NCBI GenBank assembly: GCA_041664445.1 | Contig: JBAYKT010000003.1 | Location: 6,282-70,281, forward strand | Source: Patescibacteria group bacterium | GTDB taxonomy: Bacteria > Patescibacteriota > Patescibacteriia > Patescibacteriales > UBA12465 | Direction of reading: 5' to 3' | Length of the DNA stretch: 64,000 bases | In this document: positions 1 to 64,000 of the stretch, one piece after another | Numbering within the stretch: the stretch's first letter is position 1 | Layout: each line of letters opens with the position of its first letter | Notes under the pieces: model-generated | The model's database searches: none | Seen by the model: only the letters and a program-made list of their open reading frames with translations | Told to the model about the DNA's origin: nothing | Position numbers and translations under genes: made by a program

Positions 1-108
1 GACAAATATTTCCGATTTAAAATCACCCTCCGATTCATAGAGAGCTTTTAGATTAAGACGTAATTTTTCTTTAACTTTCCAAGAGACAATAATAATCGAC
101 AAATCCAT
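1..108 (-). CDS. Glycosyltransferase family 2, N-terminal fragment (gene continues beyond window start)
   Basis: Minus-strand ATG at 106-108. Translation MDLSIIIVSWKVKEKLRLNLKALYESEGDFKSEIFV runs off the window. The LSIIIVSW opening is the typical GT2 first beta-strand. Too short for the ORF track. Confidence 0.45.
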   Translation of the reverse strand, partial: MDLSIIIVSWKVKEKLRLNLKALYESEGDFKSEIFV

Positions 109-114
109 AATAAA

Positions 115-381
115 TTAGCGGCCAACCTTAATCACTTTCAAGCGATCAAGAGCGCCACTGATTATTTCTACCTGATAACGCCGAACGCCAAGTTCGTCGG
201 CTAAGTACTTAATTAGGGCCTTATTAGCCTTATTATCTTCGGCGGGGGCGTTTATTCCAATTTTAATAGTGCCATCAGTCATTATCCCCTTTATTTCATT
301 ACGAGGAGAAAGCGGAAAAACCTTAACTTTAAGAAGAAGTTCTTTATTATTAGCCAAATTTTCTTTAAATTTACTTAACAT
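115..381 (-). CDS. DUF167/YggU-family small protein
   Basis: ORF 115..396. The C-terminal APAEDNKANKALIKYLADELGV...ISGALDRLKVIKV fits the YggU pattern (GKAN...G..SR.K). I prefer the internal ATG at 381 (MLSKF); the ORF-track start at 396 is also possible. Confidence 0.6.
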   Translation of the reverse strand: MLSKFKENLANNKELLLKVKVFPLSPRNEIKGIMTDGTIKIGINAPAEDNKANKALIKYLADELGVRRYQVEIISGALDRLKVIKVGR

Positions 382-572
382 AAGGGCAAAAGGCAAATTA
401 TTATAAGTTCAAGCATTCTTCTAATATCATTCTATCCCCTTTTGGAGCTTTTTAAAAGGCCTTAAGGACACAAAACCGACTTCTGTCAAGATTTATTTTA
501 TTGTAATAATATATTAAAATGAGTATAGAAAGAAGCTTTAGTTTTTTAATTATCTTAATAAATATTTTAAAT

Positions 573-1088
573 ATGAACGAAGAAAAATTAACTGCCAAAA
601 ACGACGATGTGCAGGAACCTTATAAGCGTCCTTCTTGGGATGAATACTTCATGAAAATTGTAGAAATGGTCGCTAGTCGCGGTTCTTGCGATCGGGGACG
701 TACCGGTTGTGTAATTACTCGTAACCGACGTATCGTATCCACTGGTTATGTCGGCGCTCCTGTGGGTCTGCCTCACTGCGACGAAGTCGGTCATGAAATG
801 CACACGGTGACTCACGAAGATGGCAGCCAAACCCAACATTGCATTCGCACGGCTCACGCCGAGCAAAATGCGATTTGTGAAGCGGCGCGCATGGGAATCG
901 CGCTTGAAGGCGGAACTCTTTATTGCCGCATGTCTCCCTGCTATACCTGCGCGAAAATGATTATTAACGCCGGTATCAAACGCGTGGTCTGCGCCATTGA
1001 CTATCAAGCCGGTGCCCGCAGTCGAGAAATTTTTAAAGAAGCGGGAGTAGAGTATGTACTTTTATCAAATGATGTGGCAAAATATTAA
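573..1088 (+). CDS. comEB: dCMP deaminase (ComEB type)
   Basis: HAEQNAI (HxE) and PCYTCAKMIINAGIKRVV (PCxxC) zinc and catalytic motifs. Start moved to ATG 573 (MNEEKL) from ORF-track 519. Visibly more GC-rich than its neighbours. Confidence 0.85.
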   Translation: MNEEKLTAKNDDVQEPYKRPSWDEYFMKIVEMVASRGSCDRGRTGCVITRNRRIVSTGYVGAPVGLPHCDEVGHEMHTVTHEDGSQTQHCIRTAHAEQNAICEAARMGIALEGGTLYCRMSPCYTCAKMIINAGIKRVVCAIDYQAGARSREIFKEAGVEYVLLSNDVAKY

Positions 1089-1107
1089 GTTAAGTAAATT
1101 TTAAACT

Positions 1108-2397
1108 ATGTCCAATATTTTTATCTACGATGAGTTCAGTCCCGAAGACGTCGCCATGATGCAGGCTCTTTACTCGCGCAGTCCGAAAAGCGTAACGGAG
1201 CATGTGGAAAAAGTAAAACAAAGCGGTTCCGGCAAATTTATGGCCACTTTCTATGTCGGCTACGGACACGCCAGTATTGCCGACTGCGGCAGTACTACTA
1301 TTTTTATTGAAGACATAAGTATAATTGGCGACAAGGCTATTCAAGATTGGCAACTTTATAGCGGACAAGAAACCAGCACTAGATATATAGATATGGGTAG
1401 TCGAGCAATTATTGACCCAATTGCAAATGCGGAATCTAAAGAAATTTTAGATAATTGGATGAAATTCTATAATGATAACCAGGAACGGATTCAAGCATAT
1501 CTCATGACCAAGTATCCGCGCCGCGAAGATGAAAATGAATTAGTTTATAGTAAAGCTATTAAAGCCCGCGGCTTTGATATTATGCGCGGATTTTTACCGG
1601 CTGGCATAACAACCCAATTAAGCTGGCATACTAATCTGCGCCAAGCTTGGGATCACTTAGCTCTGCTCCGCCACCATCCGCTAGCCGAGGTAAGAGATAG
1701 TGCCAATACAATTTTGCAAAAATTGAAAGAAAAATATGAACACAGCTTTTCTCACCAGCCAACTGAGGAACAGGAAACTTATCGAGAAGCTTGTGTTAAC
1801 CAATATGCTTATTTTAAACCCGACCAAGCAATTGATTTCTCCTGCTCTAGCGATATCAAACTTGAAAATTTAGCGGCTTATCAAGAAATTCTAGATAATC
1901 GACCACCAAAAACTGGTTTACCAATATTTTTAGGAGATTTAGGGCTCTGTAATTTTAAGTTTATTTTGGATTTTGGGTCTTTCCGCGACATCCAACGCCA
2001 TCGTAGTGGAATTTGCCGCATGCCCCTGCTTACCACTGATTTAGGCTTTGCTAACTGGTACTTAGAACAGTTGCCGGAAGATATGCGTGCCGAAGCAATT
2101 GAATTAATCGCCGTTCAAAAATCTAAAATTGATGTCCTGAGTTCAAGCCCGGAAATAAAACAATATTATATCGCCATGGGTTTTAATGTCGATTGTGCCT
2201 TCAGTTTTCCGCTACCCGCCGCTGTTTATGTAACCGAGTTAAGATCAAATAAAACCGTTCACCCCTCTTTACGCAGCGTCGCTCATAAAATGTATGCGGC
2301 TTTAAGCGAAAAGTTTCCCAATCTCAAACTTTACGCTGATTTGGATCTTGACGATTGGGATGTGCGCCGTGGTTTAGCAGATATTACCGCCAAATAA
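1108..2397 (+). CDS. thyX: Double-length (tandem) ThyX-like flavin-dependent thymidylate synthase
   Basis: 429 aa. The N-terminal half has YSRS, GHASIADC and ...SGQETSTRY. The C-terminal half has FRDIQRHRSG (the RHR of the ThyX motif). Both halves carry a ThyX-like LR....A..EVR helix. Sits between dCMP deaminase and tmk/dut. Confidence 0.6.
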   Translation: MSNIFIYDEFSPEDVAMMQALYSRSPKSVTEHVEKVKQSGSGKFMATFYVGYGHASIADCGSTTIFIEDISIIGDKAIQDWQLYSGQETSTRYIDMGSRAIIDPIANAESKEILDNWMKFYNDNQERIQAYLMTKYPRREDENELVYSKAIKARGFDIMRGFLPAGITTQLSWHTNLRQAWDHLALLRHHPLAEVRDSANTILQKLKEKYEHSFSHQPTEEQETYREACVNQYAYFKPDQAIDFSCSSDIKLENLAAYQEILDNRPPKTGLPIFLGDLGLCNFKFILDFGSFRDIQRHRSGICRMPLLTTDLGFANWYLEQLPEDMRAEAIELIAVQKSKIDVLSSSPEIKQYYIAMGFNVDCAFSFPLPAAVYVTELRSNKTVHPSLRSVAHKMYAALSEKFPNLKLYADLDLDDWDVRRGLADITAK

Positions 2398-2399
2398 TT

Positions 2400-2954
2400 A
2401 TGTCCAAGATTATCATTGGCCTAGTCGGCCCGGTTGCCAGCGGCAAAGACGTTAGCAAAAAATATATTGAAGAGCATCACGGTGCTTCCAGTTATAAATT
2501 TTCCACAGTTCTGCGAGATATTCTAAATCGCTTGTACTTACCAATTACCAGAGAGAACATGCAAGACTTATCTTTAGATTTGCGAAATCGTTTTGGCAGC
2601 GATATTCTCGCTAAAGTTATCACCGCGGATGCCAAAAGCGATAAAGGTGAAATTGTAATTGTTGATGGCGTTAGGCGCATGGATGATATTATCCATTTAA
2701 GCAATCTGCCGGAATTTAAATTAATCAGCGTGGAGGCAGATATCAACCTACGTTATGACAGAATGAAACTTCGCAATGAAAACGAAGGGGACGCGAATAA
2801 AACTTTCGCTGAGTTTGAAAATGATTGTCAAAAAGAAGCTGAACAAGAGATTCCAATTGTCGTTTCTCACGCCGCCTATCATCTGGATAACAGCGGAACT
2901 CTAGAAAATCTCTACGCCCAAATAGATAAGATAATCACGGAAATAAATAAATAA
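2400..2954 (+). CDS. P-loop nucleotide kinase-like protein (dNMP kinase / dephospho-CoA-kinase-like fold)
   Basis: Start at ATG 2400 (MSKIIIGLVGPVASGKDV, Walker A), 2 nt after the thyX stop. About 185 aa, typical of small NMP kinases. Substrate unknown. Confidence 0.5.
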   Translation: MSKIIIGLVGPVASGKDVSKKYIEEHHGASSYKFSTVLRDILNRLYLPITRENMQDLSLDLRNRFGSDILAKVITADAKSDKGEIVIVDGVRRMDDIIHLSNLPEFKLISVEADINLRYDRMKLRNENEGDANKTFAEFENDCQKEAEQEIPIVVSHAAYHLDNSGTLENLYAQIDKIITEINK

Positions 2955-2958
2955 TCAT

Positions 2959-4284
2959 ATGGAAAACACATCCGGAAAATTTATTGTCATTGACGGCACT
3001 GACGGCAGTGGCAAAACTACTCAACTTAATCTTTTAAAAGCCAAGCTGGAAGAAGAGGGCTACGCAGTGGCCGTCGCTGATTTCCCGCAATACAACACCA
3101 AATCAGCCGGCTTAGTAGAAGAATATTTATCCGGAAAATATGGTAATGCCGATGAGGTCGACCCCTATAAGGCTTCAATTTTTTATGCAGTTGATCGTTA
3201 TGACGCCAGCCAGAAAATCAAACAATGGTTAAACGAGGGTAAAATAGTACTGGCTAATCGCTACACCAGCGCCAGCTTAGGACATCAAGGATGTAAAATT
3301 GACAACCCTTTAGAAAGAAAGGTTTTCTTTAATTGGCTCTATGATTTAGAATATAAAATTTTTGAAATTCCTAAACCTGATTTGACCTTAATTTTGCAAG
3401 TAGAACCGGAGATTTCTTTTCAACTGGCACACGAAAGGGCGCGTGAAGACTGGATTGGAAAAACACATGACATTCATGAAAATGATTTTGAGCACTTAAA
3501 AAAAGCGGAACAAGTTTATGTGGAAATTGCCAATACTCTACCGGGATTTAGGCTAATAAAATGCACTCATAACAATCAAATATTGAGCCGCGAGTCTATT
3601 CATTTTTTAGTTTGGCTAGCAGCTAACCAATTAGTTGTTCATCAAGCTAAGGCCAAGCCCGGATTTGAATCAATCTCTAGTTTAATCGGCGCCAGCGAAC
3701 AAATTCTAAAAAACCGCGATTTACTTTTCAACAACAATAATAATCAAATAAATAAAATCCCGGAGGCACCAAAACCAAGCAACGACTTCCCTAATTTTAT
3801 CCCCTCAGTTCCAGAGCTTCCTGAAAATAAAGAATTATCTTTACCAAAACCAGAAAAAGTAATGCGCATTACCGTTGAACGAGTTTCCGCGGAAGCCAAG
3901 GTTCCTCAATTAGCTCACCCGGGTGATGCCGGATTTGATTTATATGCCGCCGATTACTATTCCATTACCGCCTACGGCCAAGCCTTAGTCGCTACCGGAA
4001 TCAAGATGGCAATTCCCGACGGTTATGTTGGTTTAGTGTGGGATAAAAGCGGCTTGGCCAATGAAGGAATCACCACTATGGGCGGCGTAATCGACTCTAA
4101 CTATCGCGGCGAAATAAAAGTAATTATTAAAAATTTAAGCGAGGATATTTTTAACATCGTCCCCGGACAAAAAATCGCTCAAATTCTTATTCAAGAAATT
4201 AAAACCCCGGTCATTGAAGACGGCGTAATCGCTAATGACACCAGCCGACAAGCAAATGGTTTCGGCTCTTCCGGAAAATTTTAA
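2959..4284 (+). CDS. tmk: Thymidylate kinase - dUTPase fusion protein
   Basis: N-terminus: FIVIDGTDGSGKTTQ P-loop and the DRY motif of Tmk. A low-complexity Asn/Pro linker follows (NNNNNQINKIPEAPKPSNDFPNFIPSVPELPENKELSLPKPEK). C-terminus has all five dUTPase motifs (AGFDLYA, PDG, GVIDSNYRGEIKVI, GQKIAQILI, RQANGFGSSG). One uninterrupted frame. Confidence 0.85.
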   Translation: MENTSGKFIVIDGTDGSGKTTQLNLLKAKLEEEGYAVAVADFPQYNTKSAGLVEEYLSGKYGNADEVDPYKASIFYAVDRYDASQKIKQWLNEGKIVLANRYTSASLGHQGCKIDNPLERKVFFNWLYDLEYKIFEIPKPDLTLILQVEPEISFQLAHERAREDWIGKTHDIHENDFEHLKKAEQVYVEIANTLPGFRLIKCTHNNQILSRESIHFLVWLAANQLVVHQAKAKPGFESISSLIGASEQILKNRDLLFNNNNNQINKIPEAPKPSNDFPNFIPSVPELPENKELSLPKPEKVMRITVERVSAEAKVPQLAHPGDAGFDLYAADYYSITAYGQALVATGIKMAIPDGYVGLVWDKSGLANEGITTMGGVIDSNYRGEIKVIIKNLSEDIFNIVPGQKIAQILIQEIKTPVIEDGVIANDTSRQANGFGSSGKF

Positions 4285-4303
4285 TTAATCAAATTTTAAA
4301 TAT

Positions 4304-5809
4304 ATGGCCTATCAAGCGATTATCGGCTTGGAAATACATGCGGAGCTAAAAACTAAAAGCAAAATGTTTTGCGCTTGCGATAACGACGCCAGCGATAAAA
4401 AAGCCAACACTAATGTTTGTCCAATTTGTTTAGCCCATCCCGGCACCCTGCCTGTCCCCAATAAAAAAGCAATCGAGTCCGTAATTTCCGCCGGCTTGGC
4501 ACTAAATTGCCAAATTAATCGTTTATCAAAATTTGATCGTAAAAATTATTTTTATCCTGATTTACCAAAGGGCTATCAAATATCACAATACGATTTACCG
4601 CTCGCTTACGGCGGCTATTTGGACATAGATGACAAAAAAATCTTAATCACCAGAATCCATCTAGAAGAGGACACGGGAAAATCATTTCATCCACAAGGAG
4701 AGGATCACACCTTAATTGATTTTAACCGGGCAGGAACGCCACTGATGGAATTAGTTACCGAACCGGTAATCGAGGATGCCGCCCAAGCCAAAAAATTCTG
4801 CCAAAAATATCAGCAAATTCTCCGCTATCTAGAAATCAGCAACGCCGACATGGAACACGGTGAAATGCGCTGTGAAGCTAATGTCAGCGTCCAAAAAGTT
4901 GGCGGGTTTAAATATGAGGATGGCTTAATAAAACCCCTGGGCAGACATAAGTTAAATAACAAAGTCGAAGTCAAAAATATCAACTCTTTCCGCGCTGTTG
5001 AAAAAGCGATTAATTTTGAAATTAAGCGCCAAACCGAACTCCTGGAAAAGGACGAAGAGATTATTGCTGAAACCCGCGGCTGGGATGACAAAAAGAATGC
5101 GACTGTTAGCCAGCGTGTCAAAGAAAGCTCGGCTGATTATCGTTATTTTCCAGAGCCAGACATCCCTCCTTTAGAAATAGACGGCCAGTGGCTCGCCGAT
5201 ATTCAAGCTAGTCTACCAGAATTACCGGAAGAGAAAATGCAGCGTTTTGAACGAGAATACGGACTAAACCCTGAAATCGTGGAAATCTTAATCAGCGACA
5301 AAGATTTAGCAAATTGGAGCGAACAAGTTATTTCCGAACTTGATGCTTGGATAGACGCCAATGGCGACGAGTCTGAGCGCCAAGATAAAAAGTTAGCCAA
5401 AATAGCCGGCAATTGGATTACCGGCGAATTAATGAAACACTTTAAAATAAACAACGAAACTGTTAGTCAATTAAAAATAAGCGCGGAAAATTTCGCGGAA
5501 TTAGTTTCTTTAATTTATCAAGAAAAAATAAATTCTTCGGCCGGCCAAACAATTTTGGAATTTATGTATAACCAAGGCGGCGACCCCACTGACATTATGG
5601 CTAAGATGGGCTTAGAGCAAATGGATGACGAGGCCGCTCTTGAAAAAACAATTCTAAAAATAATTGCCGAGAATAAAGAACAGTCCGACCAATACAAAAA
5701 AGGAAAAACGAATGTCATTCAATTCCTGCTCGGAAAAGTAATGGCTGATACCGGCGGCAAAGCTAACCCCAAAATTGCTCGAGAGCTTTTGGAAAAAAAT
5801 CTTAAATAG
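4304..5809 (+). CDS. gatB: Asp/Glu-tRNA amidotransferase subunit B
   Basis: IIGLEIHAELKTKSKMFCAC...CPICLAHPGTLP, FDRKNYFYPDLPKGYQISQ, HLEEDTGK, and a C-terminal YqeY-like tail. Full length, 501 aa. Confidence 0.95.
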   Translation: MAYQAIIGLEIHAELKTKSKMFCACDNDASDKKANTNVCPICLAHPGTLPVPNKKAIESVISAGLALNCQINRLSKFDRKNYFYPDLPKGYQISQYDLPLAYGGYLDIDDKKILITRIHLEEDTGKSFHPQGEDHTLIDFNRAGTPLMELVTEPVIEDAAQAKKFCQKYQQILRYLEISNADMEHGEMRCEANVSVQKVGGFKYEDGLIKPLGRHKLNNKVEVKNINSFRAVEKAINFEIKRQTELLEKDEEIIAETRGWDDKKNATVSQRVKESSADYRYFPEPDIPPLEIDGQWLADIQASLPELPEEKMQRFEREYGLNPEIVEILISDKDLANWSEQVISELDAWIDANGDESERQDKKLAKIAGNWITGELMKHFKINNETVSQLKISAENFAELVSLIYQEKINSSAGQTILEFMYNQGGDPTDIMAKMGLEQMDDEAALEKTILKIIAENKEQSDQYKKGKTNVIQFLLGKVMADTGGKANPKIARELLEKNLK

Positions 5810-5825
5810 TTTATAAGCAGCCTAA

Positions 5826-5856
5826 TAAAAAATCTCGGATACTCCGAGATTTTTTG
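5826..5856. terminator. Bidirectional rho-independent terminator (gatB / miaA convergent)
   Basis: aaaaa-ATCTCGG-atact-CCGAGAT-ttttt. Perfect 7-bp stem flanked by an A-run and a T-run. Confidence 0.8.
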
Positions 5857-5872
5857 TATCTAAGGCAATAAA

Positions 5873-6838
5873 TTATTTTAGAAATTTAATTATTTTTTTA
5901 GTAGCCGTTTTTTCATCCTTAAGCCATTCAATCTGCCGGCCCTGTTTTTCCCAGCGTCGAAACCAGGTCTTTTGTTTCTTGGCAAAACGATAAATCGCTG
6001 TCAACAACTGATCGCGCATTTCAGCGCGGCTTATTTTCCCTTGTAAAAAATAACTAATAAACTTATATTCTAAGCCGAAGGAAATTAAACGCTTATAAGA
6101 AACTCCTTCCTGATGCAAACGCTCCACTTCGGCAACCATATTTTCTTTTTCTAATCTAATATCCAAGCGCTTCTCAATTTTTGCGCGCATCAAAACATCG
6201 TCGACGTCTATTCCGAGAACTAAAAATTTAAAGGGCGAAGCGTTTCTTTTTGATTCAGCGGTTTCCGGAGCCTCAATAATTTCCAAATAGCGCGCTAAGC
6301 GGCGCGCATTATTTTTATCGCTATTATTTATCTTAGCGGCAAAATCAGGCTTTAAGGTTTGTATTTTTTTAAACAAAAAATCAGCCCCCCGCTTTTCCAT
6401 GGCGTCTCTTTTCTTAGTATCTGGCTTAACGGCAGATAAATGATAATTATCAATTACGGCTTGCAGATATAAACCCGTGCCACCAATAATAATCGGCAAA
6501 CGGCCACGGCGCGAAACTTCAGCGATTGCTTTAACGGCCAACTTTTGATAACGTGCCAAATTAAATTTGGTATTAGGACTAATAATGTCTATTAAATGAT
6601 AAGGAATTTTCTGACGACCAACTTTATATTCGGCTAAATCTTTGCCAGTACCAATATCCATGCCGCGATAAACCTGGCGGCTGTCAGCGCTAATAATTTC
6701 GCCGGCCAAAGCGGCTGCCAATTTAACACCTAAAGCTGTTTTACCGCTGCCGGTCGGACCCAAAATAACGACCACCTTCGGCGCAGATAAACTTTTTTTA
6801 GCAATTATTATTTTATCGTTTATTTTTTTAAGAGCCAT
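5873..6838 (-). CDS. miaA: tRNA dimethylallyltransferase
   Basis: P-loop GPTGSGKT, SADSRQVYRGMDIGTGK, IIGGTGLY. Confidence 0.9.
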   Translation of the reverse strand: MALKKINDKIIIAKKSLSAPKVVVILGPTGSGKTALGVKLAAALAGEIISADSRQVYRGMDIGTGKDLAEYKVGRQKIPYHLIDIISPNTKFNLARYQKLAVKAIAEVSRRGRLPIIIGGTGLYLQAVIDNYHLSAVKPDTKKRDAMEKRGADFLFKKIQTLKPDFAAKINNSDKNNARRLARYLEIIEAPETAESKRNASPFKFLVLGIDVDDVLMRAKIEKRLDIRLEKENMVAEVERLHQEGVSYKRLISFGLEYKFISYFLQGKISRAEMRDQLLTAIYRFAKKQKTWFRRWEKQGRQIEWLKDEKTATKKIIKFLK

Positions 6839-6850
6839 ATAGGCGATAAT

Positions 6851-8155
6851 TTATTTAAGCAGCGTTCCTTCCAAACCGAATTTACCAATACTTTCAATCT
6901 TAACAGTCACAAAGGAACCAACCAGAGATTTTTTTATTTTGCCGAGGGGATTAACCAAGGTCATCTTATAAGTTCCGGTCTTGCCGTAATATTTATTTTT
7001 TTTATTTATACCTTCCAATAAAACAATTTCTTCTCGGCCAATATAAGTGGCGTTATTATCATAAACTCCTTTTTTCAAAATTGCTTCCAATTCAAATTCT
7101 CGACGCTGCTTTTCCGCGGCACTAACGCTGTCCTTTAAATTATAAGAAACAGTTCCCGGCCGCGGACTATAACGGGAAATATAGACTAAATCAAACTTTA
7201 TTTTTTTAAATAGCTTAACAGTGTTTAAAAATTGAGCTCTCGTTTCTCCCGGGAAACCGACAATTACATCAGTGGTAACCGCTATGCCAGGCCTAGCCTT
7301 TTTAATTTTAGCCACCAAATCAATAAAATGCGCGACCGTATATTTTCTATTCATCGCTGCCAAAATTTTATCATCCCCCGACTGTACGGCTAAATGAAGA
7401 TGGGGGCAAATCTTAGAATAAGCGCCAATAATTCCAATTAACTCCGGGCTAACATCTTTGGGGTGGCTGGAAGAAAATCTAATCCAAAAATCTCCAGAAA
7501 TTTTAGCAATTTTTTCCAATAACTCCGGAAAAGTAACTAACTTATCATGATAACTATTAACATTTTGCGCTATCAGCGTAATTTCTTTATATCCGGCCTT
7601 AACTAAAACTTTTATTTCTTTAATTATTTCGGTAGTTGGACGATAAACTTCCCGTCCCCGCGCATAAGGCACAACGCAATAAGAACAAAAATTATTACAA
7701 CCGTTACCAATCGGCACATAAGCGCTAAATTTACTCTGATACTTAGGAATGATTGATAAATATTTCTCGCCCTGCAAAATTCTTACCTCATCTAAACTTA
7801 ATTTGGTTTTAATCTGACGTTTTTCTAATAAATTGAAGATATTGGGAATTTCATTAATCGGCATAAACAAGTCCACGCGGTCTTCCAGGCGTTTCATGAC
7901 ATCCGGACGCTTGCTCAAGCAGCCGGTAACAACAATTTTGACTTGGGGATTATATTTTTTAATTTGGTTAACTAAACCATAAAGACGATCTTCAGCTGAT
8001 TGTCTAATGCTGCAAGTGTTAATAACCACCAAGGCGACGCTTTTAAAATCTTGGCCCGGAACCCAATTTTGGGACTCCAAAAAAGCCGCTAAGCGTTCGC
8101 TATCGGCTTTATTCATCTGGCAACCGATGGTAATAATAAAATATTTATTCTTCAT
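6851..8155 (-). CDS. miaB: tRNA-i6A37 methylthiotransferase (radical SAM MTTase)
   Basis: N-terminal UPF0004 cysteines (GCQMN, NTCSIR, TGCL), radical-SAM CNNFCSYCVVP, C-terminal TRAM. Directly upstream of miaA in the same operon. Confidence 0.8.
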   Translation of the reverse strand: MKNKYFIITIGCQMNKADSERLAAFLESQNWVPGQDFKSVALVVINTCSIRQSAEDRLYGLVNQIKKYNPQVKIVVTGCLSKRPDVMKRLEDRVDLFMPINEIPNIFNLLEKRQIKTKLSLDEVRILQGEKYLSIIPKYQSKFSAYVPIGNGCNNFCSYCVVPYARGREVYRPTTEIIKEIKVLVKAGYKEITLIAQNVNSYHDKLVTFPELLEKIAKISGDFWIRFSSSHPKDVSPELIGIIGAYSKICPHLHLAVQSGDDKILAAMNRKYTVAHFIDLVAKIKKARPGIAVTTDVIVGFPGETRAQFLNTVKLFKKIKFDLVYISRYSPRPGTVSYNLKDSVSAAEKQRREFELEAILKKGVYDNNATYIGREEIVLLEGINKKNKYYGKTGTYKMTLVNPLGKIKKSLVGSFVTVKIESIGKFGLEGTLLK

Positions 8156-8156
8156 A

Positions 8157-9974
8157 TTATTTTTTGTTGGTCGCTGGAATTTCTAAAACTGCTTTTTCCA
8201 ATTTATACAAACCAAAATTACTATTCATTTTTTTTATCAGCGACATCTTAAGTTCGTAAGGCAAGAGTTTGCGCTCATTCAGGTAATTTACATCCTCTTC
8301 CTTCAAATAAAAATTATAATAATAAACTGGATAATAATTAACTAATTTGGAAACCGCGGTCAGCATTTCTGCGTCGGGGATTGTTCCCATAATTACCCGG
8401 CGATCAGGAAAGAAAAACTTATCATAATATCTAGTGATAATCACCGAATTATTTTCCGTTAAACTAAAAACGCGTTTAGCGTTATCTTTCTCTGCCAAAT
8501 TATTATAATAAAGATAAGCTAAACCTTCTTCCGAGCCGTACAAAACGAATAAAATACTAGCAGCGGAAATAATAAGTACTGCCGAGGATTGGATGCCGGC
8601 GATAATAATTCTTTTCCAGCGTCTTTTTGGATGGTCGCCGGAAAACATTATCGCTTGTGAAAATCTGGTAATCGCCAACGCGGCAATTGGCATCATCATT
8701 AAATAAATTGGCAGCCAATAGCGGGTATAAGAATTACCGATAGTAAACCGATTAGGATCAGGGTTATCGTTAAATTTCCAAGAGCCATAATAAAAAATCA
8801 AAATCGCGCTAATAATCGCAAACGCCAAAAAGTAAGCCAAATATTTTTTTTGAAATTTACGAATATTCAAGACCAGAATTATTAGACAGCCCAATAAAAA
8901 GGCGCCCAATAAAACCGGAAACATTTCTAAGATATAGTGCCGGGCCATGCCGATGGATTGGTCTTTGTTAAATCCAAAATAAAAAATATTATGATAAATA
9001 GTTTCCAAATAAGCGCCATATTTATTATCGCCGCTAAAAAAAGATTGGACCATCTGGGAGCCGGTTTTTGATAAATCATCAAGCGAACGGTTCATTTCGT
9101 TATAACCGCCATAAATCGGAGCTGAGTATAGCGCTTGATTAAAATAAGCATTCGGCAAAATCGCCAAAAACAAACCGCACAAGATTAAAATTAATTTAAT
9201 AATTCCCAGGCGCTTAGCATAAAATAGCCAAACTACAAAAGCAGCTGGAGCTAACCATAAAATTTCTGAGGACCGGGTTATTAGCGCTAAACCAAAAAAA
9301 ATTCCGCTGATAAACGCCGCCAACATTTGCCACCAAATTTTCAAATCAAGCTTAAAGGTTAAAAATTTCTTATAGACTGAAATTTTAATAGCCTCTGGCG
9401 CTTCTTCCGGTTTTTTCTTTCTGTTCCCCGCCGCTAGAACAATAAAATAAACAGCCGTCACTACCAAAACGATAAATAAAACATTATGGAACATGCTCCT
9501 AACGGTGTAATAGACATAAACCGGGAAGGTCGCCAATAAAAAAGCGGAAATAAGAGCAATGCGATCAGAAAATATTTTTTTAATCAGGGCATAAAAAATA
9601 ACTATACCTAGAGCCGCAAAAAATGGCGTTAAAAAAGGAATAACTGCCGAGCCAAAAATTGAACCGATTTCTCCATACATCAAAATTATTCCCAAAAAAC
9701 TCACCGGTTTCAGCCAGCCGGCATCACTGCGAACACTTCGCGGCATTACCATATTATCGCCAACAATTGCCGCCGCATCAAAATATGCTAAACTTTCTCC
9801 CTCGCTAAAACGTTTGGCAAAAAAATAATTGGCAGTTTCATCAGGCGAAGACCATTTAGTATAATCGACGCTTTGAGTAAAATAATTAAAACTAGAGGTC
9901 GCCACGAAAAAAACAGCCGCCAAAATAACGACCAGCGCAATATTTATATGAGCTTTAATTTTTATTTTCATCAT
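8157..9974 (-). CDS. GT-C fold glycosyltransferase (ArnT/PMT_2-like polytopic membrane protein)
   Basis: Many TM segments. The first loop WSSPDETANYFFAKRFSEGESL parallels the E. coli ArnT [21 protein letters not shown] motif. Start moved to the MMKIKIK ATG (9974). Confidence 0.6.
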   Translation of the reverse strand: MMKIKIKAHINIALVVILAAVFFVATSSFNYFTQSVDYTKWSSPDETANYFFAKRFSEGESLAYFDAAAIVGDNMVMPRSVRSDAGWLKPVSFLGIILMYGEIGSIFGSAVIPFLTPFFAALGIVIFYALIKKIFSDRIALISAFLLATFPVYVYYTVRSMFHNVLFIVLVVTAVYFIVLAAGNRKKKPEEAPEAIKISVYKKFLTFKLDLKIWWQMLAAFISGIFFGLALITRSSEILWLAPAAFVVWLFYAKRLGIIKLILILCGLFLAILPNAYFNQALYSAPIYGGYNEMNRSLDDLSKTGSQMVQSFFSGDNKYGAYLETIYHNIFYFGFNKDQSIGMARHYILEMFPVLLGAFLLGCLIILVLNIRKFQKKYLAYFLAFAIISAILIFYYGSWKFNDNPDPNRFTIGNSYTRYWLPIYLMMMPIAALAITRFSQAIMFSGDHPKRRWKRIIIAGIQSSAVLIISAASILFVLYGSEEGLAYLYYNNLAEKDNAKRVFSLTENNSVIITRYYDKFFFPDRRVIMGTIPDAEMLTAVSKLVNYYPVYYYNFYLKEEDVNYLNERKLLPYELKMSLIKKMNSNFGLYKLEKAVLEIPATNKK

Positions 9975-10033
9975 TTTAATGTTATCCGAAATTGCCAATT
10001 TTAGCAAGAATTTGCTATCATATAAACAAAGCT

Positions 10034-12010
10034 ATGGAACACCCAAAACAAGCAAAAATAAGCCAAAACCTTAAGATTCTGGTCGCCTTACTAATATTTT
10101 TTAGCGCGGCTGTTTATTATTTTTATCGGCTTGACTCCGGGGGGCTAATAATAACGATTATTTTATCTATAGTTAGCCTAATTTTTTTAAATAAATACCA
10201 ACTACTCGCTAGCGACAAAAACTTAGATTTAGTTGAAAAAATAAACACCAAGCAGACAAAAATATCAAAAACAGTCATTGTTTATTTAATACTACTGGCG
10301 GCCGCGACCTGGGAATTAATCCAGGGTCGTAGCGGACGACCGCTCATATCGCCCTGGGAGGTCGTAAGCAGCCATTTTTTCTGGTTCTATGCTCTCAGTT
10401 CCCTAACCCTCATAATTTCGTTAATGAACGCCAAATTGGCTTCAAAAACTAAATTAATATTAATTGGCAGCCATTATTTTTTAAGCTTGTCCGTAGCGGC
10501 GATTGTCTACAAAGTCGGATATGGTTTTGACCCCTTCATTCATCAGGCCGCCATGGAAATAATTAACCAAGCGGGGCTTATTTTTCCTAAAACGCCTTAT
10601 TATCTGGGTGAATATGGGTTCATTATAATTATCCATAAGCTCCTAGGCATTTCTATTTACGCTCTTAATAAATTCCTGGTCCCCTTAGCGGCCGCTTGCT
10701 TACTACCGAAAGCGGTTCATCAACTCTCTAAACTTTTAGCCCCTGGCGATGAAGAAAATAATTCCGTAAGTTTTTTAGGAACACTACTGGCCCTTACTTT
10801 AAGCCTGCCCCTATTTATTGTCAGCACCCCCCAAAATTTTAGTTATATCTTTGTCATTCTCGCGCTTACTAGCGGTTTGACGCTCCAGAAAAAAACCGAA
10901 ACTTTAATTTTCTCGCTGGCAGCGGCAGCTATTCACCCTATTTCCGGCATTCCAGTATTAATTTGGAGTGCTTGGCTGATCTTTAAAACTCATTTTCAAA
11001 CACTACAAATAAAATCGCAAAAAATTATTTCTGCCTTAATTTTATCGGGCGGAGCGCTTGTTTTGCCACTGGCGCTGTTTATAATTAGCGGCGGGAAAAC
11101 AGTTAATTTAAAATTTAATTTAACAATTCTAGGGACGACTTTGCGAGATATTTTTAGACTAGCGGCTGCTGGCCAAGAAAATTGGTTATTAAATCTGGTA
11201 TATTTTATTTTTTACAACTATAGACTCTTGGTTATCGCCTTAATCGCCGCCGGAATTATTATCTTTTATCAAAAAAAACAAACTAAACTTTCCGAAAAAG
11301 AAAGACATACCATTCGCGGCATTCTCTCAATCAATGCCTCTTTAATTTTAGCTTTTATTTTCAGTACTCAAATAGCTTTTGGGCAAATAATCGCCTACGA
11401 GCAGGATGGATATTCTAAACGCATCCTTAATATTATTGTTATTTTTTTCCTGCCCTTTATCGCCCTAGCAATTAATTGGTTAATCGCTAGAATAAGTTCC
11501 CAAAAAGAAAATTTGTTAAAATTTATTTGGCTGAGCTTGGCTGTCACCTTTATTACTATCTCCATATACACGGCTTATCCGCGCTTTGATAAATATTTTA
11601 ACTCTCGCGGCTACAGCACTAGTATTTTTGATTTAGAGGCTGTCCAAAAAATAGCAGTGGAAACTAAACAACCCTATATTGTTCTAGCCAACCAACAGGT
11701 TTCTGCCGGCGCGCTAAAACTTTTAGGATTTAATCACTATTTTAAAACCGCCAAAGGCGAAGAAATCTATTTTTATCCGATTCCGACCGGAGGCACTCTA
11801 TACCAATATTTTTTGGATATGGTTTATAAAAGTCCCGACCGCAAAACCATGTTAAATGCCATGGATACGGCCGGGACTAATGAAGCTTATCTAGTTATCA
11901 ATAAATATTGGAACGAAAGCGGTAAAATAATTGCCGCTGCTAAATTAAGCGCTGATTCTTGGAGCGTAATCGGTAATAATGAGGTCTTTATTTTCAAATA
12001 CAAACGCTAG
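10034..12010 (+). CDS. Large polytopic membrane protein, unknown function
   Basis: About 658 aa, more than 12 hydrophobic segments, soluble C-terminal domain. Start set at MEHPKQAK (10034). Divergent from the GT-C gene across a 59-bp spacer. No motif recognised. Confidence 0.4.
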   Translation: MEHPKQAKISQNLKILVALLIFFSAAVYYFYRLDSGGLIITIILSIVSLIFLNKYQLLASDKNLDLVEKINTKQTKISKTVIVYLILLAAATWELIQGRSGRPLISPWEVVSSHFFWFYALSSLTLIISLMNAKLASKTKLILIGSHYFLSLSVAAIVYKVGYGFDPFIHQAAMEIINQAGLIFPKTPYYLGEYGFIIIIHKLLGISIYALNKFLVPLAAACLLPKAVHQLSKLLAPGDEENNSVSFLGTLLALTLSLPLFIVSTPQNFSYIFVILALTSGLTLQKKTETLIFSLAAAAIHPISGIPVLIWSAWLIFKTHFQTLQIKSQKIISALILSGGALVLPLALFIISGGKTVNLKFNLTILGTTLRDIFRLAAAGQENWLLNLVYFIFYNYRLLVIALIAAGIIIFYQKKQTKLSEKERHTIRGILSINASLILAFIFSTQIAFGQIIAYEQDGYSKRILNIIVIFFLPFIALAINWLIARISSQKENLLKFIWLSLAVTFITISIYTAYPRFDKYFNSRGYSTSIFDLEAVQKIAVETKQPYIVLANQQVSAGALKLLGFNHYFKTAKGEEIYFYPIPTGGTLYQYFLDMVYKSPDRKTMLNAMDTAGTNEAYLVINKYWNESGKIIAAAKLSADSWSVIGNNEVFIFKYKR

Positions 12011-12011
12011 C

Positions 12012-14390
12012 TTAACGGCTTTCTTGAAAATCCCATACCGGTCCCACAGATATTACTTTATTACCTTGAGATTCATGAACTAAAACTTTTAATCTTATTT
12101 TTTCTAAACTCTCTTTAATCGTGGCTTTACTTGGAGAAGTAAGAGACAAGACTCGGCTAGCCCGAGTTTTTTGATCAACGGTGAACTTCCTGGCAAAGTC
12201 GGTAATAGTTGCGCTGTCGCGCTCGTCAAGCTCTTCCGAGGTCAGCTCTTTAATAATAATCTCGCGGATATCTTTCAAATCATTATCAATGTCTTGAAGA
12301 TTTTTAGCGGCTGAATTAAGTTCTTCGTTAAGACGAAGGGCGGTAAACATCTGCGCCAGCATATTATTAGTCGCGATTAATTCATTTATTAATGGCAAAT
12401 TCGGTTCCACGTAAACATTTTCATTATACTGAGAAAAATTTCCCAGGCTCTGTCCGGTGAAAACCGGAGTTACTGAGAACTTTTCCAGCGGCAGCTGCAA
12501 ATTAACCCAAGCAGCGGAAGCGGTTTCTAAATTTTGTGTCGACCACTGGTTGGAAGCGGCAAAAATCGGCATTTTTTTAGAATCCAAATTTAACACCGAT
12601 TTCATAATACTTAAGGTCGACCAATAATTAGAGGTGTGCCACAACGAAACGTCGCTGAGCCCAGCAACTAAGCCGGCGGCTTCTTTTTGATAATTAGTAT
12701 ATCTAGTATTTTTATCAAAGACCGAATTGCCAGCGAGCGGATAGATCAAATTTATAATATCCAGAGAAAAGCCATTGCAGCGTCGGATAGTTTTTTGATA
12801 ATCACAAGCAGTAACGTCGCCGACCACCTTGCTTGAAGTCCCCTGATAATTACCGACTAAAGGCCAGGTCAAACGATTAAAAATATAATCGTTAGGCCAA
12901 TAAGATTCAGCTAACATCTTAAACCCAATTGTTGGCCGAATACTGGCGTCGGTCTTACTGATTGCCCCCTGAATGGTTTTGTAATCGTGAGCAAAAAGTT
13001 GGTTTTTTAATTTTTCTAAATTAGCCGCCGCCTCCGGGTTACTATCGGCAAACAAATCATCAACGCTATAATTATCACCGAACAAGGCCACTAGCGAATC
13101 ATGATAATTAACATAATCTATTTCATCGCGCAAACCCTTAAAGAAGGCCATGAGTTTATATATTTTTGCCCAACGATTTTTTAAGTCGGGGCGGCTGGAA
13201 AAATCGGTACTTATTAAGCTAGCGGCAATCATACTTAAGCGCCAATCTTCTTTATCTAAAAGACAACTAGGGCAAGCGCTGCTTTGATATTCTAAAGGAA
13301 AAGTGGAACTAAGCCATTTAGTCGCCAAATAAAAATTATTAAGCTTGGCGTCGATTTTATACTCGGCCGGAACATTGAAATCAGCGTAATTTTTTTTATA
13401 AAGCAAATTAGGAGATTTAACATTTTGCCTACCTTCCTTAATTAAAGCCAGTTCCTTGGCAACGTCATCCTTTAAATAAGGAGGAATAGTTAAATAAAAT
13501 CTTTCCACATCACCGGCGCTAAATTTGCTTTTACTATCAATGGCTCCTTGAGGTGATATCTGATCAGCATCCGGTTTTAAAAGCTCTAAAGAAACAGCAA
13601 AGAAGGCCATCTCCAAGCGTTGCCCCTCTAAAATTGAATCATTAATGTCGCCGATTGAAGCTAATCTGTTTTCGTAGCGATTCTTGGCTAAATTATAAAG
13701 TTCTTTGTTAATCAGCCATAGATTATCATAAAAAATATTGCTTTCAATATCTTTAAAAACACTTTTAAGCGTGTTTTGATAGTAATAAATTAAAAAATCA
13801 GAAGTAATTAAAACCGGGATTTGCTTTTCATCCAAACGTTGATATATAGAATAAAAATCATTAGCCTCATTCTGCCAAGGATTATCAACGACCGCAAACC
13901 CGCTATTATTTAAGCTATTTATTCCCGGCTCCAAATCCAACTTACGCGATAAATCGTAATAATTCATGCCGTCTTTTTTAATATTAAGCGGCAAAGCATA
14001 ATCTTCTATTTTAAAATCCAAATTATTATCGGGAGCCTTGTAAAAATCGGTAAAAGCTAAATACTCGACCGCTAAATTTGATAAAGTGGAGGAAGCGGAA
14101 GAGGAGGCAGTGCCGTCAGGATTATTCAAATCCGGTAATGTGCTTGAAGAATTAAAATTATTTTCGGAAGTGGTTGTGGCTGTCGGTTCTAAAGGCACCT
14201 GTGGCTCAACTTGATATTTTTTAACGATTAAAAAAATCGCAAGCGCCAAAACAAGCACTGCCAAAACCAGGGAGACAATCAAAATTATTTTCTTGATTGG
14301 TCTCTTTGATTCCGGGTCGGACGGCTCGGGCGAAAATTGGTATTGCTTTTCCTGTTCAGGCGAAATAACAATTGGTTGTTCAGAAAACAT
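12012..14390 (-). CDS. Membrane-anchored large extracytoplasmic protein (possibly DUF3160-like)
   Basis: 792 aa. One N-terminal TM (IILIVSLVLAVLVLALAIFLIV), a Ser/Thr-rich linker, then a large domain. The family assignment is from memory of DUF3160-like sequence character and is unverified. Confidence 0.35.
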   Translation of the reverse strand: MFSEQPIVISPEQEKQYQFSPEPSDPESKRPIKKIILIVSLVLAVLVLALAIFLIVKKYQVEPQVPLEPTATTTSENNFNSSSTLPDLNNPDGTASSSASSTLSNLAVEYLAFTDFYKAPDNNLDFKIEDYALPLNIKKDGMNYYDLSRKLDLEPGINSLNNSGFAVVDNPWQNEANDFYSIYQRLDEKQIPVLITSDFLIYYYQNTLKSVFKDIESNIFYDNLWLINKELYNLAKNRYENRLASIGDINDSILEGQRLEMAFFAVSLELLKPDADQISPQGAIDSKSKFSAGDVERFYLTIPPYLKDDVAKELALIKEGRQNVKSPNLLYKKNYADFNVPAEYKIDAKLNNFYLATKWLSSTFPLEYQSSACPSCLLDKEDWRLSMIAASLISTDFSSRPDLKNRWAKIYKLMAFFKGLRDEIDYVNYHDSLVALFGDNYSVDDLFADSNPEAAANLEKLKNQLFAHDYKTIQGAISKTDASIRPTIGFKMLAESYWPNDYIFNRLTWPLVGNYQGTSSKVVGDVTACDYQKTIRRCNGFSLDIINLIYPLAGNSVFDKNTRYTNYQKEAAGLVAGLSDVSLWHTSNYWSTLSIMKSVLNLDSKKMPIFAASNQWSTQNLETASAAWVNLQLPLEKFSVTPVFTGQSLGNFSQYNENVYVEPNLPLINELIATNNMLAQMFTALRLNEELNSAAKNLQDIDNDLKDIREIIIKELTSEELDERDSATITDFARKFTVDQKTRASRVLSLTSPSKATIKESLEKIRLKVLVHESQGNKVISVGPVWDFQESR

Positions 14391-14394
14391 ATTT

Positions 14395-15330
14395 TTATTT
14401 CAAATATTTATATTTGTTATTTAAATGCTCATCGTAAGTTTTAGCATAATAAATATTTTTACCATCAAGACTAGTTAAAAAATAATTATAATCCGTTTTA
14501 ATCGGATAAATTGCGGCCTCTAAAGCTCTAAGCCCGGGGTTGCAAATCGGCGTTGGCGGCAAACCTTTATACTTATAACTATTATAAGGGGAGTCCACCT
14601 CCAAATCAGAACCAGAATGAGCCGGATTGCTATCATTTAATAAATATGAAAGCGTGGCGTCTGATTGTAGGGCCTGACCAGTCTTTAGGCGCCCCCAAAA
14701 AATATCAGAAACAATCCGCGCATCTCTATTTTCCGAATCAGCATAATTAATCAAGGCTTCCTTTTCTATCAAAGAGGCCATAATCACAATTTCGTAAATT
14801 GTTTTGCCTTGAGCCGCAATATCAGCGCGCATTTGTGAAGTCAGTTTATTGTCAAAATTACTTAACATTTTATAGACGATGTCTGTAGTGGAAGCATCGG
14901 CGTAAACTCGATAGGTATCAGGAAAAAGAAAGCCTTCCAGGCTATAATAATTCGGCTTGTCTTGCAAAAAACTAAACTTATCGGAAAAATCTAGCGGCCT
15001 ATCCGAGTTTTTAAGGGTACGATAATCTAACTTGGAAATACCAATAACTTTGTCTAAATCTTCACGAGACCATTTTCCAAAAGAAAGCAGATAACTATCA
15101 ACATCCTCGACAGTCCAGCCCTCCAAAATTTTAATAGTTTCTTCCGGCCGATAAACTACATCGCTGGGTTTTTGGCGTTTCTCGCGAACGTCTATCCAAT
15201 TTTCAATAAACGTCGGCAGATAAGTTTTATTCTTTTTAACGACTTCGCGATAAAATGGTTTTACCAAAAGAGCCAGCACTAAAATAATAGCGGCAACGAG
15301 AATCAATTTTAATGTTAAGGACTTATCCAT
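14395..15330 (-). CDS. mltG: Endolytic murein transglycosylase MltG (YceG family)
   Basis: N-terminal TM, LEGFLFPDTY, ASLIEKEA, SPYNSYKYKGLPPTPICNPG. Confidence 0.85.
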   Translation of the reverse strand: MDKSLTLKLILVAAIILVLALLVKPFYREVVKKNKTYLPTFIENWIDVREKRQKPSDVVYRPEETIKILEGWTVEDVDSYLLSFGKWSREDLDKVIGISKLDYRTLKNSDRPLDFSDKFSFLQDKPNYYSLEGFLFPDTYRVYADASTTDIVYKMLSNFDNKLTSQMRADIAAQGKTIYEIVIMASLIEKEALINYADSENRDARIVSDIFWGRLKTGQALQSDATLSYLLNDSNPAHSGSDLEVDSPYNSYKYKGLPPTPICNPGLRALEAAIYPIKTDYNYFLTSLDGKNIYYAKTYDEHLNNKYKYLK

Positions 15331-15332
15331 AA

Positions 15333-15827
15333 TTATTTTTTAGAAGCCAGCTTGGCTTGTTCATCCAGCTTGGCTTTCTCCGCCTTTAAAATGGCGGCGC
15401 GAGCAATTAACTCCGAACTAGCTCTAATTTTTTTACCCAAGCCATCAACCATCTCAATTCCAAATTTTTTACAAATCGGATATTCAGGCACATCGCCGAT
15501 ACTATGGCGATCGCCACCGTTAGCAAAAATATTCGGCTTAATTTTGGTTAACGAGCGGCACACGGTTTTATCTCCATCAATTGATAAAAAAACCTCATCA
15601 ACTCCTTTTAGGGCGCCAATAACTCTCATTCTATCGGCTTCTGACATAAAAGGGACGCTACCTTTAAGTTTTACTTGCTTATCATTATTAACAATAACCA
15701 CTAACCTATCTCCCAGCTTAGCTGCTTTAGCAATCATATCTAAATGGCCAACGTGAAGCGGATTAAAATAGCCGGAAACAACAACTACGACCGGCTTTTT
15801 ATTAGATGCTTTTTTAACAGTAATCAT
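15333..15827 (-). CDS. Cytidylyltransferase-fold nucleotidyltransferase (HxGH; TagD/RfaE-domain-II-like)
   Basis: VVVSGYFNPLHVGHLDMI (HxGH motif) and FANGGDR. Lys/Ala-rich C-terminal tail. Substrate not assignable. Confidence 0.65.
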   Translation of the reverse strand: MITVKKASNKKPVVVVVSGYFNPLHVGHLDMIAKAAKLGDRLVVIVNNDKQVKLKGSVPFMSEADRMRVIGALKGVDEVFLSIDGDKTVCRSLTKIKPNIFANGGDRHSIGDVPEYPICKKFGIEMVDGLGKKIRASSELIARAAILKAEKAKLDEQAKLASKK

Positions 15828-15945
15828 ATTTAAGGAATTTATTTTTAATGATTATATTATAGCAAAAAATTGGATAGATTAAAACAAAAAGCAGGGGTTT
15901 ATTTATCGCCTTATTTAGGGTAAAATGAGGATATAATAAAAATAT

Positions 15946-16743
15946 ATGACTATTATCCAATCCCTTATTCTCGGCTTAATTGAGGGTTTAACGGAATTTC
16001 TGCCAATTTCTTCAACGGCGCATCTGATTATTACTGCCAATTGGTTAAAAATACCAGATTCAGAATCCCTAAAAAGCTTTCTAATTGCCATTCAATTAGG
16101 AGCAATTTTGTCGGTAGCAGTTTTGTATGCCAAAACCATCATTAAAAGTCCCAAATTGATTTGGAAAATTGCCGCCGCCTTTATCCCGACCTCTATTATC
16201 GGCCTCGCGGCTTATAAGCTTGTAAAGGGTTATCTGATGGAAAGCCTGCCAATAATTGCCGGGGCGCTCATTATAGGCGGCTTAATTTTGATTATTTTGG
16301 AAAAATATTTTTCTAAAAAGGCGCTAACAAGCACTGTTATTAAACAACCGAACGAAGCCGAGCTGAGCGCTATTACCTACCGCCAAGCAGCTATTATCGG
16401 CGCTTACCAAGCTCTAGCTGTTGTTCCCGGAGTCTCTCGCTCCGCGGCGACCATTATGGGTGGCTTATCATTAGGCATCTCTCGCAAAAATATCATTGAA
16501 TTTTCCTTTTTACTGGCCATGCCGACCATGTTGGCTGCTACCGCCTTTGATTTATATAAAAATCCCCCGATATTAAGTAACCAGGAGATTATCGTTTGGG
16601 CGTTGGGTTTTGTGATGGCTTTTATAACCGCAATTTTGGGAATTAAATTCTTTTTGCACTATATTCAAAAAAATAACTTTATTATTTTTGGCTGGTATAG
16701 AATTGTAGCCGGATTAATTATTACCGCTTATATATTATTATAA
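15946..16743 (+). CDS. uppP: Undecaprenyl-diphosphate phosphatase
   Basis: LGLIEGLTEFLPISSTAHL, PGVSRSAATI. 265 aa, polytopic. Confidence 0.9.
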   Translation: MTIIQSLILGLIEGLTEFLPISSTAHLIITANWLKIPDSESLKSFLIAIQLGAILSVAVLYAKTIIKSPKLIWKIAAAFIPTSIIGLAAYKLVKGYLMESLPIIAGALIIGGLILIILEKYFSKKALTSTVIKQPNEAELSAITYRQAAIIGAYQALAVVPGVSRSAATIMGGLSLGISRKNIIEFSFLLAMPTMLAATAFDLYKNPPILSNQEIIVWALGFVMAFITAILGIKFFLHYIQKNNFIIFGWYRIVAGLIITAYILL

Positions 16744-16764
16744 TTTACCCAAAAAAATTTCCCG

Positions 16765-16792
16765 CAAAAAAACCGCTTTATGGGCGGTTTTT
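16765..16792. terminator. Bidirectional rho-independent terminator (uppP / end of atp operon)
   Basis: aaaaaaa-CCGC-tttatgg-GCGG-ttttt. The flanking A and T runs extend the stem. Confidence 0.7.
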
Positions 16793-16814
16793 AAATCCAG
16801 TTTAATTTTTAGAG

Positions 16815-17648
16815 TTAAACTTGTTGAGCCAGAACTTCCTGTGGAGCGATAAAGCCATTTACTTTTACCAAGCCGTCATAGTCAGCCGCAATTTCTTCAG
16901 CCATCTTAGTTAACTGTTCATATTGAGCTTCATCTTTAGCGGAAATAATAAGATAAAAAGGATTCTCTTTATCAAATCTTTTTCCAAAAGAATGGTCACC
17001 CAGAGCAATGCCAATTAAAGCTTTGGCTTCGGTTTTCTGATATTCAGCACTTAAACCAAAATGAGCTGCCGAGCTAATAAATTGGCCCGGGAAACCCTCT
17101 AAATCGGCGACATTAAAGCGACCAGTTCCCTCTAAAACAAGCGTACGCTCATTATGGATAGGTGAAGTAAATTCATCGTGGTGAACTTCACGATAAGCAT
17201 TGCCGGTATCAGCCACTAATTCTTTGGCTTTTTGATAACCATAATTATCACTGTCCGGACCCGGATGAGCAATGCCAGCAGCACCGCAATTTTCGTGGCC
17301 AGTAATAGTCAGCCCTTGCTCTTTAATTGCTTTAACTAAAATCTCGCGATCTTCAGAATTAAGCAATAAGCCCTCTCCAGCCAAAGCCAATTTCCCTAAA
17401 TGGGAATTAACTCGGCCGTCAGAACATTCAAGGCAAGTTAGTTTATGGGCAAAAGCCTCTTTAAAGCCAGGAAGCGCAAATAATTTTTCTTGAAAACCTT
17501 CTCCGGCTTTCAGCGCTTCAATCAACTCATTTTTTTGGCCCTTCTCCCATTCTTTGTTAAATAACTCGTCATGATTTTCATGACCTTCATCATGTTTGTC
17601 CATTTTTTCAGTTTTGATGTGATTAAACATATTTTTTTCTCCAAACAT
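16815..17648 (-). CDS. Beta-carbonic-anhydrase-like protein (divergent), last gene of the atp operon
   Basis: CSDGRV (aa 75-80) and GHENCGAAG (aa 117-125) match the two beta-CA zinc-ligand motifs, CxDxR and HxxCG; compare E. coli Can CSDSRV and GHYGCGG. His/Glu-rich N-terminus. Starts 4 nt after the atpC stop. Confidence 0.45.
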   Translation of the reverse strand: MFGEKNMFNHIKTEKMDKHDEGHENHDELFNKEWEKGQKNELIEALKAGEGFQEKLFALPGFKEAFAHKLTCLECSDGRVNSHLGKLALAGEGLLLNSEDREILVKAIKEQGLTITGHENCGAAGIAHPGPDSDNYGYQKAKELVADTGNAYREVHHDEFTSPIHNERTLVLEGTGRFNVADLEGFPGQFISSAAHFGLSAEYQKTEAKALIGIALGDHSFGKRFDKENPFYLIISAKDEAQYEQLTKMAEEIAADYDGLVKVNGFIAPQEVLAQQV

Positions 17649-17652
17649 ATTT

Positions 17653-18099
17653 TTATTTTCCTGGATTTACATTTTTAAGGCGGCGCCACTTATTAAGAGC
17701 GCGTTCGCGGGCCAATTCCTTTTCAATCTTAGCGGCGATATTGGTAAATTGAACATCATCAACATTTTTGGCTTCTTCCTTAAGTTTCTCAGCCTTCTCT
17801 CTAGCCTCTTTAATCCGCGCCTCATCAAGTTCTTCCGCTCTTTCGGCTGTATCAGCCAAAATAACAACCTTGTCTTTCATGACCTCCAAAAATCCGCCAG
17901 AAACCGCCATAATCTCCACGACGTTATCTGCGCGCTTAATCTCAATAACTCCTGGTTGCAAAATAGAAACCAGGGGAATATGATCCGGAAGCACTGTTAT
18001 TTCTCCGCTGGCAGTTGGCACAGTAATTTGTAAAATTTCCTGTTTAAGAACCACCTTCTCCGGAGTAACAATTTCAAATTTTATTGTCTTAATAGACAT
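17653..18099 (-). CDS. atpC: F1 ATP synthase epsilon subunit
   Basis: Position after atpD. Beta-sandwich N-terminus plus a helical Glu/Lys-rich C-terminus. 148 aa. Confidence 0.85.
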   Translation of the reverse strand: MSIKTIKFEIVTPEKVVLKQEILQITVPTASGEITVLPDHIPLVSILQPGVIEIKRADNVVEIMAVSGGFLEVMKDKVVILADTAERAEELDEARIKEAREKAEKLKEEAKNVDDVQFTNIAAKIEKELARERALNKWRRLKNVNPGK

Positions 18100-18102
18100 A
18101 AA

Positions 18103-20456
<2,354 letters not shown>

Positions 20457-20458
20457 AC

Positions 20459-21982
20459 TTACTTAATTAAATAATCAACCGTCACTTTATAATCTTCAAT
20501 TAATTTCTTCAATCCGGCCTCTACTTCTTCGTCTAATTCTTTCTTAACATCAATTAATTTCAAAACCGCATCGTTTAAGTCGGCATATTTATATAAAGCA
20601 GCCTCAAATTCGCGGATGCGTTCTACCGGAACATTATCCATAAACCCATTAATCAGAGCATAATAGGCTAAAACCTGTTTAGCGACTGACAAGGGCTGAT
20701 ACTGGTCCTGCTTAAAGATTTCGTATAATCTTTGGCCGCGTTCCAATTTCTTTTTAGTTTCTGGATCTAAGTCAGAACCAAACTGAGCAAAAGCGGCAAG
20801 TTCACGATATTGAGCCGCTTCCAAACGCATCTTACCAGCTACTTTTTTCATCGCTTTGATTTGAGCACTAGAGCCGACACGAGAAACCGACAAACCAGCA
20901 TTAACCGCCGGACGATTACCTTTATAAAACAAATCTGGTTCCAAGAAAATTTGACCATCAGTAATAGAAATAACGTTGGTCGGAATATAGGCCGATAAAT
21001 CGCCAGCCTGGGTTTCAATAATTGGTAAAGCAGTAATAGAGCCGCCGCCGAAATCTTTATTCAATTTACAGGCACGTTCTAATAAACGAGAATGGAGATA
21101 AAAAACATCACCTGGGTAAGCTTCGCGTCCCGGAGGGCGACGTAACAGTAAAGAAATTTCACGATAGGAAACAGCGTGCTTAGATAAATCATCATAAATA
21201 ATCAAAACGTCTTCACCTTTATCCAAAAAATACTCGGCCATCGCGCAGCCGGCGTAAGGGGCAATATATAGCAAAGAAGCGGGGGTGGAAGCACCAGCTA
21301 AAACAATGGTGGTATAGTCCATGGCGCCAGCTTCCGTTAATTTAGTAACGATATTGGCAACTTTAGATTCTTTCTGACCAATGGCTACATAAACGCATTT
21401 CATGTTCTGGCCTTTTTGATTGATAATAGTATCAACCGCAATCGCTGTTTTTCCTAATTGACGGTCGCCAATGATCAATTCTCTCTGACCACGACCAATT
21501 GGAATCATGGCGTCAATCGCTTTAATTCCAGTCTGAACCGGTTCTTTAACAGAAGCGCGAGTGATAACACCCGGAGCAATTTTTTCTACCGGATAAAATT
21601 TAGTAGTTTCAATTTTACCTTTACCATCAAGCGGTTCACCGAGCGGATTAACCACGCGGCCAATCATATTCTCACCGACCGGAACCTCCAAAATTCTTTT
21701 GGTAGCGACTACTTCGTCGCCCTCTTTAATAACGGTAAAATCTCCCAAAATAATGGCTCCGACTTGGCTCTCTTCCAAATTCAAGGCCACACCAGTAATT
21801 TCACCTTTTTCCGTTTTAAAAATTAAAATTTCACTCATCATCGCTTCCGCCAAACCAGAAACCAGCGCGATACCATCGGAAACTTTCAAAACTTTACCGA
21901 CCGATTTTTCGCTCACTTCGGCCTTAAAGCCGGATATTTCTTCCTTTAGCTGTTCAACAATGAAATCCTTTGTAGTTGACAT
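20459..21982 (-). CDS. atpA: F1 ATP synthase alpha subunit
   Basis: Walker A GDRQLGKT. 507 aa, conserved throughout. Confidence 0.97.
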
Positions 21983-22003
21983 ACGTTTATGCTAAATTTA
22001 TTT

Positions 22004-22405
22004 TTAATTACTAATTTTATTTTTAAGGCTATTCAAACTATTTTTCAAACTGCCATCTAAAACTTTAGAACCATATCTTAAAATGAAACCGCCAATAATT
22101 TCCGGATTAATTTCTGTGGCTAAAATAATTTTTTTAGCGCCGGTCTGCTGCTTAAGATAGGTAGCGACTGTCTCACGAATAGCGGCCGAAAGTTCACGAG
22201 CACTGGAAAGGGTAGCCTCTACTTCTCCATGATCTTTATTCCAAAGTTCATTAAAGGCTTCGCTGATAGCGTCCGCCTTATTTAAATCATGATTTTTCCC
22301 CAAAACAGCAACAAAACTTTTAATAATTGTTTTGGCTTCTTTTTCCGATTTGTCAGCCACTAAATCAAATAAAGCGGCGGCATATTGAGAAACAGATATT
22401 TTCAT
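22004..22405 (-). CDS. atpH: F1 ATP synthase delta (OSCP) subunit, short form
   Basis: YAAALFDL start and IIGGFILRYGSKVLDGSLKNSLNSL end are OSCP-like. Only 133 aa against roughly 180 usual. Confidence 0.8.
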   Translation of the reverse strand: MKISVSQYAAALFDLVADKSEKEAKTIIKSFVAVLGKNHDLNKADAISEAFNELWNKDHGEVEATLSSARELSAAIRETVATYLKQQTGAKKIILATEINPEIIGGFILRYGSKVLDGSLKNSLNSLKNKISN

Positions 22406-22409
22406 AAAT

Positions 22410-22898
22410 CTACTTAAGCAATTTACTAATAAATTCCTGGTCTTTAGCGCCAGTCATTTTTTCCGCTAATAATTTTTCAACCGTTAAAATAACCAAGTCG
22501 GCAACTTCTTTTTTTATTTCTTTAAGCATTTCTGCTTTTTCACTAACCAATTTAGCTTTCTCCTGGCTTATAACTTGGGCGACCTCCTCCTTTGCTTTAA
22601 CAACCAAGGCGGCTTTTCGTTCTTCGCCACGTTTATCAGCTTCTTCAATTATTAAATTAGCTTGCTTTTTAGCAGCGGCAATAATATCAGCCTGCTCTTT
22701 TTCGGTTAATACTAAGCGCTTTTCAATGGCGTCAGCATCCTTCAAGCTTTTATCAATCTTTGCAGAACGCTCGGTCATTATTTTAACTAAAGGCTTAAAA
22801 GCAAAGAAGTATAAAACTGAAAAGACAATGGCAAAATTTACCAACTGTGCAATTAACAATTGGACATCGACGTGGAAAGTTGAAACTAATGATTCCAT
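22410..22898 (-). CDS. atpF: Fo ATP synthase b subunit
   Basis: Single N-terminal TM, then a long Ala/Glu/Lys coiled coil. Position between atpE and atpH. Confidence 0.85.
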   Translation of the reverse strand: MESLVSTFHVDVQLLIAQLVNFAIVFSVLYFFAFKPLVKIMTERSAKIDKSLKDADAIEKRLVLTEKEQADIIAAAKKQANLIIEEADKRGEERKAALVVKAKEEVAQVISQEKAKLVSEKAEMLKEIKKEVADLVILTVEKLLAEKMTGAKDQEFISKLLK

Positions 22899-22961
22899 AT
22901 TTATTTTTTATAATAATCTAGCGCTTTCTCCCGAAAATTTCAGGAGAAATCCGTCAAAATA

Positions 22962-23201
<240 letters not shown>

Positions 23202-23238
23202 TTATTGTTTTCGCCCCGCTGTTTATTTAAAATTTTAA

Positions 23239-24102
23239 TTAATGTTCTTCTGCTGTCGTGTTAATTGTTAAATATGTTAAAATCAACATCGCAAAAATAA
23301 GCGCCTGAATCAGGCCGACCAAAACTTCCAAAAACATAAACGGAATCGGAACTCCATAAGCTAAAATAGCTGACATCGAAGCCAGCAATACTTCTCCCGC
23401 AAAGACATTACCGAATAAACGAAAAGAAAGACTGGCAACCTTAGCCAATTCCCCGATAATTTCAATTAAGCCGACAAAAGCTTTTATCGGATTAACTAAA
23501 ATAATCATCGGATCCTTCATAATTTTCTTCGGTATTTCTAAAAAGGCTTTAATGTTTATGAACTTATTTAAATATTTCCACCAGCCGATAGCCAGTACTC
23601 CCATGATATGACTCAAAACAACACCTAAAGTCGCGAGCGCCAAGGTAGTATTTAAATCAGCGGTGCCGCCGCGCAAATAAGGAATAAATATTTTTTCATC
23701 ACCGTGAGCAGCAATTTGACCGATGGAACCGACTCCTGGGAGTAACCCCATCCAATTGTTAATAAGAATAAAAAAGAAAAAGGCTAAGACCACGGGCGCA
23801 AATTTTAAAGATTTTTTGCGGTCGCCAGTGACACCATCAAAAATTCCCAAAAATCCCTCAATAATAATTTCCATCGCATTCTGCAGACCGGTCGGGACTT
23901 TCTTTAAATTACGTCTGATAGTAATTGCTAAAATAGCAATAATAATTAAAGCAAGAGTTGAAGTCGCTAAAGCATTGGTAACCGGAAAACTACCGATATG
24001 AGCTATCGGCTCGGCAAATAAAGTATTTTCATGAATTACTTCATCAGTATTTTCGTGAACGGTACTCTCGGTATTTTCTTGGATAATATTCTCTGCTCCC
24101 AT
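23239..24102 (-). CDS. atpB: Fo ATP synthase a subunit
   Basis: SLSFRLFGNVFAGEVLL (essential Arg helix). Polytopic, 287 aa. Confidence 0.93.
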   Translation of the reverse strand: MGAENIIQENTESTVHENTDEVIHENTLFAEPIAHIGSFPVTNALATSTLALIIIAILAITIRRNLKKVPTGLQNAMEIIIEGFLGIFDGVTGDRKKSLKFAPVVLAFFFFILINNWMGLLPGVGSIGQIAAHGDEKIFIPYLRGGTADLNTTLALATLGVVLSHIMGVLAIGWWKYLNKFINIKAFLEIPKKIMKDPMIILVNPIKAFVGLIEIIGELAKVASLSFRLFGNVFAGEVLLASMSAILAYGVPIPFMFLEVLVGLIQALIFAMLILTYLTINTTAEEH

Positions 24103-24117
24103 TTTTTTGGAATTAAC

Positions 24118-24369
24118 TTATTTTTTTTCTTCTTTATTTTTAGCGTATTCGTCTTCAATTTTCTTAAATTCTTTCATGGCATTTTTAACCAAACCGTACA
24201 TAGAAACCACAAAACTTAAAGCCACGGTAGCCAGGAAAAGCCAGGGCTCAGTGTTGAATCTGATATCCAGCCATTTTCCTAAAAATACGCCGATAAGCAC
24301 CGGAAAAGCAATCCAACCAGAAATTCTAGCCATGATTTTCAGGGCCAAGCTCCAAGTGTCATTTTTCAT
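24118..24369 (-). CDS. AtpZ/AtpI-like small membrane protein
   Basis: 83 aa, two TM segments. First gene of the atp operon, directly downstream of the promoter. Confidence 0.5.
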   Translation of the reverse strand: MKNDTWSLALKIMARISGWIAFPVLIGVFLGKWLDIRFNTEPWLFLATVALSFVVSMYGLVKNAMKEFKKIEDEYAKNKEEKK

Positions 24370-24396
24370 ATTTTTAGCTTATTTTGAGCCATCTTC

Positions 24397-24425
24397 CTTA
24401 TAACGCAGAAAACAATAAATGTCAA
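24397..24425 (-). promoter_or_regulatory. sigma70-type promoter of the atp operon
   Basis: Minus strand TTGACA-N17-TATAAG, with -35 at 24420-24425 and -10 at 24397-24402. About 27 nt upstream of the atpZ ATG. Confidence 0.6.
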
Positions 24426-24463
24426 CCCTCCAATTTTTCAAAAATTTTGGGAAAATGGCCAGA

Positions 24464-25318
24464 TTATATCCTAAAAAAGGCTCTAGCGGTCGCGGTGGTA
24501 ATTTCGGCGACTTTTTCTAATTTTATGCCCTTAATTTCCGCTATTCTAGCGGCGACATATTGGACTAAAACCGGCTCATTTCTCTGGCCCCGATAAGGTT
24601 CTGGGGTCATATATGGTGTATCTGTTTCGACCATTATCTTCTCCAGCGGCGTTTTTCTGATTAAATTGTCCCATTGTTGACTAAAGGTAATAAGCCCCGT
24701 AAAGGAGATAATTAAGCCAAGATTAAAGTATTTCCAGGCTAAATCTTCATCACCAGAGAAACAATGGATAACTCCCCAGGGGCGATCGGTTGGCAATAAA
24801 TGACCGTATTCCTTTTTAAAATCTTGTAAAATTTCCAATAAATCGTCATGCGCTTGCCGACAATGAATAATCACTGGCAAATCTAAATTTTGTGCCAAAA
24901 CTAATTGTTGGGCAAAAACTTCTTGTTGTTTCTTCTTTATCGCCGTTATATCTTGGGTAGGGTCTAAATGATAATAATCGAGGCCAATTTCGCCAATAGC
25001 AACCACTTTTTCAAATTTAGCCAGCTTTTCATAACTACCATAGTTAAACTCTTCGGCTCGCGGCGTAAAACTATATTCGCCATTTTCGTCGTCATCATTT
25101 TCAATTAAACCTTCTTGCAAATGAACCGGATGCAAACCGATGGCGGCATAAACGCCCTTTTCATACTTATTAGCATAGTTCAAAGCACGGTTAGAGGTTT
25201 TAAATTCTGAGCCAACCAAAACCATCCAAGTCTCGTTGTCCAAAGACCGGCGAATAACCGCATCTGCATCATCTCTGAAGGCGGCAAAATTAACATGAGC
25301 ATGGGTGTCAATAATCAT
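24464..25318 (-). CDS. tatD: TatD-family metal-dependent hydrolase/DNase
   Basis: MIIDTHAHVNF start (ATG 25318; the ORF track allows 25336), GEIGLDY, VIIHCR, ETDTPY. Confidence 0.85.
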   Translation of the reverse strand: MIIDTHAHVNFAAFRDDADAVIRRSLDNETWMVLVGSEFKTSNRALNYANKYEKGVYAAIGLHPVHLQEGLIENDDDENGEYSFTPRAEEFNYGSYEKLAKFEKVVAIGEIGLDYYHLDPTQDITAIKKKQQEVFAQQLVLAQNLDLPVIIHCRQAHDDLLEILQDFKKEYGHLLPTDRPWGVIHCFSGDEDLAWKYFNLGLIISFTGLITFSQQWDNLIRKTPLEKIMVETDTPYMTPEPYRGQRNEPVLVQYVAARIAEIKGIKLEKVAEITTATARAFFRI

Positions 25319-25384
25319 AAATCCTCTTAAAATCAAGTAAAAAACGCGAAAAATCGCGCTTTTTAACTTTTAAACCTAAAAATT

Positions 25385-25594
25385 TTATTCTGTTTTTGGA
25401 GCTTCGTTGTTGTTGGCAGCAGGAGCTTCCGGGCTAGAAACCGGGGCTTCAGGAGCAGACATTGGAGCCGTAGCTTCCTCACTCTTCTCTTCTTCGTGAT
25501 TATGGCAACAATCTTCACCTTTGTGACAGCAATCTTCACCTTTATGGCAGCAACAATCTTTAGCGCCAAAAAGTTTCTTAAACCAATTACTCAT
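25385..25594 (-). CDS. 69-aa Cys/His-repeat protein (putative metal-binding), unknown family
   Basis: MSNWFKKLFGAK-DCCCHKGEDCCHKGEDCCHNHEEE, then an acidic Pro/Ala tail. Encoded by a 21-nt tandem repeat (25509-25529 and 25530-25550). Has its own promoter-like element upstream. Confidence 0.55.
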   Translation of the reverse strand: MSNWFKKLFGAKDCCCHKGEDCCHKGEDCCHNHEEEKSEEATAPMSAPEAPVSSPEAPAANNNEAPKTE

Positions 25595-25626
25595 AGTTTT
25601 GTTTGGTTAAAATAATAAACACTCTT

Positions 25627-25654
25627 ATTTTAGCATTTTTAAGCTAAAAGTCAA
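25627..25654 (-). promoter_or_regulatory. Promoter-like element with embedded inverted repeat upstream of the Cys-rich ORF
   Basis: Minus strand TTGACT-N16-TAAAAT. The spacer contains TTAGC-N8-GCTAA (25630-25647). Confidence 0.4.
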
Positions 25655-25667
25655 TGAAATCAAGGTC

Positions 25668-26753
25668 TTAAATATCCAGCTCGTCTAGTAGATTTTTTTG
25701 TTTTCGGCTAAGGTTGGACGGTATTTTTACTATTATTTTAACAAAGTGGTCACCAATACCACGACTATGTAATTTTATAATTCCCTTTTCTTTTAACTTG
25801 AAAATAGTGCCCGATTGCGTGCCGGCAGGAATTTTTAGTTTTAATGGTCCATTTACCGTTTCAATATCAATTTTATCACCAATAATCGCCTGCTTAATAC
25901 TAATTGTTTCCTCAGTTTTAATATCATAGCCATCGCGAATAAATTTGGAATGTGTTGAAATTTTAACACGCAGATATAAATCGCCGGCCGGTGCTCCTTT
26001 CTGACCCGCCTCTCCCTGGCCGCTTAAGCGAATGGATTCACCATTATTAATACCGGCCGGAATTCTAACTTTTATTTTAACTTGTTCATGATGAACTCCG
26101 GAACCGCTGCATTGTGTACATTTTTGACTATAGAGCTGGCCTTCGCCCTCACAATGAGGACAGGCTGATTGAGTTTGAATATTTCCCAAAATTGTTCTTT
26201 GCAGACGAGCTATTTTACCGGTCCCACGGCAATTAGTACAGGTTTCAACTTTTGCTCCTGGTTCATAGCCTTGGCCATGACAGTGATTGCAAATAATATT
26301 TTTAGAAAAGCGAATTTCTTTTTCTAGACCAAAAACCGCCTCTTTAAAATCTAAATTTAAGTTTAATTCTAAGTCGCGGCCACGAGTCTGACGTTTAGCG
26401 CCGCCGCGCGAAGCACCACCGCCAAAACCAAAAATATCGCCGAAACCGCCGAACATCTCGCTTAAATCTTCAAAGTCCATATTAAAGCCGCCGCCATTTT
26501 GAAAACCGGAAAAGCCGCCATAATTGGCGCCACCGGCTTGGCCATTTTGAAAAGCGGAGCCAAATTGATCGTATTGTTTTCTTTTTTCAGGATTACCTAA
26601 AACTTGATAGGCCTCATTATACTCTTTAAATTTTTCGGCGTCCCCGCCTTTATCTGGATGATGCTCATGCGCTTTTTTACGAAAAGCGATTTTGATTTCA
26701 TCGGGACTGGCACTTTTGGAAACACCTAATATATCGTAATAATCTTTGGACAT
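25668..26753 (-). CDS. dnaJ: Chaperone DnaJ
   Basis: J domain with HPD, a Gly/Phe-rich region, and four CxxCxGxG zinc-finger repeats ([32 protein letters not shown]). Confidence 0.95.
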
Positions 26754-26771
26754 AATTTATTTATTCAACAA

Positions 26772-26798
26772 GTTGCCCCTCTTAATTAGAGAGGCAAC
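26772..26798 (-). other. Intercistronic stem-loop between dnaK and dnaJ
   Basis: GTTGCCCCTCT-taatt-AGAGAGGCAAC, an 11-bp stem with one mismatch and no clean U-run. Possibly a partial terminator or processing site. Confidence 0.35.
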
Positions 26799-26814
26799 CA
26801 AAGAATAAGCAAAC

Positions 26815-28752
26815 TTATTTATTCTCCTCTACTTCACCCTCAACAACATTATCGTCCTTTTTTTCACCTTCACTCTTGGCGTCGCCGGCAGGATTAGCGC
26901 TGCCAGCTTCGGCTTGCGCTCCCGCTGGTCCCGCTCCCGGAGCGCCCGCTCCTGGCTGTTGATACATCGCGGCACCAATCTTCTGAGCAACAGTATTCAA
27001 TTCTTCCATCTTCTTTTTCATATCCTCCAAGTTGCCACTCTCCTTAGCTTTCTTAAGGGCCTCAACTTTTTCTTCCAGTTCTTTTTTATCTTCAGCCTTC
27101 ATTTTATCGCCAGACTCTTTCAGCATTTTCTCAGTCGTAAAGACTACGACTTCGGCCTGATTTTTTATTTCCACTTCTTCCTTTTTCTTCTTATCTTCTT
27201 CGGCGTGCAATTCGGCTTCTTGCTTCATCTTTTCAATTTCTTCTTTAGATAAGCCAGAAGAGGCGGTAATGGTAATTTTTTGTTGTTTGTTAGTGGCTTT
27301 ATCAGTCGCGGAAACATTTAAAATACCGTTGGCGTCTAAATCAAACTTTACTTCCACTTGCGGAATGCCACGCGGAGCAGATGGAATGCCGTCTAAAATA
27401 AAACGTCCTAAAGTTTTATTATCAGCGGCCATCGGTCTTTCGCCCTGAACAATATGAATTTCGACGCTAGTCTGGCCATCGGCCGCGGTCGAGAATACTT
27501 GGGATTTAGAAGTTGGGATAGTAGTATTTTTTTCAATGAGCGGCGTGGCAATACTGCCTAAAGTTTCAATGCCTAAAGTAAGTGGAGTGACATCTAGCAA
27601 TAAAACATCCTTAACATCACCTTGCAAAACTCCGGCTTGAACAGCTGCGCCCATAGCTACTACTTCATCCGGATTAACGCTCAAGTTCGGCTCTTTGCCA
27701 AAAAATTCTTTAACTTTTTGTTGGACTAAAGGCATGCGAGTCATACCGCCAACCATTAAAATCTCATTAATATCGCCGATTTGGAAACCAGAATCGTGAA
27801 TCGCCTGACGGCAAGGTTCAATTGTCTTCTCAATTAAATCAAGAACTAAGGCCTCTAATTTAGAGCGAGACATTTTCATTACTAAATGTTTCGGCCCGTT
27901 AGCATCGGTAGTAATAAAAGGCTGATTAATTTCCGTTTCTTGAGAAGTCGATAATTCAATCTTGGCTTTTTCGGCTGCCTCTTTAATTCTTTGTAAAGCG
28001 AGAGCATCTTTAGATAAATCAATTCCTTGGTCACGCTTAAACTCTTCAATAATCCAATTAATAATTCTTTGATCAAAATCTTCACCGCCCAAATGGGTAT
28101 CACCATTGGTTGATTTAACTTCAACGGTATCAGCGGAAATATCAAGGACAGAAACATCAAAAGTACCGCCGCCTAAATCATAAACGGCAATTTTCTGACC
28201 ATTCTTCTTATCAAAACCATAAGCCAACGCGGCCGCGGTCGGTTCGTTAATAATACGCTTAACATCTAAACCGGCAATTTGACCGGCATCTTTAGTTGCT
28301 TGACGCTGAGAGTCGTTAAAATAGGCTGGAACGGTAATAATCGCTTCAGTAATTTTTTCTCCCAACTTGGCTTCCGCGTCAGCCTTTAACTTTGACAAAA
28401 CCATCGCCGAAATTTCTTGCGGCGTATAATCCTTGTCGCCCATCGTAACTTTCACACCCTCGCCAGCCTGAACGATTTTATAAGGCGCATTTTTTAAATC
28501 GCGTTGAACTTCTTCTTCGCCAAAATGACGGCCGATTAAACGTTTAACCGCATAAACCGTATTTTCGGGATTAATAACCGCCTGTCTTTTAGCAGCCGCG
28601 CCGACAATTCTTTCTCCATTTTTAGAAATGGCGACGACCGACGGGGTTGTCCGATTACCTTCAATGTTTTCAATGATTTTAGGAACGCCGCCCTCCATGA
28701 TTGCCATGGCGGAGTTGGTCGTCCCTAAGTCAATTCCTAAAATTTTTGCCAT
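26815..28752 (-). CDS. dnaK: Chaperone DnaK (Hsp70)
   Basis: [17 protein letters not shown], full-length 645 aa, Gly/Ala/Pro-rich C-terminal tail. Confidence 0.97.
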
Positions 28753-28831
28753 ATTTTTTATTTTTATAATTAGTTAATTACTAACTGATTATCGACCCCG
28801 AATAATTCAGGGTCGAAATATCAATCACCAA

Positions 28832-29260
28832 TTATTTTTTTGTTTGAATCTTGATAGATTTTGGTTTGACTTCGGCGGCCTTAGGAATATTAATCTTTAA
28901 GACACCACCCTCGTTAACAGCGCTAGCTTTATCGCCATCAACTTTGGTCGGCAAAGGAATGGAGCGATAAAAAGAGCCGCGGCGAATCTCTTGGCGATAA
29001 TAATTTTTATCTTCCACTTCGCTCTTTTTTTCACTTTCACCTTTGATACAGAGGACATTGTTTTCAATAGAGATATCAACCTTATCCGGATCGATTCCGG
29101 CCAGTTGTGTTTCAACAACAATATTATCCTGGTCCTCGTACATATCAACCGCCGGCGTAAAGCCGAATTGATTGCCGCGAACGGTCGGCAACATGGATTC
29201 AAAAGTCTTATCCATGTCGTCGAATTCTGAAAAGAATGGAGTCCATTTTATTAAAGACAT
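28832..29260 (-). CDS. Small heat-shock protein (Hsp20/alpha-crystallin)
   Basis: 142 aa. Alpha-crystallin domain pattern (PAVDMYEDQDNIVVETQLAGIDPDKVDISIENNVLCIKGE ... GVLKINIPK). Confidence 0.85.
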   Translation of the reverse strand: MSLIKWTPFFSEFDDMDKTFESMLPTVRGNQFGFTPAVDMYEDQDNIVVETQLAGIDPDKVDISIENNVLCIKGESEKKSEVEDKNYYRQEIRRGSFYRSIPLPTKVDGDKASAVNEGGVLKINIPKAAEVKPKSIKIQTKK

Positions 29261-29331
29261 AGACTTAATATTTCTTTCCTTAAAACTGGCATCACTTACG
29301 ACCAGTGGATAAAGAAAGATTAAAAATTAAT

Positions 29332-29955
29332 TTATTTGACAATTACTTTGGCCGGTCTAATAACCCGACCGTTTAACATGTATCCCGGCATAACTTCTTT
29401 ATCAACCGTTTCCCCCGTGCCATCCATAGCCTCCATGGTATTATGATCAAACTTTTCACCAACAGTCTTAATTTCCATGACTCCTTTAGATTCCAAAACA
29501 TCCTTAAACTGTTTTAAAACATAACGCACGCCGACGGCCCAAGGGTTATCATTATCCTCTTCTTTTAGGCCCAATAAGGAAAGTTTGAGATGGTCATAAA
29601 CCGGCAAGATATCCTGTAAAAAGTCTTGAAGCGCATATTTTATGGAATCTACCTTGTCTTTAGCACTTTGTTTTAAAAGATTATGGTAATCGGCTAAAGC
29701 TCGCTTATACTGATGTTCTAGAGATTCTGGAGCATCGTCAGGAGCGGATAAAAATTCAAAACGCGCTTTTTTAACTCCCTTAATTTCAACTTCTTCCAAA
29801 AACATTTTTTTGGGACGAACCCAAATCTTAGATTCATTCTTAATGTCTTGATAAACAACTTGCTCCTCCTTAGTTTCTGAATTAAGTGCTTCGTTTAAAA
29901 TCCGATATTCGCTACCTTTATAGTGGCGATAAATTCCTTTTTTTAACTCTTCCAT
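29332..29955 (-). CDS. grpE: DUF1653 - GrpE fusion (nucleotide exchange factor with replaced N-terminus)
   Basis: N-terminal GIYRHYKGSEYRILNEALNSETKEEQVVYQDIKNESKIWVRPKKMFLEEVE fits DUF1653. C-terminal KRALADYHNL...VKQFKDVLESKGVMEIKTVGEKFDHNTMEAM...PGYMLNGRVIRPAKVIV is GrpE. Start at ATG 29955, 4 nt after the hrcA stop. Confidence 0.75.
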   Translation of the reverse strand: MEELKKGIYRHYKGSEYRILNEALNSETKEEQVVYQDIKNESKIWVRPKKMFLEEVEIKGVKKARFEFLSAPDDAPESLEHQYKRALADYHNLLKQSAKDKVDSIKYALQDFLQDILPVYDHLKLSLLGLKEEDNDNPWAVGVRYVLKQFKDVLESKGVMEIKTVGEKFDHNTMEAMDGTGETVDKEVMPGYMLNGRVIRPAKVIVK

Positions 29956-29959
29956 ATTT

Positions 29960-30652
29960 TTATTCAAATTTCTTTTTAATAAATTCCGCGAGTGCCAAAT
30001 TATGGCCATAGTCCATGCGCATCGGTCCTAAAATTCCAAATAAGCCGTGAGCGCCTTCGTGTCGGTATTTAACTAAGATAGCACTTAAGAAATTGCCAAA
30101 GGGATTTTTCGAACCGATTAAAGCTTGGCTGCCTTCCGGCAATTCCTCAAAAATATCATCAATTATTTCTTCCATGCGATCAATAATTCCCGAAACATCA
30201 CAAACGGCATCAACCTGTTTAAACTCCGGCTGGGAAAATAAATTAGAGAGGCCGGTATAATATAAATCATTTTTATTGAAGGCCCAAAAAACTGCGCCAC
30301 TCGCTAATTCTGAAATCGCTTTAGCGGTTTGCCGTAAGGCCGCGCCCTCTTTACTAAAAATGTCTTCTAAATTTTTTTCATCTACCTCTTTAAGACTGCG
30401 CTTTTTTTTAACGTCTCTAATCGTTTCCAGAAGTAGCTCATAAGCAATTTCGGTCGGTACACGTCCAGCAGAAGTATGCGGCTGATAAATATAACCCTCT
30501 TCTTCAAGTTCCATCATTTCGTTGCGCACAGTGGCCGGTGAAATATCTAATTTATACTTATCAACCAGAACGCCAGAAGATACCGGCTGGGCCGTCTTCA
30601 CATATTCCTTAATTATGGTTTCTAAAATAAATTGTTTGCGCTCGGAAATCAT
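29960..30652 (-). CDS. hrcA: Heat-inducible transcription repressor HrcA (short form)
   Basis: ILETIIKEYVKTAQPVSSGVL...SPATVRNEMMELEEEGYIYQPHTSAGRVPT winged-helix N-terminus. About 230 aa against roughly 340 usual. Start set at MISERKQ (30652). A perfect CIRCE lies upstream. Confidence 0.85.
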   Translation of the reverse strand: MISERKQFILETIIKEYVKTAQPVSSGVLVDKYKLDISPATVRNEMMELEEEGYIYQPHTSAGRVPTEIAYELLLETIRDVKKKRSLKEVDEKNLEDIFSKEGAALRQTAKAISELASGAVFWAFNKNDLYYTGLSNLFSQPEFKQVDAVCDVSGIIDRMEEIIDDIFEELPEGSQALIGSKNPFGNFLSAILVKYRHEGAHGLFGILGPMRMDYGHNLALAEFIKKKFE

Positions 30653-30671
30653 ATATTTTATTGCTAACGCT

Positions 30672-30711
30672 ATTATAAACAAAATTAGCACTCAAGTCAA
30701 TAGAGTGCTAA
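30672..30711 (-). promoter_or_regulatory. CIRCE operator overlapping a consensus-like promoter
   Basis: Perfect CIRCE TTAGCACTC-N9-GAGTGCTAA at 30685-30711. Minus-strand TTGACT (30695-30700, inside the CIRCE spacer)-N17-TATAAT (30672-30677). Confidence 0.9.
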
Positions 30712-30738
30712 TTATTAACAAAAATTAACTAATAAAAG

Positions 30739-31230
30739 CTAAATTCCTAGTTCCTGTTTGTAGTCAAGATTCTGCTGATAATCGGCCGGACTTAAGAGCT
30801 CCGGGGCAGAAAAGTGATGCCGCGCGCGGTAAGTAATAGAATAATATTGTAAATTGTATCCGTTAATAACAACATCCGTAATTAAATGGACCAAGCCGGC
30901 GAAAGCGAGCGTCAAAAAAATCATCTTTAAAATCTGTTTTTGTCGGCATATCCAAGCGATTAGCAATAACAGAGGGAAATATTCCCAAGCATGAAAAAAT
31001 ATTCTTATTTTGCCGCTCAACAGAAACTGTCGACTTTGAATAAAATAAGTAAAATTAAAATGTGGTCCATAAAAAAAGAAATATTCTAAAACATGATCAA
31101 GATCAATTAAAAAACCACCCAAAATTCCGAGAGCGATTCCCAGCCACAGACGCTTAAAACGACGGCCGAAATAATAGCCGACTAAAACCGCTAACGAAAA
31201 ATGAATAAATAAATGTATTGTTAAGGGCAT
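30739..31230 (-). CDS. Membrane protein, DUF457/YdjM-like putative metal-dependent hydrolase
   Basis: 163 aa, 4-5 TM, His-rich ends (HLFIHFS, DLDHV, HLITD). Weak family call. Confidence 0.4.
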   Translation of the reverse strand: MPLTIHLFIHFSLAVLVGYYFGRRFKRLWLGIALGILGGFLIDLDHVLEYFFFYGPHFNFTYFIQSRQFLLSGKIRIFFHAWEYFPLLLLIAWICRQKQILKMIFLTLAFAGLVHLITDVVINGYNLQYYSITYRARHHFSAPELLSPADYQQNLDYKQELGI

Positions 31231-31236
31231 AAATTA

Positions 31237-33333
31237 TTAGGGGGTTATGGGATTTCTATTACCAAAATACCAATTGAAAATATCATAAGCCATGGGAACG
31301 GCGACCGTACTTCCCTCCACGCCTTCTTCAACTAAAATGGAAATTGATAACTCCGGATTTTCATAAGGAGCAAAACCGATAAACCAAGCGTGTGGCGCTT
31401 TAACCGTTGACCATTGAGCCGTACCTGTTTTGCCAGCCATCGTCACCGGCAAAGTATTCAAATAGCGGCCGCTGCCAGAAGTCACTGTCTGACGCATGCC
31501 TTCGCGCACGATATTTAAATCCGTGGAATTAATAAAATTTTGTCTGATAATTTGCGGTTTAATTTCCTGAACAAGCTGATTGTTGCTGTCTAAAATTTTA
31601 GCAACTAAATGTGGCTGATACAGTGTCCCGCCGTTAGCAATCGCGGCGGTATAATTAGCAACCTGAAGTGGAGTAACCAAAACATCTCCCTGACCAATAG
31701 CAAAGTGATAAGTATCGCCGATATACCAAGGCTCATTCTTAGTTTGTTCTTTCCAGGCCGCGGTCGGTACAAAACCGGCAACCTCGCCATTTAAATCAAT
31801 GCCAGTTTTTTCTCCTAAACCAAATAGCCTGGCATATTTAACCAAGCCGTCCAAGCCTAAACCTTTAAAATCACCGTAACCGCCACCGATATAGTAGAAG
31901 AAAGTATTAACCGACATAGCGATGGCCTTTTTAACGTCCGTCATCCCATGTCCGCCTGCTTTCCAATCCGGAAAAAACCATTCACCAATTCTTAAACCCC
32001 CGTTACTTAAAAAACTGGTATTTTCATTAATAACTCCGTCCTGCAAAGCTCCTGCCGCAAAAATCGGCTTAATAGTCGAGCCGGAAGGAAATTCGCCGCT
32101 AATGGAACGGTTAAAAAGCGGCTGGCTGGGGTCATTTAAAAATTTATTGTAATCGTCGTGACTGATACCGGCAGCAAAAGCATTATTATCATAAGCCGGC
32201 AGAGAAACCATCGCCCTAATTTCGCCGCTTTGCGGATTCATAATAATTATAGAAGCCTTTTTAAGTTTATACTTATCCAAATAAATCTGAGCTACTTCCG
32301 CCGCCTTTTCCTGTAAGTCTAAATCCAGCGCCAACATTAAATTGGCGCCATCGCGCGCGGGAACTTCATTAATAATTTTCTTTTGGCGGCCGAGAGCGTC
32401 AACTTCAATATTTTTGCGGCCCGCCTCGCCTTTAAGTTTTGCCTCCCAAGAATATTCAATGCCTACTTTGCCAACGTAATCAATTACCGAATATTTAGTG
32501 CCTAATTTTTTTAATTCCGCCTCATTAATTTTGCCGGTATAGCCTAAAATATGAGCCAAGCTATCCACTCCGGAAATAATTGGGCCGTTATCACTATCCG
32601 TTAGATATTCACGCCTAATTTTTGTGGTTAAAAACACGCCCGGCCATTGTGGTAAACGCAAAGAAATCAGCATCGCCTTGTCATAATCAATATTATCCTG
32701 GATAAATAAAGGCTGATAAGATTCCAGTGAACCCAATTTAACCGTAGCTAGCGATTCTTTAATTTTATAAAAGGAAGGGCTGTCGGAAATTAATTTCAAC
32801 TCCCGCGAACTGGAAGAAATCGAAGTTGTTTGAAGATTGGCGGAGTCGGTGCCATCAAGCACGGAGCTGATTTGCCTAATCAGTTCGTCGCGCGTTAATT
32901 CATTTTTTGGTAAATCTATCGGCCGCAAATATAAAACGAAATTGGCCTTATTTCTAACCAGCGGTTTCAAATTACGGTCATAAATAATGCCACGCTTTGG
33001 TTCAATAGTTTCCGCCCGCAAGCGATTATCTTCAGATAATAGATAATAATAATTGCCCTTGATAATTTGCAGCCAAATCGTACGCGCAAAAATCATAGCC
33101 AATGCCAAAAAAGTAATCAGCGCAAAATATTTGAGTTTAGAAAAATTAAAACTGCGAGTAATAATTTCTTTATTACTGCTGTCGGATAAAAAAGACTGCT
33201 CGGTCCAATCGGAATAATAAACCGAGTCTTTAAGTTGGCCAAAACGAAAGCGCCCTTCCTTAATAGCGAAAGGATCGGAGTCTTTATCCTGCAGCGCTTC
33301 CAGTAGATGTTGTTTTTTGGTATTGCGGGCCAT
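31237..33333 (-). CDS. mrdA: Penicillin-binding protein 2 (class B transpeptidase)
   Basis: N-terminal TM, PBP dimer domain, transpeptidase motifs STIK (SxxK), SVN (SxN), KTGTA. Confidence 0.85.
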   Translation of the reverse strand: MARNTKKQHLLEALQDKDSDPFAIKEGRFRFGQLKDSVYYSDWTEQSFLSDSSNKEIITRSFNFSKLKYFALITFLALAMIFARTIWLQIIKGNYYYLLSEDNRLRAETIEPKRGIIYDRNLKPLVRNKANFVLYLRPIDLPKNELTRDELIRQISSVLDGTDSANLQTTSISSSSRELKLISDSPSFYKIKESLATVKLGSLESYQPLFIQDNIDYDKAMLISLRLPQWPGVFLTTKIRREYLTDSDNGPIISGVDSLAHILGYTGKINEAELKKLGTKYSVIDYVGKVGIEYSWEAKLKGEAGRKNIEVDALGRQKKIINEVPARDGANLMLALDLDLQEKAAEVAQIYLDKYKLKKASIIIMNPQSGEIRAMVSLPAYDNNAFAAGISHDDYNKFLNDPSQPLFNRSISGEFPSGSTIKPIFAAGALQDGVINENTSFLSNGGLRIGEWFFPDWKAGGHGMTDVKKAIAMSVNTFFYYIGGGYGDFKGLGLDGLVKYARLFGLGEKTGIDLNGEVAGFVPTAAWKEQTKNEPWYIGDTYHFAIGQGDVLVTPLQVANYTAAIANGGTLYQPHLVAKILDSNNQLVQEIKPQIIRQNFINSTDLNIVREGMRQTVTSGSGRYLNTLPVTMAGKTGTAQWSTVKAPHAWFIGFAPYENPELSISILVEEGVEGSTVAVPMAYDIFNWYFGNRNPITP

Positions 33334-33497
33334 TTTATAATAAATACTTGAGTATTATTAATATTAACCCGAATTAGAGAGAAAGGCAAACCTTAATCAA
33401 GGGTTATAAAAACCATTTTATTTTTAGTTTATCTGTAATATTCTATAATATAGATAGCTATTCTAAACTTATGCGCCAAACATAAAAATAAAAAAAT

Positions 33498-34169
33498 ATG
33501 AAAATTCTAATCATTGAAGATGACAAGAATATTAGTACCTCTTTAGCTTATTTCTTTAAAAGCCAAAATATAATTTTTGACATCGCCGAAGATGGTGAGC
33601 GAGGATTATTCTTGGCCAAAGTCGGCGATTATGATGTAATTTTGCTTGATTACAATCTGCCAAAAATAAGTGGTCAAGAAATAATCGCTAAAATAAGAGC
33701 CGACGGCCAAACAATTCCTATTATTATGCTAACGGTCCGAAACGATTTAAATGATAAGATAAACATTTTAGATATCGGGGCCGACGACTATTTAGTAAAG
33801 CCATTTTTACTTAAAGAATTATTAGCGAGAATCCGAGCAATTTTACGACGGCCGCTAAAACTAGAAAATCAAAAATTAAGCTGCAAAAATTTAGAAATGG
33901 AGCCAACTAGTTTTAAGGTCGTTAAAAACGGACGCAACATTTCTTTAAGAACTAAAGAATTTATGCTGCTGGAATATTTATTTAAAAATAAAGGCACGGT
34001 TGTCTCACGCCAAGATATTATGGATCATGTTTGGGACGAGAATGGCGACCCCTTCTCAAACACGATTGAGGTTCATATGATGAATTTGCGCCGTAAAATA
34101 GAAACCAAGAAAGATCGTTATATTTTTACAATCCCTAACCGCGGCTACAAACTAGATGAAAAAATCTAA
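33498..34169 (+). CDS. OmpR-family response regulator
   Basis: Receiver domain (DD...D...K pattern, ILLDYNLP) plus a winged-helix output ending RGYKL. Confidence 0.9.
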   Translation: MKILIIEDDKNISTSLAYFFKSQNIIFDIAEDGERGLFLAKVGDYDVILLDYNLPKISGQEIIAKIRADGQTIPIIMLTVRNDLNDKINILDIGADDYLVKPFLLKELLARIRAILRRPLKLENQKLSCKNLEMEPTSFKVVKNGRNISLRTKEFMLLEYLFKNKGTVVSRQDIMDHVWDENGDPFSNTIEVHMMNLRRKIETKKDRYIFTIPNRGYKLDEKI

Positions 34170-34189
34170 TTTAAATAATCTAAAAAACT

Positions 34190-34300
34190 ATGAAACAAAA
34201 AGTTAAAAAGGCGGAGTTAAAGTCCAAGGCCTCACGCTTATTACCAATGGCCATTATTCTAGCCGGGCTACTCAATCCGGGAACTCCTTGGCGCGATTAA
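34190..34300 (+). CDS. Candidate 36-aa small protein between the response-regulator and kinase genes
   Basis: ATG 34190, MKQKVKKAELKSKASRLLPMAIILAGLLNPGTPWRD, TAA at 34298. Basic N-terminus plus one short hydrophobic stretch. Not in the ORF track. Followed at once by a terminator hairpin. Confidence 0.3.
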   Translation: MKQKVKKAELKSKASRLLPMAIILAGLLNPGTPWRD

Positions 34301-34302
34301 AC

Positions 34303-34337
34303 AAAAGCGCCCTCATAAAAATGGGGGCGCCTTTTTT
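34303..34337 (+). terminator. Rho-independent terminator / attenuator between RR and HK
   Basis: GCGCCC (34307-12), 12-nt loop, GGGCGC (34325-30), then C TTTTTT. Lies inside the first 25 codons of ORF-track ORF 34288.., which argues for a later HK start. Confidence 0.6.
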
Positions 34338-34362
34338 ATCTTCTACCTTTAACTATAAAAAC

Positions 34363-35781
34363 ATGTCTACTATTTTATGGTCTTTTAAAAACATGAAAGA
34401 CGTTTCCCAAAAAATAAAACAACTTTTAGCCCCCAAAAGCACTGATGAAGAAATCGCCAGACGAGAACAAATATTAAACATTTTAATTTTTTTCTCGATC
34501 ATTTGTTTTTCCGCTCTGAGCTCAATCCGTATATTTGATTTTATCGCTCATGGGCCGGATCGCGGCTTGCCACCTACTTTTTTATTATTAATTCTAGGCT
34601 TCTTCATTTTTTTATTTTGGCTCTCAAAAAAGAAAATGTTTAAAACTGCTTCCTGGCTATTAATTATAATTTATTCTTTGCCGATGTTTTATTCATTTAT
34701 AACTTGGGGGGCGGATTTGCCGGCCGCTTTATTAATGGCCATCCTCATCATAACTTTTTTCGGAGTTCTGATGGGTTCTCGAGCTTCATTAATCAGCGCT
34801 TCAGTCTTGAGTATATTTTTAATTACCTTAACGTGGCTGCAAACAAACGGTCTAATGGTAGCTACTGATTATTGGCGGCTAAAGAAAAATGAACTTGGCG
34901 ATACCATCGCTTACGCTATTTTAATGATGGTAATTACCGTGATTGTCTGGATATTTGATAATGGCCTCAATAAAGCTTTAAAACGAGCACATGTAAGCGA
35001 AGAGGCTTTAAAACAAGAACGTGACGACTTAGAAATTAAAGTAGCCGAGAGAACAGCTCAATTAAGAGAACTGGAAGCTGAAAAAATCGGACAACTCTAC
35101 CGCCTAGCCGAATTTGGCCGTTTATCATCTGGTGTTTTTCATGATTTAATAAATCCCTTAACTGCAGTCTCTCTCAATCTTGAACAAATAAAAAATGAAG
35201 GTGCTGCCAGTTTGGTTAATGCCAAAGATTGCCTATCGCAAGCAATTACCGCTTCTCGCAAAATGGAGGATTTAATCGCCTGTATTAAAAAATCAATTAG
35301 ACCGGAAAATAATAAAATTAATTTCTGCCCCAAAATAGAGATTGAAACGGTAATTAACATTCTGGCTTACAAGGCTCGTAAAGCAAAAGTAGAAATAGCT
35401 TTTTCCGAAGCTGAAAATTTTAATATTTATGGCGACCCGGTAAAATTCAGCCAAATCATAATAAACTTAATTTCCAATAGTATAGACTCTTCGGAATTTC
35501 AAACAGAAAACAGCCTTAAGACAGTTAAAATCAACCTTGCCAAAAAAAATAATTCATTCACAATCACCGTCGAAGACTATGGACCGGGGATAGCTCCGGA
35601 AAATATCAACAAAATTTTTCAGCCATTTTTTAGCACTAAAAACGGACAAGGTCTGGGCTTAGGACTATCATCCACTAAAACGATAGTCGAAAAAGAGTTT
35701 TTGGGAACGATTATGGTTTCTAGCCGTCCGCATGAAAAAACTAAATTTACAGTTAATATTCCTTTATCATATGCCTCATGA
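34363..35781 (+). CDS. Sensor histidine kinase (polytopic N-terminal sensor)
   Basis: About 6 TM segments, coiled coil, H-box SGVFHDLINPLTAV, and N/G1/G2 boxes (NLISNSIDS, DYGPGI, GLGLGL). Start set at ATG 34363, after the terminator; 34393 is also possible. Confidence 0.85.
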   Translation: MSTILWSFKNMKDVSQKIKQLLAPKSTDEEIARREQILNILIFFSIICFSALSSIRIFDFIAHGPDRGLPPTFLLLILGFFIFLFWLSKKKMFKTASWLLIIIYSLPMFYSFITWGADLPAALLMAILIITFFGVLMGSRASLISASVLSIFLITLTWLQTNGLMVATDYWRLKKNELGDTIAYAILMMVITVIVWIFDNGLNKALKRAHVSEEALKQERDDLEIKVAERTAQLRELEAEKIGQLYRLAEFGRLSSGVFHDLINPLTAVSLNLEQIKNEGAASLVNAKDCLSQAITASRKMEDLIACIKKSIRPENNKINFCPKIEIETVINILAYKARKAKVEIAFSEAENFNIYGDPVKFSQIIINLISNSIDSSEFQTENSLKTVKINLAKKNNSFTITVEDYGPGIAPENINKIFQPFFSTKNGQGLGLGLSSTKTIVEKEFLGTIMVSSRPHEKTKFTVNIPLSYAS

Positions 35782-36583
35782 ACAAGCTTATTACTGGCCA
35801 ATATGGCTTACCAAATCTTTAAAGCCTAATTGCCAAAAACAACAAAAAACATTTTGTCAGGCGCAATCAGCTTTATGGCAAGCTTTAAATATTTATGACG
35901 ACATTATTGACGGCGACAATCCCCAAGCGGATTTAATGATGGCTAATAATAATTTTAGAAAATTTTTAAAAGCGCTTTACGCCTCTAATTTACCAGTTTA
36001 TTTTATTAATCAGGCTGATAATATTATCAGCGCTTGGGAAAAAATTAATCGCCAAGAATGGCAGTCCACTAAACTAATTATTAAAAACGGGGAAATAAAA
36101 ATTCCCCAATATTTACCGAGCGCTACAGTTTTCAATTTGGGCTACCAAAAATCATTACCCCTCGCGATTTTGTCGATTGCTAGCGCTATAAAATTAAACC
36201 TAATTACCAACCACCGAAAATTTAAAATTGCGCTTAACTTTTTTAAATATGCTCTGGCTGCGAAACAATTAGCTGATGATGCTAGTGATTGGCTGGCGGA
36301 CCTAGAAAATGGTATTTTAAACCCCGTTAATCTACTAGTTCTAAAAGCCGCCAAAAATAAAAAAATAAAACTTAATCTTAAAACCAAGCCGGAAATAGCC
36401 TATCTATTATTCGCCGAAAAATCTGGGCCGCAAACAGCAAAAAATATTCTTAGTTTATGTAAAAAAGCAGAGAAAGAAGCTCTCAAACTAAAGATTAATG
36501 ACGGCGCGCCCTTAATTAAACTTTTAATCCAACCCCTATCTAAGTCGGCCCAAAAAGTCTTAAATTTCCAAAATCTGCTATAA
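35771..36583 (+). CDS. Hypothetical protein with two DDxxD motifs (class I isoprenoid synthase-like)
   Basis: NIYDDIIDGD (aa 43-47 from ATG 35771) and KQLADDASDWLADLENG (aa 169-173), 126 aa apart. This resembles the FARM/SARM spacing of trans-prenyltransferases. All-helical character. Overlaps the HK stop by 11 nt. Confidence 0.35.
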   Translation: MPHEQAYYWPIWLTKSLKPNCQKQQKTFCQAQSALWQALNIYDDIIDGDNPQADLMMANNNFRKFLKALYASNLPVYFINQADNIISAWEKINRQEWQSTKLIIKNGEIKIPQYLPSATVFNLGYQKSLPLAILSIASAIKLNLITNHRKFKIALNFFKYALAAKQLADDASDWLADLENGILNPVNLLVLKAAKNKKIKLNLKTKPEIAYLLFAEKSGPQTAKNILSLCKKAEKEALKLKINDGAPLIKLLIQPLSKSAQKVLNFQNLL

Positions 36584-36590
36584 TATCATT

Positions 36591-37268
36591 ATGAAGCTTT
36601 CCATAATTGTCCCCATTTATAATGAAGCGAAATTAATTCCGACCTCTCTGCCGGAGATTTTTGAATTAGCGACGGAAAAAGAAGTGATTGTCGTTGACGA
36701 CGGTTCTAGTGATAAAAGTCCGGAGATTCTTCAAGAGTTAAAAACGCGCTATGACTTTCGGCTTTTAACCCAGACCCCAAACCAAGGTAAAGGAGCGGCA
36801 GTCAAGAAAGCGCTGGAAAATATCAGCGGCGACTACTTCGTTATCTGCGACGCCGACCTGGAATATAAACCGCAAGAAATCTTATTCTTATGGTCACAGA
36901 TTTCCAAGCTTCCGGAAAATACGGTTATCTACGGCTCACGCTTTAAAAATAATCATCCCCTCTCTTTCCATTATTTTGTTAATGGCTTTTTAACTCTGTT
37001 AACCAATATTTTGTTCGGCTCGCGCCTGACCGATATGGAAACTTGCTTTAAACTTGTTCCCGCTGTCGCGCTCAAGCAAATAAAACTCAGTGGCCAAAGA
37101 TTTGAAATTGAGCCAGAAATAACGGCGCGACTTTTGAAAGCCGGTTATCAAATAACGGAATTCCCGATTAGCTACACCCGGCGCACTTATTTAGAGGGTA
37201 AAAAAATAAGCGCTCGAGACGGTTGGCTGGCGCTTAAAACTTTGTTTTTAGAAAAATGGCGTCCTTAA
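36591..37268 (+). CDS. GT2 glycosyltransferase (polyprenol-phosphate sugar transferase-like)
   Basis: LSIIVPIYNEA, VVDDGSSDKS, ICDADLEY (DxD). 225 aa. Confidence 0.8.
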   Translation: MKLSIIVPIYNEAKLIPTSLPEIFELATEKEVIVVDDGSSDKSPEILQELKTRYDFRLLTQTPNQGKGAAVKKALENISGDYFVICDADLEYKPQEILFLWSQISKLPENTVIYGSRFKNNHPLSFHYFVNGFLTLLTNILFGSRLTDMETCFKLVPAVALKQIKLSGQRFEIEPEITARLLKAGYQITEFPISYTRRTYLEGKKISARDGWLALKTLFLEKWRP

Positions 37269-37284
37269 ACTTGCGTAGTCATGA

Positions 37285-39318
37285 TTAGGAGCGCGGCAAT
37301 AAGCCGCGTTTTTTTAAATCTTCAACTTGCGGTAGATAGTATAAAGCATCAACATCGTGGCGATTTATTTTCAAAGCTTGCTGCCAATTAATTTCCGCCT
37401 GTAAATAATCTCCCAGATTCCAATAAACCATCGCTAAATCGCTATAGGCGCTAGGAGTTTTATTTTCAATTTTAAGACCGCGCTGAAAATAGTCGATGGC
37501 CTTTAAGAGCGTGTTACGATCGTCGGACGCGGAGTATAAATAAGCCAGCGAAAAAATTGCTCTTTGATTTTTGGGGTTAGCTAGCAATATTTGACGATAT
37601 ATTTCTTCTGCCAAATCCGGCATCCCATAGCTTTGGGCTAAGGCCGCCAAATAAAAGCGCTCGCGGACATTAGAATCCCCCGCTAATTCCCGCAAACGGC
37701 TCCTAAAGCCCCACTCATTTAAAGCATACTTATCTAAAATAGCCGAATCGGTCACTGACTTGCGTGCTAAAATTACATATTGTCTATCAAAATATACTAA
37801 CTGCCAATCGCTATCCGCTAAAATTCGTTTTAAAAAAGTTTTACCCCAAGGTGTTTGATCGGTATGAGAAAAATAAACGGTTTTAAAATTATATTGCGCC
37901 ATAGCCTGCTGCCAAGGCAGCACTTCGTTTTGCATCGGCAAATAAGTATCAGTAAAAAACTTAACACTGTAAGCTTCCGGACGATTGTCCACAAAAACTT
38001 TTTCTTGATTATCAAGTCCAAAAATAAGCGCGCTGCCATTATCATAATTATTAAATAAGGGGCCTCCGAGACCGCTCGCGCGGAAGAACTCAAAAGAATC
38101 TGTCTGACCCGTGCTCAGACCAATGCCGAAACTGCCTTTCAAAAAATTATTACGTTCCTGATAATCGCTAATCAAAAACAACATCACCCCCAAAATTAAT
38201 AATCCGGGCAATATCGGCAAATATTTTTTTATTTTCTCGGAAATTTCACGCTTGTCAGGAATTAATCGCGACCATAAAAATGCCAGTGGCCTCTTCAAAG
38301 CGGAGCTAATTAAAACTAAGGCCACCAAGCCGAATAAAGCTAGGTTACGAGAAGCAAACAAGGCCAGCGTGGAGATAAAAATTCCTAAAAATATTTCAAA
38401 CCAGCGTGGTTTTTTATAAAAAAACCAAGTAGCGATGAGCGCGAGAACTAAAACGACCAATAATAATTTAAAGATACTGAAATTATAATTAAATATCAGA
38501 TTTTGCAGATAAAAGATGCTTTTGTTTTCCGCAATTTGATAGCCGTAATTCTTTAAAATACTAAAAGGATAAAAAAAGCCACGCCAAGTATTGGGCGTTA
38601 GAAAACAAACTGCAACTAGTGACAATAAGAGCCAAAAGTCTTTTTTAATTTTGAAGAAAGCACTTCTTAATTTAGCGCCTAGACTATTATCGCTGCCATC
38701 AAAAGCCTGCCATAAAAACTTTTCCGCCAGCTTAAAGCCTATGAGCGCGAGTCCCAAGAAAAAATAAATATGAATATTGGGCCACAGAATAAATAAGGGC
38801 ACCAAAATAAATAGTTTGCACTTGGTTGATAATTTATCCGTTTCCCAAATAAGCCAAGTTAATGCCAAAAATAAATAGCTAAAAATTTCTGGCCTAATCT
38901 CCACGCGTTCACTAAAAAGCAGAATCACCGGCAAGGATATAATTGCCGGCAAATAAAAACCGGCGCGTTTATAAGCCAGTTTAAAGAAACTTAAAAAAAC
39001 CGCGAGCGCCAACAGAATGTTAAAAATGGAAAGCAGATTAAAGCCGCCTACTAAATAGACGACATAGGAAATAACCCCACCTAACCAGTGGTGGTTAACA
39101 AAACGCTGGTCGGGCTCGGTGTAAGAATAAAAATTTTTAAATAAAAGATCGGGCTGACTAAAAACCAAACGGCCGTTTTCTAAATGTCGGCCCAAATCAA
39201 TCGCCGAAAACTCTATTTTCTGAGCAAAAATAATAACGACTAGCAAACTTAAACCCAGCAGGATAAGTATCCGCCAAAGCTTTTGGGGTTCACGTAAATT
39301 CTGAATAATTCTTAACAT
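37285..39318 (-). CDS. Polytopic membrane protein with C-terminal TPR domain
   Basis: More than 10 TM segments over about 400 aa, then a soluble region ending in TPR-like repeats (AYSDLAMVYWNLGDYLQAEINWQQALKINRHDVDALYYL). Confidence 0.5.
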   Translation of the reverse strand: MLRIIQNLREPQKLWRILILLGLSLLVVIIFAQKIEFSAIDLGRHLENGRLVFSQPDLLFKNFYSYTEPDQRFVNHHWLGGVISYVVYLVGGFNLLSIFNILLALAVFLSFFKLAYKRAGFYLPAIISLPVILLFSERVEIRPEIFSYLFLALTWLIWETDKLSTKCKLFILVPLFILWPNIHIYFFLGLALIGFKLAEKFLWQAFDGSDNSLGAKLRSAFFKIKKDFWLLLSLVAVCFLTPNTWRGFFYPFSILKNYGYQIAENKSIFYLQNLIFNYNFSIFKLLLVVLVLALIATWFFYKKPRWFEIFLGIFISTLALFASRNLALFGLVALVLISSALKRPLAFLWSRLIPDKREISEKIKKYLPILPGLLILGVMLFLISDYQERNNFLKGSFGIGLSTGQTDSFEFFRASGLGGPLFNNYDNGSALIFGLDNQEKVFVDNRPEAYSVKFFTDTYLPMQNEVLPWQQAMAQYNFKTVYFSHTDQTPWGKTFLKRILADSDWQLVYFDRQYVILARKSVTDSAILDKYALNEWGFRSRLRELAGDSNVRERFYLAALAQSYGMPDLAEEIYRQILLANPKNQRAIFSLAYLYSASDDRNTLLKAIDYFQRGLKIENKTPSAYSDLAMVYWNLGDYLQAEINWQQALKINRHDVDALYYLPQVEDLKKRGLLPRS

Positions 39319-39404
39319 AAGGGCAAAAAGAAACTTAATCTTATTTTACCATATAATTTCCCATAAAATAAGGTGTTTTGTCAAGACAAATTTATTATAA
39401 ACAA

Positions 39405-39431
39405 AACAAAAACGGGCCGATTGGTCCGTTA
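39405..39431 (-). terminator. Rho-independent terminator of the lipoprotein gene
   Basis: Plus strand aaaaa-ACGGGCC-gatt-GGTCCGT, 7 bp including one G-U pair. On the minus strand the stem is followed by TTTTTGTTTTG. Confidence 0.6.
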
Positions 39432-39459
39432 TTGATTATTCTTGTTACAGGTGAATAAT

Positions 39460-39906
39460 TTACCTTTTTTCTTCTTCAAGAAGCACATTAATTCCCGGCT
39501 TGAGGCACTTGAGCGTTTCTTTAGAAATCTCACCAAATGTGGATTCACTCAAATACCGCGATTTCAGTTTTCCGTCTTTCATAAAATACACAAAAGCAGT
39601 TTTGCCTTTAATGATGTAGGCTAAAGCGGCATGTTTGATAATGCCATCTTTCATAATGCAAATGCCGTCAGAGATTGATACGGGAAGACAATTTTTCAAA
39701 CTCATTTCAAAATAGGTTAGCTCCTTCTGCGGCAACATGTCGCTAATTGAATTAGCATCCAAGACATCCTCATTGGTAAACACCGACAATTCTCCTGCAT
39801 TAAATAAATACACCTTATCAGCTGTTCTCATGTTTGATTTACTGCAAGAAGAAGAAAAAAGAGTTGAAAAAAATACAACAATTAATTGAGCGATTTTTGT
39901 TTTCAT
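39460..39906 (-). CDS. Orphan secreted/lipoprotein-like protein
   Basis: Signal peptide MKTKIAQLIVVFFSTLFSSSC with a Cys at the likely cleavage site; no recognisable domain. Has its own promoter, operator-like palindrome and terminator. Confidence 0.5.
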   Translation of the reverse strand: MKTKIAQLIVVFFSTLFSSSCSKSNMRTADKVYLFNAGELSVFTNEDVLDANSISDMLPQKELTYFEMSLKNCLPVSISDGICIMKDGIIKHAALAYIIKGKTAFVYFMKDGKLKSRYLSESTFGEISKETLKCLKPGINVLLEEEKR

Positions 39907-39953
39907 TTTTTGTGGTTTTTTATAAATATTTAATTTGTAATGTTCAAGATAAA

Positions 39954-40004
39954 AATGCTATTTTAGCATTAAGAAATTATATCATATTATTATGCTTTTG
40001 TCAA
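39954..40004 (-). promoter_or_regulatory. Consensus sigma70 promoter plus palindromic operator for the lipoprotein gene
   Basis: Minus strand TTGACA (39999-40004)-N17-TATAAT (39976-39981). Perfect 7-3-7 palindrome AATGCTA-ttt-TAGCATT at 39954-39970, over the predicted +1. Confidence 0.65.
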
Positions 40005-40012
40005 TAATATAA

Positions 40013-40037
40013 CAAAAAATAGGCTAATTTCAGCCTA
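40013..40037 (-). terminator. Rho-independent terminator of trpB
   Basis: TAGGCT-gaaatt-AGCCTA followed by TTTTTT on the minus strand. Short stem. Confidence 0.5.
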
Positions 40038-40073
40038 TTTATTGCTTCAATTAAACCTTAGTTTGCCTAATCA

Positions 40074-41273
40074 TTAAATTTGCATATTCTCCACCACAAA
40101 ATCAACATCCTTATCCCCTCGACCAGAAAGATTAACGATAATTGTCTTGTCTGAGTCTAGCTTAGCGGCTAATTTAAGGGCGTAAGCGACAGCATGAGCA
40201 CTTTCTAGGGCCGGAATTATGCCTTCAGTTCGAGAAAGCTCTAAAAAGGCAGCTAAGGCCTCATGGTCATTAATCGTCTCATAGACAACCCGTCCTTTAT
40301 CTTTTAAGTCGGCATGCACCGGACCGACACCTGGGTAATCAAGCCCAGAAGCAATGGAGTGCACCGGCAAAGGCGCTCCCTGTTCATCTTGCAATAAGTA
40401 AGTGAACATTCCGTGGATGTTTCCCGGTTTACCCAAAGTTAAGGTTGCGGCATGTTCGCCTAAGCCAAAACCGCGACCGGCCGGCTCCACGCCAATCATC
40501 TTAACTTCCTCATCTCCTAAAAATTCGTGAAATAAACCAATAGCATTAGAACCGCCGCCCACACAAGCCACTAAATAATCCGGCAAGCGATTTTCCTTCA
40601 CCATTATCTGTTCTTTTGCCTCTCGGCCGACCACTGACTGAAAATCGCGCACCATCATCGGAAAAGGATGTGGTCCGACTACCGAGCCAATGCCAAAAAA
40701 AGTGTCTTGCGGATTTTTGACAAAGGCTTCAAAGGCACTATCCACTGCATCCTTCAAACAGCGGCCGCCAGCTTTAACAGTCACCACTTTGGCTCCCAAT
40801 ATTTTCATCCGAGCAACATTCGGCGCTTGTTTTAAAATATCGATCTCTCCCATATGGATTTCGCATTCCAGCCCTACTAGAGCGGCGGCGGTCGCTAAAG
40901 CAACACCGTGTTGACCCGCGCCCGTTTCTGCTAACAATTTCTTCTTACCTAATCTTTTAGCAAGCAAAGCTTCTCCCAGAGTGTGATTTATTTTATGCGC
41001 TCCGGTATGGTTTAAATCTTCACGCTTCAAATAAATCTTGGCGCCGCCGATTTTAACCGTTAAATTCTTTGCTAAGTATAAAGGCGAGGGGCGGCCAACA
41101 TAATCCCTAAGCAAAGCTTGATATTCCTCTTGAAACTTTGGGTCTTCTTTGGCTAACGAATATTCTTTTTCAACCGCTTCAAAAATTGAGACCAACTCCG
41201 GCGGAATTTGACGGCCACCATAAACGCCGAAATACCCTAATTCATTTGGTAATGATTTTAAATTATTTTTCAT
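40074..41273 (-). CDS. trpB: Tryptophan synthase beta chain (stand-alone)
   Basis: [29 protein letters not shown] (PLP lysine), GGGSNAIG. 399 aa. No other trp gene in the window. Confidence 0.92.
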
Positions 41274-41402
41274 ATTATTTTTTTAGTTATTTTTTAATTA
41301 ATCTTTTTTAACAAATTTAACAAACAAAAAAGCGCCGCCAACTAAAAGTGCATTTATGTAAAAAATAATATTTTAACTGCTGATAATTCATATTAAACAA
41401 AT

Positions 41403-41439
41403 AAAAAACCGCCCAAGATCTAAAGAGATATCGGGCGGC
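41403..41439 (-). terminator. Strong rho-independent terminator (end of suf transcript and/or trpB attenuator)
   Basis: Minus strand CCGCCCGAUAUCU-cuuu-AGAUCUUGGGCGG, about 12 bp with one mismatch, followed by UUUUUU. Confidence 0.8.
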
Positions 41440-41465
41440 TGACTTATAATATATAACAAAATTGC

Positions 41466-41528
41466 CTACCCTCTATCTGGGGCGGCTTGCCAGGAAATAT
41501 TCAAATTTCTTAACTTATTAATTCTCAT
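41466..41528 (-). CDS. Candidate 20-aa leader peptide with a Trp codon
   Basis: ATG 41528, MRINKLRNLNISWQAAPDRG, TAG at 41466-41468. The UGG codon is at 41490-41492. The stop codon lies inside a segment that can pair with the 5' arm of the terminator. Hypothetical. Confidence 0.25.
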   Translation of the reverse strand: MRINKLRNLNISWQAAPDRG

Positions 41529-41534
41529 ACTTCT

Positions 41535-41563
41535 ATACTAAATCAATTAGCAAATATTTACAA
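41535..41563 (-). promoter_or_regulatory. Promoter-like element immediately upstream of the leader ORF
   Basis: Minus strand TTGTAA-N17-TAGTAT. The -10 ends 6 nt before the leader ATG, which implies a leaderless or near-leaderless transcript. Confidence 0.3.
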
Positions 41564-41571
41564 GTTGACGA

Positions 41572-41946
41572 TTATTTAGACCTTGCCGAGTCGCTAAGCG
41601 CTTTTTGAACGGCGCGCAAACCCAACATCGCGCAATTATATCGGCGGGCACTGATTTCTACGCCAAAAATATTTTTAATATCTTCAAAATTATAAACTAA
41701 AATTTGTTTCTTAGTTTTACCAATTAATTCTTCACTTAAAATAGAGATTCCGGCTTGCGAAATTGCACAGCCCTGGCCGGTGAAACTTAAGGCCTTTAAT
41801 TTATTGCCGGCAAACTTTAAAAAAACGGTAATGTCATCGCCACAAGTCGCATTTAATTCTTGCTGTTTAAAATCAGCCCCCGCCAAGGCGCCAAAATTAC
41901 GCGGATGCTTATAATGATCAATAATATTTTGCGCGTAGATATCCAT
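41572..41946 (-). CDS. sufU: Fe-S cluster scaffold SufU/IscU-like
   Basis: HYKHPRNFG, ATCGDD, GQGCAIS, RYNCAMLG: the three conserved Cys of the SufU/IscU fold. Confidence 0.8.
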   Translation of the reverse strand: MDIYAQNIIDHYKHPRNFGALAGADFKQQELNATCGDDITVFLKFAGNKLKALSFTGQGCAISQAGISILSEELIGKTKKQILVYNFEDIKNIFGVEISARRYNCAMLGLRAVQKALSDSARSK

Positions 41947-41947
41947 A

Positions 41948-43153
41948 TTATTTAAAGGCCCTGATTAATTCCTGCAAACGGGAAATAAAATAATCAATCT
42001 CGCCCTTGGTATTATAAAAACTAAGACTGGCGCGCAAAGTTGCTGGTGCGCCAAGATAATCATGCAAAGGTTGAGCGCAATGATGGCCGGCGCGTAAAAT
42101 AATCCCAGCCTGCCCTAAAATATCCGCCGCGTCATGTGGATGGACGCCCTTAATTGTAAGCGCAAAAATTGGTAATTTAGCTTTAGCCGTTCCTAAAATT
42201 TTTACCGCTGTTAGCTTTTTGATTTTCTGTAAAAAATAAGTGGTTAATTGTTGTTCTTGGATTTCAATATTATGATGGCCGACGCCCTCCAAATATTTTA
42301 TTGCCGCTCCTAAACCAATTACACCGGCAATATTCGGCGTTCCCGCTTCAAATTTATAAGGGAGCTCATTCACACCGAAAGAATCAGTATCCACAAAACT
42401 AATCATATCGCCGCCGCCCATAAATGGCGGCATTGCTAATAATAATTCTTGGCGTCCGTATAAGACACCGATACCTGTAGGCCCGCCAAGCTTATGACCG
42501 GAAAATACTAAAAAATCGCAACCCAGCCGTTTAACATCAATCTTTAAATGGGCCACGCTCTGGGCAGCATCTATCAAAGTAACAATGCCTTTTTGTTTTG
42601 CCAGCTTAATCAACTGAGATGCAGGATTAATTATACCCAAGACATTAGAGACTTGGGAAATGGCCAATAGTTTAACGCGACGCTTATTTAATAATTTTTT
42701 AGCCGCTACCAAATCCCAAGAACCGTCAGCCTTAAGCGGAATATATTCTAACTTAATACCAATCTTTTCTTGGAGTTGCAGCCACGGCACAATATTGGCA
42801 TGATGCTCGGCGATGCTTAAAACCACAATATCGCCAGCCTGTAAATTAGCTTCTCCCCAAGAGCGGGCGACTAAATTAATACCGGCGGTCGCTCCCGAAG
42901 TAAAAATAATTTCCTCTTTTTGGGCGCCAATAAAATCCGCGACCAAACTTCGAGCAACTTCATATTTTTTAGTCGCTGCGTCGGCTAGCGGATTTAAGCC
43001 ACGATGAACGTTAGCGTTATCATTCTTATAAAAATTACTGATAGCCTCAATAACTGAGCGTGATTTTTGTGCAGTTGAGGCATTATCAAAATAAACCAAA
43101 GACTGGTCCTTAATTTTTTTATTTAAAATGGGGAAATCATTTCTCCTAATCAT
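41948..43153 (-). CDS. sufS: Cysteine desulfurase SufS
   Basis: SGHKLGGPTGIGVLYG (PLP Lys) and RAGHHCAQPL (catalytic Cys). 401 aa. Confidence 0.88.
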   Translation of the reverse strand: MIRRNDFPILNKKIKDQSLVYFDNASTAQKSRSVIEAISNFYKNDNANVHRGLNPLADAATKKYEVARSLVADFIGAQKEEIIFTSGATAGINLVARSWGEANLQAGDIVVLSIAEHHANIVPWLQLQEKIGIKLEYIPLKADGSWDLVAAKKLLNKRRVKLLAISQVSNVLGIINPASQLIKLAKQKGIVTLIDAAQSVAHLKIDVKRLGCDFLVFSGHKLGGPTGIGVLYGRQELLLAMPPFMGGGDMISFVDTDSFGVNELPYKFEAGTPNIAGVIGLGAAIKYLEGVGHHNIEIQEQQLTTYFLQKIKKLTAVKILGTAKAKLPIFALTIKGVHPHDAADILGQAGIILRAGHHCAQPLHDYLGAPATLRASLSFYNTKGEIDYFISRLQELIRAFK

Positions 43154-43155
43154 AA

Positions 43156-43926
43156 TTATTTAGTGCGGTTCTTTTTCTTAATTTCCGCGGCAATCTCTTT
43201 TTTAAACTTGGCCGGCAATCCTTCCGTAAAACGAGCGGTTAATGAATTAATAATAAGCTCGCGTGCTTGCTTTTCGGTAAGTCCGCGGCTTTGCAAATAA
43301 AAAATATCTTCTGGTGATAATTGAAAAGTGCTAGCCCCATGGCCGGCCTTAACTTCATTAGCATCAATTTTCAAGCCCGGGAGCATCACCCCCTTCGCCG
43401 TCCGGCTCATTAGATAAAGTTTCATATCAATGCGCGAATCCGTCTGTTGCGCCAGCGGGTCAATTATAATATTGGAATAATATTTAGCTATCGCTTCCGC
43501 GTTTAAAAGGCCGATAACCGAAAAGCGTCCGCGTGTTCCCGGTTTCGTAAAAATATAATCATCGCTGGCGACAAAAGCTTCTTTACCGGAAAAATAAAAT
43601 AAGACTCGACTCTCAAAGTCCGCGCCTTTCCCTAAGCGGTTAACAAATTTAGAATCGTTATCACTGGAATTAAAATAAGCGCGATAAGAAACGACCTGCG
43701 ACTTATCACCAATAATCAATTCTCGATTTTGCGACGCGGGTAAAGCATTTATCGAGGCCAAAAAAATATATTTAATCTGGCAATTGCGCCCGATAATAAT
43801 TTGAATATTTTTTTCCGCCTTCTTAGCAGTACTGCTCTTTACGGGCGACTTATCAATAATAAAAGCTTCCGTACCATCAGGGATTATAATTTTTTTCTGG
43901 CGGTTAGTAATAATTATTTCTTTCAT
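43156..43926 (-). CDS. sufD: Fe-S assembly protein SufD (short)
   Basis: The C-terminal beta-helix region VKAGHGASTFQLSPEDIFYLQSRGL parallels SufB/D. Position between sufB and sufS. Confidence 0.7.
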   Translation of the reverse strand: MKEIIITNRQKKIIIPDGTEAFIIDKSPVKSSTAKKAEKNIQIIIGRNCQIKYIFLASINALPASQNRELIIGDKSQVVSYRAYFNSSDNDSKFVNRLGKGADFESRVLFYFSGKEAFVASDDYIFTKPGTRGRFSVIGLLNAEAIAKYYSNIIIDPLAQQTDSRIDMKLYLMSRTAKGVMLPGLKIDANEVKAGHGASTFQLSPEDIFYLQSRGLTEKQARELIINSLTARFTEGLPAKFKKEIAAEIKKKNRTK

Positions 43927-43931
43927 AATAT

Positions 43932-45371
43932 TTAACCGACGCTATTTTCCATTTCTAGCTCCACCATCCGATTCATTTCTACTGCATATTCTAGAGGTAA
44001 TTCTTTAACGATGGGATTTATAAAACCGTTAACAATCATGGCGCTCGCCTCGCTCTCGCTTAAGCCGCGACTGCGTAAATAAAAAATATCGTCATCATTC
44101 AATTTGCCGGCGGTCGCTTCATGCGCCAATACTGCCGTTGGATTATTAATTTTAATCATCGGAATGGTATCGGAAGCCGATCGCGGATCTAAAATTAAAG
44201 CATCGCATTTAATATTGGAAACAGCATCTTCGGCGGCGGCGCTAATTTCCACTAAACCGCGATAAACGGCGCGTCCCCCGTCCTTGCTAATACTCTTCAT
44301 CACAATATTGGAGGTGGTTTTTGGCGCTAAATGGATTACCTTCGCGCCCGTGTCTTGAATCTGGCCATGATTGGCAAAAGCGACGCCTAAATGATCGGCA
44401 CTCGCGCCCTCCCCCAACAAGACGGAACAAGGATAAAGCATCGTCACATTACTACCAAAATTACCGCCCACCCATTCCATATGCGCGCCCTCTTGAACTA
44501 AGGCTCTTTTAGTATTTAAATTGTAAGCATCTTTACTCCAGCTTTCCACGCTGCTATAGCGGAAGCGCGCTTTCTTGGCAACATAAACCTCCACACAACC
44601 GGCATGTAAAGAATCAACGCCATAACGCGGGGCGCTACAGCCTTCAATATAATGCGCTTGCGCTTCTTCTTCCACGATTATTAAAGTATGTTCAAACTGC
44701 CCCATACCCTTGGCATTCATCCGAAAATAAGCCTGCAAAGGCAAATCAACTTTTACACCCTTAGGAATATATAAAAAAGTACCGCCGCTCCAAACCGCGC
44801 CATGAAGCGCCGCAAATTTATGGAGAGTTGGTGGGACCGCGCGCATAAAATGTTTTTTAACTAATTCTTCATGCGTCTGCAAAGCGACATCTAAGTCTTC
44901 AAAAACTACTCCCTGGCTGCGAAATTGCTCTTTTAAACTATGATAAATAACGGTTGATTCGTATTGTGCACCGACACCGGCCAGGACTTCTTGTTCGGCC
45001 TGCGGAATGCCAAGTTTATCAAAAGTTTCCTTAATATCTGCTGGCACATCATCCCAAGTTTGCGATTGCTTATCGGTCGCTCGAGCATAATAAGTTATCT
45101 TTCCCAAATCTAAACGCGACAAATCAGGTCCCCAAGTCGGCAAAGGCATTTCCTGATATAGCTTCAAAGACGCTAAACGTTTTTGCAGCATCCACTCCGG
45201 TTCCTGTTTTTCTTGAGAAATAAAACGCACTAGCTTTTCATCCAAACCAACCTTGGTGCCGGACATGTATTCAGATTGATTATAAGAATCCCACAACGAA
45301 TCATGAGAGCTAGCCGTCGCTTTCTTTTTAGGAAGATTTTTCTTTTTTAGCGCTTCTCTCGGCATTCTCAT
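43932..45371 (-). CDS. sufB: Fe-S assembly protein SufB
   Basis: Highly conserved SufB sequence (FEHTLIIVEE, HEATAGKLNDDDIFYLRSRGL). ATGA overlap with sufC. Confidence 0.92.
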   Translation of the reverse strand: MRMPREALKKKNLPKKKATASSHDSLWDSYNQSEYMSGTKVGLDEKLVRFISQEKQEPEWMLQKRLASLKLYQEMPLPTWGPDLSRLDLGKITYYARATDKQSQTWDDVPADIKETFDKLGIPQAEQEVLAGVGAQYESTVIYHSLKEQFRSQGVVFEDLDVALQTHEELVKKHFMRAVPPTLHKFAALHGAVWSGGTFLYIPKGVKVDLPLQAYFRMNAKGMGQFEHTLIIVEEEAQAHYIEGCSAPRYGVDSLHAGCVEVYVAKKARFRYSSVESWSKDAYNLNTKRALVQEGAHMEWVGGNFGSNVTMLYPCSVLLGEGASADHLGVAFANHGQIQDTGAKVIHLAPKTTSNIVMKSISKDGGRAVYRGLVEISAAAEDAVSNIKCDALILDPRSASDTIPMIKINNPTAVLAHEATAGKLNDDDIFYLRSRGLSESEASAMIVNGFINPIVKELPLEYAVEMNRMVELEMENSVG

Positions 45372-46111
45372 AAAACTTTTTTAAAGCCTGATTTTTCTAA
45401 ACGCTTAGCTAATTCCGGTCCGCCGCTGGCGGCAACCTTTCCCTGCTTCATAACAATTACCTTATCCGGCTTAATATATTTTAAAATGCGTAAATAATGA
45501 GTGACAATCATCGCGCTTGTATCTTTGGTTTTAAATCTAGCCATTGCCTGACCAACAACTTTCAGGGCATCAACATCCAAGCCGGAATCAATCTCATCAA
45601 ACACTGCCAGTGTTGGTGCCGCTAGCGCTAATTGCAACATTTCGGCTTTTTTCTTTTCCCCGCCGGAGAATCCCTGATTAAGATACCGCTTGCTCCAATC
45701 GTCTTTAATCTGGAGTTGAGCAACTTCGGCGTCTAATTTCTTTTTAAAATTAAAAACGCTGGGCGCGGTCTTCCCGCGTGCCGAAATTAATGACTTGTGA
45801 AAATCAAAAAGAAAAGGATAAAAATCTAAACCGGCAATTTCCCGCGGCTGTTGCCAAGCTAAAAATATTCCTAAAGCCGCCCGTTCTTCCGGTTTCAAAT
45901 CAACAATGTTTTTACCTTTAAAAATAATTTGGCCAGATTCAATCTGATAAGCGGGATGACCCATAAGTACATTAGACATTGTGCTTTTGCCGGAACCATT
46001 CGGTCCCATAATAACAACCGTTTCTCCTTTTTTAATAGTGAAACTAACGTCATTTAAAATAATCTTACCATCGACAGAAACGTGTAAATTTTTAACAGTT
46101 AATAAATTCAT
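45368..46111 (-). CDS. sufC: Fe-S assembly ATPase SufC
   Basis: Walker A GPNGSGKST, signature FSGGEKKK, Walker B LAVFDEIDSGLD. Confidence 0.92.
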   Translation of the reverse strand: MNLLTVKNLHVSVDGKIILNDVSFTIKKGETVVIMGPNGSGKSTMSNVLMGHPAYQIESGQIIFKGKNIVDLKPEERAALGIFLAWQQPREIAGLDFYPFLFDFHKSLISARGKTAPSVFNFKKKLDAEVAQLQIKDDWSKRYLNQGFSGGEKKKAEMLQLALAAPTLAVFDEIDSGLDVDALKVVGQAMARFKTKDTSAMIVTHYLRILKYIKPDKVIVMKQGKVAASGGPELAKRLEKSGFKKVL

Positions 46112-46512
46112 AATTTTTTTCCCACAAGAGAAGCTAGACTTCTTTTGTTTAAAGCTGATTTAATATCGTCTAAGACGATGTCCCAAGGACCGCGCGCCTT
46201 ACAATCTTTAGCGTTCGGGCATTTACCGTTTAGAGAAATACAACGACGTTGGATATTTCCTTCGAGCGCCTCAAAAATAGCTAACAAAGAAATTTTGCTA
46301 GCCGGCTTGGCTAGTGTATAGCCGCCCTTAGTCCCTTCCCGGCTTTTAATAAGTCCGGCTTTAGTTAGAGGCTGAGAAATCTGAATTAGATATGCTGAAG
46401 TGACCTTAAGCCGCTTGGCTAGGCCGGTTAAAGACAATGGCGAATTATCATTAGCCGCTAATTCCAACATGATAATTAAGCCGTAATCAACGCGAGTTTT
46501 AATTTGAAACAT
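46108..46512 (-). CDS. Rrf2-family (IscR/SufR-like) transcriptional regulator
   Basis: N-terminal wHTH (DYGLIIMLELA...SLTGLAKRLKVTSAYLIQISQPL) and a three-Cys cluster, C-x6-C-x5-C (RRCISLNGKCPNAKDC). ATGA overlap with sufC. Confidence 0.8.
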   Translation of the reverse strand: MFQIKTRVDYGLIIMLELAANDNSPLSLTGLAKRLKVTSAYLIQISQPLTKAGLIKSREGTKGGYTLAKPASKISLLAIFEALEGNIQRRCISLNGKCPNAKDCKARGPWDIVLDDIKSALNKRSLASLVGKKL

Positions 46513-46562
46513 AATATTAATTAGTTATCTGGCAGCCCCTAAAAAATGGACTATCACTTGAT

Positions 46563-46587
46563 AACTATAAGCAGTGTGATTATAGTT
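46563..46587. promoter_or_regulatory. Inverted repeat upstream of rrf2-suf operon (candidate Rrf2 operator)
   Basis: AACTATAA-N9-TTATAGTT, 51-75 nt upstream of the rrf2 ATG. Overlaps TTGAAC / TAGTTA promoter-like hexamers on the minus strand. Confidence 0.35.
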
Positions 46588-46631
46588 CAAAAACAAAAAA
46601 AAGTAAAGACCCCGCTTATTAATGGCGGCGG

Positions 46632-47171
46632 TTATTTTTTTCTTAGCCTTTCTAAAGATTTATATAATACAATACCGGCAGCCACCATCACATTGAGTGA
46701 TTTATTAATGCCATACATCGGCACCTCGACTGCGCCGTCAACCAGACTTAAAGTTTTCTCCTTCAATCCAAAAGTTTCGTTGCCAAAAACAAAAGCTAAG
46801 GGGAATTTATATTTTAAGCGGCGATAATCGAGCGCCGAAGCGGTCTGCTCAACCGCGATAATTTTAATTCTTTTTAATTTCCGAATTTCAGCAATTGCTT
46901 CCTGAGCCGTAGCTTTATAGTCCCAGGGCACCAATTGATAGGCGCCAACCGAGGCTTTGGTAATTTTAGTATCAGGGGGCGTCGCGCAGCCACCGCATAA
47001 ATATAGCTTAGTCGCCCCGATAGCTTCCGCTAAACGGAAAAAGCCACCAATATTATAAGTGTCCAAAACATCTTCTAAAATTATATAAAGCGGCTGGTAG
47101 GCGCGTTCTTTTTTTATTTTTTCCGATAACTCCGAAGGAATCTTCCGAAGCTCGCGAGAATTTAAAGTCAT
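46632..47171 (-). CDS. SpoU/TrmH-family RNA 2'-O-methyltransferase
   Basis: NIGGFFRLAEAIG, FVFGNETFGL, VPMYGINKSLNVMVAAGIVLY (SPOUT knot motifs). Confidence 0.8.
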   Translation of the reverse strand: MTLNSRELRKIPSELSEKIKKERAYQPLYIILEDVLDTYNIGGFFRLAEAIGATKLYLCGGCATPPDTKITKASVGAYQLVPWDYKATAQEAIAEIRKLKRIKIIAVEQTASALDYRRLKYKFPLAFVFGNETFGLKEKTLSLVDGAVEVPMYGINKSLNVMVAAGIVLYKSLERLRKK

Positions 47172-47184
47172 ATGTAATATATTT

Positions 47185-47207
47185 AAAAACGGGCCTCACG
47201 GCCCGTT
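47185..47207 (-). terminator. Rho-independent terminator after mgtA
   Basis: ACGGGCC-tcac-GGCCCGT, a 7-8 bp GC-rich stem, with a U-run on the minus strand (A-run 47185-47189 on plus). Confidence 0.75.
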
Positions 47208-47237
47208 ATATTTATTAGTAAAATAACTGGGTCTTTT

Positions 47238-49805
47238 TTAATAATCCAAAAATTTTTTAAAGATATAGCCTTTTAATTTTTGCGTAAAAATTAAATAAAC
47301 ACCGACAAGCAAGCCAATTGTTAACATTACCTTATAATTAGGCGCCACAAAACCAAAATATGAAGCAAACGGCGTAAATGGCAATACCCAGCCAATAGTC
47401 AAAATTACTAAAATTGAAATAAGCACATAACGGCTAGGGCGACTTTGCAAAAATGGGATTTTTTTTGTCCGAATAACAAAAATAACTAAAATTTGTGTAG
47501 CCAAAGATTCCAAGAACCAACCGGTTTGAAACTGGCTCTCATTAAGTTTAAACACAAAAAATAAAATAATAAAAGTCAGAATATCAAAAACGGAACTTAT
47601 CGGCCCTAAAAAGATCATCAAGTTTCTAATATTTTTAGTATTCCAATGATGAGGCTTGGCAATCATCTCCTGATCAACGTTATCGGTTGGAATCGTGGTC
47701 TGGGAAAAATCATACAAAAAATTGTTCAACAAAAGCTGGAGCGGCGTCATTGGTAAAAATGGCAGTAAGAAAGAAGCGGCGGCTACAGAAAACATATTAC
47801 CGAAGTTAGAGCTTAAGCCCATTAAAATATATTTCAAGGTATTAGCGAAAGTTTTGCGGCCACTATCAACCCCTAGAGATAAAACCGATAAATCATTAGT
47901 TAGCAAAATAAGATCGGCCGACTCCTTGGCTACATCAACCCCATTATTGACCGAGATGCCAACATCAGCCGCTTTCAAAGGCAAGGCGTCATTAATGCCA
48001 TCTCCTAAATAGCCAACAACGTCGCCGCCCGCCCTTAAAGCTTTAATAATTTTTTCTTTTTGCTGGGGTGAGGTGCGATAAAAAATTGAAACATCCTTAA
48101 CTTTAAGCGCTAATTCTTCCTGACTTAATTTTTCAACTTCCTCACCACTCAAAAAACCTTTAATCGGCAGTTCGACTTCTTGGCAAATTTTTCTAATTAC
48201 TAAATCATTATCGCCACTGATAATTTTAACCTCAACCCCTTGGCAATTTAAATCCTTAAGTGCTTTAGCAACCGCTTTTTTAGGTGGATCAAAAAAAGCA
48301 ATAAACCCGCTTAGCACCATATCATTTTCAAAATCGTTTGCACGTGCTAAAATATCTTTTTTCTCTTTACTTATTTCTTCTTTGCCCACCGAAATTTCTT
48401 TATAGGCGATTGCCAACACTCTAAACCCGTCGCGGCTCAAACTCTGATATTCATCAAGTGCCTGCTTCTTAGCAGCCGCAGAAAATTCTTTAACTTTTCC
48501 ATCTTGGCTGTATTTTTTACAAAGACTAAATACTGATTCCGGCGCTCCCTTGCTAATAATAAAAAACTTAGTGGCTGTTTTTTTTGGCTGTAAAACAACG
48601 GCGAGGCGTCGACGATTAAAATCAAAGGGGATTTCGCCTATCTTATTATAACTGTCAGTTGTCAAAGCAATTTTTATTTTTAAGACCGCCTCATCTAGAG
48701 GATTAACCAATCCGCTTTGAAAAAAACTATTTAAATAAGCCTGTTCTAAAACCGTTTCGCTTTCCTTCCCAAAAATATCGACATTCTTAACTAATTCTAT
48801 TTCATTCTCAGTGAGCGTTCCCGTTTTATCGGTACATAAAATATTCATCGCGCCAAAACTATGAATAGCATTTAAGCGTTTAACAATGACTCCGTGCTTG
48901 GACATGCTTAATGATCCCTTGGCAAGCGTAATGGAAACAATCATCGGTAGTAGCTCTGGAGTCAAACCGACAGCTAGGGCCAAAGAAAACAGCAGAGAGT
49001 TATACCAATCAAATCCATTAAACACGGTGTTAAGGAAAAAAATCAAAATTACCAAAATCAAAATGGTTTGGCTGACCATAATACTAAAACTCTTGATTCC
49101 TTTTTCGAATTCCGTCGGAGATTCAGTTAAAGAGAGGTTGGCGGCAATCTGACCAAAGTCAGTTTTGGCGCCAGTGCGCACAACCAGGGCCGTGCCATAA
49201 CCGCTAACAATATTAGTGCCAGCAAATAAAATATTTTCTTTATTTTTAGAAGCACTGGCTGTTTTAGCAACCGGGAAAGATTCTCCCGTTAACGAAGATT
49301 CGTTGGTAAATAAACTATGCTCTTCAATTAAGCGACAATCGGCCGGAATAATTGAGCCAACGTTTAAAGAAATAAAATCTCCTGGGACTAGTTCAGCAGA
49401 TTTTAAAAACTGTTTTTGCCCGTCACGCCAGACTTCAATTTTTACTACTACTTTTTCCTGCAATTTTGCCGCGGCTTTAGCGGATTTATATTCTTGAACA
49501 AAATCTAAAAGAATACTCAAAAAAATCATGATGTAAATTACTATCGCCGAACGCCGGTCATGAAATAGCAAAGACAGGGAGCCGGCAACTATCAGAATCA
49601 AAATCACTGGACTTAAAAATTTGTTCAATAAATTACGCAGAGCTTGATGTTTTTTTTCTAAAACTAATTGATTGGCGCCAAAACGCTCCCGTCTTAAATC
49701 TGCTTCCTTAGTACTCAGGCCTTTAGTGTTATTTCCTAAAGCCTGAAAAGCTTGCTTCGTGCCTAGAAGCGATATCTGATCTAATTCTGGCCAATCTTTT
49801 AACAT
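47238..49805 (-). CDS. mgtA: P-type ATPase, MgtA-type (Mg2+ importing) by overall similarity
   Basis: CTDKTGTLT phosphorylation site, GDGINDA hinge, TGES actuator motif. 855 aa with an MgtA-like N-terminus (GLSTKEADLRRERFGANQL). Confidence 0.7.
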   Translation of the reverse strand: MLKDWPELDQISLLGTKQAFQALGNNTKGLSTKEADLRRERFGANQLVLEKKHQALRNLLNKFLSPVILILIVAGSLSLLFHDRRSAIVIYIMIFLSILLDFVQEYKSAKAAAKLQEKVVVKIEVWRDGQKQFLKSAELVPGDFISLNVGSIIPADCRLIEEHSLFTNESSLTGESFPVAKTASASKNKENILFAGTNIVSGYGTALVVRTGAKTDFGQIAANLSLTESPTEFEKGIKSFSIMVSQTILILVILIFFLNTVFNGFDWYNSLLFSLALAVGLTPELLPMIVSITLAKGSLSMSKHGVIVKRLNAIHSFGAMNILCTDKTGTLTENEIELVKNVDIFGKESETVLEQAYLNSFFQSGLVNPLDEAVLKIKIALTTDSYNKIGEIPFDFNRRRLAVVLQPKKTATKFFIISKGAPESVFSLCKKYSQDGKVKEFSAAAKKQALDEYQSLSRDGFRVLAIAYKEISVGKEEISKEKKDILARANDFENDMVLSGFIAFFDPPKKAVAKALKDLNCQGVEVKIISGDNDLVIRKICQEVELPIKGFLSGEEVEKLSQEELALKVKDVSIFYRTSPQQKEKIIKALRAGGDVVGYLGDGINDALPLKAADVGISVNNGVDVAKESADLILLTNDLSVLSLGVDSGRKTFANTLKYILMGLSSNFGNMFSVAAASFLLPFLPMTPLQLLLNNFLYDFSQTTIPTDNVDQEMIAKPHHWNTKNIRNLMIFLGPISSVFDILTFIILFFVFKLNESQFQTGWFLESLATQILVIFVIRTKKIPFLQSRPSRYVLISILVILTIGWVLPFTPFASYFGFVAPNYKVMLTIGLLVGVYLIFTQKLKGYIFKKFLDY

Positions 49806-49826
49806 AATAATTTTATTTATTGTATG

Positions 49827-50696
49827 TTACTTTAATTGTACCGCATTGCTTCTATCAAGTTGAATCGGAAAATCATGACTCAGCAAATCTATATCCTCTG
49901 AACTGAGATTCCAGCCGACAGCTCCAAAATTTTCCTCCAAATGTTTTAAATTACTCGCTTTTACCAAAGTAATTACCCCAGGCTGGGAAATGAGCCAATT
50001 AATAGCAATCTGGGCTGGCGTTTTGCTGTATTTTTCACAAAGCTTATCTACTACAGCAATTCCTTTTTTAGCCAGACTCCCCTGTTGTATCGGCCGCCAA
50101 GCTTCGATAAAAATGTCTTGCTCGCGGCAATAATCAAGAACCCCTTTCAAAACCGGCTCTCGAAATATTAAATTATAATGGACCTGATTTAAAACAATTT
50201 TGTTTTTAGTTACCGCCTGAGCCGCCTTTAACCTTTCAACATTAAAATTACAAACACCAATATTTTTTATCAGCCCCTGCTCTTTCAAATAATCAAAAGC
50301 GCGCATCGTTTCTGCAATATCTATTTCCGGATTAGGAATGTGGACAAGATATAAATCTAGATAGTCCATACCTAGCCGCTTTAAACTTCCACGGCAAGCA
50401 GCGATAACGTCATCATACGCCAAATGTTCAGGAAGAACTTTGGAGGTGATAAATAATTTAGTCCGGTCATAGCTTTTTAAGGCTTTGCCCAAAATTTCTT
50501 CGCTATAACCAAGAGCATACATTTCGGCTGTATCAAAACGATAGCCGCCAAACTCAATAGTTTTTTGGATAGCGCTAATATCGGCCGTCTCATCATAATT
50601 AGCTTCACGTCCAAAACTGCCGCCCATATACCAAGTACCAAAACCCAGGACCGGCATTTCTAAACCATTATTTAATTTTTTTACCGGGATATTCAT
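49827..50696 (-). CDS. Aldo/keto reductase
   Basis: LGFGTW, DTAEMY, HIPNP, GVCNF, and the IPKA-equivalent C-terminus. 289 aa. Confidence 0.85.
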   Translation of the reverse strand: MNIPVKKLNNGLEMPVLGFGTWYMGGSFGREANYDETADISAIQKTIEFGGYRFDTAEMYALGYSEEILGKALKSYDRTKLFITSKVLPEHLAYDDVIAACRGSLKRLGMDYLDLYLVHIPNPEIDIAETMRAFDYLKEQGLIKNIGVCNFNVERLKAAQAVTKNKIVLNQVHYNLIFREPVLKGVLDYCREQDIFIEAWRPIQQGSLAKKGIAVVDKLCEKYSKTPAQIAINWLISQPGVITLVKASNLKHLEENFGAVGWNLSSEDIDLLSHDFPIQLDRSNAVQLK

Positions 50697-50700
50697 AAAA

Positions 50701-51141
50701 CTATTTAGATAATTTTTTAATTAATTCTAATATTTTATCCAATTTTTCACTTTCAATCCGCGCTAATGATTTTTGTAGTTCTTCAATTTCTTTCTTGGCT
50801 CTAAGATTCGTGCGATAATCTTCCTGTGCGTGATAGCGATCACGATCATTCTGACGATTTTGAGCCATCATAATAATCGGCGCGGCATAAGCGGCCTGGG
50901 TAGAAAATAGCAAATTAAGAAGCACAAACGGATAAACATCCCAATGGCTAGTAAAAGCCACCACGTTTAAAATCATCCAAACAATAACCACAATCGTCTG
51001 GACAATAATAAAGCGCCAAGAACCAATTAAGCTGGCAGTGCTGTCAGCCACACGCGCTCCTAAAGTTGAGGCCTTCTGATGTTTGTCATGCCAGGTAACT
51101 TTGTCCATTTCGTTTATTTGATTACTATTTTTATTAATCAT
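50701..51141 (-). CDS. DUF1003 membrane protein
   Basis: GSWRFIIVQT...WDVYPFVLLNLLFSTQAAYAAPIIMMAQNRQ..RDR is the DUF1003 core. Coiled-coil tail. Confidence 0.6.
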   Translation of the reverse strand: MINKNSNQINEMDKVTWHDKHQKASTLGARVADSTASLIGSWRFIIVQTIVVIVWMILNVVAFTSHWDVYPFVLLNLLFSTQAAYAAPIIMMAQNRQNDRDRYHAQEDYRTNLRAKKEIEELQKSLARIESEKLDKILELIKKLSK

Positions 51142-51276
51142 AAATTTGTTGTCATAAGCTATCCTTATTATATCTTTAATCTAATTATTTTTAAACAGTT
51201 ATTGACTAATGTAAAAAATAATAGTATTGTTTAAAATCAAATAATTTGGACATCGAACCTTAAAAAACAATCAGAC

Positions 51277-51780
51277 ATGAATTCAACCGAACAACATTTT
51301 GATGCTATTTTTTGTCAGTCCTTTGGACCGAGGAAAAATGAACCGGGTATGAGTAATTTTTATTTAGCTGCTTGTATATTAAGAGTATACAACTTTTACA
51401 AGAACGCTCATGACTGCCACGTCCCATTAATTATCCAAAAGGATTGTGCTGATGCCTTCACCGAAGACATTAAAATTGACAAAATTATCAGTCAACATCG
51501 CAACCCCAATACATACTTGGATAGTTATGAAGTTTCGCGTCAATGCGCGGAATTTTGCACCCAAAAAGGTTTCAAGACCGTTCTGGTTTTTGCCCACCCC
51601 GACCATATTTGGCGGGTAATGAAAACCTTGAAAAAACTTGGCCTAAACGCCGCTGCCGCCGATACGAGCGGAACACCTTATGACCCAAAGTCTATTCAGC
51701 CTTGGACTAGGAGCCGTCTACGATTCTTGATTAGAGAAAAAGCGGTTATTATCTGGTATTTTTTGAAAGGCAAAATTTAA
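51277..51780 (+). CDS. Hypothetical protein, possibly DUF218/YdcF-like
   Basis: YLDSYEV...KTVLVFAHPDHIWRVMKTLKKLGL resembles the DUF218 core (sTxxNa ... ilVTsxyHmxRa). Weak call. Confidence 0.35.
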   Translation: MNSTEQHFDAIFCQSFGPRKNEPGMSNFYLAACILRVYNFYKNAHDCHVPLIIQKDCADAFTEDIKIDKIISQHRNPNTYLDSYEVSRQCAEFCTQKGFKTVLVFAHPDHIWRVMKTLKKLGLNAAAADTSGTPYDPKSIQPWTRSRLRFLIREKAVIIWYFLKGKI

Positions 51781-51803
51781 ATGCCAATCACAAAAATATT
51801 TTC

Positions 51804-51830
51804 AGGACCCCTTAAAAGGTCCTTTTTTAT
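51804..51830 (+). terminator. Rho-independent terminator
   Basis: AGGACC-ccttaaaa-GGTCCT followed by TTTTT. Confidence 0.7.
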
Positions 51831-51865
51831 TTTTCAAAACCGCCCAGCTATAAACACCTGTAAAA

Positions 51866-52972
51866 CTAGGCTTTAAGTTTAGATAGTAATTGGCGCATTC
51901 CCCAACCTAAAGCCAAGAAAAGTCCTAAATATAAAATTGTCGCCAGCCAAGCTGGAGTGAAGCGATAAAAAATATCAAAGCGCGCCATGATGGGCCAATG
52001 AAATAAATAAATTTCGTAAGAAAAGAAACCAAACCAATAAAGCAGTTTAATTTCAAATTTTTTCATTAAAAATAAAATAACAATGGCGGCAGCGGTTACT
52101 AAACTAGTAACCTCTTCCAACCAGTGTGCCTTGCCAATATTAGAGTAATAAGAGGTATAAACAAAAACCCCTAATAAAATAAGCGCGACTAAGTAATAAA
52201 TAATCCGGGCGGCTAATTTGTTGGCTACAAATTTTTCTTGTATTTTTTTGAAACTGGCTTGCGCGCGACTGCCTGGATATTTAGAGACTAGACCGGCAGC
52301 TAATACCCCGAGCGGGAAAGCAAATAAGTGAATCCGATATAAATGAATCACGTAATCTAAAATAGACGGTTCGGCGCGCACAATTAAATACCCGCCCAAA
52401 TAAAGTAAGATGGCGGAAAAACAAGGATATTTTTTAAAAAATACCAAGGGGAATAATAAATAATAAAAAATAATCAGGGTAAAGTACCAAAGAGGAGAGT
52501 TTAAATCCGTCCATAAATCGGCGTGCGGGAAAAACCCGATAATTGACTGAAGCATATAACCCAGCCCATAAGTTTTATGGCCGATTAAAAAATCCAAAGC
52601 AAATAAAACAATCACCACCAACCAAAAGGGGGTATAAATTTTTAACAAACGGTGACGATAAAATTGCCAAACCGACAAAGGCTTGGAAATAGAGCTCGTG
52701 GCAATTCCATAGCCCGATAAAAATAAGAATAAATTAACCCCCAGACCGGCCGCAATTGTTAAGGGAAATAAAAAACGATGATCGGAAACTAAAAAATAAC
52801 CGATGTGAGAAAGGACGATTGCCAAAATCGCGAAACCTTTTAGTTCTTGAGTTAGGGCCACGGATAAACCGGCAAAACTTTTCTGACGGCGGATTGATAA
52901 TAGCAATAAAACTATAAAAATCGCCGAAAAAATCTGAGTGGCTAAAACGGCATTATTTATCGAGATGATCAT
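51866..52972 (-). CDS. Acyltransferase family 3 (AT3/OafA-like) membrane protein
   Basis: About 10 TM. LKGFAILAIVLSHIGYF is the AT3 N-terminal His motif. 368 aa. Confidence 0.7.
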   Translation of the reverse strand: MIISINNAVLATQIFSAIFIVLLLLSIRRQKSFAGLSVALTQELKGFAILAIVLSHIGYFLVSDHRFLFPLTIAAGLGVNLFLFLSGYGIATSSISKPLSVWQFYRHRLLKIYTPFWLVVIVLFALDFLIGHKTYGLGYMLQSIIGFFPHADLWTDLNSPLWYFTLIIFYYLLFPLVFFKKYPCFSAILLYLGGYLIVRAEPSILDYVIHLYRIHLFAFPLGVLAAGLVSKYPGSRAQASFKKIQEKFVANKLAARIIYYLVALILLGVFVYTSYYSNIGKAHWLEEVTSLVTAAAIVILFLMKKFEIKLLYWFGFFSYEIYLFHWPIMARFDIFYRFTPAWLATILYLGLFLALGWGMRQLLSKLKA

Positions 52973-53711
52973 AAATTATTTGGGACCAATACTGATAGCC
53001 CAGGTCGGCCGGATGGAAACCGTCAACCGCATAATAGCCGGGCGTAAGCGAATATTGTCGCGTAGAGTTTGTTAAATCAATATAATTAACTTGATATTTA
53101 TCGGCTAGCTCCCGAATAATATTATTAAAAATAAGGCTTTTTGAATAATAGTAGGCGCGATAACCGGGCCACAAAGAATATTTAGAGCCGATTAGCGGCA
53201 GGCTGATAACATTAATTTTGGCATCAGTTTTGGAGCTTAACTGTTGCAAGATGTCTTCGTAATTACGCCTAAACTTTTGACGATTATCATTATTATGAAC
53301 ATCGTTAACGCCGATTAACAGAGTAATGATGTCGGGTTGGCTAGCAACGGTTTCCGGCAACATATCTCTAACCAAATCATAAGTTTTATAACCCGGGTAA
53401 GAAAAGTTTAAATGAGTAACCCTAGTATCCTGACCGGCAATTTTCTGCGCGAGCAGATAAGGATAGGATTGCTCGTAATCAGCCACGCCAACGCCAGCAG
53501 TTAGGCTGTCTCCCAGAGCGGCATAAACAATTCCAGAGGAAGTCGCCACCGATTCATTAAAAATATATTTATGTTTTAATTCAACATTCTGCAATCTAGA
53601 TATTTCTATTTGGTGATAAAAAAACCAATTAGCCGTAAAGAAATAAATAGCTAATAAACTAAGCGGCCCGAGAATAATTAAGATAATTTTCTCTAAGCTT
53701 TTCTTCTTCAT
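52953..53711 (-). CDS. SGNH/GDSL hydrolase (membrane-anchored)
   Basis: N-terminal TM. Block I ALGDSLTAG, block III GVNDV, block V DGFHP. Start set at MKKKSLEK (53711). Overlaps the AT3 start by 20 nt. Confidence 0.8.
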   Translation of the reverse strand: MKKKSLEKIILIILGPLSLLAIYFFTANWFFYHQIEISRLQNVELKHKYIFNESVATSSGIVYAALGDSLTAGVGVADYEQSYPYLLAQKIAGQDTRVTHLNFSYPGYKTYDLVRDMLPETVASQPDIITLLIGVNDVHNNDNRQKFRRNYEDILQQLSSKTDAKINVISLPLIGSKYSLWPGYRAYYYSKSLIFNNIIRELADKYQVNYIDLTNSTRQYSLTPGYYAVDGFHPADLGYQYWSQIIYDHLDK

Positions 53712-53721
53712 ATTAATAAGT

Positions 53722-54528
53722 TTAAGCAATTTTCTTATAAACAAATGCCAGACCAAAGAATACTACATTAATCATAACAATTGTAGCTCCGGTAGGCAAA
53801 TCCAGAAAAAATGAAAAGCTGATACCCAGGATTACTGACAGCAAAGAAGCAACGGCGCCAATCGTCATCGCCGTTTTAAAGCCGCGCGATAATTGCAAGG
53901 CGGTAACGGCCGGTAATATCAGTAAAGCGGAAACCAGCATTACCCCCACCATTCTAATTGACAGTACAACCGTCACCGCCGTTAAAACAGTTAATAAATT
54001 ATTAATAAAAGCGGTTTTAATGCCGGTCGTCTTAGCATATTCTTCGTCAAAAGTAGCGGAAAATAAATCCCAATAAAAAAAATAAACAGCTGCCATGACA
54101 ATGATTGATAACAACGCCGATAAAATGACTTCGATATTGCTAATCGCCAAGATATTACCAAAAAGATAACTAAAGAGGTCAACATTAAAACCATGAGACA
54201 GGCCGGCTAAGATTATCCCGCTGGAAATTCCAATCGCTGAGACGACTCCAATCGCCGCATCACCATAAACTTGGGCTTTTTCGCTTATTTTTAAAATTAG
54301 GATGGAGGCTAAAATTACTAACGGAATCGCAATATAAAAAGGGTAAATCCCAAAGAACAGACCCAAGGCAATCGCCCCGAAACTAACATGGGATAAGCCG
54401 TCGCCGATTAAAGACATTTTTCTTAGAACCAAAAACAAGCCCAACGCGGAACAAATAACCGCCACAAAAACCCCGGCCACAAAAGCGCGTTGAATAAAAG
54501 AATATTGTAAAAAATTAATTATTTCCAT
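53722..54528 (-). CDS. znuB: Zinc/manganese ABC transporter permease (ABC-3 family)
   Basis: FIQRAFVAG...LRKMSLIGDGLSHVSFGAIALG. 268 aa, polytopic. Confidence 0.85.
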   Translation of the reverse strand: MEIINFLQYSFIQRAFVAGVFVAVICSALGLFLVLRKMSLIGDGLSHVSFGAIALGLFFGIYPFYIAIPLVILASILILKISEKAQVYGDAAIGVVSAIGISSGIILAGLSHGFNVDLFSYLFGNILAISNIEVILSALLSIIVMAAVYFFYWDLFSATFDEEYAKTTGIKTAFINNLLTVLTAVTVVLSIRMVGVMLVSALLILPAVTALQLSRGFKTAMTIGAVASLLSVILGISFSFFLDLPTGATIVMINVVFFGLAFVYKKIA

Positions 54529-54529
54529 A

Positions 54530-55282
54530 TTAATCGTGTTGATGACAAATTATATGCTGCTCGTGCTCGCCAAAATAAGATTTCATTTTATGGTCGGCGC
54601 AAAATTCAGAAAATTTTCCAAAATAAATCAATTCCCGATCAATATATAAAAGCTTATTGGCATACTTGCCGATATAACCAGTATCGTGAGTAATCAAAAT
54701 TATAGTAATTCCTTTTTCCTGATTCAAAGTTTGCAACAATTTAAAAAAGGCATCGCGAGAATTTGGATCCAGCGCGGTTGACGGTTCATCAAAAATTAAA
54801 ACTTCCGGCTCGGAGATTAAGGCGCGCCCTAAAAGAACTTTTTGTTGTTGTCCGCCGGAAAGCTCCGACAGCATTTTTTTGGCTTGTTCGGTAATTCCCA
54901 ACTCCGCCATCAACGCCTTAGTCTTTTTACGGTCAGCCGCTGTAATTCTTTTGGGAAATTTTTTAGTAGATAATAATCCCAAAGTGATAACCTCTTCAAC
55001 AGTTGCTGGGAAAAGAACATTAATTGTCGAAAACTTTTGCGGCAAATAGCCAATTTTCTGCCAATCATTAAAGCGTTCTTCGCTCTCCCCAAATAATTCT
55101 ATTTTTCCAGTAGTCAGCGGCAAAAGACCTAAAAGCGCCTTAACCAGCGTTGTTTTACCGGCACCGTTAGAACCGGCCAAACCGACGAAATCTCCCTTTT
55201 CAATATCAAAAGAAATGTTTTTTAAAGCCTCACTTGACCCATAATTTACGGAAATATTTTTTGCTTCAATAATTGCTGGCAT
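54530..55282 (-). CDS. znuC: Zinc/manganese ABC transporter ATPase
   Basis: Walker A GSNGAGKTT, signature LSGGQQQK, Walker B LIFDEP. Confidence 0.85.
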   Translation of the reverse strand: MPAIIEAKNISVNYGSSEALKNISFDIEKGDFVGLAGSNGAGKTTLVKALLGLLPLTTGKIELFGESEERFNDWQKIGYLPQKFSTINVLFPATVEEVITLGLLSTKKFPKRITAADRKKTKALMAELGITEQAKKMLSELSGGQQQKVLLGRALISEPEVLIFDEPSTALDPNSRDAFFKLLQTLNQEKGITIILITHDTGYIGKYANKLLYIDRELIYFGKFSEFCADHKMKSYFGEHEQHIICHQHD

Positions 55283-55288
55283 AAAAAA

Positions 55289-56221
55289 TTAATTACACTG
55301 CAAACCAATTTTTAAATTATTTAGATTCTCTTCCATAACTTGAGAGAAAGTTTTGCCGGCTGCTAAATTTTCCCGGCTAAGATTATGAGCGGCATTTAAC
55401 AGTAACATTTGAGCGCCTGTCTCTTGAGCAATAGTCTCGGCCACTTTAGGCGAACTAAGCTCTTCATAAAAAATGTATTTAATATTATTATTTTTTATTT
55501 GATTAACCAGATTTATTAAATCCTGGGCAGTTGGTTCAGCGTCCGGAGAAACCCCTTGCGCCGCCGAATATTCTAAATTATAACGGCGCGCTAAATAACC
55601 AAAAGCATAGTGCCCGCCATAAATAATTTCCCGAGAGGCGCAGTTAGTTAGCGTGGTTTGATATTTTGAATCCAGCATTTTTAAAGTCTCTTGATAAGCC
55701 GTGGCCCGGGTTTCATAATAAGCGGCATTCTTCGGATCCTGGGCGCTAAAAGCGGCGGCAATAGCTTGAACAATCTGCTGATCATTAACAAAATCTAGCC
55801 AAATGTGAGGGTCATTAGCGCCTGCCGGTTCATCTTCATCATGAAAAACTCCAGGGATTAAAGTGATGCCCATGCTAGCATCCACCGCTCTCAAATTTTG
55901 GTTATCTGCCCCCTGGATAATATCTTCCGCCCAAGGTTCCATAAAACTGCCAGTATAAATAAAGATGCTGGCGCTATTTATTCTAGCAATATCACTCGGC
56001 TTTGGTTCAAAGCTATGAGCTTCCACCCCCGGAGGCAAGAGCAAAGAAACCTCGGCACGGTCACCGCCAATCGCCTTAGCAAAATCGTACAAAGGGAAAA
56101 TAGTCGTGACCACCGTCAATTTCTCCGAGCTAACTTGAGGTGAGCGTTTATAACTAGTAGCTAAATATAAAGCCCCGACGATAATCAATAATATACCGAT
56201 AACAAATATAATTTTTTTCAT
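55289..56221 (-). CDS. znuA: Metal ABC transporter substrate-binding protein (ZnuA/TroA family)
   Basis: VVTTIFPLYDFAKAIGGDRAEV, EAHSFEPKPSD, DPHIWLD, an acidic loop (HDEDEPAG). TM-anchored. Confidence 0.85.
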   Translation of the reverse strand: MKKIIFVIGILLIIVGALYLATSYKRSPQVSSEKLTVVTTIFPLYDFAKAIGGDRAEVSLLLPPGVEAHSFEPKPSDIARINSASIFIYTGSFMEPWAEDIIQGADNQNLRAVDASMGITLIPGVFHDEDEPAGANDPHIWLDFVNDQQIVQAIAAAFSAQDPKNAAYYETRATAYQETLKMLDSKYQTTLTNCASREIIYGGHYAFGYLARRYNLEYSAAQGVSPDAEPTAQDLINLVNQIKNNNIKYIFYEELSSPKVAETIAQETGAQMLLLNAAHNLSRENLAAGKTFSQVMEENLNNLKIGLQCN

Positions 56222-56227
56222 ACATTT

Positions 56228-56650
56228 TTAGGCTTGGCATTTTCGGCAATAACCGTAAAATTCCAAGGAATGGTTGATTATTTTAAATCTATTTTGCCTA
56301 GCAATCTTTCTTTCTTGAGCTGCTAGCTGATCCTCGATTTCTATCTTACTGATGGCGTGGCACTTCAGACAGACTAAATGATGATGGTGATGCTGTTCGC
56401 ATGGAATTTCATAATAATCAACTCCGGAAATATTATTTTTTAAAATTATTTGCTTGTTGGTCAAAAATAATAGCTCCCTAAAAATCGTGGAACGATTAGG
56501 AGTTAAATTTAATTTGTTTAGCCGCGACAATAGCTTAGCCGAGGAAAGCAAACAATCTTCCGCCACCAGAATTTGAACAATCTCCTTGCGCAATCTGGTT
56601 AAACGCCCGCCCTGATTACGGATATTTTGAAAAATAGTGTCTTTATTCAT
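56228..56650 (-). CDS. zur: Fur-family regulator, Zur-like
   Basis: wHTH N-terminus, HHHHHLVCLKCH and YGYCRKCQ (two CxxC pairs). First gene of the znu operon. Confidence 0.75.
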   Translation of the reverse strand: MNKDTIFQNIRNQGGRLTRLRKEIVQILVAEDCLLSSAKLLSRLNKLNLTPNRSTIFRELLFLTNKQIILKNNISGVDYYEIPCEQHHHHHLVCLKCHAISKIEIEDQLAAQERKIARQNRFKIINHSLEFYGYCRKCQA

Positions 56651-56653
56651 AAT

Positions 56654-56700
56654 TGCAACATTGTTGCATTAATCATATACCTCTGAAATAATAAAGTCAA
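56654..56700 (-). promoter_or_regulatory. Promoter with palindromic Zur-box candidate
   Basis: Minus strand TTGACT (56695-56700)-N17-TATGAT (56672-56677). Perfect 7-1-7 palindrome TGCAACA-T-TGTTGCA at 56654-56668, between the -10 and the zur ATG. Confidence 0.55.
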
Positions 56701-56702
56701 CT

Positions 56703-56724
56703 AAAAAAGAGCTCAAATAAGCTC
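56703..56724 (-). terminator. Rho-independent terminator after marR
   Basis: GAGCT-tatttg-AGCTC followed by TTTTTT on the minus strand. Confidence 0.55.
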
Positions 56725-56770
56725 CCTCCCGCCACGCTTAGCTTTTAAACCCAATACTTCCGCCGTTTAA

Positions 56771-57208
56771 TTAATGATTAGTACTGCTCACTTTTTCCAA
56801 AAGTTTAATTAGCTGTTGTAATTCGCTATCACTCAAAATAGAAAATGATTCACTAATTGATTCCAAGTATTTATTTTTAAAACTGCCAAAATCATTTTTA
56901 ACATTAGGCATTAATTTAATATTTACTTGGCGGCGATCGATTAAATCCGCCTTTCTTTCAACTAGCTTCTTATCCACTAAACCATCAGTAAATTGAGTTA
57001 CCGCCCCGGAAGTAACATTGAGAAACTTAGCAATTTCCTTGACTGAAGCCTGTCCCTGCTTTTCGTTAAGAAAAAATAAAATCATCATTTCTTGGCGGCG
57101 AAGAGCTAAACCATCAAAAGAAAAACAATGGTCTTTATGAGTAGACTGAAAAACTTCAGTTAGTTTCTGAATTAAAGCTTGTAATAATTTTTGTCGCTCA
57201 TCTTTCAT
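56771..57208 (-). CDS. MarR-family transcriptional regulator
   Basis: 145 aa. wHTH core SVKEIAKFLNVTSGAVTQFTDGLVDKKLVERKADLIDRRQVNIKL. Confidence 0.75.
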   Translation of the reverse strand: MKDERQKLLQALIQKLTEVFQSTHKDHCFSFDGLALRRQEMMILFFLNEKQGQASVKEIAKFLNVTSGAVTQFTDGLVDKKLVERKADLIDRRQVNIKLMPNVKNDFGSFKNKYLESISESFSILSDSELQQLIKLLEKVSSTNH

Positions 57209-57226
57209 ATGCTTCTTATCATCCGA

Positions 57227-58462
57227 TTACTCGTGTCTTAAGGCCTCAATTGGATCCATTTTAGAAGCGTTAACCGCCGGTAAAACGCCAAAGCTGATAC
57301 CGATAATTGCCGAAACGCCAAAACCGATACCGATAGCATAAAGCGGCAGAACAAAAGTCCAGCTCAAACCGTTAGCTACCGCGACACTGGTTAGCACCCA
57401 GGTTAAAAAGGCGCCAAATAAAATCCCAATAACTCCGCCAATCAGGGTTACAACCACCGCTTCCACCAAAAATTCTTGTAAAATATTAGCATTTTTAGCT
57501 CCCAAGGCTTTACGCAGGCCGATTTCCGCTGTTCTTTCCGTAACCACGACATACATAATATTCATAATACCGACCCCACCGACAATTAAAGAAATAGCGG
57601 CAATCGCAATTAACAAAATGGTGATGCTGTCAAAAATAGTATTAATAATATCCATGAGCTGCTCCTGGGTCATAACTTCAAAATCATCTTTATCAGGATT
57701 AGTAATGTTATGATTGCGGCGCATTACATTTTTAATTTCCTCCGAAGTAACAGCACTCAAGTTATTATCCTGCACTTGAATAACGCCCTGGAGCAAATAA
57801 TTTATACCCAACATTTTTTTCTGAGCGGTGACCAAGGGCATATATATATAATCATCATTCCCGCCGCTAATCCCACTGGATGGTTCATAAACACCAATAA
57901 CCTGAAAATTTAAAGAACCAATTCGTAAAATTTTACCGACGGGATCATCTTGCTGAAAAAGTGAAGAAGCAATCTTATAACCGATAACCGCCACTTGAGC
58001 GCCACCAGCATCTTCGGCAGCCGTAAAGAATCTTCCCGCTTGTAATTTATTTTTATCAATTTCAAACATCGTAGCTGAAGTGCCAACATAAACAGCCGTT
58101 TTATGATTATTACGATAACTAGCGGCTGCTTGGCCCAAAACAATTCCATAATCATTAACCACGTTAGGAAGTTTTTTAATATCATCCAAATCGCGTTGCT
58201 TAAAACTGGTGATGGTAATACCGGAACTGACTTCATCTCGCGGACTATTATTTTTATTATTGGATGGAACTTTAGTTTGGATATAAAGCGTATTGGTTCC
58301 GAAAGTGTCAATTTCCTTATTGATTAATTCTCGAAAACCAGCGCCAGCCGACAACACTAAAATCACCGTCGCGATGCCAATCATAATTCCCAGGGTTGTC
58401 AAAAAAGTCCGCCCCTTATTGGCCAGCAATGCTTTAAATGCTTGTTGAATAGCGTTTAACAT
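57227..58462 (-). CDS. MacB-type ABC transporter permease (FtsX domain) 2
   Basis: N-terminal TM, large extracytoplasmic MacB_PCD-like domain, and three C-terminal TM with RTAEIGLRKALGA. Confidence 0.85.
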   Translation of the reverse strand: MLNAIQQAFKALLANKGRTFLTTLGIMIGIATVILVLSAGAGFRELINKEIDTFGTNTLYIQTKVPSNNKNNSPRDEVSSGITITSFKQRDLDDIKKLPNVVNDYGIVLGQAAASYRNNHKTAVYVGTSATMFEIDKNKLQAGRFFTAAEDAGGAQVAVIGYKIASSLFQQDDPVGKILRIGSLNFQVIGVYEPSSGISGGNDDYIYMPLVTAQKKMLGINYLLQGVIQVQDNNLSAVTSEEIKNVMRRNHNITNPDKDDFEVMTQEQLMDIINTIFDSITILLIAIAAISLIVGGVGIMNIMYVVVTERTAEIGLRKALGAKNANILQEFLVEAVVVTLIGGVIGILFGAFLTWVLTSVAVANGLSWTFVLPLYAIGIGFGVSAIIGISFGVLPAVNASKMDPIEALRHE

Positions 58463-58464
58463 AA

Positions 58465-59730
58465 TTATTCGTACCTTAAGGCGTCTATCGGATCAAGCTT
58501 AGCCGCCTTCATCGCCGGAAATAAACCAAAAACAATACCGGTTAAAATAGAAACACCGACTGATAATAAAATGGAGCTGACGGAAATTATAAAAGCCCAA
58601 TCATAATCTAATTTTTGCATTACCAGAGCAATTATATAAGAGATTAAAACCCCAATGATAATCCCAATAAAGCCGCCGAGACTGGTAAGTAAAACTGCTT
58701 CTAATAAAAATTGATTGCGGATTGCCTTTCTGGTAGCTCCGACCGCTTTCCGCAAACCAATTTCCCGGGTACGCTCGCCCACAGTCGCCACCATAATATT
58801 TAAAATCCCAATACCGCCGACAATTAAAGAAATTCCGGCCATGGCTACTAAAAATAAGCTGAGAGCATCGGTAATGGTTGATAGGACTTTAACCGCCTCC
58901 GCCTGATTGCGAATATCAAAATCTAAATCGGCATCGTTTAAAATATGATGTTGTTGTTTTAAGGTGGTTTTTATCGCCGCAATAGTAGAGTCAACATTGG
59001 CAGCATCGTCAACCTTAACATAAATAGAATTAAGATGATGGATTCCCAGAATTTGATTTTGACCAATAGCTAGAGGCAAAAAAATTAATCTGTCCTGATT
59101 TTGAAAAAAAGAAGAACCGCGCGGAGCGATAACGCCAATAACGCGCAAAGGAACGCCACCGGCATTTTCCTGGACAACACTCTTAACCTTAATTACTTGA
59201 CCAATAGGATTTACACCGGCCTCTTTAAAAAGCTCATCGCTGATTTCCGAACCGAGAATTACCACATTAGCCCCACCGGCGGTTTCCGCGGCGCTCATAA
59301 ACTGACCGGACTGCATTGTGAAATTAGCAATCTGGCTGTATTCCGAATCAGTTCCCGAAAAAGTAGTGTCTACCGTTTTATTATTCCAAGTAATCGTGGC
59401 TGCTCCGGAAACGGCGGCATTAACCGCGCTGGCATAAGGAACACGTCCTTTATCGCGCAAGGCCGTGGCGTCACTTTCCACTAAACTGGTAATTATTAGA
59501 CCCGGAATCGGAGCGCCGGAATCGGCTGTTCGACCAGGCATCACATATAATAAATTGCTGCCCAGTTTAGTCACCTGTCCCAAAATTAAACTCTGAGCGC
59601 CACCGCCGAGCGACATAATAATAATCACGCCGGCCACGCCGATAGTTATTCCTAAAATCGTTAAAATCGTGCGCCCTTTACGCGCCCGTAGATTTTTAAC
59701 AACTAATTTTACAATGGAAAGCGGTTTCAC
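58465..59730 (-). CDS. MacB-type ABC transporter permease (FtsX domain) 1
   Basis: Same architecture; RTREIGLRKAVGA motif. Confidence 0.85.
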   Translation of the reverse strand: MKPLSIVKLVVKNLRARKGRTILTILGITIGVAGVIIIMSLGGGAQSLILGQVTKLGSNLLYVMPGRTADSGAPIPGLIITSLVESDATALRDKGRVPYASAVNAAVSGAATITWNNKTVDTTFSGTDSEYSQIANFTMQSGQFMSAAETAGGANVVILGSEISDELFKEAGVNPIGQVIKVKSVVQENAGGVPLRVIGVIAPRGSSFFQNQDRLIFLPLAIGQNQILGIHHLNSIYVKVDDAANVDSTIAAIKTTLKQQHHILNDADLDFDIRNQAEAVKVLSTITDALSLFLVAMAGISLIVGGIGILNIMVATVGERTREIGLRKAVGATRKAIRNQFLLEAVLLTSLGGFIGIIIGVLISYIIALVMQKLDYDWAFIISVSSILLSVGVSILTGIVFGLFPAMKAAKLDPIDALRYE

Positions 59731-59749
59731 GAAATTATAATAATCTAAA

Positions 59750-60484
59750 CTATTTAATCAACTCCTTATCAGCCTCGGCAATAGTTCGATTTTTTACGGG
59801 ATCATCAGACAAAATATAACCGTCTTTGATTCTAATAATGCGCTTGGCGTGATTAGCAGTATCTGTTTCATGGGTAACCAGGATAATAGTCCGACCCTGA
59901 TTATTTAATTGTTGCAGTAAAAACATCACAGTATTTCCAGATTTGGAATCTAAATTTCCGGTCGGCTCGTCAGCAAAAATTACCGCCGGATCGCAAACCA
60001 AGGCTCGGGCAATCGCTACGCGCTGTTTTTCGCCACCGGAAATTTGGTTTGTATAGTAATTTAAACGATGTGATAAACCAACCGCGTCTAATGATTTTTT
60101 AGCCAGCTGCTCATGATTTTTTAACTTACTATAAGTTAATGGCAATTTAACATTATCTAAAACTGAAGTGCGCGGCAATAAATTAAAAGATTGAAAAACA
60201 AAACCAATCTCTTTATTGCGCAGTTCGGCTAAATAATTATCATTAAATTCATCAATATTTTGACCCTTAAATTCATAGATGCCAGAAGTTCCCCGTTCCA
60301 AAAAACTTAAAATATGCATTAAAGTTGATTTACCACTTCCCGACGGGCCCATGATTGCCACAAACTCGCCTTGATCGATTTTGAAATTAACGTCTTTCAA
60401 AACCGGGGTCACTACTTCACCGGTAACATATTCTTTTTTAAGATTTTTAACGGTTATTAAATTGGCAACGGCTTTCTTTTCCAT
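59750..60484 (-). CDS. ABC transporter ATP-binding protein (MacB/LolD class)
   Basis: Walker [10 protein letters not shown], signature [15 protein letters not shown], Walker [12 protein letters not shown]. Confidence 0.9.
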
Positions 60485-60488
60485 TTGT

Positions 60489-62243
60489 TTATTTAATTAA
60501 AGTAACTATTTCTTGATTATCAGTTATCCCGCTTAAAACTTCCACTAAGCCGCCATCCGCCTGCAAGCCAGTAACGACCGGGACTTGATCAAAAGTTTTA
60601 GTTTGCGGATTATTAATTATGCGGACATATTGACCGCCATTTTGATTAATAATCGCACTACTCATAACCGCTAAAGCATTTTCTCGTTTAGCCACCATGA
60701 CGGTCATATTAGCGGTCATCCCCGGTTTAATGTCTGGCACATTTGGCAAATCGGCTTTCACTAAATAGTTAACCACGCCGGAAATTACCGTTGAGGCTGG
60801 ATCGATTGTTAAAATCTGGCCACTAAAATGCTGGTCCGGACCAAAGGCATCAAAAGTATAATCAACTGTTTGACCAATTTTTAAACTAGCAACATTAGAT
60901 TCACTAACATAAGCTTCGGTATGCAAAGCATTAATGTTTTGCAAAATAAAGACCGGTTGCATAGCCGTTGCTTGTTGGCCGACTTTAGTATCAATTCTGG
61001 TAATCGTGCCATCAGCCGGGGCTTTCAAAATCGTGTTTTCTAAAGCTGTCTGCGCTGCCTCTACCGATCCTTGAGCGGATAATAATTGCGCTTTAGCAGC
61101 ATTGATATCCGCCGGCTGAGCTTTAGCTTTTTGTTGGGCTAAGGTTGCTTGTGTTTGCTGCCAAGCGGCCTGAGCGCTATTTATTTGATTCTGAGCAGAA
61201 TTAATTTGTGAAGTCGCCGACTGTTTGGCGTTAGTCAAAGCGTTAGTCGCAGCTGTCAGCGCATCAGTCAAAGCTTGGCGTGAAGACTTAACTAAATTAA
61301 TACCGGAATTTTCGTTAGATAAGGCGGTATTAATAGTTAATTTATAAGCGTCTAACTGTGCTTGGCTAAACTGTGAACTGGTGATTGTATTTTGCAGAGC
61401 CGTATAACAATAGTTGAGAGCGCTGATATTTTGATTTAAAGCGGCCACAGCATCGTCAACTGCTTGATAGATATTGGCATCGCTCTTATAACCTTGAGCG
61501 GTTGCCAGACTGGCATTCGCTTTGGTTAACAAGGCTTGAACCTGGCTGTTTGCGCTCTTAAAATTGCTTAAACTGGAAGAGTCGGTAACACCAAAAACAT
61601 TTTCTAAATTATCATCATCCAAAATTTGCTTTTGCTTGTCTAAATCAGATTTCACTGCTACTAGCTGATTGGCGATATTAACCAAAATAGCCGAACGTTT
61701 ATTGTCGGAAGCAGATGTTGGGGATTGCAAATCGTCAAGAGTAAATTGGGCCTGGCTAATAGTTATATCTGAGGAAGCTTTAACGGTTGCTAATTGGCTA
61801 ACAGCATTTTCATAAGCCACTTTGGCCGAAGCGACTGCTTTTTCAGAAACATTAATTTGTTCCGGAGTCGATCCCGCTAAGACTCGCTGATAATTAGCTT
61901 GGGCTTGAGCCAATTGTCCGTTGGCGCTAGTCAAAGAGGCTTTAACATTAGCTTGGCTTAAAGTAGCGATTACATCGCCGGCTTTAACCGGGTCTCCGGT
62001 CTTAACCTTAATTTCCTGGACAACACCGCTAGCTTGGAAACTAAGACTTAAATTAGTTTCGCTAACTACTTGGCCGGTAGTCAAGACTGTTTGCTCCAAG
62101 TTTTGTCTGGTAACAGTGGCTGTAGAAATATTAGCGGCATTATTTTTCGGTTTTAGCTTGTAATAAGCGCCGCCACCGACAACCAAAAGGATGATAATGG
62201 TCCAAATGATCTTCTTTTTTGTAAAAACAGAACGAATACTCAT
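60489..62243 (-). CDS. HlyD/MacA-type periplasmic adaptor with an unusually long coiled-coil region
   Basis: N-terminal TM, lipoyl-like half motifs (GVVQEIKVKTGDPVKAGDVIATL ... ILKAPADGTITRI), and beta-barrel/MP domains at the C-terminus. About 300 aa of Ala/Gln/Ser/Thr/Asn-rich helix lie between the lipoyl halves. 584 aa. Confidence 0.8.
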   Translation of the reverse strand: MSIRSVFTKKKIIWTIIILLVVGGGAYYKLKPKNNAANISTATVTRQNLEQTVLTTGQVVSETNLSLSFQASGVVQEIKVKTGDPVKAGDVIATLSQANVKASLTSANGQLAQAQANYQRVLAGSTPEQINVSEKAVASAKVAYENAVSQLATVKASSDITISQAQFTLDDLQSPTSASDNKRSAILVNIANQLVAVKSDLDKQKQILDDDNLENVFGVTDSSSLSNFKSANSQVQALLTKANASLATAQGYKSDANIYQAVDDAVAALNQNISALNYCYTALQNTITSSQFSQAQLDAYKLTINTALSNENSGINLVKSSRQALTDALTAATNALTNAKQSATSQINSAQNQINSAQAAWQQTQATLAQQKAKAQPADINAAKAQLLSAQGSVEAAQTALENTILKAPADGTITRIDTKVGQQATAMQPVFILQNINALHTEAYVSESNVASLKIGQTVDYTFDAFGPDQHFSGQILTIDPASTVISGVVNYLVKADLPNVPDIKPGMTANMTVMVAKRENALAVMSSAIINQNGGQYVRIINNPQTKTFDQVPVVTGLQADGGLVEVLSGITDNQEIVTLIK

Positions 62244-62269
62244 AAATAGTATATTAATAGTTTAATTAA

Positions 62270-62302
62270 TATTAGTTTAGCAACTAAACTAATATTTGTC
62301 AA
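62270..62302 (-). promoter_or_regulatory. Promoter of the exporter operon with overlapping 11-bp inverted repeat (candidate MarR operator)
   Basis: Minus strand TTGACA (62297-62302)-N17-TAAACT (62274-62279). Perfect inverted repeat TATTAGTTTAG-caa-CTAAACTAATA at 62270-62294, covering the spacer and -10. Confidence 0.6.
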
Positions 62303-62303
62303 G

Positions 62304-62329
62304 AAAAAAACGGGAATTTCTTCCCGTTT
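62304..62329 (-). terminator. Rho-independent terminator after the rlpA-like gene
   Basis: ACGGGAA-tttc-TTCCCGT with a U-run on the minus strand (A-run 62304-62310 on plus). Confidence 0.75.
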
Positions 62330-62354
62330 CCAATCACTTAAAAGCTGAAAAGCT

Positions 62355-62768
62355 TTAATCCGTCAAATGATTAATCTTAACTCTAACTAAACCGAGCTTT
62401 AAAGAGGCTATTTTTTGAAAAGCTAGCCTGTCTAAATCAATCACTCGATTAGGATGTTTTCTTTTGTTCGGACCGTAATCGTTGACCATAACATCAACAA
62501 ATTTACCATTAGCCAGATTGGTAACCCGTAAAACTGAGCCTTTTTTAAAATAAGGCGAAGCAGCAAAGGCTCCATCCTTAAAATTATACCAGCTAGCGAT
62601 GCCGGTACTGGGCTTTTCCTGATTGGTTGACGATTGTTCGTCTTTAACAATCACTTTAGCGGGATTTAATCTAATCTCGCGGTCAAACGTTTCATTCGCC
62701 GGGGTTTTAACCAAACCCACAGCGGAGACCAAAAAAATTGCGGCCGTAAAAATAACTTTTCTAACCAT
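62355..62768 (-). CDS. RlpA-like double-psi beta-barrel protein (lytic transglycosylase-like)
   Basis: N-terminal TM/signal, GIASWYNF...GSVLRVTNLANGKFVDVMVNDYGPN...IDLDRLAFQKIA matches the RlpA DPBB core. Confidence 0.75.
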   Translation of the reverse strand: MVRKVIFTAAIFLVSAVGLVKTPANETFDREIRLNPAKVIVKDEQSSTNQEKPSTGIASWYNFKDGAFAASPYFKKGSVLRVTNLANGKFVDVMVNDYGPNKRKHPNRVIDLDRLAFQKIASLKLGLVRVKINHLTD

Positions 62769-62796
62769 TTTAAAAGATTTAATTTAACAAAGAACA

Positions 62797-62818
62797 AGGA
62801 GACATGAAAATGTCTCCT
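62797..62818 (-). other. Perfect 9-bp hairpin in the rlpA-like 5' region
   Basis: AGGAGACAT-gaaa-ATGTCTCCT, followed on the minus strand by a U-rich tract (uguucuuuguu). 29 nt upstream of the ATG. Confidence 0.4.
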
Positions 62819-62868
62819 GGGTACTACGCAATGATAACAATTTTCTTCAATAAAAATCAAGTAGTAAT

Positions 62869-62902
62869 AAAAACCCGCCAAATATGAAAATTTGACGGGT
62901 TT
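62869..62902 (-). terminator. Rho-independent terminator after purF
   Basis: AAACCCG.CAAAT-atgaaa-ATTTG.CGGGTTT, about 12 bp with one mismatch. A U-run follows on the minus strand. Confidence 0.65.
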
Positions 62903-62928
62903 AAAACCAAATTAAAAATTAATTAACG

Positions 62929-63999
62929 CTACTCGGCGATATTTTTGGGTGTTTCCGGATAAGCGCCCCCGAAACAGCCGCCGCAAATGCCGCCGCCATA
63001 AGTTTCAGCTACTACCTTATAAAGTCCAGGCACCTGTAAATAAATCAACTCGTCGGCACCGATTTCTTGTTTTATAAAGGCTAGACTGCGCTTATAAGCA
63101 ATCAATTGTCCGCGAGTTTGGAAATCCATACCATTAGGACAGACATTGATAATCGGCGGAAAGCAAACACAGAAGGTGACTTTGGTAGCCCCGGCCTGTT
63201 TAAGCATTTCCACAATTATTTTAGCCGTGTGACTGCGAACAATGGAATCGTCAACAACGATGACTTCTTTGCCGACAACCGCTTCTTTTTTTAAATGCAG
63301 TTTCTTTCGAACTACGGCGATTCGTTCCGCGGTACTTGTGGCCGTGAAAGAGCGTGATTGCCCGCCTAACGGCGAATGCGCTCTTTGAAAAGCTTCTTCA
63401 TATAAATCGCCATGATGGACTTGGAGCCGCGTGCTTAAAACATGCGCCAATCCTTGAGCGAAGTGCTTGCCGGAATCTAAAACCGGAACAACTAAATCAC
63501 CAGTAAGGTCGGGATTTTCCAAAACAATCTGTTCGCCGATTTTTCGACGAAAATCTTCGTTATAAATACCTTTGTATTTAGAACGCGGATTGGAAAAGTA
63601 GATGCTCTCAAAAATACAAAAGAACTCTTCCGGTTTAGCATACTTAATGCTTCGAAAATTCTCTTTCTTTTTTTCAAAAATAATCATCTCCCCGGCTTCA
63701 ACGTCGCGCAAAAATTCGGCTCCAGCAAATTGATCAAAAGATACGGTCTCTGAACAGACCATAAATCCCGAACCAAGCTTAGCCACACTTAAAGGGCGAA
63801 CACCATAACGGTCACGGATGGCAAAAACTTTGTCGCGCGTGATAATTAATAAAGAATAAGAGCAGGCGACTTTGTTCAAGGCGTAAAGAATAGCGTCTTC
63901 AACTTTTTTGGCGCCGGACGACAAAATTAAGTGGATTAAAATTTCGGTGTCCGACGTAGCGTCGAATTTACAGCCGCTCTGTTTTAGCTCGGCCTTCAA
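62929..63999 (-). CDS. purF: Amidophosphoribosyltransferase, C-terminal about 356 aa (N-terminus beyond window end)
   Basis: PRTase motif VIVVDDSIVRSHT, SDTEILIHLI, and C-terminal Cys ligands (...CVCFPP...C...GGICGGCFGG). Confidence 0.88.
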   Translation of the reverse strand: MKAELKQSGCKFDATSDTEILIHLILSSGAKKVEDAILYALNKVACSYSLLIITRDKVFAIRDRYGVRPLSVAKLGSGFMVCSETVSFDQFAGAEFLRDVEAGEMIIFEKKKENFRSIKYAKPEEFFCIFESIYFSNPRSKYKGIYNEDFRRKIGEQIVLENPDLTGDLVVPVLDSGKHFAQGLAHVLSTRLQVHHGDLYEEAFQRAHSPLGGQSRSFTATSTAERIAVVRKKLHLKKEAVVGKEVIVVDDSIVRSHTAKIIVEMLKQAGATKVTFCVCFPPIINVCPNGMDFQTRGQLIAYKRSLAFIKQEIGADELIYLQVPGLYKVVAETYGGGICGGCFGGAYPETPKNIAE

Positions 64000-64000
64000 A

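Follow-up and report, generated by a model that had tools for sequence, protein, structure and literature searches.

What is the role of a gene that directly follows an ATP synthase operon and encodes the two zinc-ligand motifs of beta-class carbonic anhydrases (beta-CAs) in an otherwise unfamiliar protein? We addressed this question for an open reading frame, here called X, in a window of 64,000 nucleotides (positions 6,282 to 70,281 of contig JBAYKT010000003.1), which is the whole stretch of DNA that was analyzed and which derives from a Patescibacteria group bacterium. The nearest genomes are those of Candidatus Falkowbacteria (Patescibacteria/CPR), and identity to contig JAEHGX010000006.1 was 93% for X, 99% for AtpC, and 98% for AtpD. 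A protein identical to X is deposited at NCBI as a "hypothetical protein" (MFA6416748.1).

Position of X at the end of the atp operon

On its minus strand the window contains a full F1Fo operon, in which the genes for subunits a, c, b, delta, alpha, gamma, beta, and epsilon follow each other in this order and X lies directly downstream. Coordinates of genes were taken from the listing of open reading frames in the window, and the atp genes were labeled by Pfam at orthologous loci. The features of the locus are as follows.

17653..24102, minus strand: F1Fo operon atpB, E, F, H, A, G, D, C
23239-24102, minus strand: atpB
22962-23174, minus strand: atpE
22410-22898, minus strand: atpF
22004-22405, minus strand: atpH
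20459-21982, minus strand: atpA
19506-20456, minus strand: atpG
18103-19491, minus strand: atpD
17653..18099, minus strand: atpC, with its TAA stop at 17655-17653
16815..17648, minus strand: X, 277 amino acids, ATG start
17628..17630, minus strand: alternative start Met7 of X, an in-frame ATG with its own GGAG Shine-Dalgarno sequence
16764..16792 (approximate), no strand: probable bidirectional intrinsic terminator, a hairpin flanked by an A-run and a U-run (ΔG, −12.7 kcal/mol)
15946..16743, plus strand: uppP/BacA, convergent to X and sharing the terminator hairpin with it

The stop codon of atpC and the ATG of X at 17648 are separated by 4 nucleotides. Since Met7 has its own Shine-Dalgarno sequence and the Met7 column is the start in many or most homologues in the alignments, either ATG may be the true start of X. 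The gene ends with a TAA stop at 16817-16815, and about 20 nucleotides past this stop lies the terminator hairpin (AAAAACCGC-CCAUAAA-GCGGUUUUU, followed by a U-run), which has a 9-bp stem and was absent from the output of a simple consensus terminator scan. Rfam and tRNA scans of the whole window yielded no matches. Coordinates, stop codons, and the hairpin (ΔG, −12.7) agree with the placement of X in the original prediction, which had the gene start 4 nucleotides past atpC and end at a bidirectional terminator. X is thus the last cistron of the atp operon; judged by gene order, it would be cotranscribed with the F1 genes, and its translation is probably coupled to theirs.

Conserved residues of X and their likeness to beta-carbonic anhydrases

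Both motifs that had been proposed as beta-CA zinc-ligand signatures were present in the translation of X, 43 residues apart, and the E. coli Can motifs with which they had been compared (CSDSRV and GHYGCGG) were found as cited in NC_000913.3. Conservation of these motifs, and of two further histidine-containing motifs, was counted in 300 diverse sequences of the family, reaching down to approximately 25% identity.

17412..17426, minus strand: motif 1, C75-S-D-G-R79, at the C terminus of predicted strand 72-74
17283..17297, minus strand: motif 2, H118-E-N-C121-G122, where strand 114-118 ends and helix 122-127 begins
17145..17156, minus strand: motif 3, H165-N-E167-R168, with no confidently aligned beta-CA counterpart
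16992..16994, minus strand: H219, in the motif I-A-x-G-x-H-G-F-G, after predicted helix 201-216

The codon of Cys75 reads aca at 17424-17426, i.e., TGT on the minus strand. C75 and D77 were conserved in 299 of 300 sequences and H118 and C121 in all 300, so that the motif residues, far from varying among orthologues, make up the invariant core of the family. H165 (295/300) and H219 (289/300) were nearly as well kept. Position 79 was Arg in 161 sequences and Gly in 138 (46%), and it was Arg in all 33 sequences of the alignment of close homologues. The family signature can be written as C-x-D-[GE]-[RG] ... A-G-x-G-I-L-L ... [ST]-H-x-x-C-G-A-A ... H-x-[EA]-R ... I-A-x-G-x-H-G-F-G.

Positions 78 and 167 exchanged an acidic residue in a strict manner. 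An acid at position 78 (Glu or Asp) was accompanied by a nonacidic residue, nearly always Ala, at position 167 in 194 of 300 sequences; Glu167 was accompanied by a nonacidic residue, nearly always Gly, at position 78 in 104. Acids at both positions were found in none of the 300 sequences and acids at neither position in 2. On a neighbor-joining tree built without these two columns, the acid state switched at least about 20 times, a number that is approximate because the tree is rough, and the mutual exclusivity is not a single-clade effect. This swap connects the CxDxR loop with the H165-x-[E/A]-R motif. Taken together with the predicted topology, the 78/167 covariation suggests that the conserved residues may converge on one site.

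The likeness of X to beta-CAs was local and, by standard profile searches, weak. The Pro_CA model (PF00484), the search that the original prediction had put forward as a check, matched X at 13.2 bits (E = 0.11), below the gathering cutoff of 25.7, and the match covered only residues 105 to 158, centered on the HxxCG motif. Sub-threshold Pro_CA matches were obtained for 13 of 33 family members (best E = 0.01). No NCBIfam model matched X, and PDB sequence searches with the X protein and with the family profile returned nothing significant, the beta-CA 1ddz appearing only at E = 1. We also considered X as a relative of Pro_CA_2 (PF20393) and rejected this, since the Pfam model did not match X at E values of up to 10 and the PF20393-like protein encoded next to some relatives of X aligned with it at HxxCG only (hhalign probability, 1.3%).

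In a profile-profile comparison of the X family with E. coli Can by hhalign, the probability was 66.6% (P = 5.4e-5) and the alignment was collinear, equating C75 with C42, D77 with D44, R79 with R46, H118 with H98, and C121 with C101. Homologues seeded with Can were all at least 76% identical and too uniform for a profile, and diverse plasmid-borne beta-CAs were used instead: a 23-sequence beta-CA profile was made up of beta-CAs from plasmid records (12 diverse) and Can relatives. A 185-sequence profile of X matched it with a probability of 75% (P = 2.4e-5; score, 40.5), along a Viterbi path from X residues 73-129 to beta-CA residues 40-109 that included both motifs, the intervening strand, and all five catalytic residues. 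Control comparisons (one reversed and 30 column-shuffled profiles) gave scores of at most 18.3 and P values of at least 0.07. The alignments of X with beta-CAs span 55 to 75 columns, and their probabilities of 66.6 to 75% are below the usual confidence level of 90%. In the reverse direction, an HMM of X reached every one of the 23 beta-CAs over both motifs, though with only 7 to 12 bits.

X shares with beta-CAs (PF00484; EC 4.2.1.1; E. coli Can, PDB 1I6P) a helical arm with "pGF.e.F" ahead of the core, a C-x-D-x-R motif after the first core strand, an H-x-x-C-G-[AG] motif where the third strand turns into a helix, and a strand-strand-helix-strand-helix order. It differs from them in the spacing of the motifs (43 residues in X versus about 56 in beta-CAs), in that the Arg is optional in the X family, and in an extra C-terminal alpha/beta region of about 115 amino acids with the invariant His165 and His219. 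Second-shell and substrate-pocket residues of beta-CAs (the beta-2 motif, the conserved Gln, Phe, and Tyr) were not matched in X: the beta-2 motif G-[DE]-x-F-V-x-R-N is replaced by A-G-x-G-I-L-L, and the position of the conserved Gln falls in an alignment gap.

Structure prediction gave AlphaFold2 models with a pLDDT of 90.6 for X and of 93.0 for a relative that is 28% identical to it. The predicted elements of X run in the order helical arm, strand, CxDxR, strand, helix, strand, HxxC, helix, helix, strand, and through the fourth strand this is the order implied by the alignment with Can. Residues ~160 to 277 were predicted to form four strands and two long helices and contain the invariant H165 and H219; this C-terminal half had no detectable beta-CA counterpart, in keeping with the earlier impression of a protein that is otherwise unlike a canonical beta-CA. 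A Foldseek comparison of both models, each with a pLDDT above 90, with the PDB found no beta-CA and no significant neighbor, the best matches having E values of 0.15 and 0.014 for the two models and TM scores of about 0.2, so that structure comparison did not bear out a beta-CA fold. An internal duplication of the kind that makes a pseudodimer of CsoSCA was rejected, as hhalign comparisons of the N-terminal half with the C-terminal half, and of the C-terminal half with beta-CAs, all gave probabilities below 1%.

What had been called a beta-CA-like gene is therefore upheld with respect to its motifs, which are invariant and collinear with those of Can, and not with respect to family membership (13.2 versus 25.7 bits against PF00484) or fold. 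The metal-site signature and local scaffold of X are probably derived from beta-CAs. Given the sub-threshold Pro_CA match, the Foldseek result, the replaced beta-2 motif, and the frequent Gly at position 79, X is not a demonstrated beta-CA; it is "beta-CA-like at the metal site," and the protein as a whole lies outside the described family. There is precedent for such divergence: in the carboxysomal CsoSCA, the carbonyl sulfide (COS) hydrolase 3vqj, and Pro_CA_2, the Cys/Asp/His/Cys site persists though standard beta-CA models barely detect these proteins. In CsoSCA an extra domain can replace the partner protomer. X differs from CsoSCA in having no detectable internal duplication and from Pro_CA_2 in that it has no profile similarity to the neighboring Pro_CA_2-like protein beyond HxxCG.

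Distribution of the X family and its linkage to rotary ATPases

A word-indexed search identified 53 clusters of close relatives of X, and an exhaustive profile search extended the family to 642 representative clusters at E ≤ 1e-3 (472 at E ≤ 1e-10), with nearly all members being 240 to 300 amino acids long. No Pfam domains and no names beyond "hypothetical" were found among these clusters. One family protein (P0144) is a fusion of a GGDEF domain to X in which every motif is intact. Sources of the family were Falkowbacteria, Moraniibacteria, Portnoybacteria, other Patescibacteria, and two Altiarchaeota metagenome-assembled genomes; in one of the latter, X is found at a distance of three genes from a PcrB gene of archaeal type, on a contig of 211 kb. 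The family was previously unannotated and occurs in Patescibacteria (CPR) and some archaea. A literature search found no description of it, nor of a CA-like gene inside rotary ATPase operons, which agrees with the earlier remark that this operon arrangement was not known as a described feature.

In the close subfamily (37 to 93% identity to X), all 30 loci had the order atpD-atpC-X in one direction. The gene past X varied among these loci and was BacA, Cpn10/Cpn60, or a Pro_CA_2-like gene, the last lying directly past X in Moraniibacteria loci. A distant subfamily was surveyed around its central member P0115 (~28% identity to X) in 62 metagenome loci and 4 look-ups. Here the ATPase alpha/beta family was the only recurrent neighbor (15/63 loci); approximately 18 of 66 loci, or about a quarter, were ATPase linked (13 of 49 among those with at least 1.5 kb of upstream sequence), and about three quarters of the subfamily did not adjoin an ATPase. 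Relatives of X were found in four arrangements.

X after the epsilon gene: loci L049, L056, L060, L063, L074/75, L082, L083, and L111
atpA-X-atpG (alpha-X-gamma): loci L096-L099, of which L097 was confirmed by Pfam
atpG-X-atpD (gamma-X-beta): locus L070
V/A-type B-X-D: loci L085-L088, with L085 read by Pfam as catalytic A, B, and then ATP-synt_D

ATPase-linked members were scattered among unlinked ones on the family tree. The unlinked copies had no common neighbor theme (SNase, VKOR, Smr, archease/RtcB, and PRPP synthetase were seen). Ferritin, EncFtn, or copper genes were near X in only two unlinked loci.

We roughly estimate that, in a 1-Mb genome, chance would place a gene within 3.5 kb of an ATPase operon in some 1 to 2% of cases; the observed frequency was about 25 to 100%, which places the association of X with ATPases far beyond chance. 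Adjacency to ATPase genes in the same direction is conserved in divergent lineages and in both operon types. The survey of related atp operons for the same trailing gene, as the original prediction had suggested, thus showed the trailing position to be constant among close relatives and one of several among distant ones, and the proposed transcriptional link to the ATP synthase operon is supported, with X as the last cistron and relatives repeatedly located within ATPase operons. This pattern points to the soluble F1/V1 head. The occurrence of relatives inside both F-type and V/A-type operons makes X a candidate new partner of both kinds of proton pump.

Possible functions of X and their significance

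The explanation that we favor, tentatively, is that X may be a zinc protein of beta-CA type that handles CO2/bicarbonate for an ATPase mainly pumping protons by ATP. X would be a putative soluble metalloprotein of ~30 kDa. Its N-terminal half (residues ~55 to 160) would keep the beta-CA metal centre in strand-loop-strand-helix-strand-helix order, with Cys75 and Asp77(-Arg79) following one strand and His118 and Cys121 placed where the next strand turns into a helix, and its C-terminal half (residues ~160 to 277) would add His165, Glu167/Arg168, and probably His219 to the site. X would then interconvert, or at least bind, CO2/HCO3− at the cytoplasmic face of the rotary ATPase, which in these fermentative, respiration-poor organisms would work largely as an ATP-driven proton pump. 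Hydration of CO2 would supply and buffer the exported protons, and the resulting bicarbonate could additionally act on the F1/V1 head. Bicarbonate might act there in the manner of phosphate-like oxyanions. Such oxyanions relieve Mg-ADP inhibition of F1Fo hydrolysis (PMC8039183). The reading frame, its invariant motifs, the weak collinear profile match to beta-CAs, the coupling of positions 78 and 167, and the recurring linkage to both kinds of ATPase operon are observations; that X binds zinc, that it is catalytic, that it touches the ATPase, and in which direction the ATPase runs are inferred in this scheme.

The functional logic has a counterpart in animals, where cytosolic CAII makes protons that are transported by the V-ATPase in proton-secreting cells (PMC8294626). 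The resemblance is that a CA would make protons that a rotary ATPase exports and that X is genetically tied to F-type and V/A-type pumps, a coupling that for X is read from gene order alone; CAII, unlike X, belongs to the alpha class, has an unrelated sequence and fold, and is not encoded with the pump. Counting against the favored explanation are the sub-threshold match to PF00484, the negative NCBIfam and PDB sequence searches, the lack of a fold match, the missing beta-2 "FVxRN" and Gln, and the roughly three quarters of the distant subfamily that lie away from an ATPase. In the members with Gly79 (138/300), moreover, Cys, Asp, His, and Cys could close as a four-ligand site, which would make it structural and not catalytic.

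This last possibility leads to a second explanation, somewhat doubtful in its own right and nearly as likely as the beta-CA-type function, in which X would be a noncatalytic accessory of the F1/V1 head: an assembly chaperone, a regulator or inhibitor, or a redox or metal sensor. In that case the zinc site made up of Cys75, Asp77, His118, and Cys121 would be closed and either structural or switchable, and the beta-CA likeness would reflect ancestry or convergence, not activity. The four invariant residues are indeed a complete tetrahedral ligand set and the catalytic Arg is dispensable in 46% of sequences, although a structural site alone has no obvious need for the invariant His165 and His219 or for the mobile acidic residue. 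Relatives lie between structural genes in three lineages, and such alpha-X-gamma, gamma-X-beta, and V/A-type B-X-D insertions tend to involve subunits or assembly factors rather than metabolic enzymes; in the distant subfamily, on the other hand, most copies are encoded away from an ATPase. The 4-nucleotide gap past atpC suggests coupled translation and stoichiometric expression, the lack of a solved structural neighbor is consistent with an accessory role, and the GGDEF fusion fits that of a sensor. A precedent comes from mitochondrial complex I of plants and protists, in which gamma-CA-like proteins serve as structural subunits and a protein of CA descent has thus become a permanent part of a bioenergetic membrane complex, although these proteins belong to another CA class (a left-handed beta-helix) and another complex, and their subunit status is structurally proven, that of X being putative. 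Against an accessory role, comparison of X and of its V-operon relative (L085:3531-4304) with Pfam and NCBIfam revealed no known family of ATPase subunits, inhibitors, or assembly factors. Like the known small F-ATPase partners epsilon, zeta, IF1, and AtpI/AtpZ, whose genes lie in or near atp operons, X belongs to such an operon and might have a regulatory function at F1; it shows no sequence similarity to them, is much larger, and has an enzyme-like invariant Cys/His/Asp centre.

Improbable, in our judgment, is a third explanation, that X is an enzyme of other chemistry riding as a passenger at the end of the atp operon, either a zinc hydrolase of the COS/CS2 type or a Cys/His/Asp thiol hydrolase or amidase. 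The slot past atpC commonly holds unrelated passenger genes, and hydrolysis of COS and CS2 is also catalyzed by beta-CA-type sites, the carbonyl sulfide hydrolase 3vqj being a relative of Can. Cys, His, and Asp double as triad residues, but C121 lacks, as read from the sequence, the small-x-Nu-x-small nucleophile elbow of a thiol hydrolase. Stand-alone copies of X in unrelated surroundings (RtcB/archease, PRPP synthetase, NAD synthase) or near metal-related genes (ferritin/EncFtn/Cu-ATPase) would suit an independent enzyme; a mere passenger, however, would not be expected to keep its linkage to ATPases while other neighbors change, and this linkage recurs with two ATPase types, at four positions, and down to ~28% identity, at the frequency of ~25 to 100% versus the ~1 to 2% roughly estimated for a random gene. 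Finally, a chance resemblance of the motifs in a protein without a metal site is very improbable, for while each motif is short, every database score against beta-CAs is sub-threshold, and no fold matched, the four residues are the most conserved positions across ~640 clusters and their order, spacing, and flanking strand are collinear with beta-CAs (P ~2e-5, versus ≥0.07 for shuffled controls).

Whether as a CO2/bicarbonate-handling protein of beta-CA type or as an accessory factor, X may represent a new class of partner of rotary ATPases in CPR bacteria and some archaea, a possibility that we also put forward tentatively: a beta-CA-derived metal centre in a fold without solved relative, serving at the F1/V1 head either as a module dedicated to protons and bicarbonate or as a regulator or assembly factor that responds to metal, redox state, or CO2. 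We regard X as having a beta-CA-type metal centre in a new architecture, and that it is also a new kind of partner for ATPases is a realistic prospect. Should X prove to be a carbonic anhydrase, it would add a new structural variant to the beta class and give prokaryotes an equivalent of the coupling between CA and V-ATPase known from proton-secreting cells of animals; should it prove to be a subunit, regulator, or assembly factor, a new type of accessory protein of ATPases would be at hand. In both cases, some 640 clusters of "hypothetical proteins" would gain a testable annotation.

A large part of microbial diversity consists of CPR bacteria and DPANN-like archaea, which mostly lack respiratory chains yet have kept their rotary ATPases. 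Being conserved, lineage restricted, equipped with an enzyme-like invariant centre, and present in F-type and V/A-type operons at four positions, the X family offers a concrete, clonable handle on the direction and regulation of these ATPases. If a partnership of this kind is true, the "minimal" ATPases of these organisms would have an unrecognized extra component.

Genes adjoining X and the atp operon

Directly downstream of X, the 277-aa product of the last cistron of the atp operon, and on the same strand, three Candidatus Moraniibacteriota loci (L003:6920-7855, L004, and L005) carry a 311-aa gene. Its product contains the motifs CMDYR and HQDCG, and its match to Pro_CA_2 (PF20393) was sub-threshold (E = 1.5e-5; 25.6 versus 30 bits). 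This arrangement places a second carbonic anhydrase (CA)-like gene immediately behind the atp operon.

Other genes were found downstream of X elsewhere. At several loci of the distant X subfamily, for example L049:6890-11047, a 1,385-aa UvrD/PD-(D/E)XK helicase-nuclease with Hint/intein-splicing domains lies downstream of X; it appears to be an intein-containing helicase. The GroEL gene that lies downstream of X at L008:7712-9366 is broken into two open reading frames (ORFs) of 174 and 380 aa, but on a near-identical contig (L009:7511-9181) it is intact (556 aa); either a frameshift or an error in assembly probably accounts for the break.

Three further ORFs were observed in the window:
24118-24369, minus strand: hydrophobic 83-aa ORF immediately upstream of atpB
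8157-10007, minus strand: large polytopic membrane-protein ORF, 616 aa
9992-12010, plus strand: large polytopic membrane-protein ORF, 672 aa
The place immediately upstream of atpB is usually taken by AtpI/AtpZ-type proteins. The two membrane-protein ORFs both start with TTG and are divergent, with a 16-nt overlap of their 5' ends. Scans of the whole 64 kb (positions 1-64000) found no tRNA genes and no Rfam families at the gathering threshold.

X N terminus and metal-gene neighbors

Residues 1 to 22 of X (window 17583-17648) form a His/Glu/Asp-rich N terminus (KHDEGHENHDE) that was modeled with very low confidence (pLDDT <50). Close homologues also show its H-x-x-H-E pattern, which is similar to the metal-binding tails of metallochaperones. 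Two stand-alone distant relatives of X adjoin iron or copper homeostasis genes:
L046: encapsulated-ferritin-like gene, CsoR-type repressor, HMA chaperones, and Cu P-type ATPase
L047: ferritin
These neighbors hint that metal handling may be a role.

Fusion of the X domain to GGDEF

In P0144, a 616-aa metagenomic protein, a full X domain is fused to a GGDEF diguanylate cyclase domain (residues 101 to 238), and the X part retains C-P-D-T-R, HEDCGAA, and the HxER and DGHGYG motifs. This fusion suggests that the X domain is able to act as a sensor or regulatory module.

Follow-up and report, generated by a model that had tools for sequence, protein, structure and literature searches.

The window analyzed here (the whole 64,000-nucleotide stretch of Patescibacteria DNA) contains, between dnaJ and tatD, a 69-codon open reading frame (ORF) that is a real, conserved gene under purifying selection. 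We put at roughly 0.5 the probability that it encodes a small cytoplasmic mini-protein, expressed from its own promoter, in which a putative membrane-docking helix is followed by a di-Cys metal-binding module and an acidic disordered tail. This reading draws on sequence comparison, a structure model, and analogy with known proteins; membrane docking and metal binding are what we infer, as are the metal concerned and any function under stress. Judged from the sequences retrieved, the family is restricted to Candidatus Falkowbacteria and neighboring Patescibacteria, ultra-small groundwater bacteria. Patescibacteria (CPR) have tiny genomes and many conserved small genes with no assigned function, and this mini-gene is clearly real yet missing from Pfam, NCBIfam, and the literature searched. 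The features of the locus are collected in Table 1.

Table 1. Features of the mini-gene locus and its neighbors, in window coordinates
Feature	Position	Strand	Basis
tatD, 284 aa	24464..25318	-	Pfam TatD_DNase on identical contig L003
Intrinsic-terminator hairpin (A-tract, CGCG-core stem, T-tract) in the mini-gene/tatD gap	25338..25365	-	Scan
Mini-protein coding sequence, 69 aa (stop codon 25385-25387)	25385..25594	-	ORF list
Conserved C-terminal K-T-E of the tail	25388-25396	-	
Acidic Pro/Ala/Ser-rich tail, residues 34-69, predicted disordered	25388..25495	-	Low pLDDT, no secondary structure
Di-Cys (CC-x5-CC) module, residues 14-33, CCCHKGED-CCHKGED-CCHNH	25496..25555	-	Sequence
21-nt tandem repeat under the di-Cys module, 2.6 copies	25500..25553	.	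Tandem Repeats Finder
Invariant N-terminal amphipathic motif, residues 1-12, MSNWFKKLFGAK	25559..25594	-	Alignments
Sigma-70-type promoter TTGACT-N16-TAAAAT with extended -10 (TGCTAAAAT)	25627..25654	-	Scan
TTAGC-N8-GCTAA inverted repeat within the promoter spacer, incidental	25630..25647	.	
dnaJ, upstream neighbor	25668..26753	-	Pfam DnaJ, DnaJ_C, DnaJ_CXXCXGXG on L003
Perfect CIRCE operator (TTAGCACTC-N9-GAGTGCTAA) heading hrcA-grpE-hsp20-dnaK-dnaJ, outside the mini-gene unit	30685..30711	.	

Coding evidence and family range

The initial annotation had read the ORF as a 69-amino-acid protein, and the translation agrees with that reading exactly; the identical protein is predicted on independent contigs. 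We found ~30 distinct relatives, 48 to 101 amino acids long, in Candidatus Falkowbacteria and related Patescibacteria, directly upstream of tatD and annotated solely as "hypothetical protein." Loss of the reading frame among relatives, which would have spoken against a gene, was not seen: frame 0 is open in all 19 distinct DNA versions and is the only frame that is, the other five being interrupted by stops, and all length differences among relatives are in-frame. The alternative frame 25363..25569 was rejected, as it contains stops in most relatives. Between the window and the closest genome (L010), the mini-gene carries 15 synonymous and 10 nonsynonymous changes, and the N-terminal and Cys part carries 10 synonymous versus 0 nonsynonymous changes. 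Residues 1 to 42, a span made up of the N-terminal motif plus di-Cys module, are free of nonsynonymous changes relative to both L010 and L011. The NG86 dN/dS ratio is ~0.07 to 0.2 among close pairs. With the frame kept and dN/dS at ~0.1, the mini-gene is a genuine protein-coding gene. No Shine-Dalgarno sequence precedes its ATG; dnaK of the same window likewise lacks one.

The absence of a named family, also suspected in the initial annotation, was borne out by scans of the window protein against Pfam, NCBIfam, and PADLOC, none of which gave a meaningful match (none in Pfam at E ≤ 10). Pfam and PADLOC scans of all 30 members returned nothing meaningful, with no metallothionein family at E ≤ 1. 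An Rfam scan matched the mini-gene to no family and gave only weak, sub-threshold terminator-type hits, and literature searches for the peptide motifs and for Cys-rich small proteins of Patescibacteria found nothing. The phmmer matches to two eukaryotic CCCH zinc-finger repeat proteins (P0011 and P0012) were discarded as compositional, the Cys/His spacing being unlike C-x8-C-x5-C-x3-H.

The di-Cys module

The seven Cys (residues 14, 15, 16, 22, 23, 29, and 30) fall within 17 residues and form three CC pairs. Together with four His (residues 17, 24, 31, and 33), they are packed into ~20 residues, as originally described, and a six-frame scan of the whole window found no other segment with at least 6 Cys in 25 residues. 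The 21-nt tandem repeat beneath the module was likewise recovered. Its two full units (25509-25529 and 25530-25550) are identical at 19 of 21 positions and differ by two synonymous substitutions (TGC/TGT and CAT/CAC). In L011, the closest relative, exactly one 21-nt (7-amino-acid) unit is missing. The number of CC pairs differs even between close relatives and ranges from 0 to 4 across the family; such variation in repeat number had been anticipated.

Alignments of the Falkowbacteria-type members show almost no variation in the CC-x2-G-x2-CC core, and variants across the family have one CC pair, CxC-type patterns, or no cysteine. Across the 30 family members, Cys content runs from 0 to 9 and His content from 0 to 6; at least one CC pair is present in 29 of the 30, several of which have a single pair. 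The Cys-free lineage (L032, L033, and P0021) and the single-CC members retain the N terminus, the C terminus, the promoter, the terminator, and the gene position. As far as sequence comparison goes, the Cys/His cluster is not the invariant core of the family; what is kept instead is the N-terminal motif and the promoter/terminator frame. Because the Cys-free and single-CC members keep all of these other features, metal binding cannot be the sole function of the family.

The N-terminal motif and the acidic tail

The N-terminal motif is the sole feature that is invariant across the family, with the alignment consensus M-[SCG]-N-W-[FL]-x-K-[LI]-F-G (also given as M-[SCG]-N-W-F-K-K-L-F-G). In a low-confidence AF2 model (pLDDT 55.6), a helix at residues 4 to 9 is the only regular element of the mini-protein. 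The hydrophobic moment of residues 1 to 11 (0.50) is the highest in the protein and comparable to those computed likewise for the MreB, Noc, and MinD peptides, with 6% of shuffles of these residues exceeding it. Residues W4, F5, L8, and F9 lie on one side of the helix and K6, K7, and K12 on the opposite side, giving the segregated hydrophobic and basic faces of an amphipathic targeting helix. The model and the moment thus support the short amphipathic helix that the initial annotation had proposed. The tail is under weaker constraint than the head (dN/dS of 0.2 to 0.6), and the C terminus reads KTE, KVE, or KAE in 22 of the 30 members.

Transcription unit and gene neighborhood

The promoter proposed in the initial annotation is the best-scoring site of the region (10/12), with a TG upstream of the -10 element. 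The pattern TTGAC-N13-16-TGnTAnAAT occurs at two sites in the whole 64 kb, the mini-gene promoter being one of them, where chance alone would give 0.03. Both the -35 and the extended -10 elements (TTGACT and TGCTAnAAT) are kept at 21 of 21 loci examined upstream (the 19 distinct DNA versions plus L029 and L031), a Cys-free member included. The mini-gene is probably strongly expressed. The inverted repeat reported in the promoter spacer is present, but it is not conserved even in the closest genomes (TTCGC), being broken in L010, L011, L012, L009, L005, and L007, and a pattern this loose has a chance expectation of ~0.8 per window. We judge it incidental, and most of it simply derives from the extended -10 box TGCTAAAAT. 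Its interpretation as a CIRCE element was rejected on the same two grounds and on its spacing of 8 instead of 17.

An intrinsic terminator between the mini-gene and tatD had been overlooked. It has a 12-bp stem followed by a T-run and a predicted RNA fold of -17.2 kcal/mol (z = -3.0), and it is conserved at all loci; in L015 the stem carries a compensatory change. The distance from stop codon to stem varies between 15 and 25 nt (~80 nt in L028 and L030), and across loci tatD starts ~20 to 35 nt from the terminator. In the window, tatD truly begins with the ATG at 25318, which follows AGAGGA and lies only ~20 nt past the terminator. Since this spacing leaves no room for a promoter of its own, tatD must depend on read-through.

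Pfam assignments made on L003, a contig 100% identical to the window, confirmed that the mini-gene sits between dnaJ and tatD. The latter is directly downstream at 32 of 33 loci, and at the remaining one (L020) the contig ends before the tatD position. A scan of the 73-nt dnaJ/mini-gene gap (25595 to 25667) found no terminator-like site. Because no terminator lies between the two genes and a conserved one follows the mini-gene, read-through from dnaJ into the mini-gene is possible, as far as the sequence indicates. The only CIRCE operator of the window is located upstream of hrcA, where it is kept in L005, L007, and L009, and no CIRCE is found near the mini-gene at any of the 33 loci. Where synteny breaks, the mini-gene remains with tatD, not with dnaJ: in L024 an opposite-strand gene separates it from dnaJ, and in L028 dnaJ is absent upstream. 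The original placement of the gene at the tail of the heat-shock cluster therefore holds as a position, but the gene has its own CIRCE-free promoter and its linkage follows tatD. Within 8 kb on each side of the mini-gene, L005, L007, and L009 encode only PBP2, HrcA, GrpE, Hsp20, DnaK, DnaJ, TatD, and ATP synthase subunits. The neighbor search found no metal transporter or metal-responsive regulator adjoining the mini-gene. The window also has a SUF cluster, a PALP enzyme, and a type-II-like P-type ATPase, which lie 15 to 24 kb from the mini-gene.

Comparison with known metal-binding and membrane-targeting peptides

The C-terminal extensions of the plant Zn/Cd P1B-ATPases HMA2 and HMA4 offer one parallel. 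In HMA4, di-Cys motifs confer nanomolar Zn2+ affinity, and in HMA2 six di-Cys motifs bind three Zn2+, or roughly one Zn per two CC pairs (PMC6255694). As in the mini-protein, CC motifs are repeated among Asp, Glu, and His, their number differs between close species, and they lie in a disordered, membrane-proximal cytosolic segment, as we propose for the mini-protein. The HMA extensions, however, are eukaryotic parts of large transporters, hundreds of residues long, with irregular spacing and no sequence homology to the mini-protein, whereas the latter is a stand-alone 69-amino-acid protein with a regular CC-x5-CC period and its own putative amphipathic N-terminal anchor.

A local match is found in domain B of Helicobacter pylori HspA, a Ni-binding extension of a heat-shock protein that contains CC(94,95)HTG and CC(111,112)HDH and forms two consecutive disulfides, C94-C111 and C95-C112 (PMC5116745); these motifs, CCHTG and CCHDH, compare with CCHKG and CCHNH in the mini-protein. 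The Hpn proteins of every gastric Helicobacter retain -CC- motifs (PMC4671568), and the mini-protein shares the conserved -CC- motifs of Hpn, Hpn-2, and HspA. In HspA and Hpn, short Cys/His/acidic metal-binding segments are tied to the heat-shock machinery. However, domain B forms part of a GroES fusion, with 8 His and a 15-residue gap between its CC pairs, the Hpn proteins are His-dominated, and Hpn and HspA are NikR-regulated in a nickel-dependent pathogen, whereas the mini-protein stands alone, carries a helix at its N terminus, and belongs to an unrelated phylum. Its 4 His in 69 residues (6%) fall short of the high His content, with HxH/HHH stretches, of the Ni-storage type. The resemblance is compositional, not homologous. 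Like SmtA and BmtA (Metallothio_Pro, PF02069), proposed buffers of Zn, Cd, or Cu, the mini-protein is a small Cys/His-containing cytoplasmic peptide, but SmtA has CxC and CxxC motifs in a zinc-finger-like fold (Cys9His2) and lacks both the amphipathic head and the acidic tail. The initial annotation had already set the peptide apart from SmtA/BmtA, and we obtained no metallothionein profile match and an hhalign probability of 0.3% against SmtA.

For the N terminus, the nearest parallels are membrane-targeting helices. The -KKLFGAK- core of the -FKKLFGAK- segment is near-identical to the Escherichia coli MinD membrane-targeting sequence KGFLKRLFGG (PMC5471200), and the variant MGNWFSKLFGAKE gaplessly resembles the Arf N-terminal membrane helices MGSWLSKLLGKKE and, in Arf6, MGKVLSKIFGNKE. 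The Arf N termini were retrieved with a chimeric query (the mini-protein N terminus joined to Arf6 residues 14 to 28), so their E-values are uninformative on the mini-protein. All of these are 10- to 12-residue helices in which an aromatic/Leu face is set against a Lys face. In MinD the helix lies at the C terminus and is gated by ATP, and the Arf helices are myristoylated and GTP-gated, whereas the mini-protein helix is N-terminal and has no nucleotide switch. A PDB profile search gave as its best, nonsignificant match (E = 2.8) the cyanobacterial phycobilisome linker ApcG (Sll1873), whose N-terminal region contacts PSII at the thylakoid membrane (bioRxiv 10.1101/2023.05.22.541798). Its N terminus, MLKKLFGAKKE, is followed by a long Pro/Ala/Glu-rich disordered linker, as in the mini-protein; ApcG differs in having no Cys module, in its C-terminal phycobilisome-binding domain, and in phylum and context.

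Proposed function and alternatives

By analogy with HMA4/HMA2, HspA, and Hpn, a metallothionein-like metal or redox role seems the most plausible. The N-terminal amphipathic helix would dock the peptide on the inner membrane face or on a membrane complex. In CC-x2-G-x2-CC, the smallest form of the module that is conserved, four thiolates around the Gly turn could form one tetrathiolate site for a soft or borderline metal, with Zn2+, Ni2+, Cu+, and Cd2+ as candidates and the nearby His, Asp, and Glu as possible auxiliary ligands. Each added 21-nt repeat would contribute an extra CC pair, and binding capacity could thus shift by replication slippage. The acidic disordered tail may keep the mini-protein soluble, and its C-terminal K-T-E may contact a partner. 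Transcription would start at the near-consensus promoter of the mini-gene itself, although the CIRCE/HrcA-controlled dnaK-dnaJ transcript may also reach the gene by read-through, and most transcripts would end at the hairpin ahead of tatD.

If the di-Cys module binds metal, the family would represent a new class of minimal metal-binding peptides in bacteria that bring their own membrane anchor and have a capacity tuned by repeat slippage. It would give insight into the metal economy of ultra-small, host-dependent bacteria and could serve as a compact metal-binding tag. With 0, 1, 2, 3, and 4 CC pairs on a scaffold that otherwise stays constant, the family members already amount to a natural structure-function experiment. 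The proposed metal chemistry is itself conventional, and no long-standing open question is addressed.

It is conceivable, though on balance unlikely, that the mini-protein is primarily a tether or adaptor, in which the N-terminal helix anchors the protein at the membrane or at a membrane complex, the K-T-E binds a partner, and a flexible spacer joins the two; the Cys module would then be an optional lineage-specific add-on, such as a metal- or redox-sensitive switch. The invariance of the N-terminal motif alone, the prevalence of KTE-type C termini, the wide span of Cys content, and the retention of promoter, terminator, and position by a Cys-free member all agree with such a role, as does the likeness to ApcG in N terminus, disordered linker, and membrane contact, a likeness that is statistically insignificant. 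Against it, the CC-x2-G-x2-CC core of the Falkowbacteria-type members shows 0 nonsynonymous versus 4 to 10 synonymous changes. Because it is constrained as strongly as the N terminus, the core is not a neutral spacer in these members.

More doubtful is a thiol redox buffer or switch, in which paired Cys would cycle between dithiol and disulfide as in HspA domain B, and the mini-protein would remove oxidants or serve as a reporter of oxidative or heat stress in an organism poor in low-molecular-weight thiols. The density of Cys, the CC...CC disulfide precedent in HspA (PMC5116745), and the adjoining chaperone operon, with which co-transcription is possible since no terminator follows dnaJ, are consistent with this. 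However, a peptide that acts stoichiometrically makes a poor redox buffer unless a dedicated reductase serves it, the mini-gene promoter has no stress operator, and Cys-free and single-CC members occur; the 5-residue spacing around a conserved Gly, flanked by His, Asp, and Glu, is more usual for a metal site.

We regard as equally speculative the idea that the N-terminal helix and the C-terminal K-T-E together make up an undescribed, Patescibacteria-specific scaffold, a flexible acidic peptide docked on the membrane or a membrane complex, carrying a di-Cys metal-binding cassette that has repeatedly been gained, enlarged through 21-nt slippage, remodeled to CxC, or lost. Given the unbroken linkage, TatD or the neighboring F-ATPase might be its partners. 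If true, the scaffold would amount to a minimal metallochaperone or metal sensor, evolvable and tethered to the membrane, with no relation to known metallothionein and metallochaperone families.

The unbroken linkage to tatD and the dependence of tatD on read-through past the terminator could also suggest a regulatory leader peptide, with the ORF and hairpin acting as an attenuator of tatD, and possibly of the atp operon, that senses the supply of Cys or His. We consider this very improbable. More than 130 nt separate the hairpin from the Cys/His codons upstream of it, the distance from stop codon to stem is variable, and folding of 25325-25400 gives the terminator only, with no competing anti-terminator; moreover, Cys-free members share the same layout, and purifying selection acts on the whole N-terminal amino acid sequence, not on codon identity.

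A precursor of a modified or secreted Cys-rich peptide (RiPP or bacteriocin-like) is more improbable still: the ORF is small and Cys-rich, with a conserved "leader-like" N-terminal part and a variable remainder, but within 8 kb on either side on three long contigs there is no radical-SAM enzyme, lanthipeptide synthetase, cyclodehydratase, peptidase-transporter, or immunity gene, the mini-protein has no signal peptide, its slot between housekeeping genes is fixed, and the conserved part is an amphipathic helix without a known leader motif. Finally, a chance ORF or noncoding RNA, conserved as DNA or RNA and not as protein, might be suspected from the missing Shine-Dalgarno sequence and the low-complexity, repeat-derived composition, but the former is shared with dnaK, Rfam offers no family beyond the weak terminator-type hits, and the reading is effectively refuted by the excess per site of synonymous over nonsynonymous changes and by the comparison of frames, in which every indel is in-frame and the other five frames contain stops.

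A small gene with a repeated di-cysteine module

The 69-aa product of the mini-gene, MSNWFKKLFGAKDCCCHKGEDCCHKGEDCCHNHEEEKSEEATAPMSAPEAPVSSPEAPAANNNEAPKTE, carries 7 Cys and 4 His within residues 14 to 33, as the initial annotation described, and Tandem Repeats Finder recovered the underlying 21-nt repeat in 2.6 copies. The two complete units are identical at 19 of 21 positions, and both mismatches are synonymous. The original observation was confirmed in every particular.

A full HMMER scan against 1.8 billion cluster representatives returned 14 genuine relatives of 48 to 101 aa; two further matches, both eukaryotic CCCH zinc-finger proteins, were compositional and were rejected. Profile searches and contig scans brought the family to ~30 distinct proteins at 33 loci, every one named "hypothetical protein." The named source records are Candidatus Falkowbacteria (including CP066698.1, a complete 977-kb chromosome) and other "Patescibacteria group" MAGs, and a few source bins appear to be mislabeled. 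Three loci (L013, CAZAAD010000003.1; L015, CAZZBQ010000004.1; and L016, CAYUWA010000038.1) come from MAGs titled "uncultured Gammaproteobacteria bacterium." All carry the Patescibacteria-type dnaJ/mini-gene/tatD locus, with dnaK also visible in L013 and L015, the two that reach far enough upstream. Their identity to the window is ~92% for DnaK and 82 to 89% for TatD, and the Gammaproteobacteria labels are probably wrong.

Only the proposed frame is stop-free in all 19 distinct DNA versions, while the alternative frame, raised earlier as a possible refutation, is interrupted in most of them. Length differences among members are all in-frame. The mini-gene of the window differs from its counterpart in CP066698.1 by 15 synonymous and 10 nonsynonymous changes (omega, ~0.11 by Nei-Gojobori); the N-terminal and Cys half accounts for 10 synonymous and 0 nonsynonymous changes, and the tail evolves faster (omega, 0.2 to 0.6 by the same method). 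The mini-gene is a real gene under strong purifying selection, and a non-coding reading is poorly supported.

None of the 30 members matched a Pfam model, the metallothionein models included, and no family member matched a PADLOC model; the window protein also had no match among NCBIfam models. Alignment to SmtA with hhalign gave a probability of 0.3%. A profile search of the PDB yielded a lone, nonsignificant match (E = 2.8), ApcG/Sll1873, whose N terminus is MLKKLFGAKKE. In the literature searched, neither the mini-protein motifs nor small, Cys-rich proteins from Patescibacteria turned up. The mini-protein therefore lies outside every described family, in line with the earlier statement that it does not resemble SmtA and that no family could be named.

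Features of the window discussed in the text
Feature	Coordinates	Strand	Remark
tatD	24464..25318		mini-gene neighbor
Terminator hairpin	25365..25338	minus	12-bp stem, then T-run; fold -17.2 kcal/mol, z = -3.0
Mini-protein CDS	25594..25385	minus	from ORF list
Tandem repeat	25500-25553		period 21 nt
Promoter-like TTGACT-N16-TAAAAT	25654..25627	minus	TG extension; best-scoring in region
dnaJ	25668..26753		mini-gene neighbor
hsp20	28832..29260	minus	inserted between grpE and dnaK in hrcA-grpE-dnaK-dnaJ cluster
GrpE	29332..30009	minus	N-terminal DUF1653 domain
Perfect CIRCE operator	30685-30711		upstream of hrcA
163-aa multi-pass membrane ORF	30739..31230	minus	between PBP2 and hrcA
148-aa ORF	39460..39906	minus	lipoprotein-like signal sequence (…LFSSSC)
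Second extended -10 promoter	39976..40004	minus	near-consensus; precedes 148-aa ORF
PALP-family enzyme, then complete SUF Fe-S assembly cluster	40074..46512	minus	enzyme cysteine-synthase-like
P-type cation ATPase	47238..49805		type-II-like

Anatomy of the family

The invariant feature of the family is its N terminus, M-[SCG]-N-W-[FL]-x-K-[LI]-F-G-x-K, and the Cys module directly after it is the variable part. Two CC pairs, with the core CC-x2-G-x2-CC, are found in 16 of the 30 members; 6 have three pairs (the window protein among them), 6 have one, and a single member has four. CxCxC patterns such as CKCKCGEGDKNCEC are seen among deeper branches, and one lineage (L032, L033, and P0021) is Cys-free, retaining MSNWFKKLFGAK, the acidic tail, and a C-terminal EEKTE. 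The variation in repeat number that the initial annotation proposed looking for in relatives thus spans 0 to 4 CC pairs. The closest relative, Falkowbacteria S5_I03, has exactly one CCHKGED unit fewer than the window, so repeat number shifts over short evolutionary distances, and expansions arose independently in several sublineages. Tails are acidic, rich in Pro, Ala, Ser, and Thr, and little conserved, with K-[TVA]-E at the C terminus of 22/30 members.

AlphaFold2, run on the family alignment, predicted a helix at residues 4 to 9 as the sole element, the remainder being of low confidence (pLDDT, 55.6). The hydrophobic moment peaks at residues 1 to 11 (0.50, the protein maximum). These predictions support the short amphipathic N-terminal helix suggested earlier.

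Possible functions

In the predicted head helix, W4, F5, L8, and F9 would occupy one face and K6, K7, and K12 the other, a layout that resembles short amphipathic helices tethering peripheral proteins to membranes. The core -KKLFGA- is a near-match to KGFLKRLFGG, the sequence that targets MinD of E. coli to the membrane (PMC5471200), and one variant in the family, MGNWFSKLFGAKE, gives a gapless alignment with the N-terminal helices of Arf, MGSWLSKLLGKKE and MGKVLSKIFGNKE, which were retrieved with a chimeric query, so that the E-values of that search are no evidence. Next to the head, CC-x2-G-x2-CC could supply four thiolates flanking a turn at Gly, and His, Asp, and Glu lie close by. Metal binding by such motifs has three precedents in its favor: in plants, HMA4 derives nanomolar Zn2+ affinity from di-Cys motifs and HMA2 binds three Zn2+ with six of them (PMC6255694); the Ni-binding domain B of Helicobacter pylori HspA contains CC94-95-HTG and CC111-112-HDH, close to the CCHKG and CCHNH of the mini-protein (PMC5116745); and -CC- motifs are conserved in Hpn proteins (PMC4671568).

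By analogy with these systems we favor, with a probability of about 0.5, a membrane-proximal thiolate metal-binding peptide, either buffer or chaperone, whose capacity would be set by repeat number. By inference, the mini-protein groups functionally with the small Cys-rich peptides that bind metals, a broad class in which its combination of an amphipathic head, a slippage-tuned di-Cys cassette, and an acidic tail with K-T-E at its end would be unusual. Since Cys-free and single-CC members exist, metal binding is not the whole story, and the main rival is a tether or adaptor built around the terminal motifs as its core, to which the Cys cassette would be an accessory; we consider this unlikely. 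A redox buffer or redox switch is somewhat less probable still, and leader-peptide attenuation and a RiPP precursor are poorly supported. Of the initial annotation, the observation and the reality of the gene stand, and its interpretation is partly supported. Simple biochemistry could test the model, for which the members carrying 0 to 4 CC pairs already form a natural series.

Transcription signals and genomic neighborhood

The promoter element claimed earlier proved to be the top promoter-like site of the region. The pattern TTGAC-N13-16-TGnTAnAAT occurs at only 2 sites in the 64-kb window, versus 0.03 expected, the mini-gene promoter being one; the -35 and extended -10 (TGCTAnAAT) elements are kept in every locus examined, the Cys-free one included. 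So is the terminator (A-tract, CGCG stem, and T-tract), which the initial annotation did not describe and whose stem carries a compensatory change in L015. The window contains the TTAGC-N8-GCTAA inverted repeat, but this repeat is not conserved, reading TTCGC in the closest genomes and diverging further in more distant ones; its right arm is the extended -10 box itself. We rejected it as a CIRCE element, given its lack of conservation and an arm spacing of 8 nt versus 17 nt for the corresponding CIRCE bases. The 148-aa ORF behind the window's only other such promoter has no Pfam match. In the CxC-type loci L028 (2744-2871) and L030 (2732-2924), ~80 extra nt, in which GC-rich arms (GCCG…CGGC) make up a second inverted repeat, separate the mini-gene stop codon from the conserved terminator.

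The mini-gene does lie between dnaJ and tatD. Past dnaJ come dnaK, hsp20, a DUF1653-GrpE fusion, hrcA, and then CIRCE; past tatD is an F-ATPase operon headed by atpI. CIRCE was found solely before hrcA; this holds for the window and for each of the three relatives with contigs reaching there (L005, L007, and L009). In the window region, a scan for terminators turned up none after dnaJ and before the mini-gene, which would allow heat-shock read-through. In L024, a membrane gene on the opposite strand intervenes between the two, and in L028 the genes upstream are unrelated; in both, the mini-gene with its terminator still immediately precedes tatD, which is the unbroken linkage. The "tail of the heat-shock cluster" is therefore a position, not demonstrated regulon membership. 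At all loci tatD starts 20 to 35 nt past the terminator (25319..25337 in the window), which leaves no space for a promoter, and its expression thus probably depends on terminator read-through. TatD is unusually conserved, with 77 to 99% amino acid identity across loci versus 68 to 94% for DnaJ, which together with this arrangement suggests that an important gene relies on such read-through.

Elsewhere in the cluster, a -35 hexamer, TTGACT, sits within the 9-nt CIRCE spacer (region 30660..30740), so HrcA binding would directly occlude the hrcA promoter. The DUF1653-GrpE protein is an unusual co-chaperone fusion conserved across the clade; in L005 (3355-4383) the same gene has a NUDIX domain in addition. 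A GC-rich hairpin (TCGACCC...GGGTCGA) without a T-run follows hsp20. The 163-aa membrane ORF, which has no Pfam match, is syntenic and of the same length in L005, L007, and L009. The SUF cluster comprises an Rrf2 regulator, SufC, SufB, SufD, SufS, and SufU.

Follow-up and report, generated by a model that had tools for sequence, protein, structure and literature searches.

Patescibacteria (CPR) are uncultured, ultra-small bacteria that are believed to obtain most of their building blocks from other cells, and to our knowledge almost nothing is known about their gene regulation. The locus described here raises the question of how a stand-alone trpB is controlled in such an organism, and whether the hairpin that separates this gene from the upstream sufU has a role in this control or only marks the end of the suf operon. 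The window, that is, the entire 64,000-nucleotide stretch of DNA that was analysed, carries ahead of trpB what is, judging from its sequence and from its relatives, very probably a ribosome-dependent transcription attenuator of the leader-peptide type, with charged tRNA-Trp as its signal. The mechanism is a textbook one, and its occurrence in Patescibacteria/CPR has not been described before; a literature search on attenuators or trpB regulation in this group found nothing relevant. Reports of leader-peptide attenuation were long confined to Proteobacteria and Actinobacteria (PMC2965389), and the trpB attenuator would extend it to a new major lineage.

A sequence-only reading of the region had laid out a promoter, a mini-ORF and a terminator between the sufU stop and the trpB ATG, and all of its coordinates were confirmed on the minus strand. 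The features are, in the direction of transcription:

41574 to 41572, minus strand: stop codon of sufU, the upstream neighbour of the leader.
41563 to 41535, minus strand: sigma-70-like promoter, with TTGTAA at 41563-41558, a 17-nt spacer and TAGTAT at 41540-41535.
41528 to 41466, minus strand: uORF1, 20 codons for the leader peptide MRINKLRNLNISWQAAPDRG, with its UAG stop at 41468-41466 within segment 2.
41486 to 41479, minus strand: segment 1, GCCGCCCC, at +6 to +13 from the U of UGG.
41478 to 41464, minus strand: segment 2, AGAUAGAGGGUAGGC, which holds the UAG of uORF1 and can be the partner of segment 1 or segment 3.
41463 to 41455, minus strand: U-rich tract, AAUUUUGUU, just 3' of the 1:2 hairpin.
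41439 to 41403, minus strand: intrinsic terminator, made up of segment 3 (GCCGCCCGAUAUCU, 41439-41426), the loop CUUU, segment 4 (AGAUCUUGGGCGG, 41421-41409) and U6 (41408-41403).
41391 to 41317, minus strand: uORF2, MNYQQLKYYFLHKCTFSWRRFFVC followed by a stop, a second mini-ORF between terminator and trpB with conservation at the peptide level.
41273 to 40074, minus strand: trpB, 399 aa, ATG at 41273, the proposed regulated gene.
40040 to 40017, minus strand: terminator-like hairpin and U-run directly 3' of the trpB stop.

The downstream gene encodes a true TrpB, as its TIGR00263 score of 559 bits exceeds the cut-off of 392, and the Pfam PALP domain is found in it. No trpA-like sequence was detected in the 64-kb window by tblastn with a TrpA (E <= 10). 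The gene had been called an orphan from the letters alone and is indeed a stand-alone trpB within the window. Given the terminator-like hairpin after its stop codon, promoter, leader and trpB would form a monocistronic unit. An exact-sequence look-up returned no record for the TrpB or the SufU of the window. A TrpB search of genome contigs, which is the source of the L001, Leucobacter and Bacteroidota leaders used below for comparison, had a best match of 71% identity that does not share the synteny.

The leader unit is found directly upstream of a stand-alone trpB in 12 distinct versions from about eight Patescibacteria lineages, in which the TrpB proteins are 71-93% identical. It consists of a sigma-70-like promoter, an ORF of 18-20 codons with UGG, a stop in segment 2, a U-rich tract and a terminator, which is present in every relative, though with a differing sequence (in L132 it was read by hand). 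The genes upstream of the unit are varied: sufU in the window, L081, L119 and L121, a P-type ATPase in L120, a divergent histidine kinase in L122, M23 peptidases in L124 (divergent) and L130 (same strand), a methyltransferase in L127 and a divergent GTPase in L133. Relatives that have sufU and no trpB downstream of it lack the element. L135 is uninformative, as its contig ends 116 nt upstream of trpB, and no element can be recognised in this short piece.

The -10 of the window (TAGTAT) ends 6 nt ahead of the uORF1 ATG at 41528, and the best -35/-10 pair has exactly this distance in 9 of the 12 homologous leaders. In L120, where the upstream gene is not sufU, conservation starts exactly at the -35, so that the promoter-like pair picked out in the sequence-only reading is also seen as such in the comparison. 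A -10 at this position predicts a transcript start at or next to the AUG, and the trpB leader transcript is, by this promoter geometry, predicted to be leaderless. We know of no demonstration of leaderless initiation in Patescibacteria. Shine-Dalgarno sites are scarce in the genome (a loose test finds them at 5 of 56 genes), and the lack of such a site in front of uORF1 is therefore no argument against its translation.

The frame of uORF1 is open in all 12 homologous leaders, while the other two frames contain stops in 11; the chance of an open frame in this region is 0.15-0.42 per sequence. Its ATG, UGG and stop are invariant or aligned in 12/12, as the earlier proposal had required of orthologues, and the first UGG lies 8 codons ahead of the stop in nine of them. 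Conservation does not extend to the N-terminal half of the peptide, and a Trp is present in every one of the leader peptides (MRINKLRNLNISWQAAPDRG, MKENEVKNVNNSWRASLDIG, MVSNKFQTASQNWRTAYNIG, MNRINRYNQSWWASHDIG, MKLQALQNNSWWTAQNIE, MIKLLQQLNWWTAPALGQ, MTLNKFQNTNKSWWTTYNIG, MKFIKTNWQWSYTHSGESSF). Four lineages have a tandem UGG-UGG and one has W-x-W. The window leader has a single UGG, codon 13 at 41492-41490; this had been noted as a caveat, and it now appears as a lineage variant, common to the window lineage and two others, of a WW family. A single Trp codon is expected to give a shallower attenuator response than tandem codons.

The entire leader folds with -39.4 kcal/mol (z = -3.6; none of 200 shuffles is equally stable). 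The 3:4 hairpin has -16.5 kcal/mol and is followed by U6, a structure from which termination is predicted. It is detected by RNAfold and was missed by a simple consensus terminator scan because of a single U.C mismatch in the stem. The alternative 2:3 antiterminator has -17.8 kcal/mol, an energy that is matched by none of 300 dinucleotide shuffles of the region of segment 2 and spacer. The two folds are thus competitive, a point that the sequence-only reading had proposed to check by folding. When the ribosome, with a footprint taken from general knowledge, is made to mask the RNA up to +11 or +13 from UGG and the RNA ends before segment 4, the minimum free energy structure is the 2:3 helix (-17.5 to -17.8 kcal/mol); with the mask at the stop codon, the terminator alone forms. 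Constrained folding has the same outcomes in all 12 homologous leaders.

Across the leaders, shuffles of segment 2 and spacer reach the observed 2:3 energy in 0-17 of 300 cases, except for L119, where the helix is weak (-11.5 kcal/mol; 71/300). In the window group the 2:3 helix is interrupted by a 2x2 internal loop and a bulge. A nested fold of 1:4 and 2:3 is also open to the free full-length leader RNA, and 2:3 pairing by itself is therefore no guarantee of read-through unless segment 1 is masked. Only the energy discriminated between real and shuffled sequences: a count of the bases of the terminator 5' arm that pair upstream did not separate them, since in shuffled sequences the arm also pairs with something. 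A U-rich run follows segment 2 in 12/12 leaders, with invariant or near-invariant T columns. Together with the 1:2 hairpin, this tract may serve as a hairpin-dependent pause site or as a weak first terminator.

Both folds are maintained by compensatory changes. In the alignment of the 12 leaders (A3; about eight lineages, an effective number of 4.3 sequences, and shuffle controls that ignore phylogeny), pairing in the 2:3 helix amounts to 83.0%, compared with 31-45% in slid controls, and 0/500 shuffles reach its 6 pairs with changes on both sides. The fold with 1:2 and 3:4 is 84.9% paired against 32-49% when slid, with a covariation score of 0.324 (0/500 shuffles). Taken separately, the 1:2 helix is 77-100% paired among the 12 sequences, compensatory changes included, and for the 3:4 helix the figure is 84%, with 5 pairs altered on both sides. 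L130 provides an illustration, as GGG/CCC of the window has become GAG/CUC in all four segments. The 1-2-3-4 logic that had been drawn up by hand is supported by alternative folds, covariation and masked-ribosome folding alike.

A covariance model (R1) was built from the Patescibacteria leaders. Three of its matches were rejected: one at 24281-24392 of the window sits within a coding ORF of about 85 aa, one in L001 (5128-5240) is a plain terminator behind another gene, and one in L034 (4081-4249) is located at the trpB 3' end.

Anatomy, conservation and the two covarying alternative folds are in silico observations; from these we infer the start site, the translation of uORF1, the stalling and the regulatory outcome as follows. 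Transcription would start at, or a few nucleotides from, the AUG of the 20-codon uORF1, and the 1:2 hairpin with the conserved U-tract would probably act as the pause by which the polymerase is kept in step with the ribosome, in the manner of E. coli trpL. When Trp is plentiful, the ribosome would reach the UAG and cover segments 1 and 2, leaving segment 3 with only segment 4 as a partner; the 3:4 pairing would then make RNA polymerase terminate at U6 (41408-41403). If there is no translation at all, the 1:2 hairpin and the 3:4 terminator would form, and again lead to termination. When charged tRNA-Trp is scarce, the ribosome would stall with UGG (41492-41490) in its A site. Segment 1, which begins 6 nt past the first UGG base, would be covered by the leading edge of this ribosome, and segment 2 could then pair with segment 3 ahead of the synthesis of segment 4. 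No terminator would then form, and the polymerase would proceed through uORF2 into trpB, the product of which would make tryptophan out of indole and serine.

A conserved Trp-codon attenuator of this kind would imply that the charging of tRNA-Trp is monitored through coupled transcription and translation, and that initiation without a leader or a Shine-Dalgarno site can drive the switch. It would also imply that the last step of tryptophan synthesis is switched on only in starvation, presumably for the salvage of indole from neighbours or hosts. With its length of about 125 nt, the leader is a compact part suited to cell-free testing.

Between the terminator and trpB there are about 130 nt of A/T-rich sequence, which had been counted against the proposal. 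The spacing does exist; it is not a mere spacer, as it holds the conserved uORF2. The peptide motif Y-[YF]-F-x-[NH]-[KR]-x-T-x-x-W-R, also given as Y-Y-F-x-N-R-x-T-x-x-W-R, is found across Patescibacteria lineages, and the Trp is invariant in 10 of the 11 distinct leaders that were examined for uORF2. A coding signature is apparent from the third-position entropy (1.06 vs 0.74 and 0.63) and from the synonymous changes, which number 60/193 in frame and 18/185 and 25/180 in the other frames. L122 has uORF1 and the attenuator without uORF2, and only about 35 nt from terminator to trpB. There is no in-frame fusion of uORF2 with TrpB among 120 homologues, and a conserved RNA structure, be it near uORF2 or one that would mask the start of trpB, did not emerge; there is only weak A-U pairing in some lineages. 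L001 alone reads through from uORF2 into TrpB, which could be chance.

It could be imagined, as a tentative and rather doubtful extension, that the leader is a two-tier device, of a kind without earlier description, in which the leaderless Trp-codon attenuator of uORF1 is followed by uORF2 as a regulatory nascent peptide of the arrest type. In one version, uORF2 would make the ribosome hypersensitive to a shortage of Trp-tRNA at its single UGG; in the other, a small molecule, for example free tryptophan or indole, would be sensed in the exit tunnel. In either version uORF2 would set trpB translation or the access of Rho. The peptide-conserved uORF2 is a concrete candidate for a regulatory nascent peptide of a new kind. 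If the two-tier reading is true, the arrest peptides would form a new family, and for the first time the logic by which ultra-small bacteria regulate indole salvage would have been worked out.

Several other explanations have to be weighed against attenuation by uORF1, and the plainest of these had already been raised as a caveat to the original proposal. The hairpin could be the intrinsic terminator, or one of a tandem pair, of the suf operon, with the trpB promoter further downstream and with the mini-ORF and the 2:3 complementarity as coincidences. As the sufU stop lies 9 nt from the -35 and no other terminator serves sufU, the leader hairpin in the window genome probably ends the suf transcripts too, and the 1:2 hairpin with its U-rich tract resembles a weak first terminator; to this extent the caveat stands. 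As a complete account it is extremely unlikely, and is already contradicted by the comparative data: the whole unit travels with trpB whichever gene lies upstream, including unrelated and divergent ones, it is missing downstream of sufU in relatives without trpB, ORF, UGG and stop position are kept in 12/12, and the 2:3 helix covaries. On this comparison of sequences, the leader element belongs to trpB and is not merely a suf terminator. That it would represent another class of Trp-responsive leader, either a T-box riboswitch reading uncharged tRNA-Trp or a TRAP-type protein-binding attenuator, is hardly conceivable, even though a terminator/antiterminator pair is common to all these classes and both types control trp genes in other AT-rich bacteria. 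T-box leaders, about 200-300 nt long, have a specifier loop and, for pairing with the acceptor end of the tRNA, a conserved T-box sequence; the present leader is just about 125 nt, and has neither an Rfam match to RF00230 nor a GGUGGNACCNCG-like motif. TRAP-type leaders, as in Bacillus, have 9-11 (G/U)AG triplets, 2-3 nt apart and overlapping the antiterminator, whereas the longest chain with such spacers in the 290-nt leader is 2. At the level of Rfam as a whole, no family, T-box and Trp_leader included, matches positions 39000-44000 of the window at E <= 10, and there is no match at E <= 1 in seven loci of the Patescibacteria type.

Two further explanations leave the element with trpB and shift the place of its action. 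The terminated transcript of about 125 nt, or the 20-aa peptide, or both, could mainly act in trans as small RNA or protein, with the cis control of trpB being secondary. There is a precedent in rnTrpL/peTrpL of S. meliloti (PMC6614838, PMC7298713), and the attenuated RNA would be abundant at plentiful Trp. This seems very unlikely as the main role, as the peptide lacks conservation in its N-terminal half, the element always lies immediately upstream of trpB, and no pointer to a target was found; action in trans would in any case be compatible with attenuation rather than an alternative to it. The other possibility is that uORF1 and the hairpins are only a constitutive pause/terminator module and that the decisive sensor lies elsewhere, in an unknown RNA-binding factor or in uORF2, the latter through Trp-codon stalling or a ligand-sensing nascent peptide that acts on Rho or on trpB translation. 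The amino acid conservation of uORF2, with its nearly invariant Trp, exceeds that of the uORF1 peptide, and the single UGG of uORF1 in the window lineage points in the same direction. We consider this unlikely, since L122 lacks uORF2, so that uORF1 suffices in at least one lineage, and since no conserved RNA structure could be found near uORF2. Moreover, a constitutive module leaves unexplained why UGG keeps its position with respect to segment 1, why the stop stays inside segment 2 and why tandem WW is conserved in four lineages.

Among known systems, this attenuator is most readily set beside E. coli trpL. A leader ORF with the cognate codon, a predicted Rho-independent terminator, an exclusive 2:3 antiterminator and the ribosome geometry of the trpL type are all found in silico. 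As in E. coli, a short ORF has its Trp codon or codons just upstream of segment 1, four segments alternate between 1:2 / 3:4 and 2:3 with an intrinsic terminator and U-run, a ribosome that terminates at the stop blocks segment 2, and a likely pause site follows 1:2. Neither in sequence nor by profile, however, can a similarity be detected (there is no match to RF00513 at E <= 10, and the Patescibacteria leaders do not reach its gathering threshold of 41 bits). A lone trpB is controlled instead of trpEDCBA, with one Trp codon in the window lineage, and the stop lies 8 codons after UGG, within segment 2, compared to 3 codons in E. coli. Furthermore, a leaderless transcript is predicted, in a genome nearly without Shine-Dalgarno sites, and a conserved uORF2 lies past the terminator.

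Some of these traits have counterparts elsewhere. The TrpB proteins of Leucobacter, among the closest relatives outside Patescibacteria (67-68% identity), are preceded by the leader peptides MHTANQWWTA (L019) and MHIVTQWWIA (L014). In L019 a -10 (TAGGAT) ends 6 nt ahead of the ATG, the same spacing as in the window, and in W-W-T-A segment 1 lies in Thr-Ala codons, reminiscent of WWTA in the Patescibacteria leaders L130 and L132. Model R1 gave no match to the Leucobacter leaders. The rnTrpL of S. meliloti has been described as leaderless, with the ORF at the 5' end of the transcript (PMC6614838); together with the Leucobacter leaders, it provides a precedent for trp attenuators of the leaderless type. 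The S. meliloti and actinobacterial leaders differ in being shorter, at 10-14 codons, with two or three Trp codons in a row that the stop directly follows; they belong to GC-rich genomes and lack uORF2. In mycobacteria, leaderless poly-Cys short ORFs act as cysteine-responsive attenuators (bioRxiv 10.1101/834739); the outline is alike, with a leaderless short ORF, cognate codons and ribosome stalling that controls downstream genes, while amino acid, phylum and downstream pathway are different.

Bacteroidota, an SD-poor phylum, also have leaders directly upstream of trpB, with an ORF of about 20-30 codons that contains WW or W-x-W and is followed by a terminator (MKTCMTQNNFWWNFSIINIEKG in Ancylomarina, L029, and a peptide beginning with MKTNNHIYISWRWQ in Bacteroidales, L031). 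Their similarity to the Patescibacteria model is only marginal (27.1 bits, E = 0.03; 20.9 bits, E = 0.6), and uORF2 is absent. The Rfam Trp_leader family, by which the Patescibacteria leaders go unrecognised, weakly recognises L029 with 30.5 bits, below its gathering score of 41.

Control of trpB by a ribosome-dependent Trp leader-peptide attenuator, a mechanism of which we infer all functional steps, is quite probable. Anatomy, constrained folds, conservation and covariation all support the sequence-only reading, which had proposed it. The leader lies between an Rrf2-sufCBDSU cluster and a gene for a true TrpB (TIGR00263, 559 bits). Every leader element proposed in that reading is present on the minus strand; the last feature listed here is additional.

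41574-41572, minus strand: stop codon of sufU
41563-41558, minus strand: -35 element TTGTAA, followed by a 17-nt spacer
41540-41535, minus strand: -10 element TAGTAT, with 6 nt between it and the ATG
41528, minus strand: ATG of uORF1, the 20-codon leader ORF, peptide MRINKLRNLNISWQAAPDRG and stop
41492-41490, minus strand: sole UGG of uORF1
41468-41466, minus strand: UAG stop of uORF1, within segment 2, AGAUAGAGGGUAGGC
41439-41403, minus strand: terminator, GCCGCCCGAUAUCU / CUUU / AGAUCUUGGGCGG plus U6
41391-41317, minus strand: uORF2, MNYQQLKYYFLHKCTFSWRRFFVC and stop, in the 130-nt "spacer" between the attenuator terminator and trpB

The nearest TrpB proteins (89-93% identity) are labelled Candidatus Falkowbacteria, one "Saccharimonadales", and a large group at 73-81% identity is labelled Falkowbacteria, Magasanikbacteria, Parcubacteria or "Patescibacteria group"; by these labels the window comes from a Patescibacteria/CPR bacterium. 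Where sufU also precedes trpB in close relatives (L081-83, L119, L121), the intergenic region is retained in full. The element also accompanies trpB behind unrelated or divergent genes. In L120, similarity starts precisely at the -35 element CTTGTAAATATT and continues to trpB, and in L122, L124, L127, L130, L132, L133 and L001 an ATG-started, Trp-containing ORF of 18-20 codons lies 90-320 nt before trpB and is followed by a terminator. Relatives with a sufU 34-71% identical but no trpB after it had no similar element downstream of sufU. Judged from these comparisons, the element is part of the trpB unit, not of suf.

Leader peptides of the 12 leaders and genes upstream
Window: MRINKLRNLNISWQAAPDRG; sufU
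L081: MRVSNIKNLNISWPAAPDRG; sufU
L119: MSLNKLRNLNISWQAARD, earlier UAG through a 1-nt deletion, yet within segment 2; sufU
L120: MRVNNIEILNISWQAAPDRG; P-type ATPase
L121: MRINKLINLNISWQAAPDRG; sufU
L122: MKENEVKNVNNSWRASLDIG; divergent histidine kinase
L124: MVSNKFQTASQNWRTAYNIG; M23 peptidase, divergent
L127: MNRINRYNQSWWASHDIG; methyltransferase
L130: MKLQALQNNSWWTAQNIE; M23 peptidase, same strand
L132: MIKLLQQLNWWTAPALGQ; nearest gene a divergent 119-aa ORF without Pfam match
L133: MTLNKFQNTNKSWWTTYNIG; divergent GTPase
L001: MKFIKTNWQWSYTHSGESSF; nearest gene a 169-aa ORF, same strand

The mini-ORF and its Trp codon are kept in all relatives compared: ATG, UGG and stop form invariant or aligned columns, and frame 0 is open in 12/12 leaders, against stops in 11/12 for each other frame. 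The chance of an open frame is 0.15-0.42 per sequence, with a product of ~1e-5 over ~8 independent lineages. The lone UGG of the window lineage, on which the earlier reservation about a single Trp codon rested, aligns with the first codon of a tandem UGG-UGG in other lineages.

The default fold combines the 1:2 hairpin with the 3:4 terminator (-39.4 kcal/mol, z = -3.6). Left free, the full-length RNA has two alternative folds, 1:2 + 3:4 and a nested 1:4 + 2:3. A hairpin precedes the U-run in both, so that masking of segment 1 is predicted to be required for read-through. Since this segment begins 6 nt downstream of the UGG, a ribosome stalled there would cover it and allow read-through. Switch folding used RNA from the AUG on, with bases under the ribosome blocked. 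When the mask reaches +11 or +13, as for a ribosome holding UGG in its A site, and the RNA stops short of segment 4, the MFE fold is the 2:3 antiterminator (-17.5 to -17.8 kcal/mol), versus -16.5 to -16.7 kcal/mol for the terminator by itself, which bears out the suggested competition of 2:3 with 3:4. With the ribosome at the stop codon, the terminator is the only possible structure in the constrained fold.

Terminator sequence varies by lineage (GCCGCCCGAUAUCU.. in the window, CCUGCUUUAUGUCGU.. in L122, CUACCCGAUAUAU.. in L124, GACUGCUCAAUAUU.. in L130), and complementarity of segment 2 to the terminator 5' arm is kept in every one. The 2:3 helix forms in 12/12 leaders under constraint, its energy being equalled by 0-17 of 300 shuffles, L119 excepted. 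On A3, the alignment of the 12 leaders, 83.0% of cells are paired for 2:3 (31-45% in slid controls) and 84.9% for 1:2 + 3:4 (32-49%). Compensatory changes accompany both folds: 2:3 has six pairs with both sides changed, and 1:2 + 3:4 reaches a covariation score of 0.324, each equalled by 0/500 shuffles. Furthermore, the portion of 2:3 pairing GAUAU/AAUAU with AUAUC/AAUAUU, where G-C and A-U are exchanged, falls in the 1:2 loop, so that its conservation and exchange are not explicable by 1:2 alone. Every lineage has a U-rich tract behind the 1:2 hairpin; this tract presumably acts as a pause site synchronising ribosome and polymerase. In L119, the deletion (2300-2310) moves the stop two codons earlier (MSLNKLRNLNISWQAARD and stop) and weakens 2:3 to -11.5 kcal/mol, a value matched by 71/300 shuffles; this natural variant could be used for testing the attenuator model.

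The end of the best -35/-10 pair is exactly 6 nt ahead of the ATG in 9/12 leaders, 7 nt in L122 and 9 nt in L127. Canonical spacing and the position of the -10 therefore put +1 at or beside the A of the AUG, and the transcript is predicted to be leaderless, starting at or next to the uORF1 AUG. A precedent is the trp attenuator RNA of S. meliloti, which has been described as leaderless (PMC6614838); the spacing in the Leucobacter trpB leaders, given below, is another. Because even a loose test finds Shine-Dalgarno sites at just 5/56 genes of the window, the lack of one before uORF1 carries no weight. The genome is nearly devoid of such sites, and start codons follow A/T-rich AAAUAAU-like contexts, which suggests that initiation in this lineage is SD-independent or leaderless.

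The 130-nt A/T-rich gap before trpB contains the peptide-conserved uORF2. Homologues occur in every other leader but L122, among them MKYYFYNRATYYWRCKS, MTKYFFYNRCTEYWRK, MHYYFYNKSTQPWR, MYYYFHNRSTQPWRLGLAR and MLNHYRFYNRATEPWRLNAGLILLLNN, each ending in a stop. In L001, the most distant leader, the version MNHFIHKNHCTEFWHNN... (1914-2012) lacks a stop and is in frame with trpB (2013-3200), giving a 434-aa ORF that may be due to chance or a true fusion. The motif Y-[YF]-F-x-[NH]-[KR]-x-T-x-x-W-R recurs across Patescibacteria lineages, with all four ACN codons used for Thr and all four CGN codons for Arg. Entropy at codon positions 1, 2 and 3 is 0.74, 0.63 and 1.06 bits, and of the codons that differ, 31% are synonymous in the uORF2 frame versus 10-14% in other frames. 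By these measures uORF2 is conserved as amino-acid sequence; no conserved RNA structure accompanying it was found in the leaders compared. Candidate roles for uORF2 are those of a second Trp-codon sensor, of a regulatory nascent peptide or of a device for ribosome loading.

In predicted function the trpB leader is of textbook trpL design, and the attenuator mechanism itself is classical. The window leader matched no Rfam family at E <= 10, the Patescibacteria leaders belong to neither Trp_leader nor T-box (Rfam), and TRAP-type triplet repeats were not found in the leader. A covariance model made from the 12 leaders and run over 96 sources matched convincingly only the window and L001, and weakly two Bacteroidota trpB leaders, whose peptides contain WW or W-x-W.

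L029, 2833-2955: Bacteroidota Trp leader directly before trpB, MKTCMTQNNFWWNFSIINIEKG and stop
L031, 2780-2929: Bacteroidota Trp leader directly before trpB, MKTNNHIYISWRWQ...
L014 and L019 (Leucobacter): Trp leader ~160-170 nt before trpB, MHIVTQWWIA (L014) and MHTANQWWTA (L019), each with stop

Rfam Trp_leader gives L029 only 30.5 bits (gathering score 41). The actinobacterial Leucobacter trpB products are 67-68% identical to the window TrpB, with leaders of the form MH..QWW(T/I)A and stop, and share the 6-nt spacing of the Patescibacteria leaders between -10 and ATG (6 nt in L019). From the weak Bacteroidota matches and the Leucobacter leaders it follows that this kind of trpB attenuator is widespread but patchy, the Patescibacteria family being new within it. 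What is new is the phylum, the orphan-trpB target, the predicted leaderless setting without SD, and the second conserved uORF; literature searches on Patescibacteria/CPR turned up no account of attenuators or of trpB regulation. Among groundwater Patescibacteria MAGs of one size fraction, 15% had trpA and 18% trpB (PMC8672522).

An unlisted ORF of ~85 aa at 24120-24367 (minus strand, MKNDTWSLALKIMARISGWIAFPVLIGVFLGKWLD...), probably a membrane protein, gave a false-positive model match (E = 0.8); it lies upstream of a 287-aa gene (23239-24102). Directly past the trpB terminator, a promoter that matches the consensus perfectly (TTGACA, 17 nt, TATAAT, upstream TG; 39976-40004, minus strand) precedes a 148-aa ORF (39460-39906) without Pfam or NCBIfam match. 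In relatives without trpB (L084 / L087 3366-3530, L090 752-915), some 160 nt of conserved, GC-rich and structured sequence come after sufU, ..AAAACCCGCGGAUUUUAUAGCUUUUUAAAAAGCUGGAGGUGGCCUCGGGGCUCGAUU..GCAAGCUUUUUUU, with an ORF starting MEDKKQEEQSEFARLFEKD... downstream; this stretch could be another leader or attenuator.
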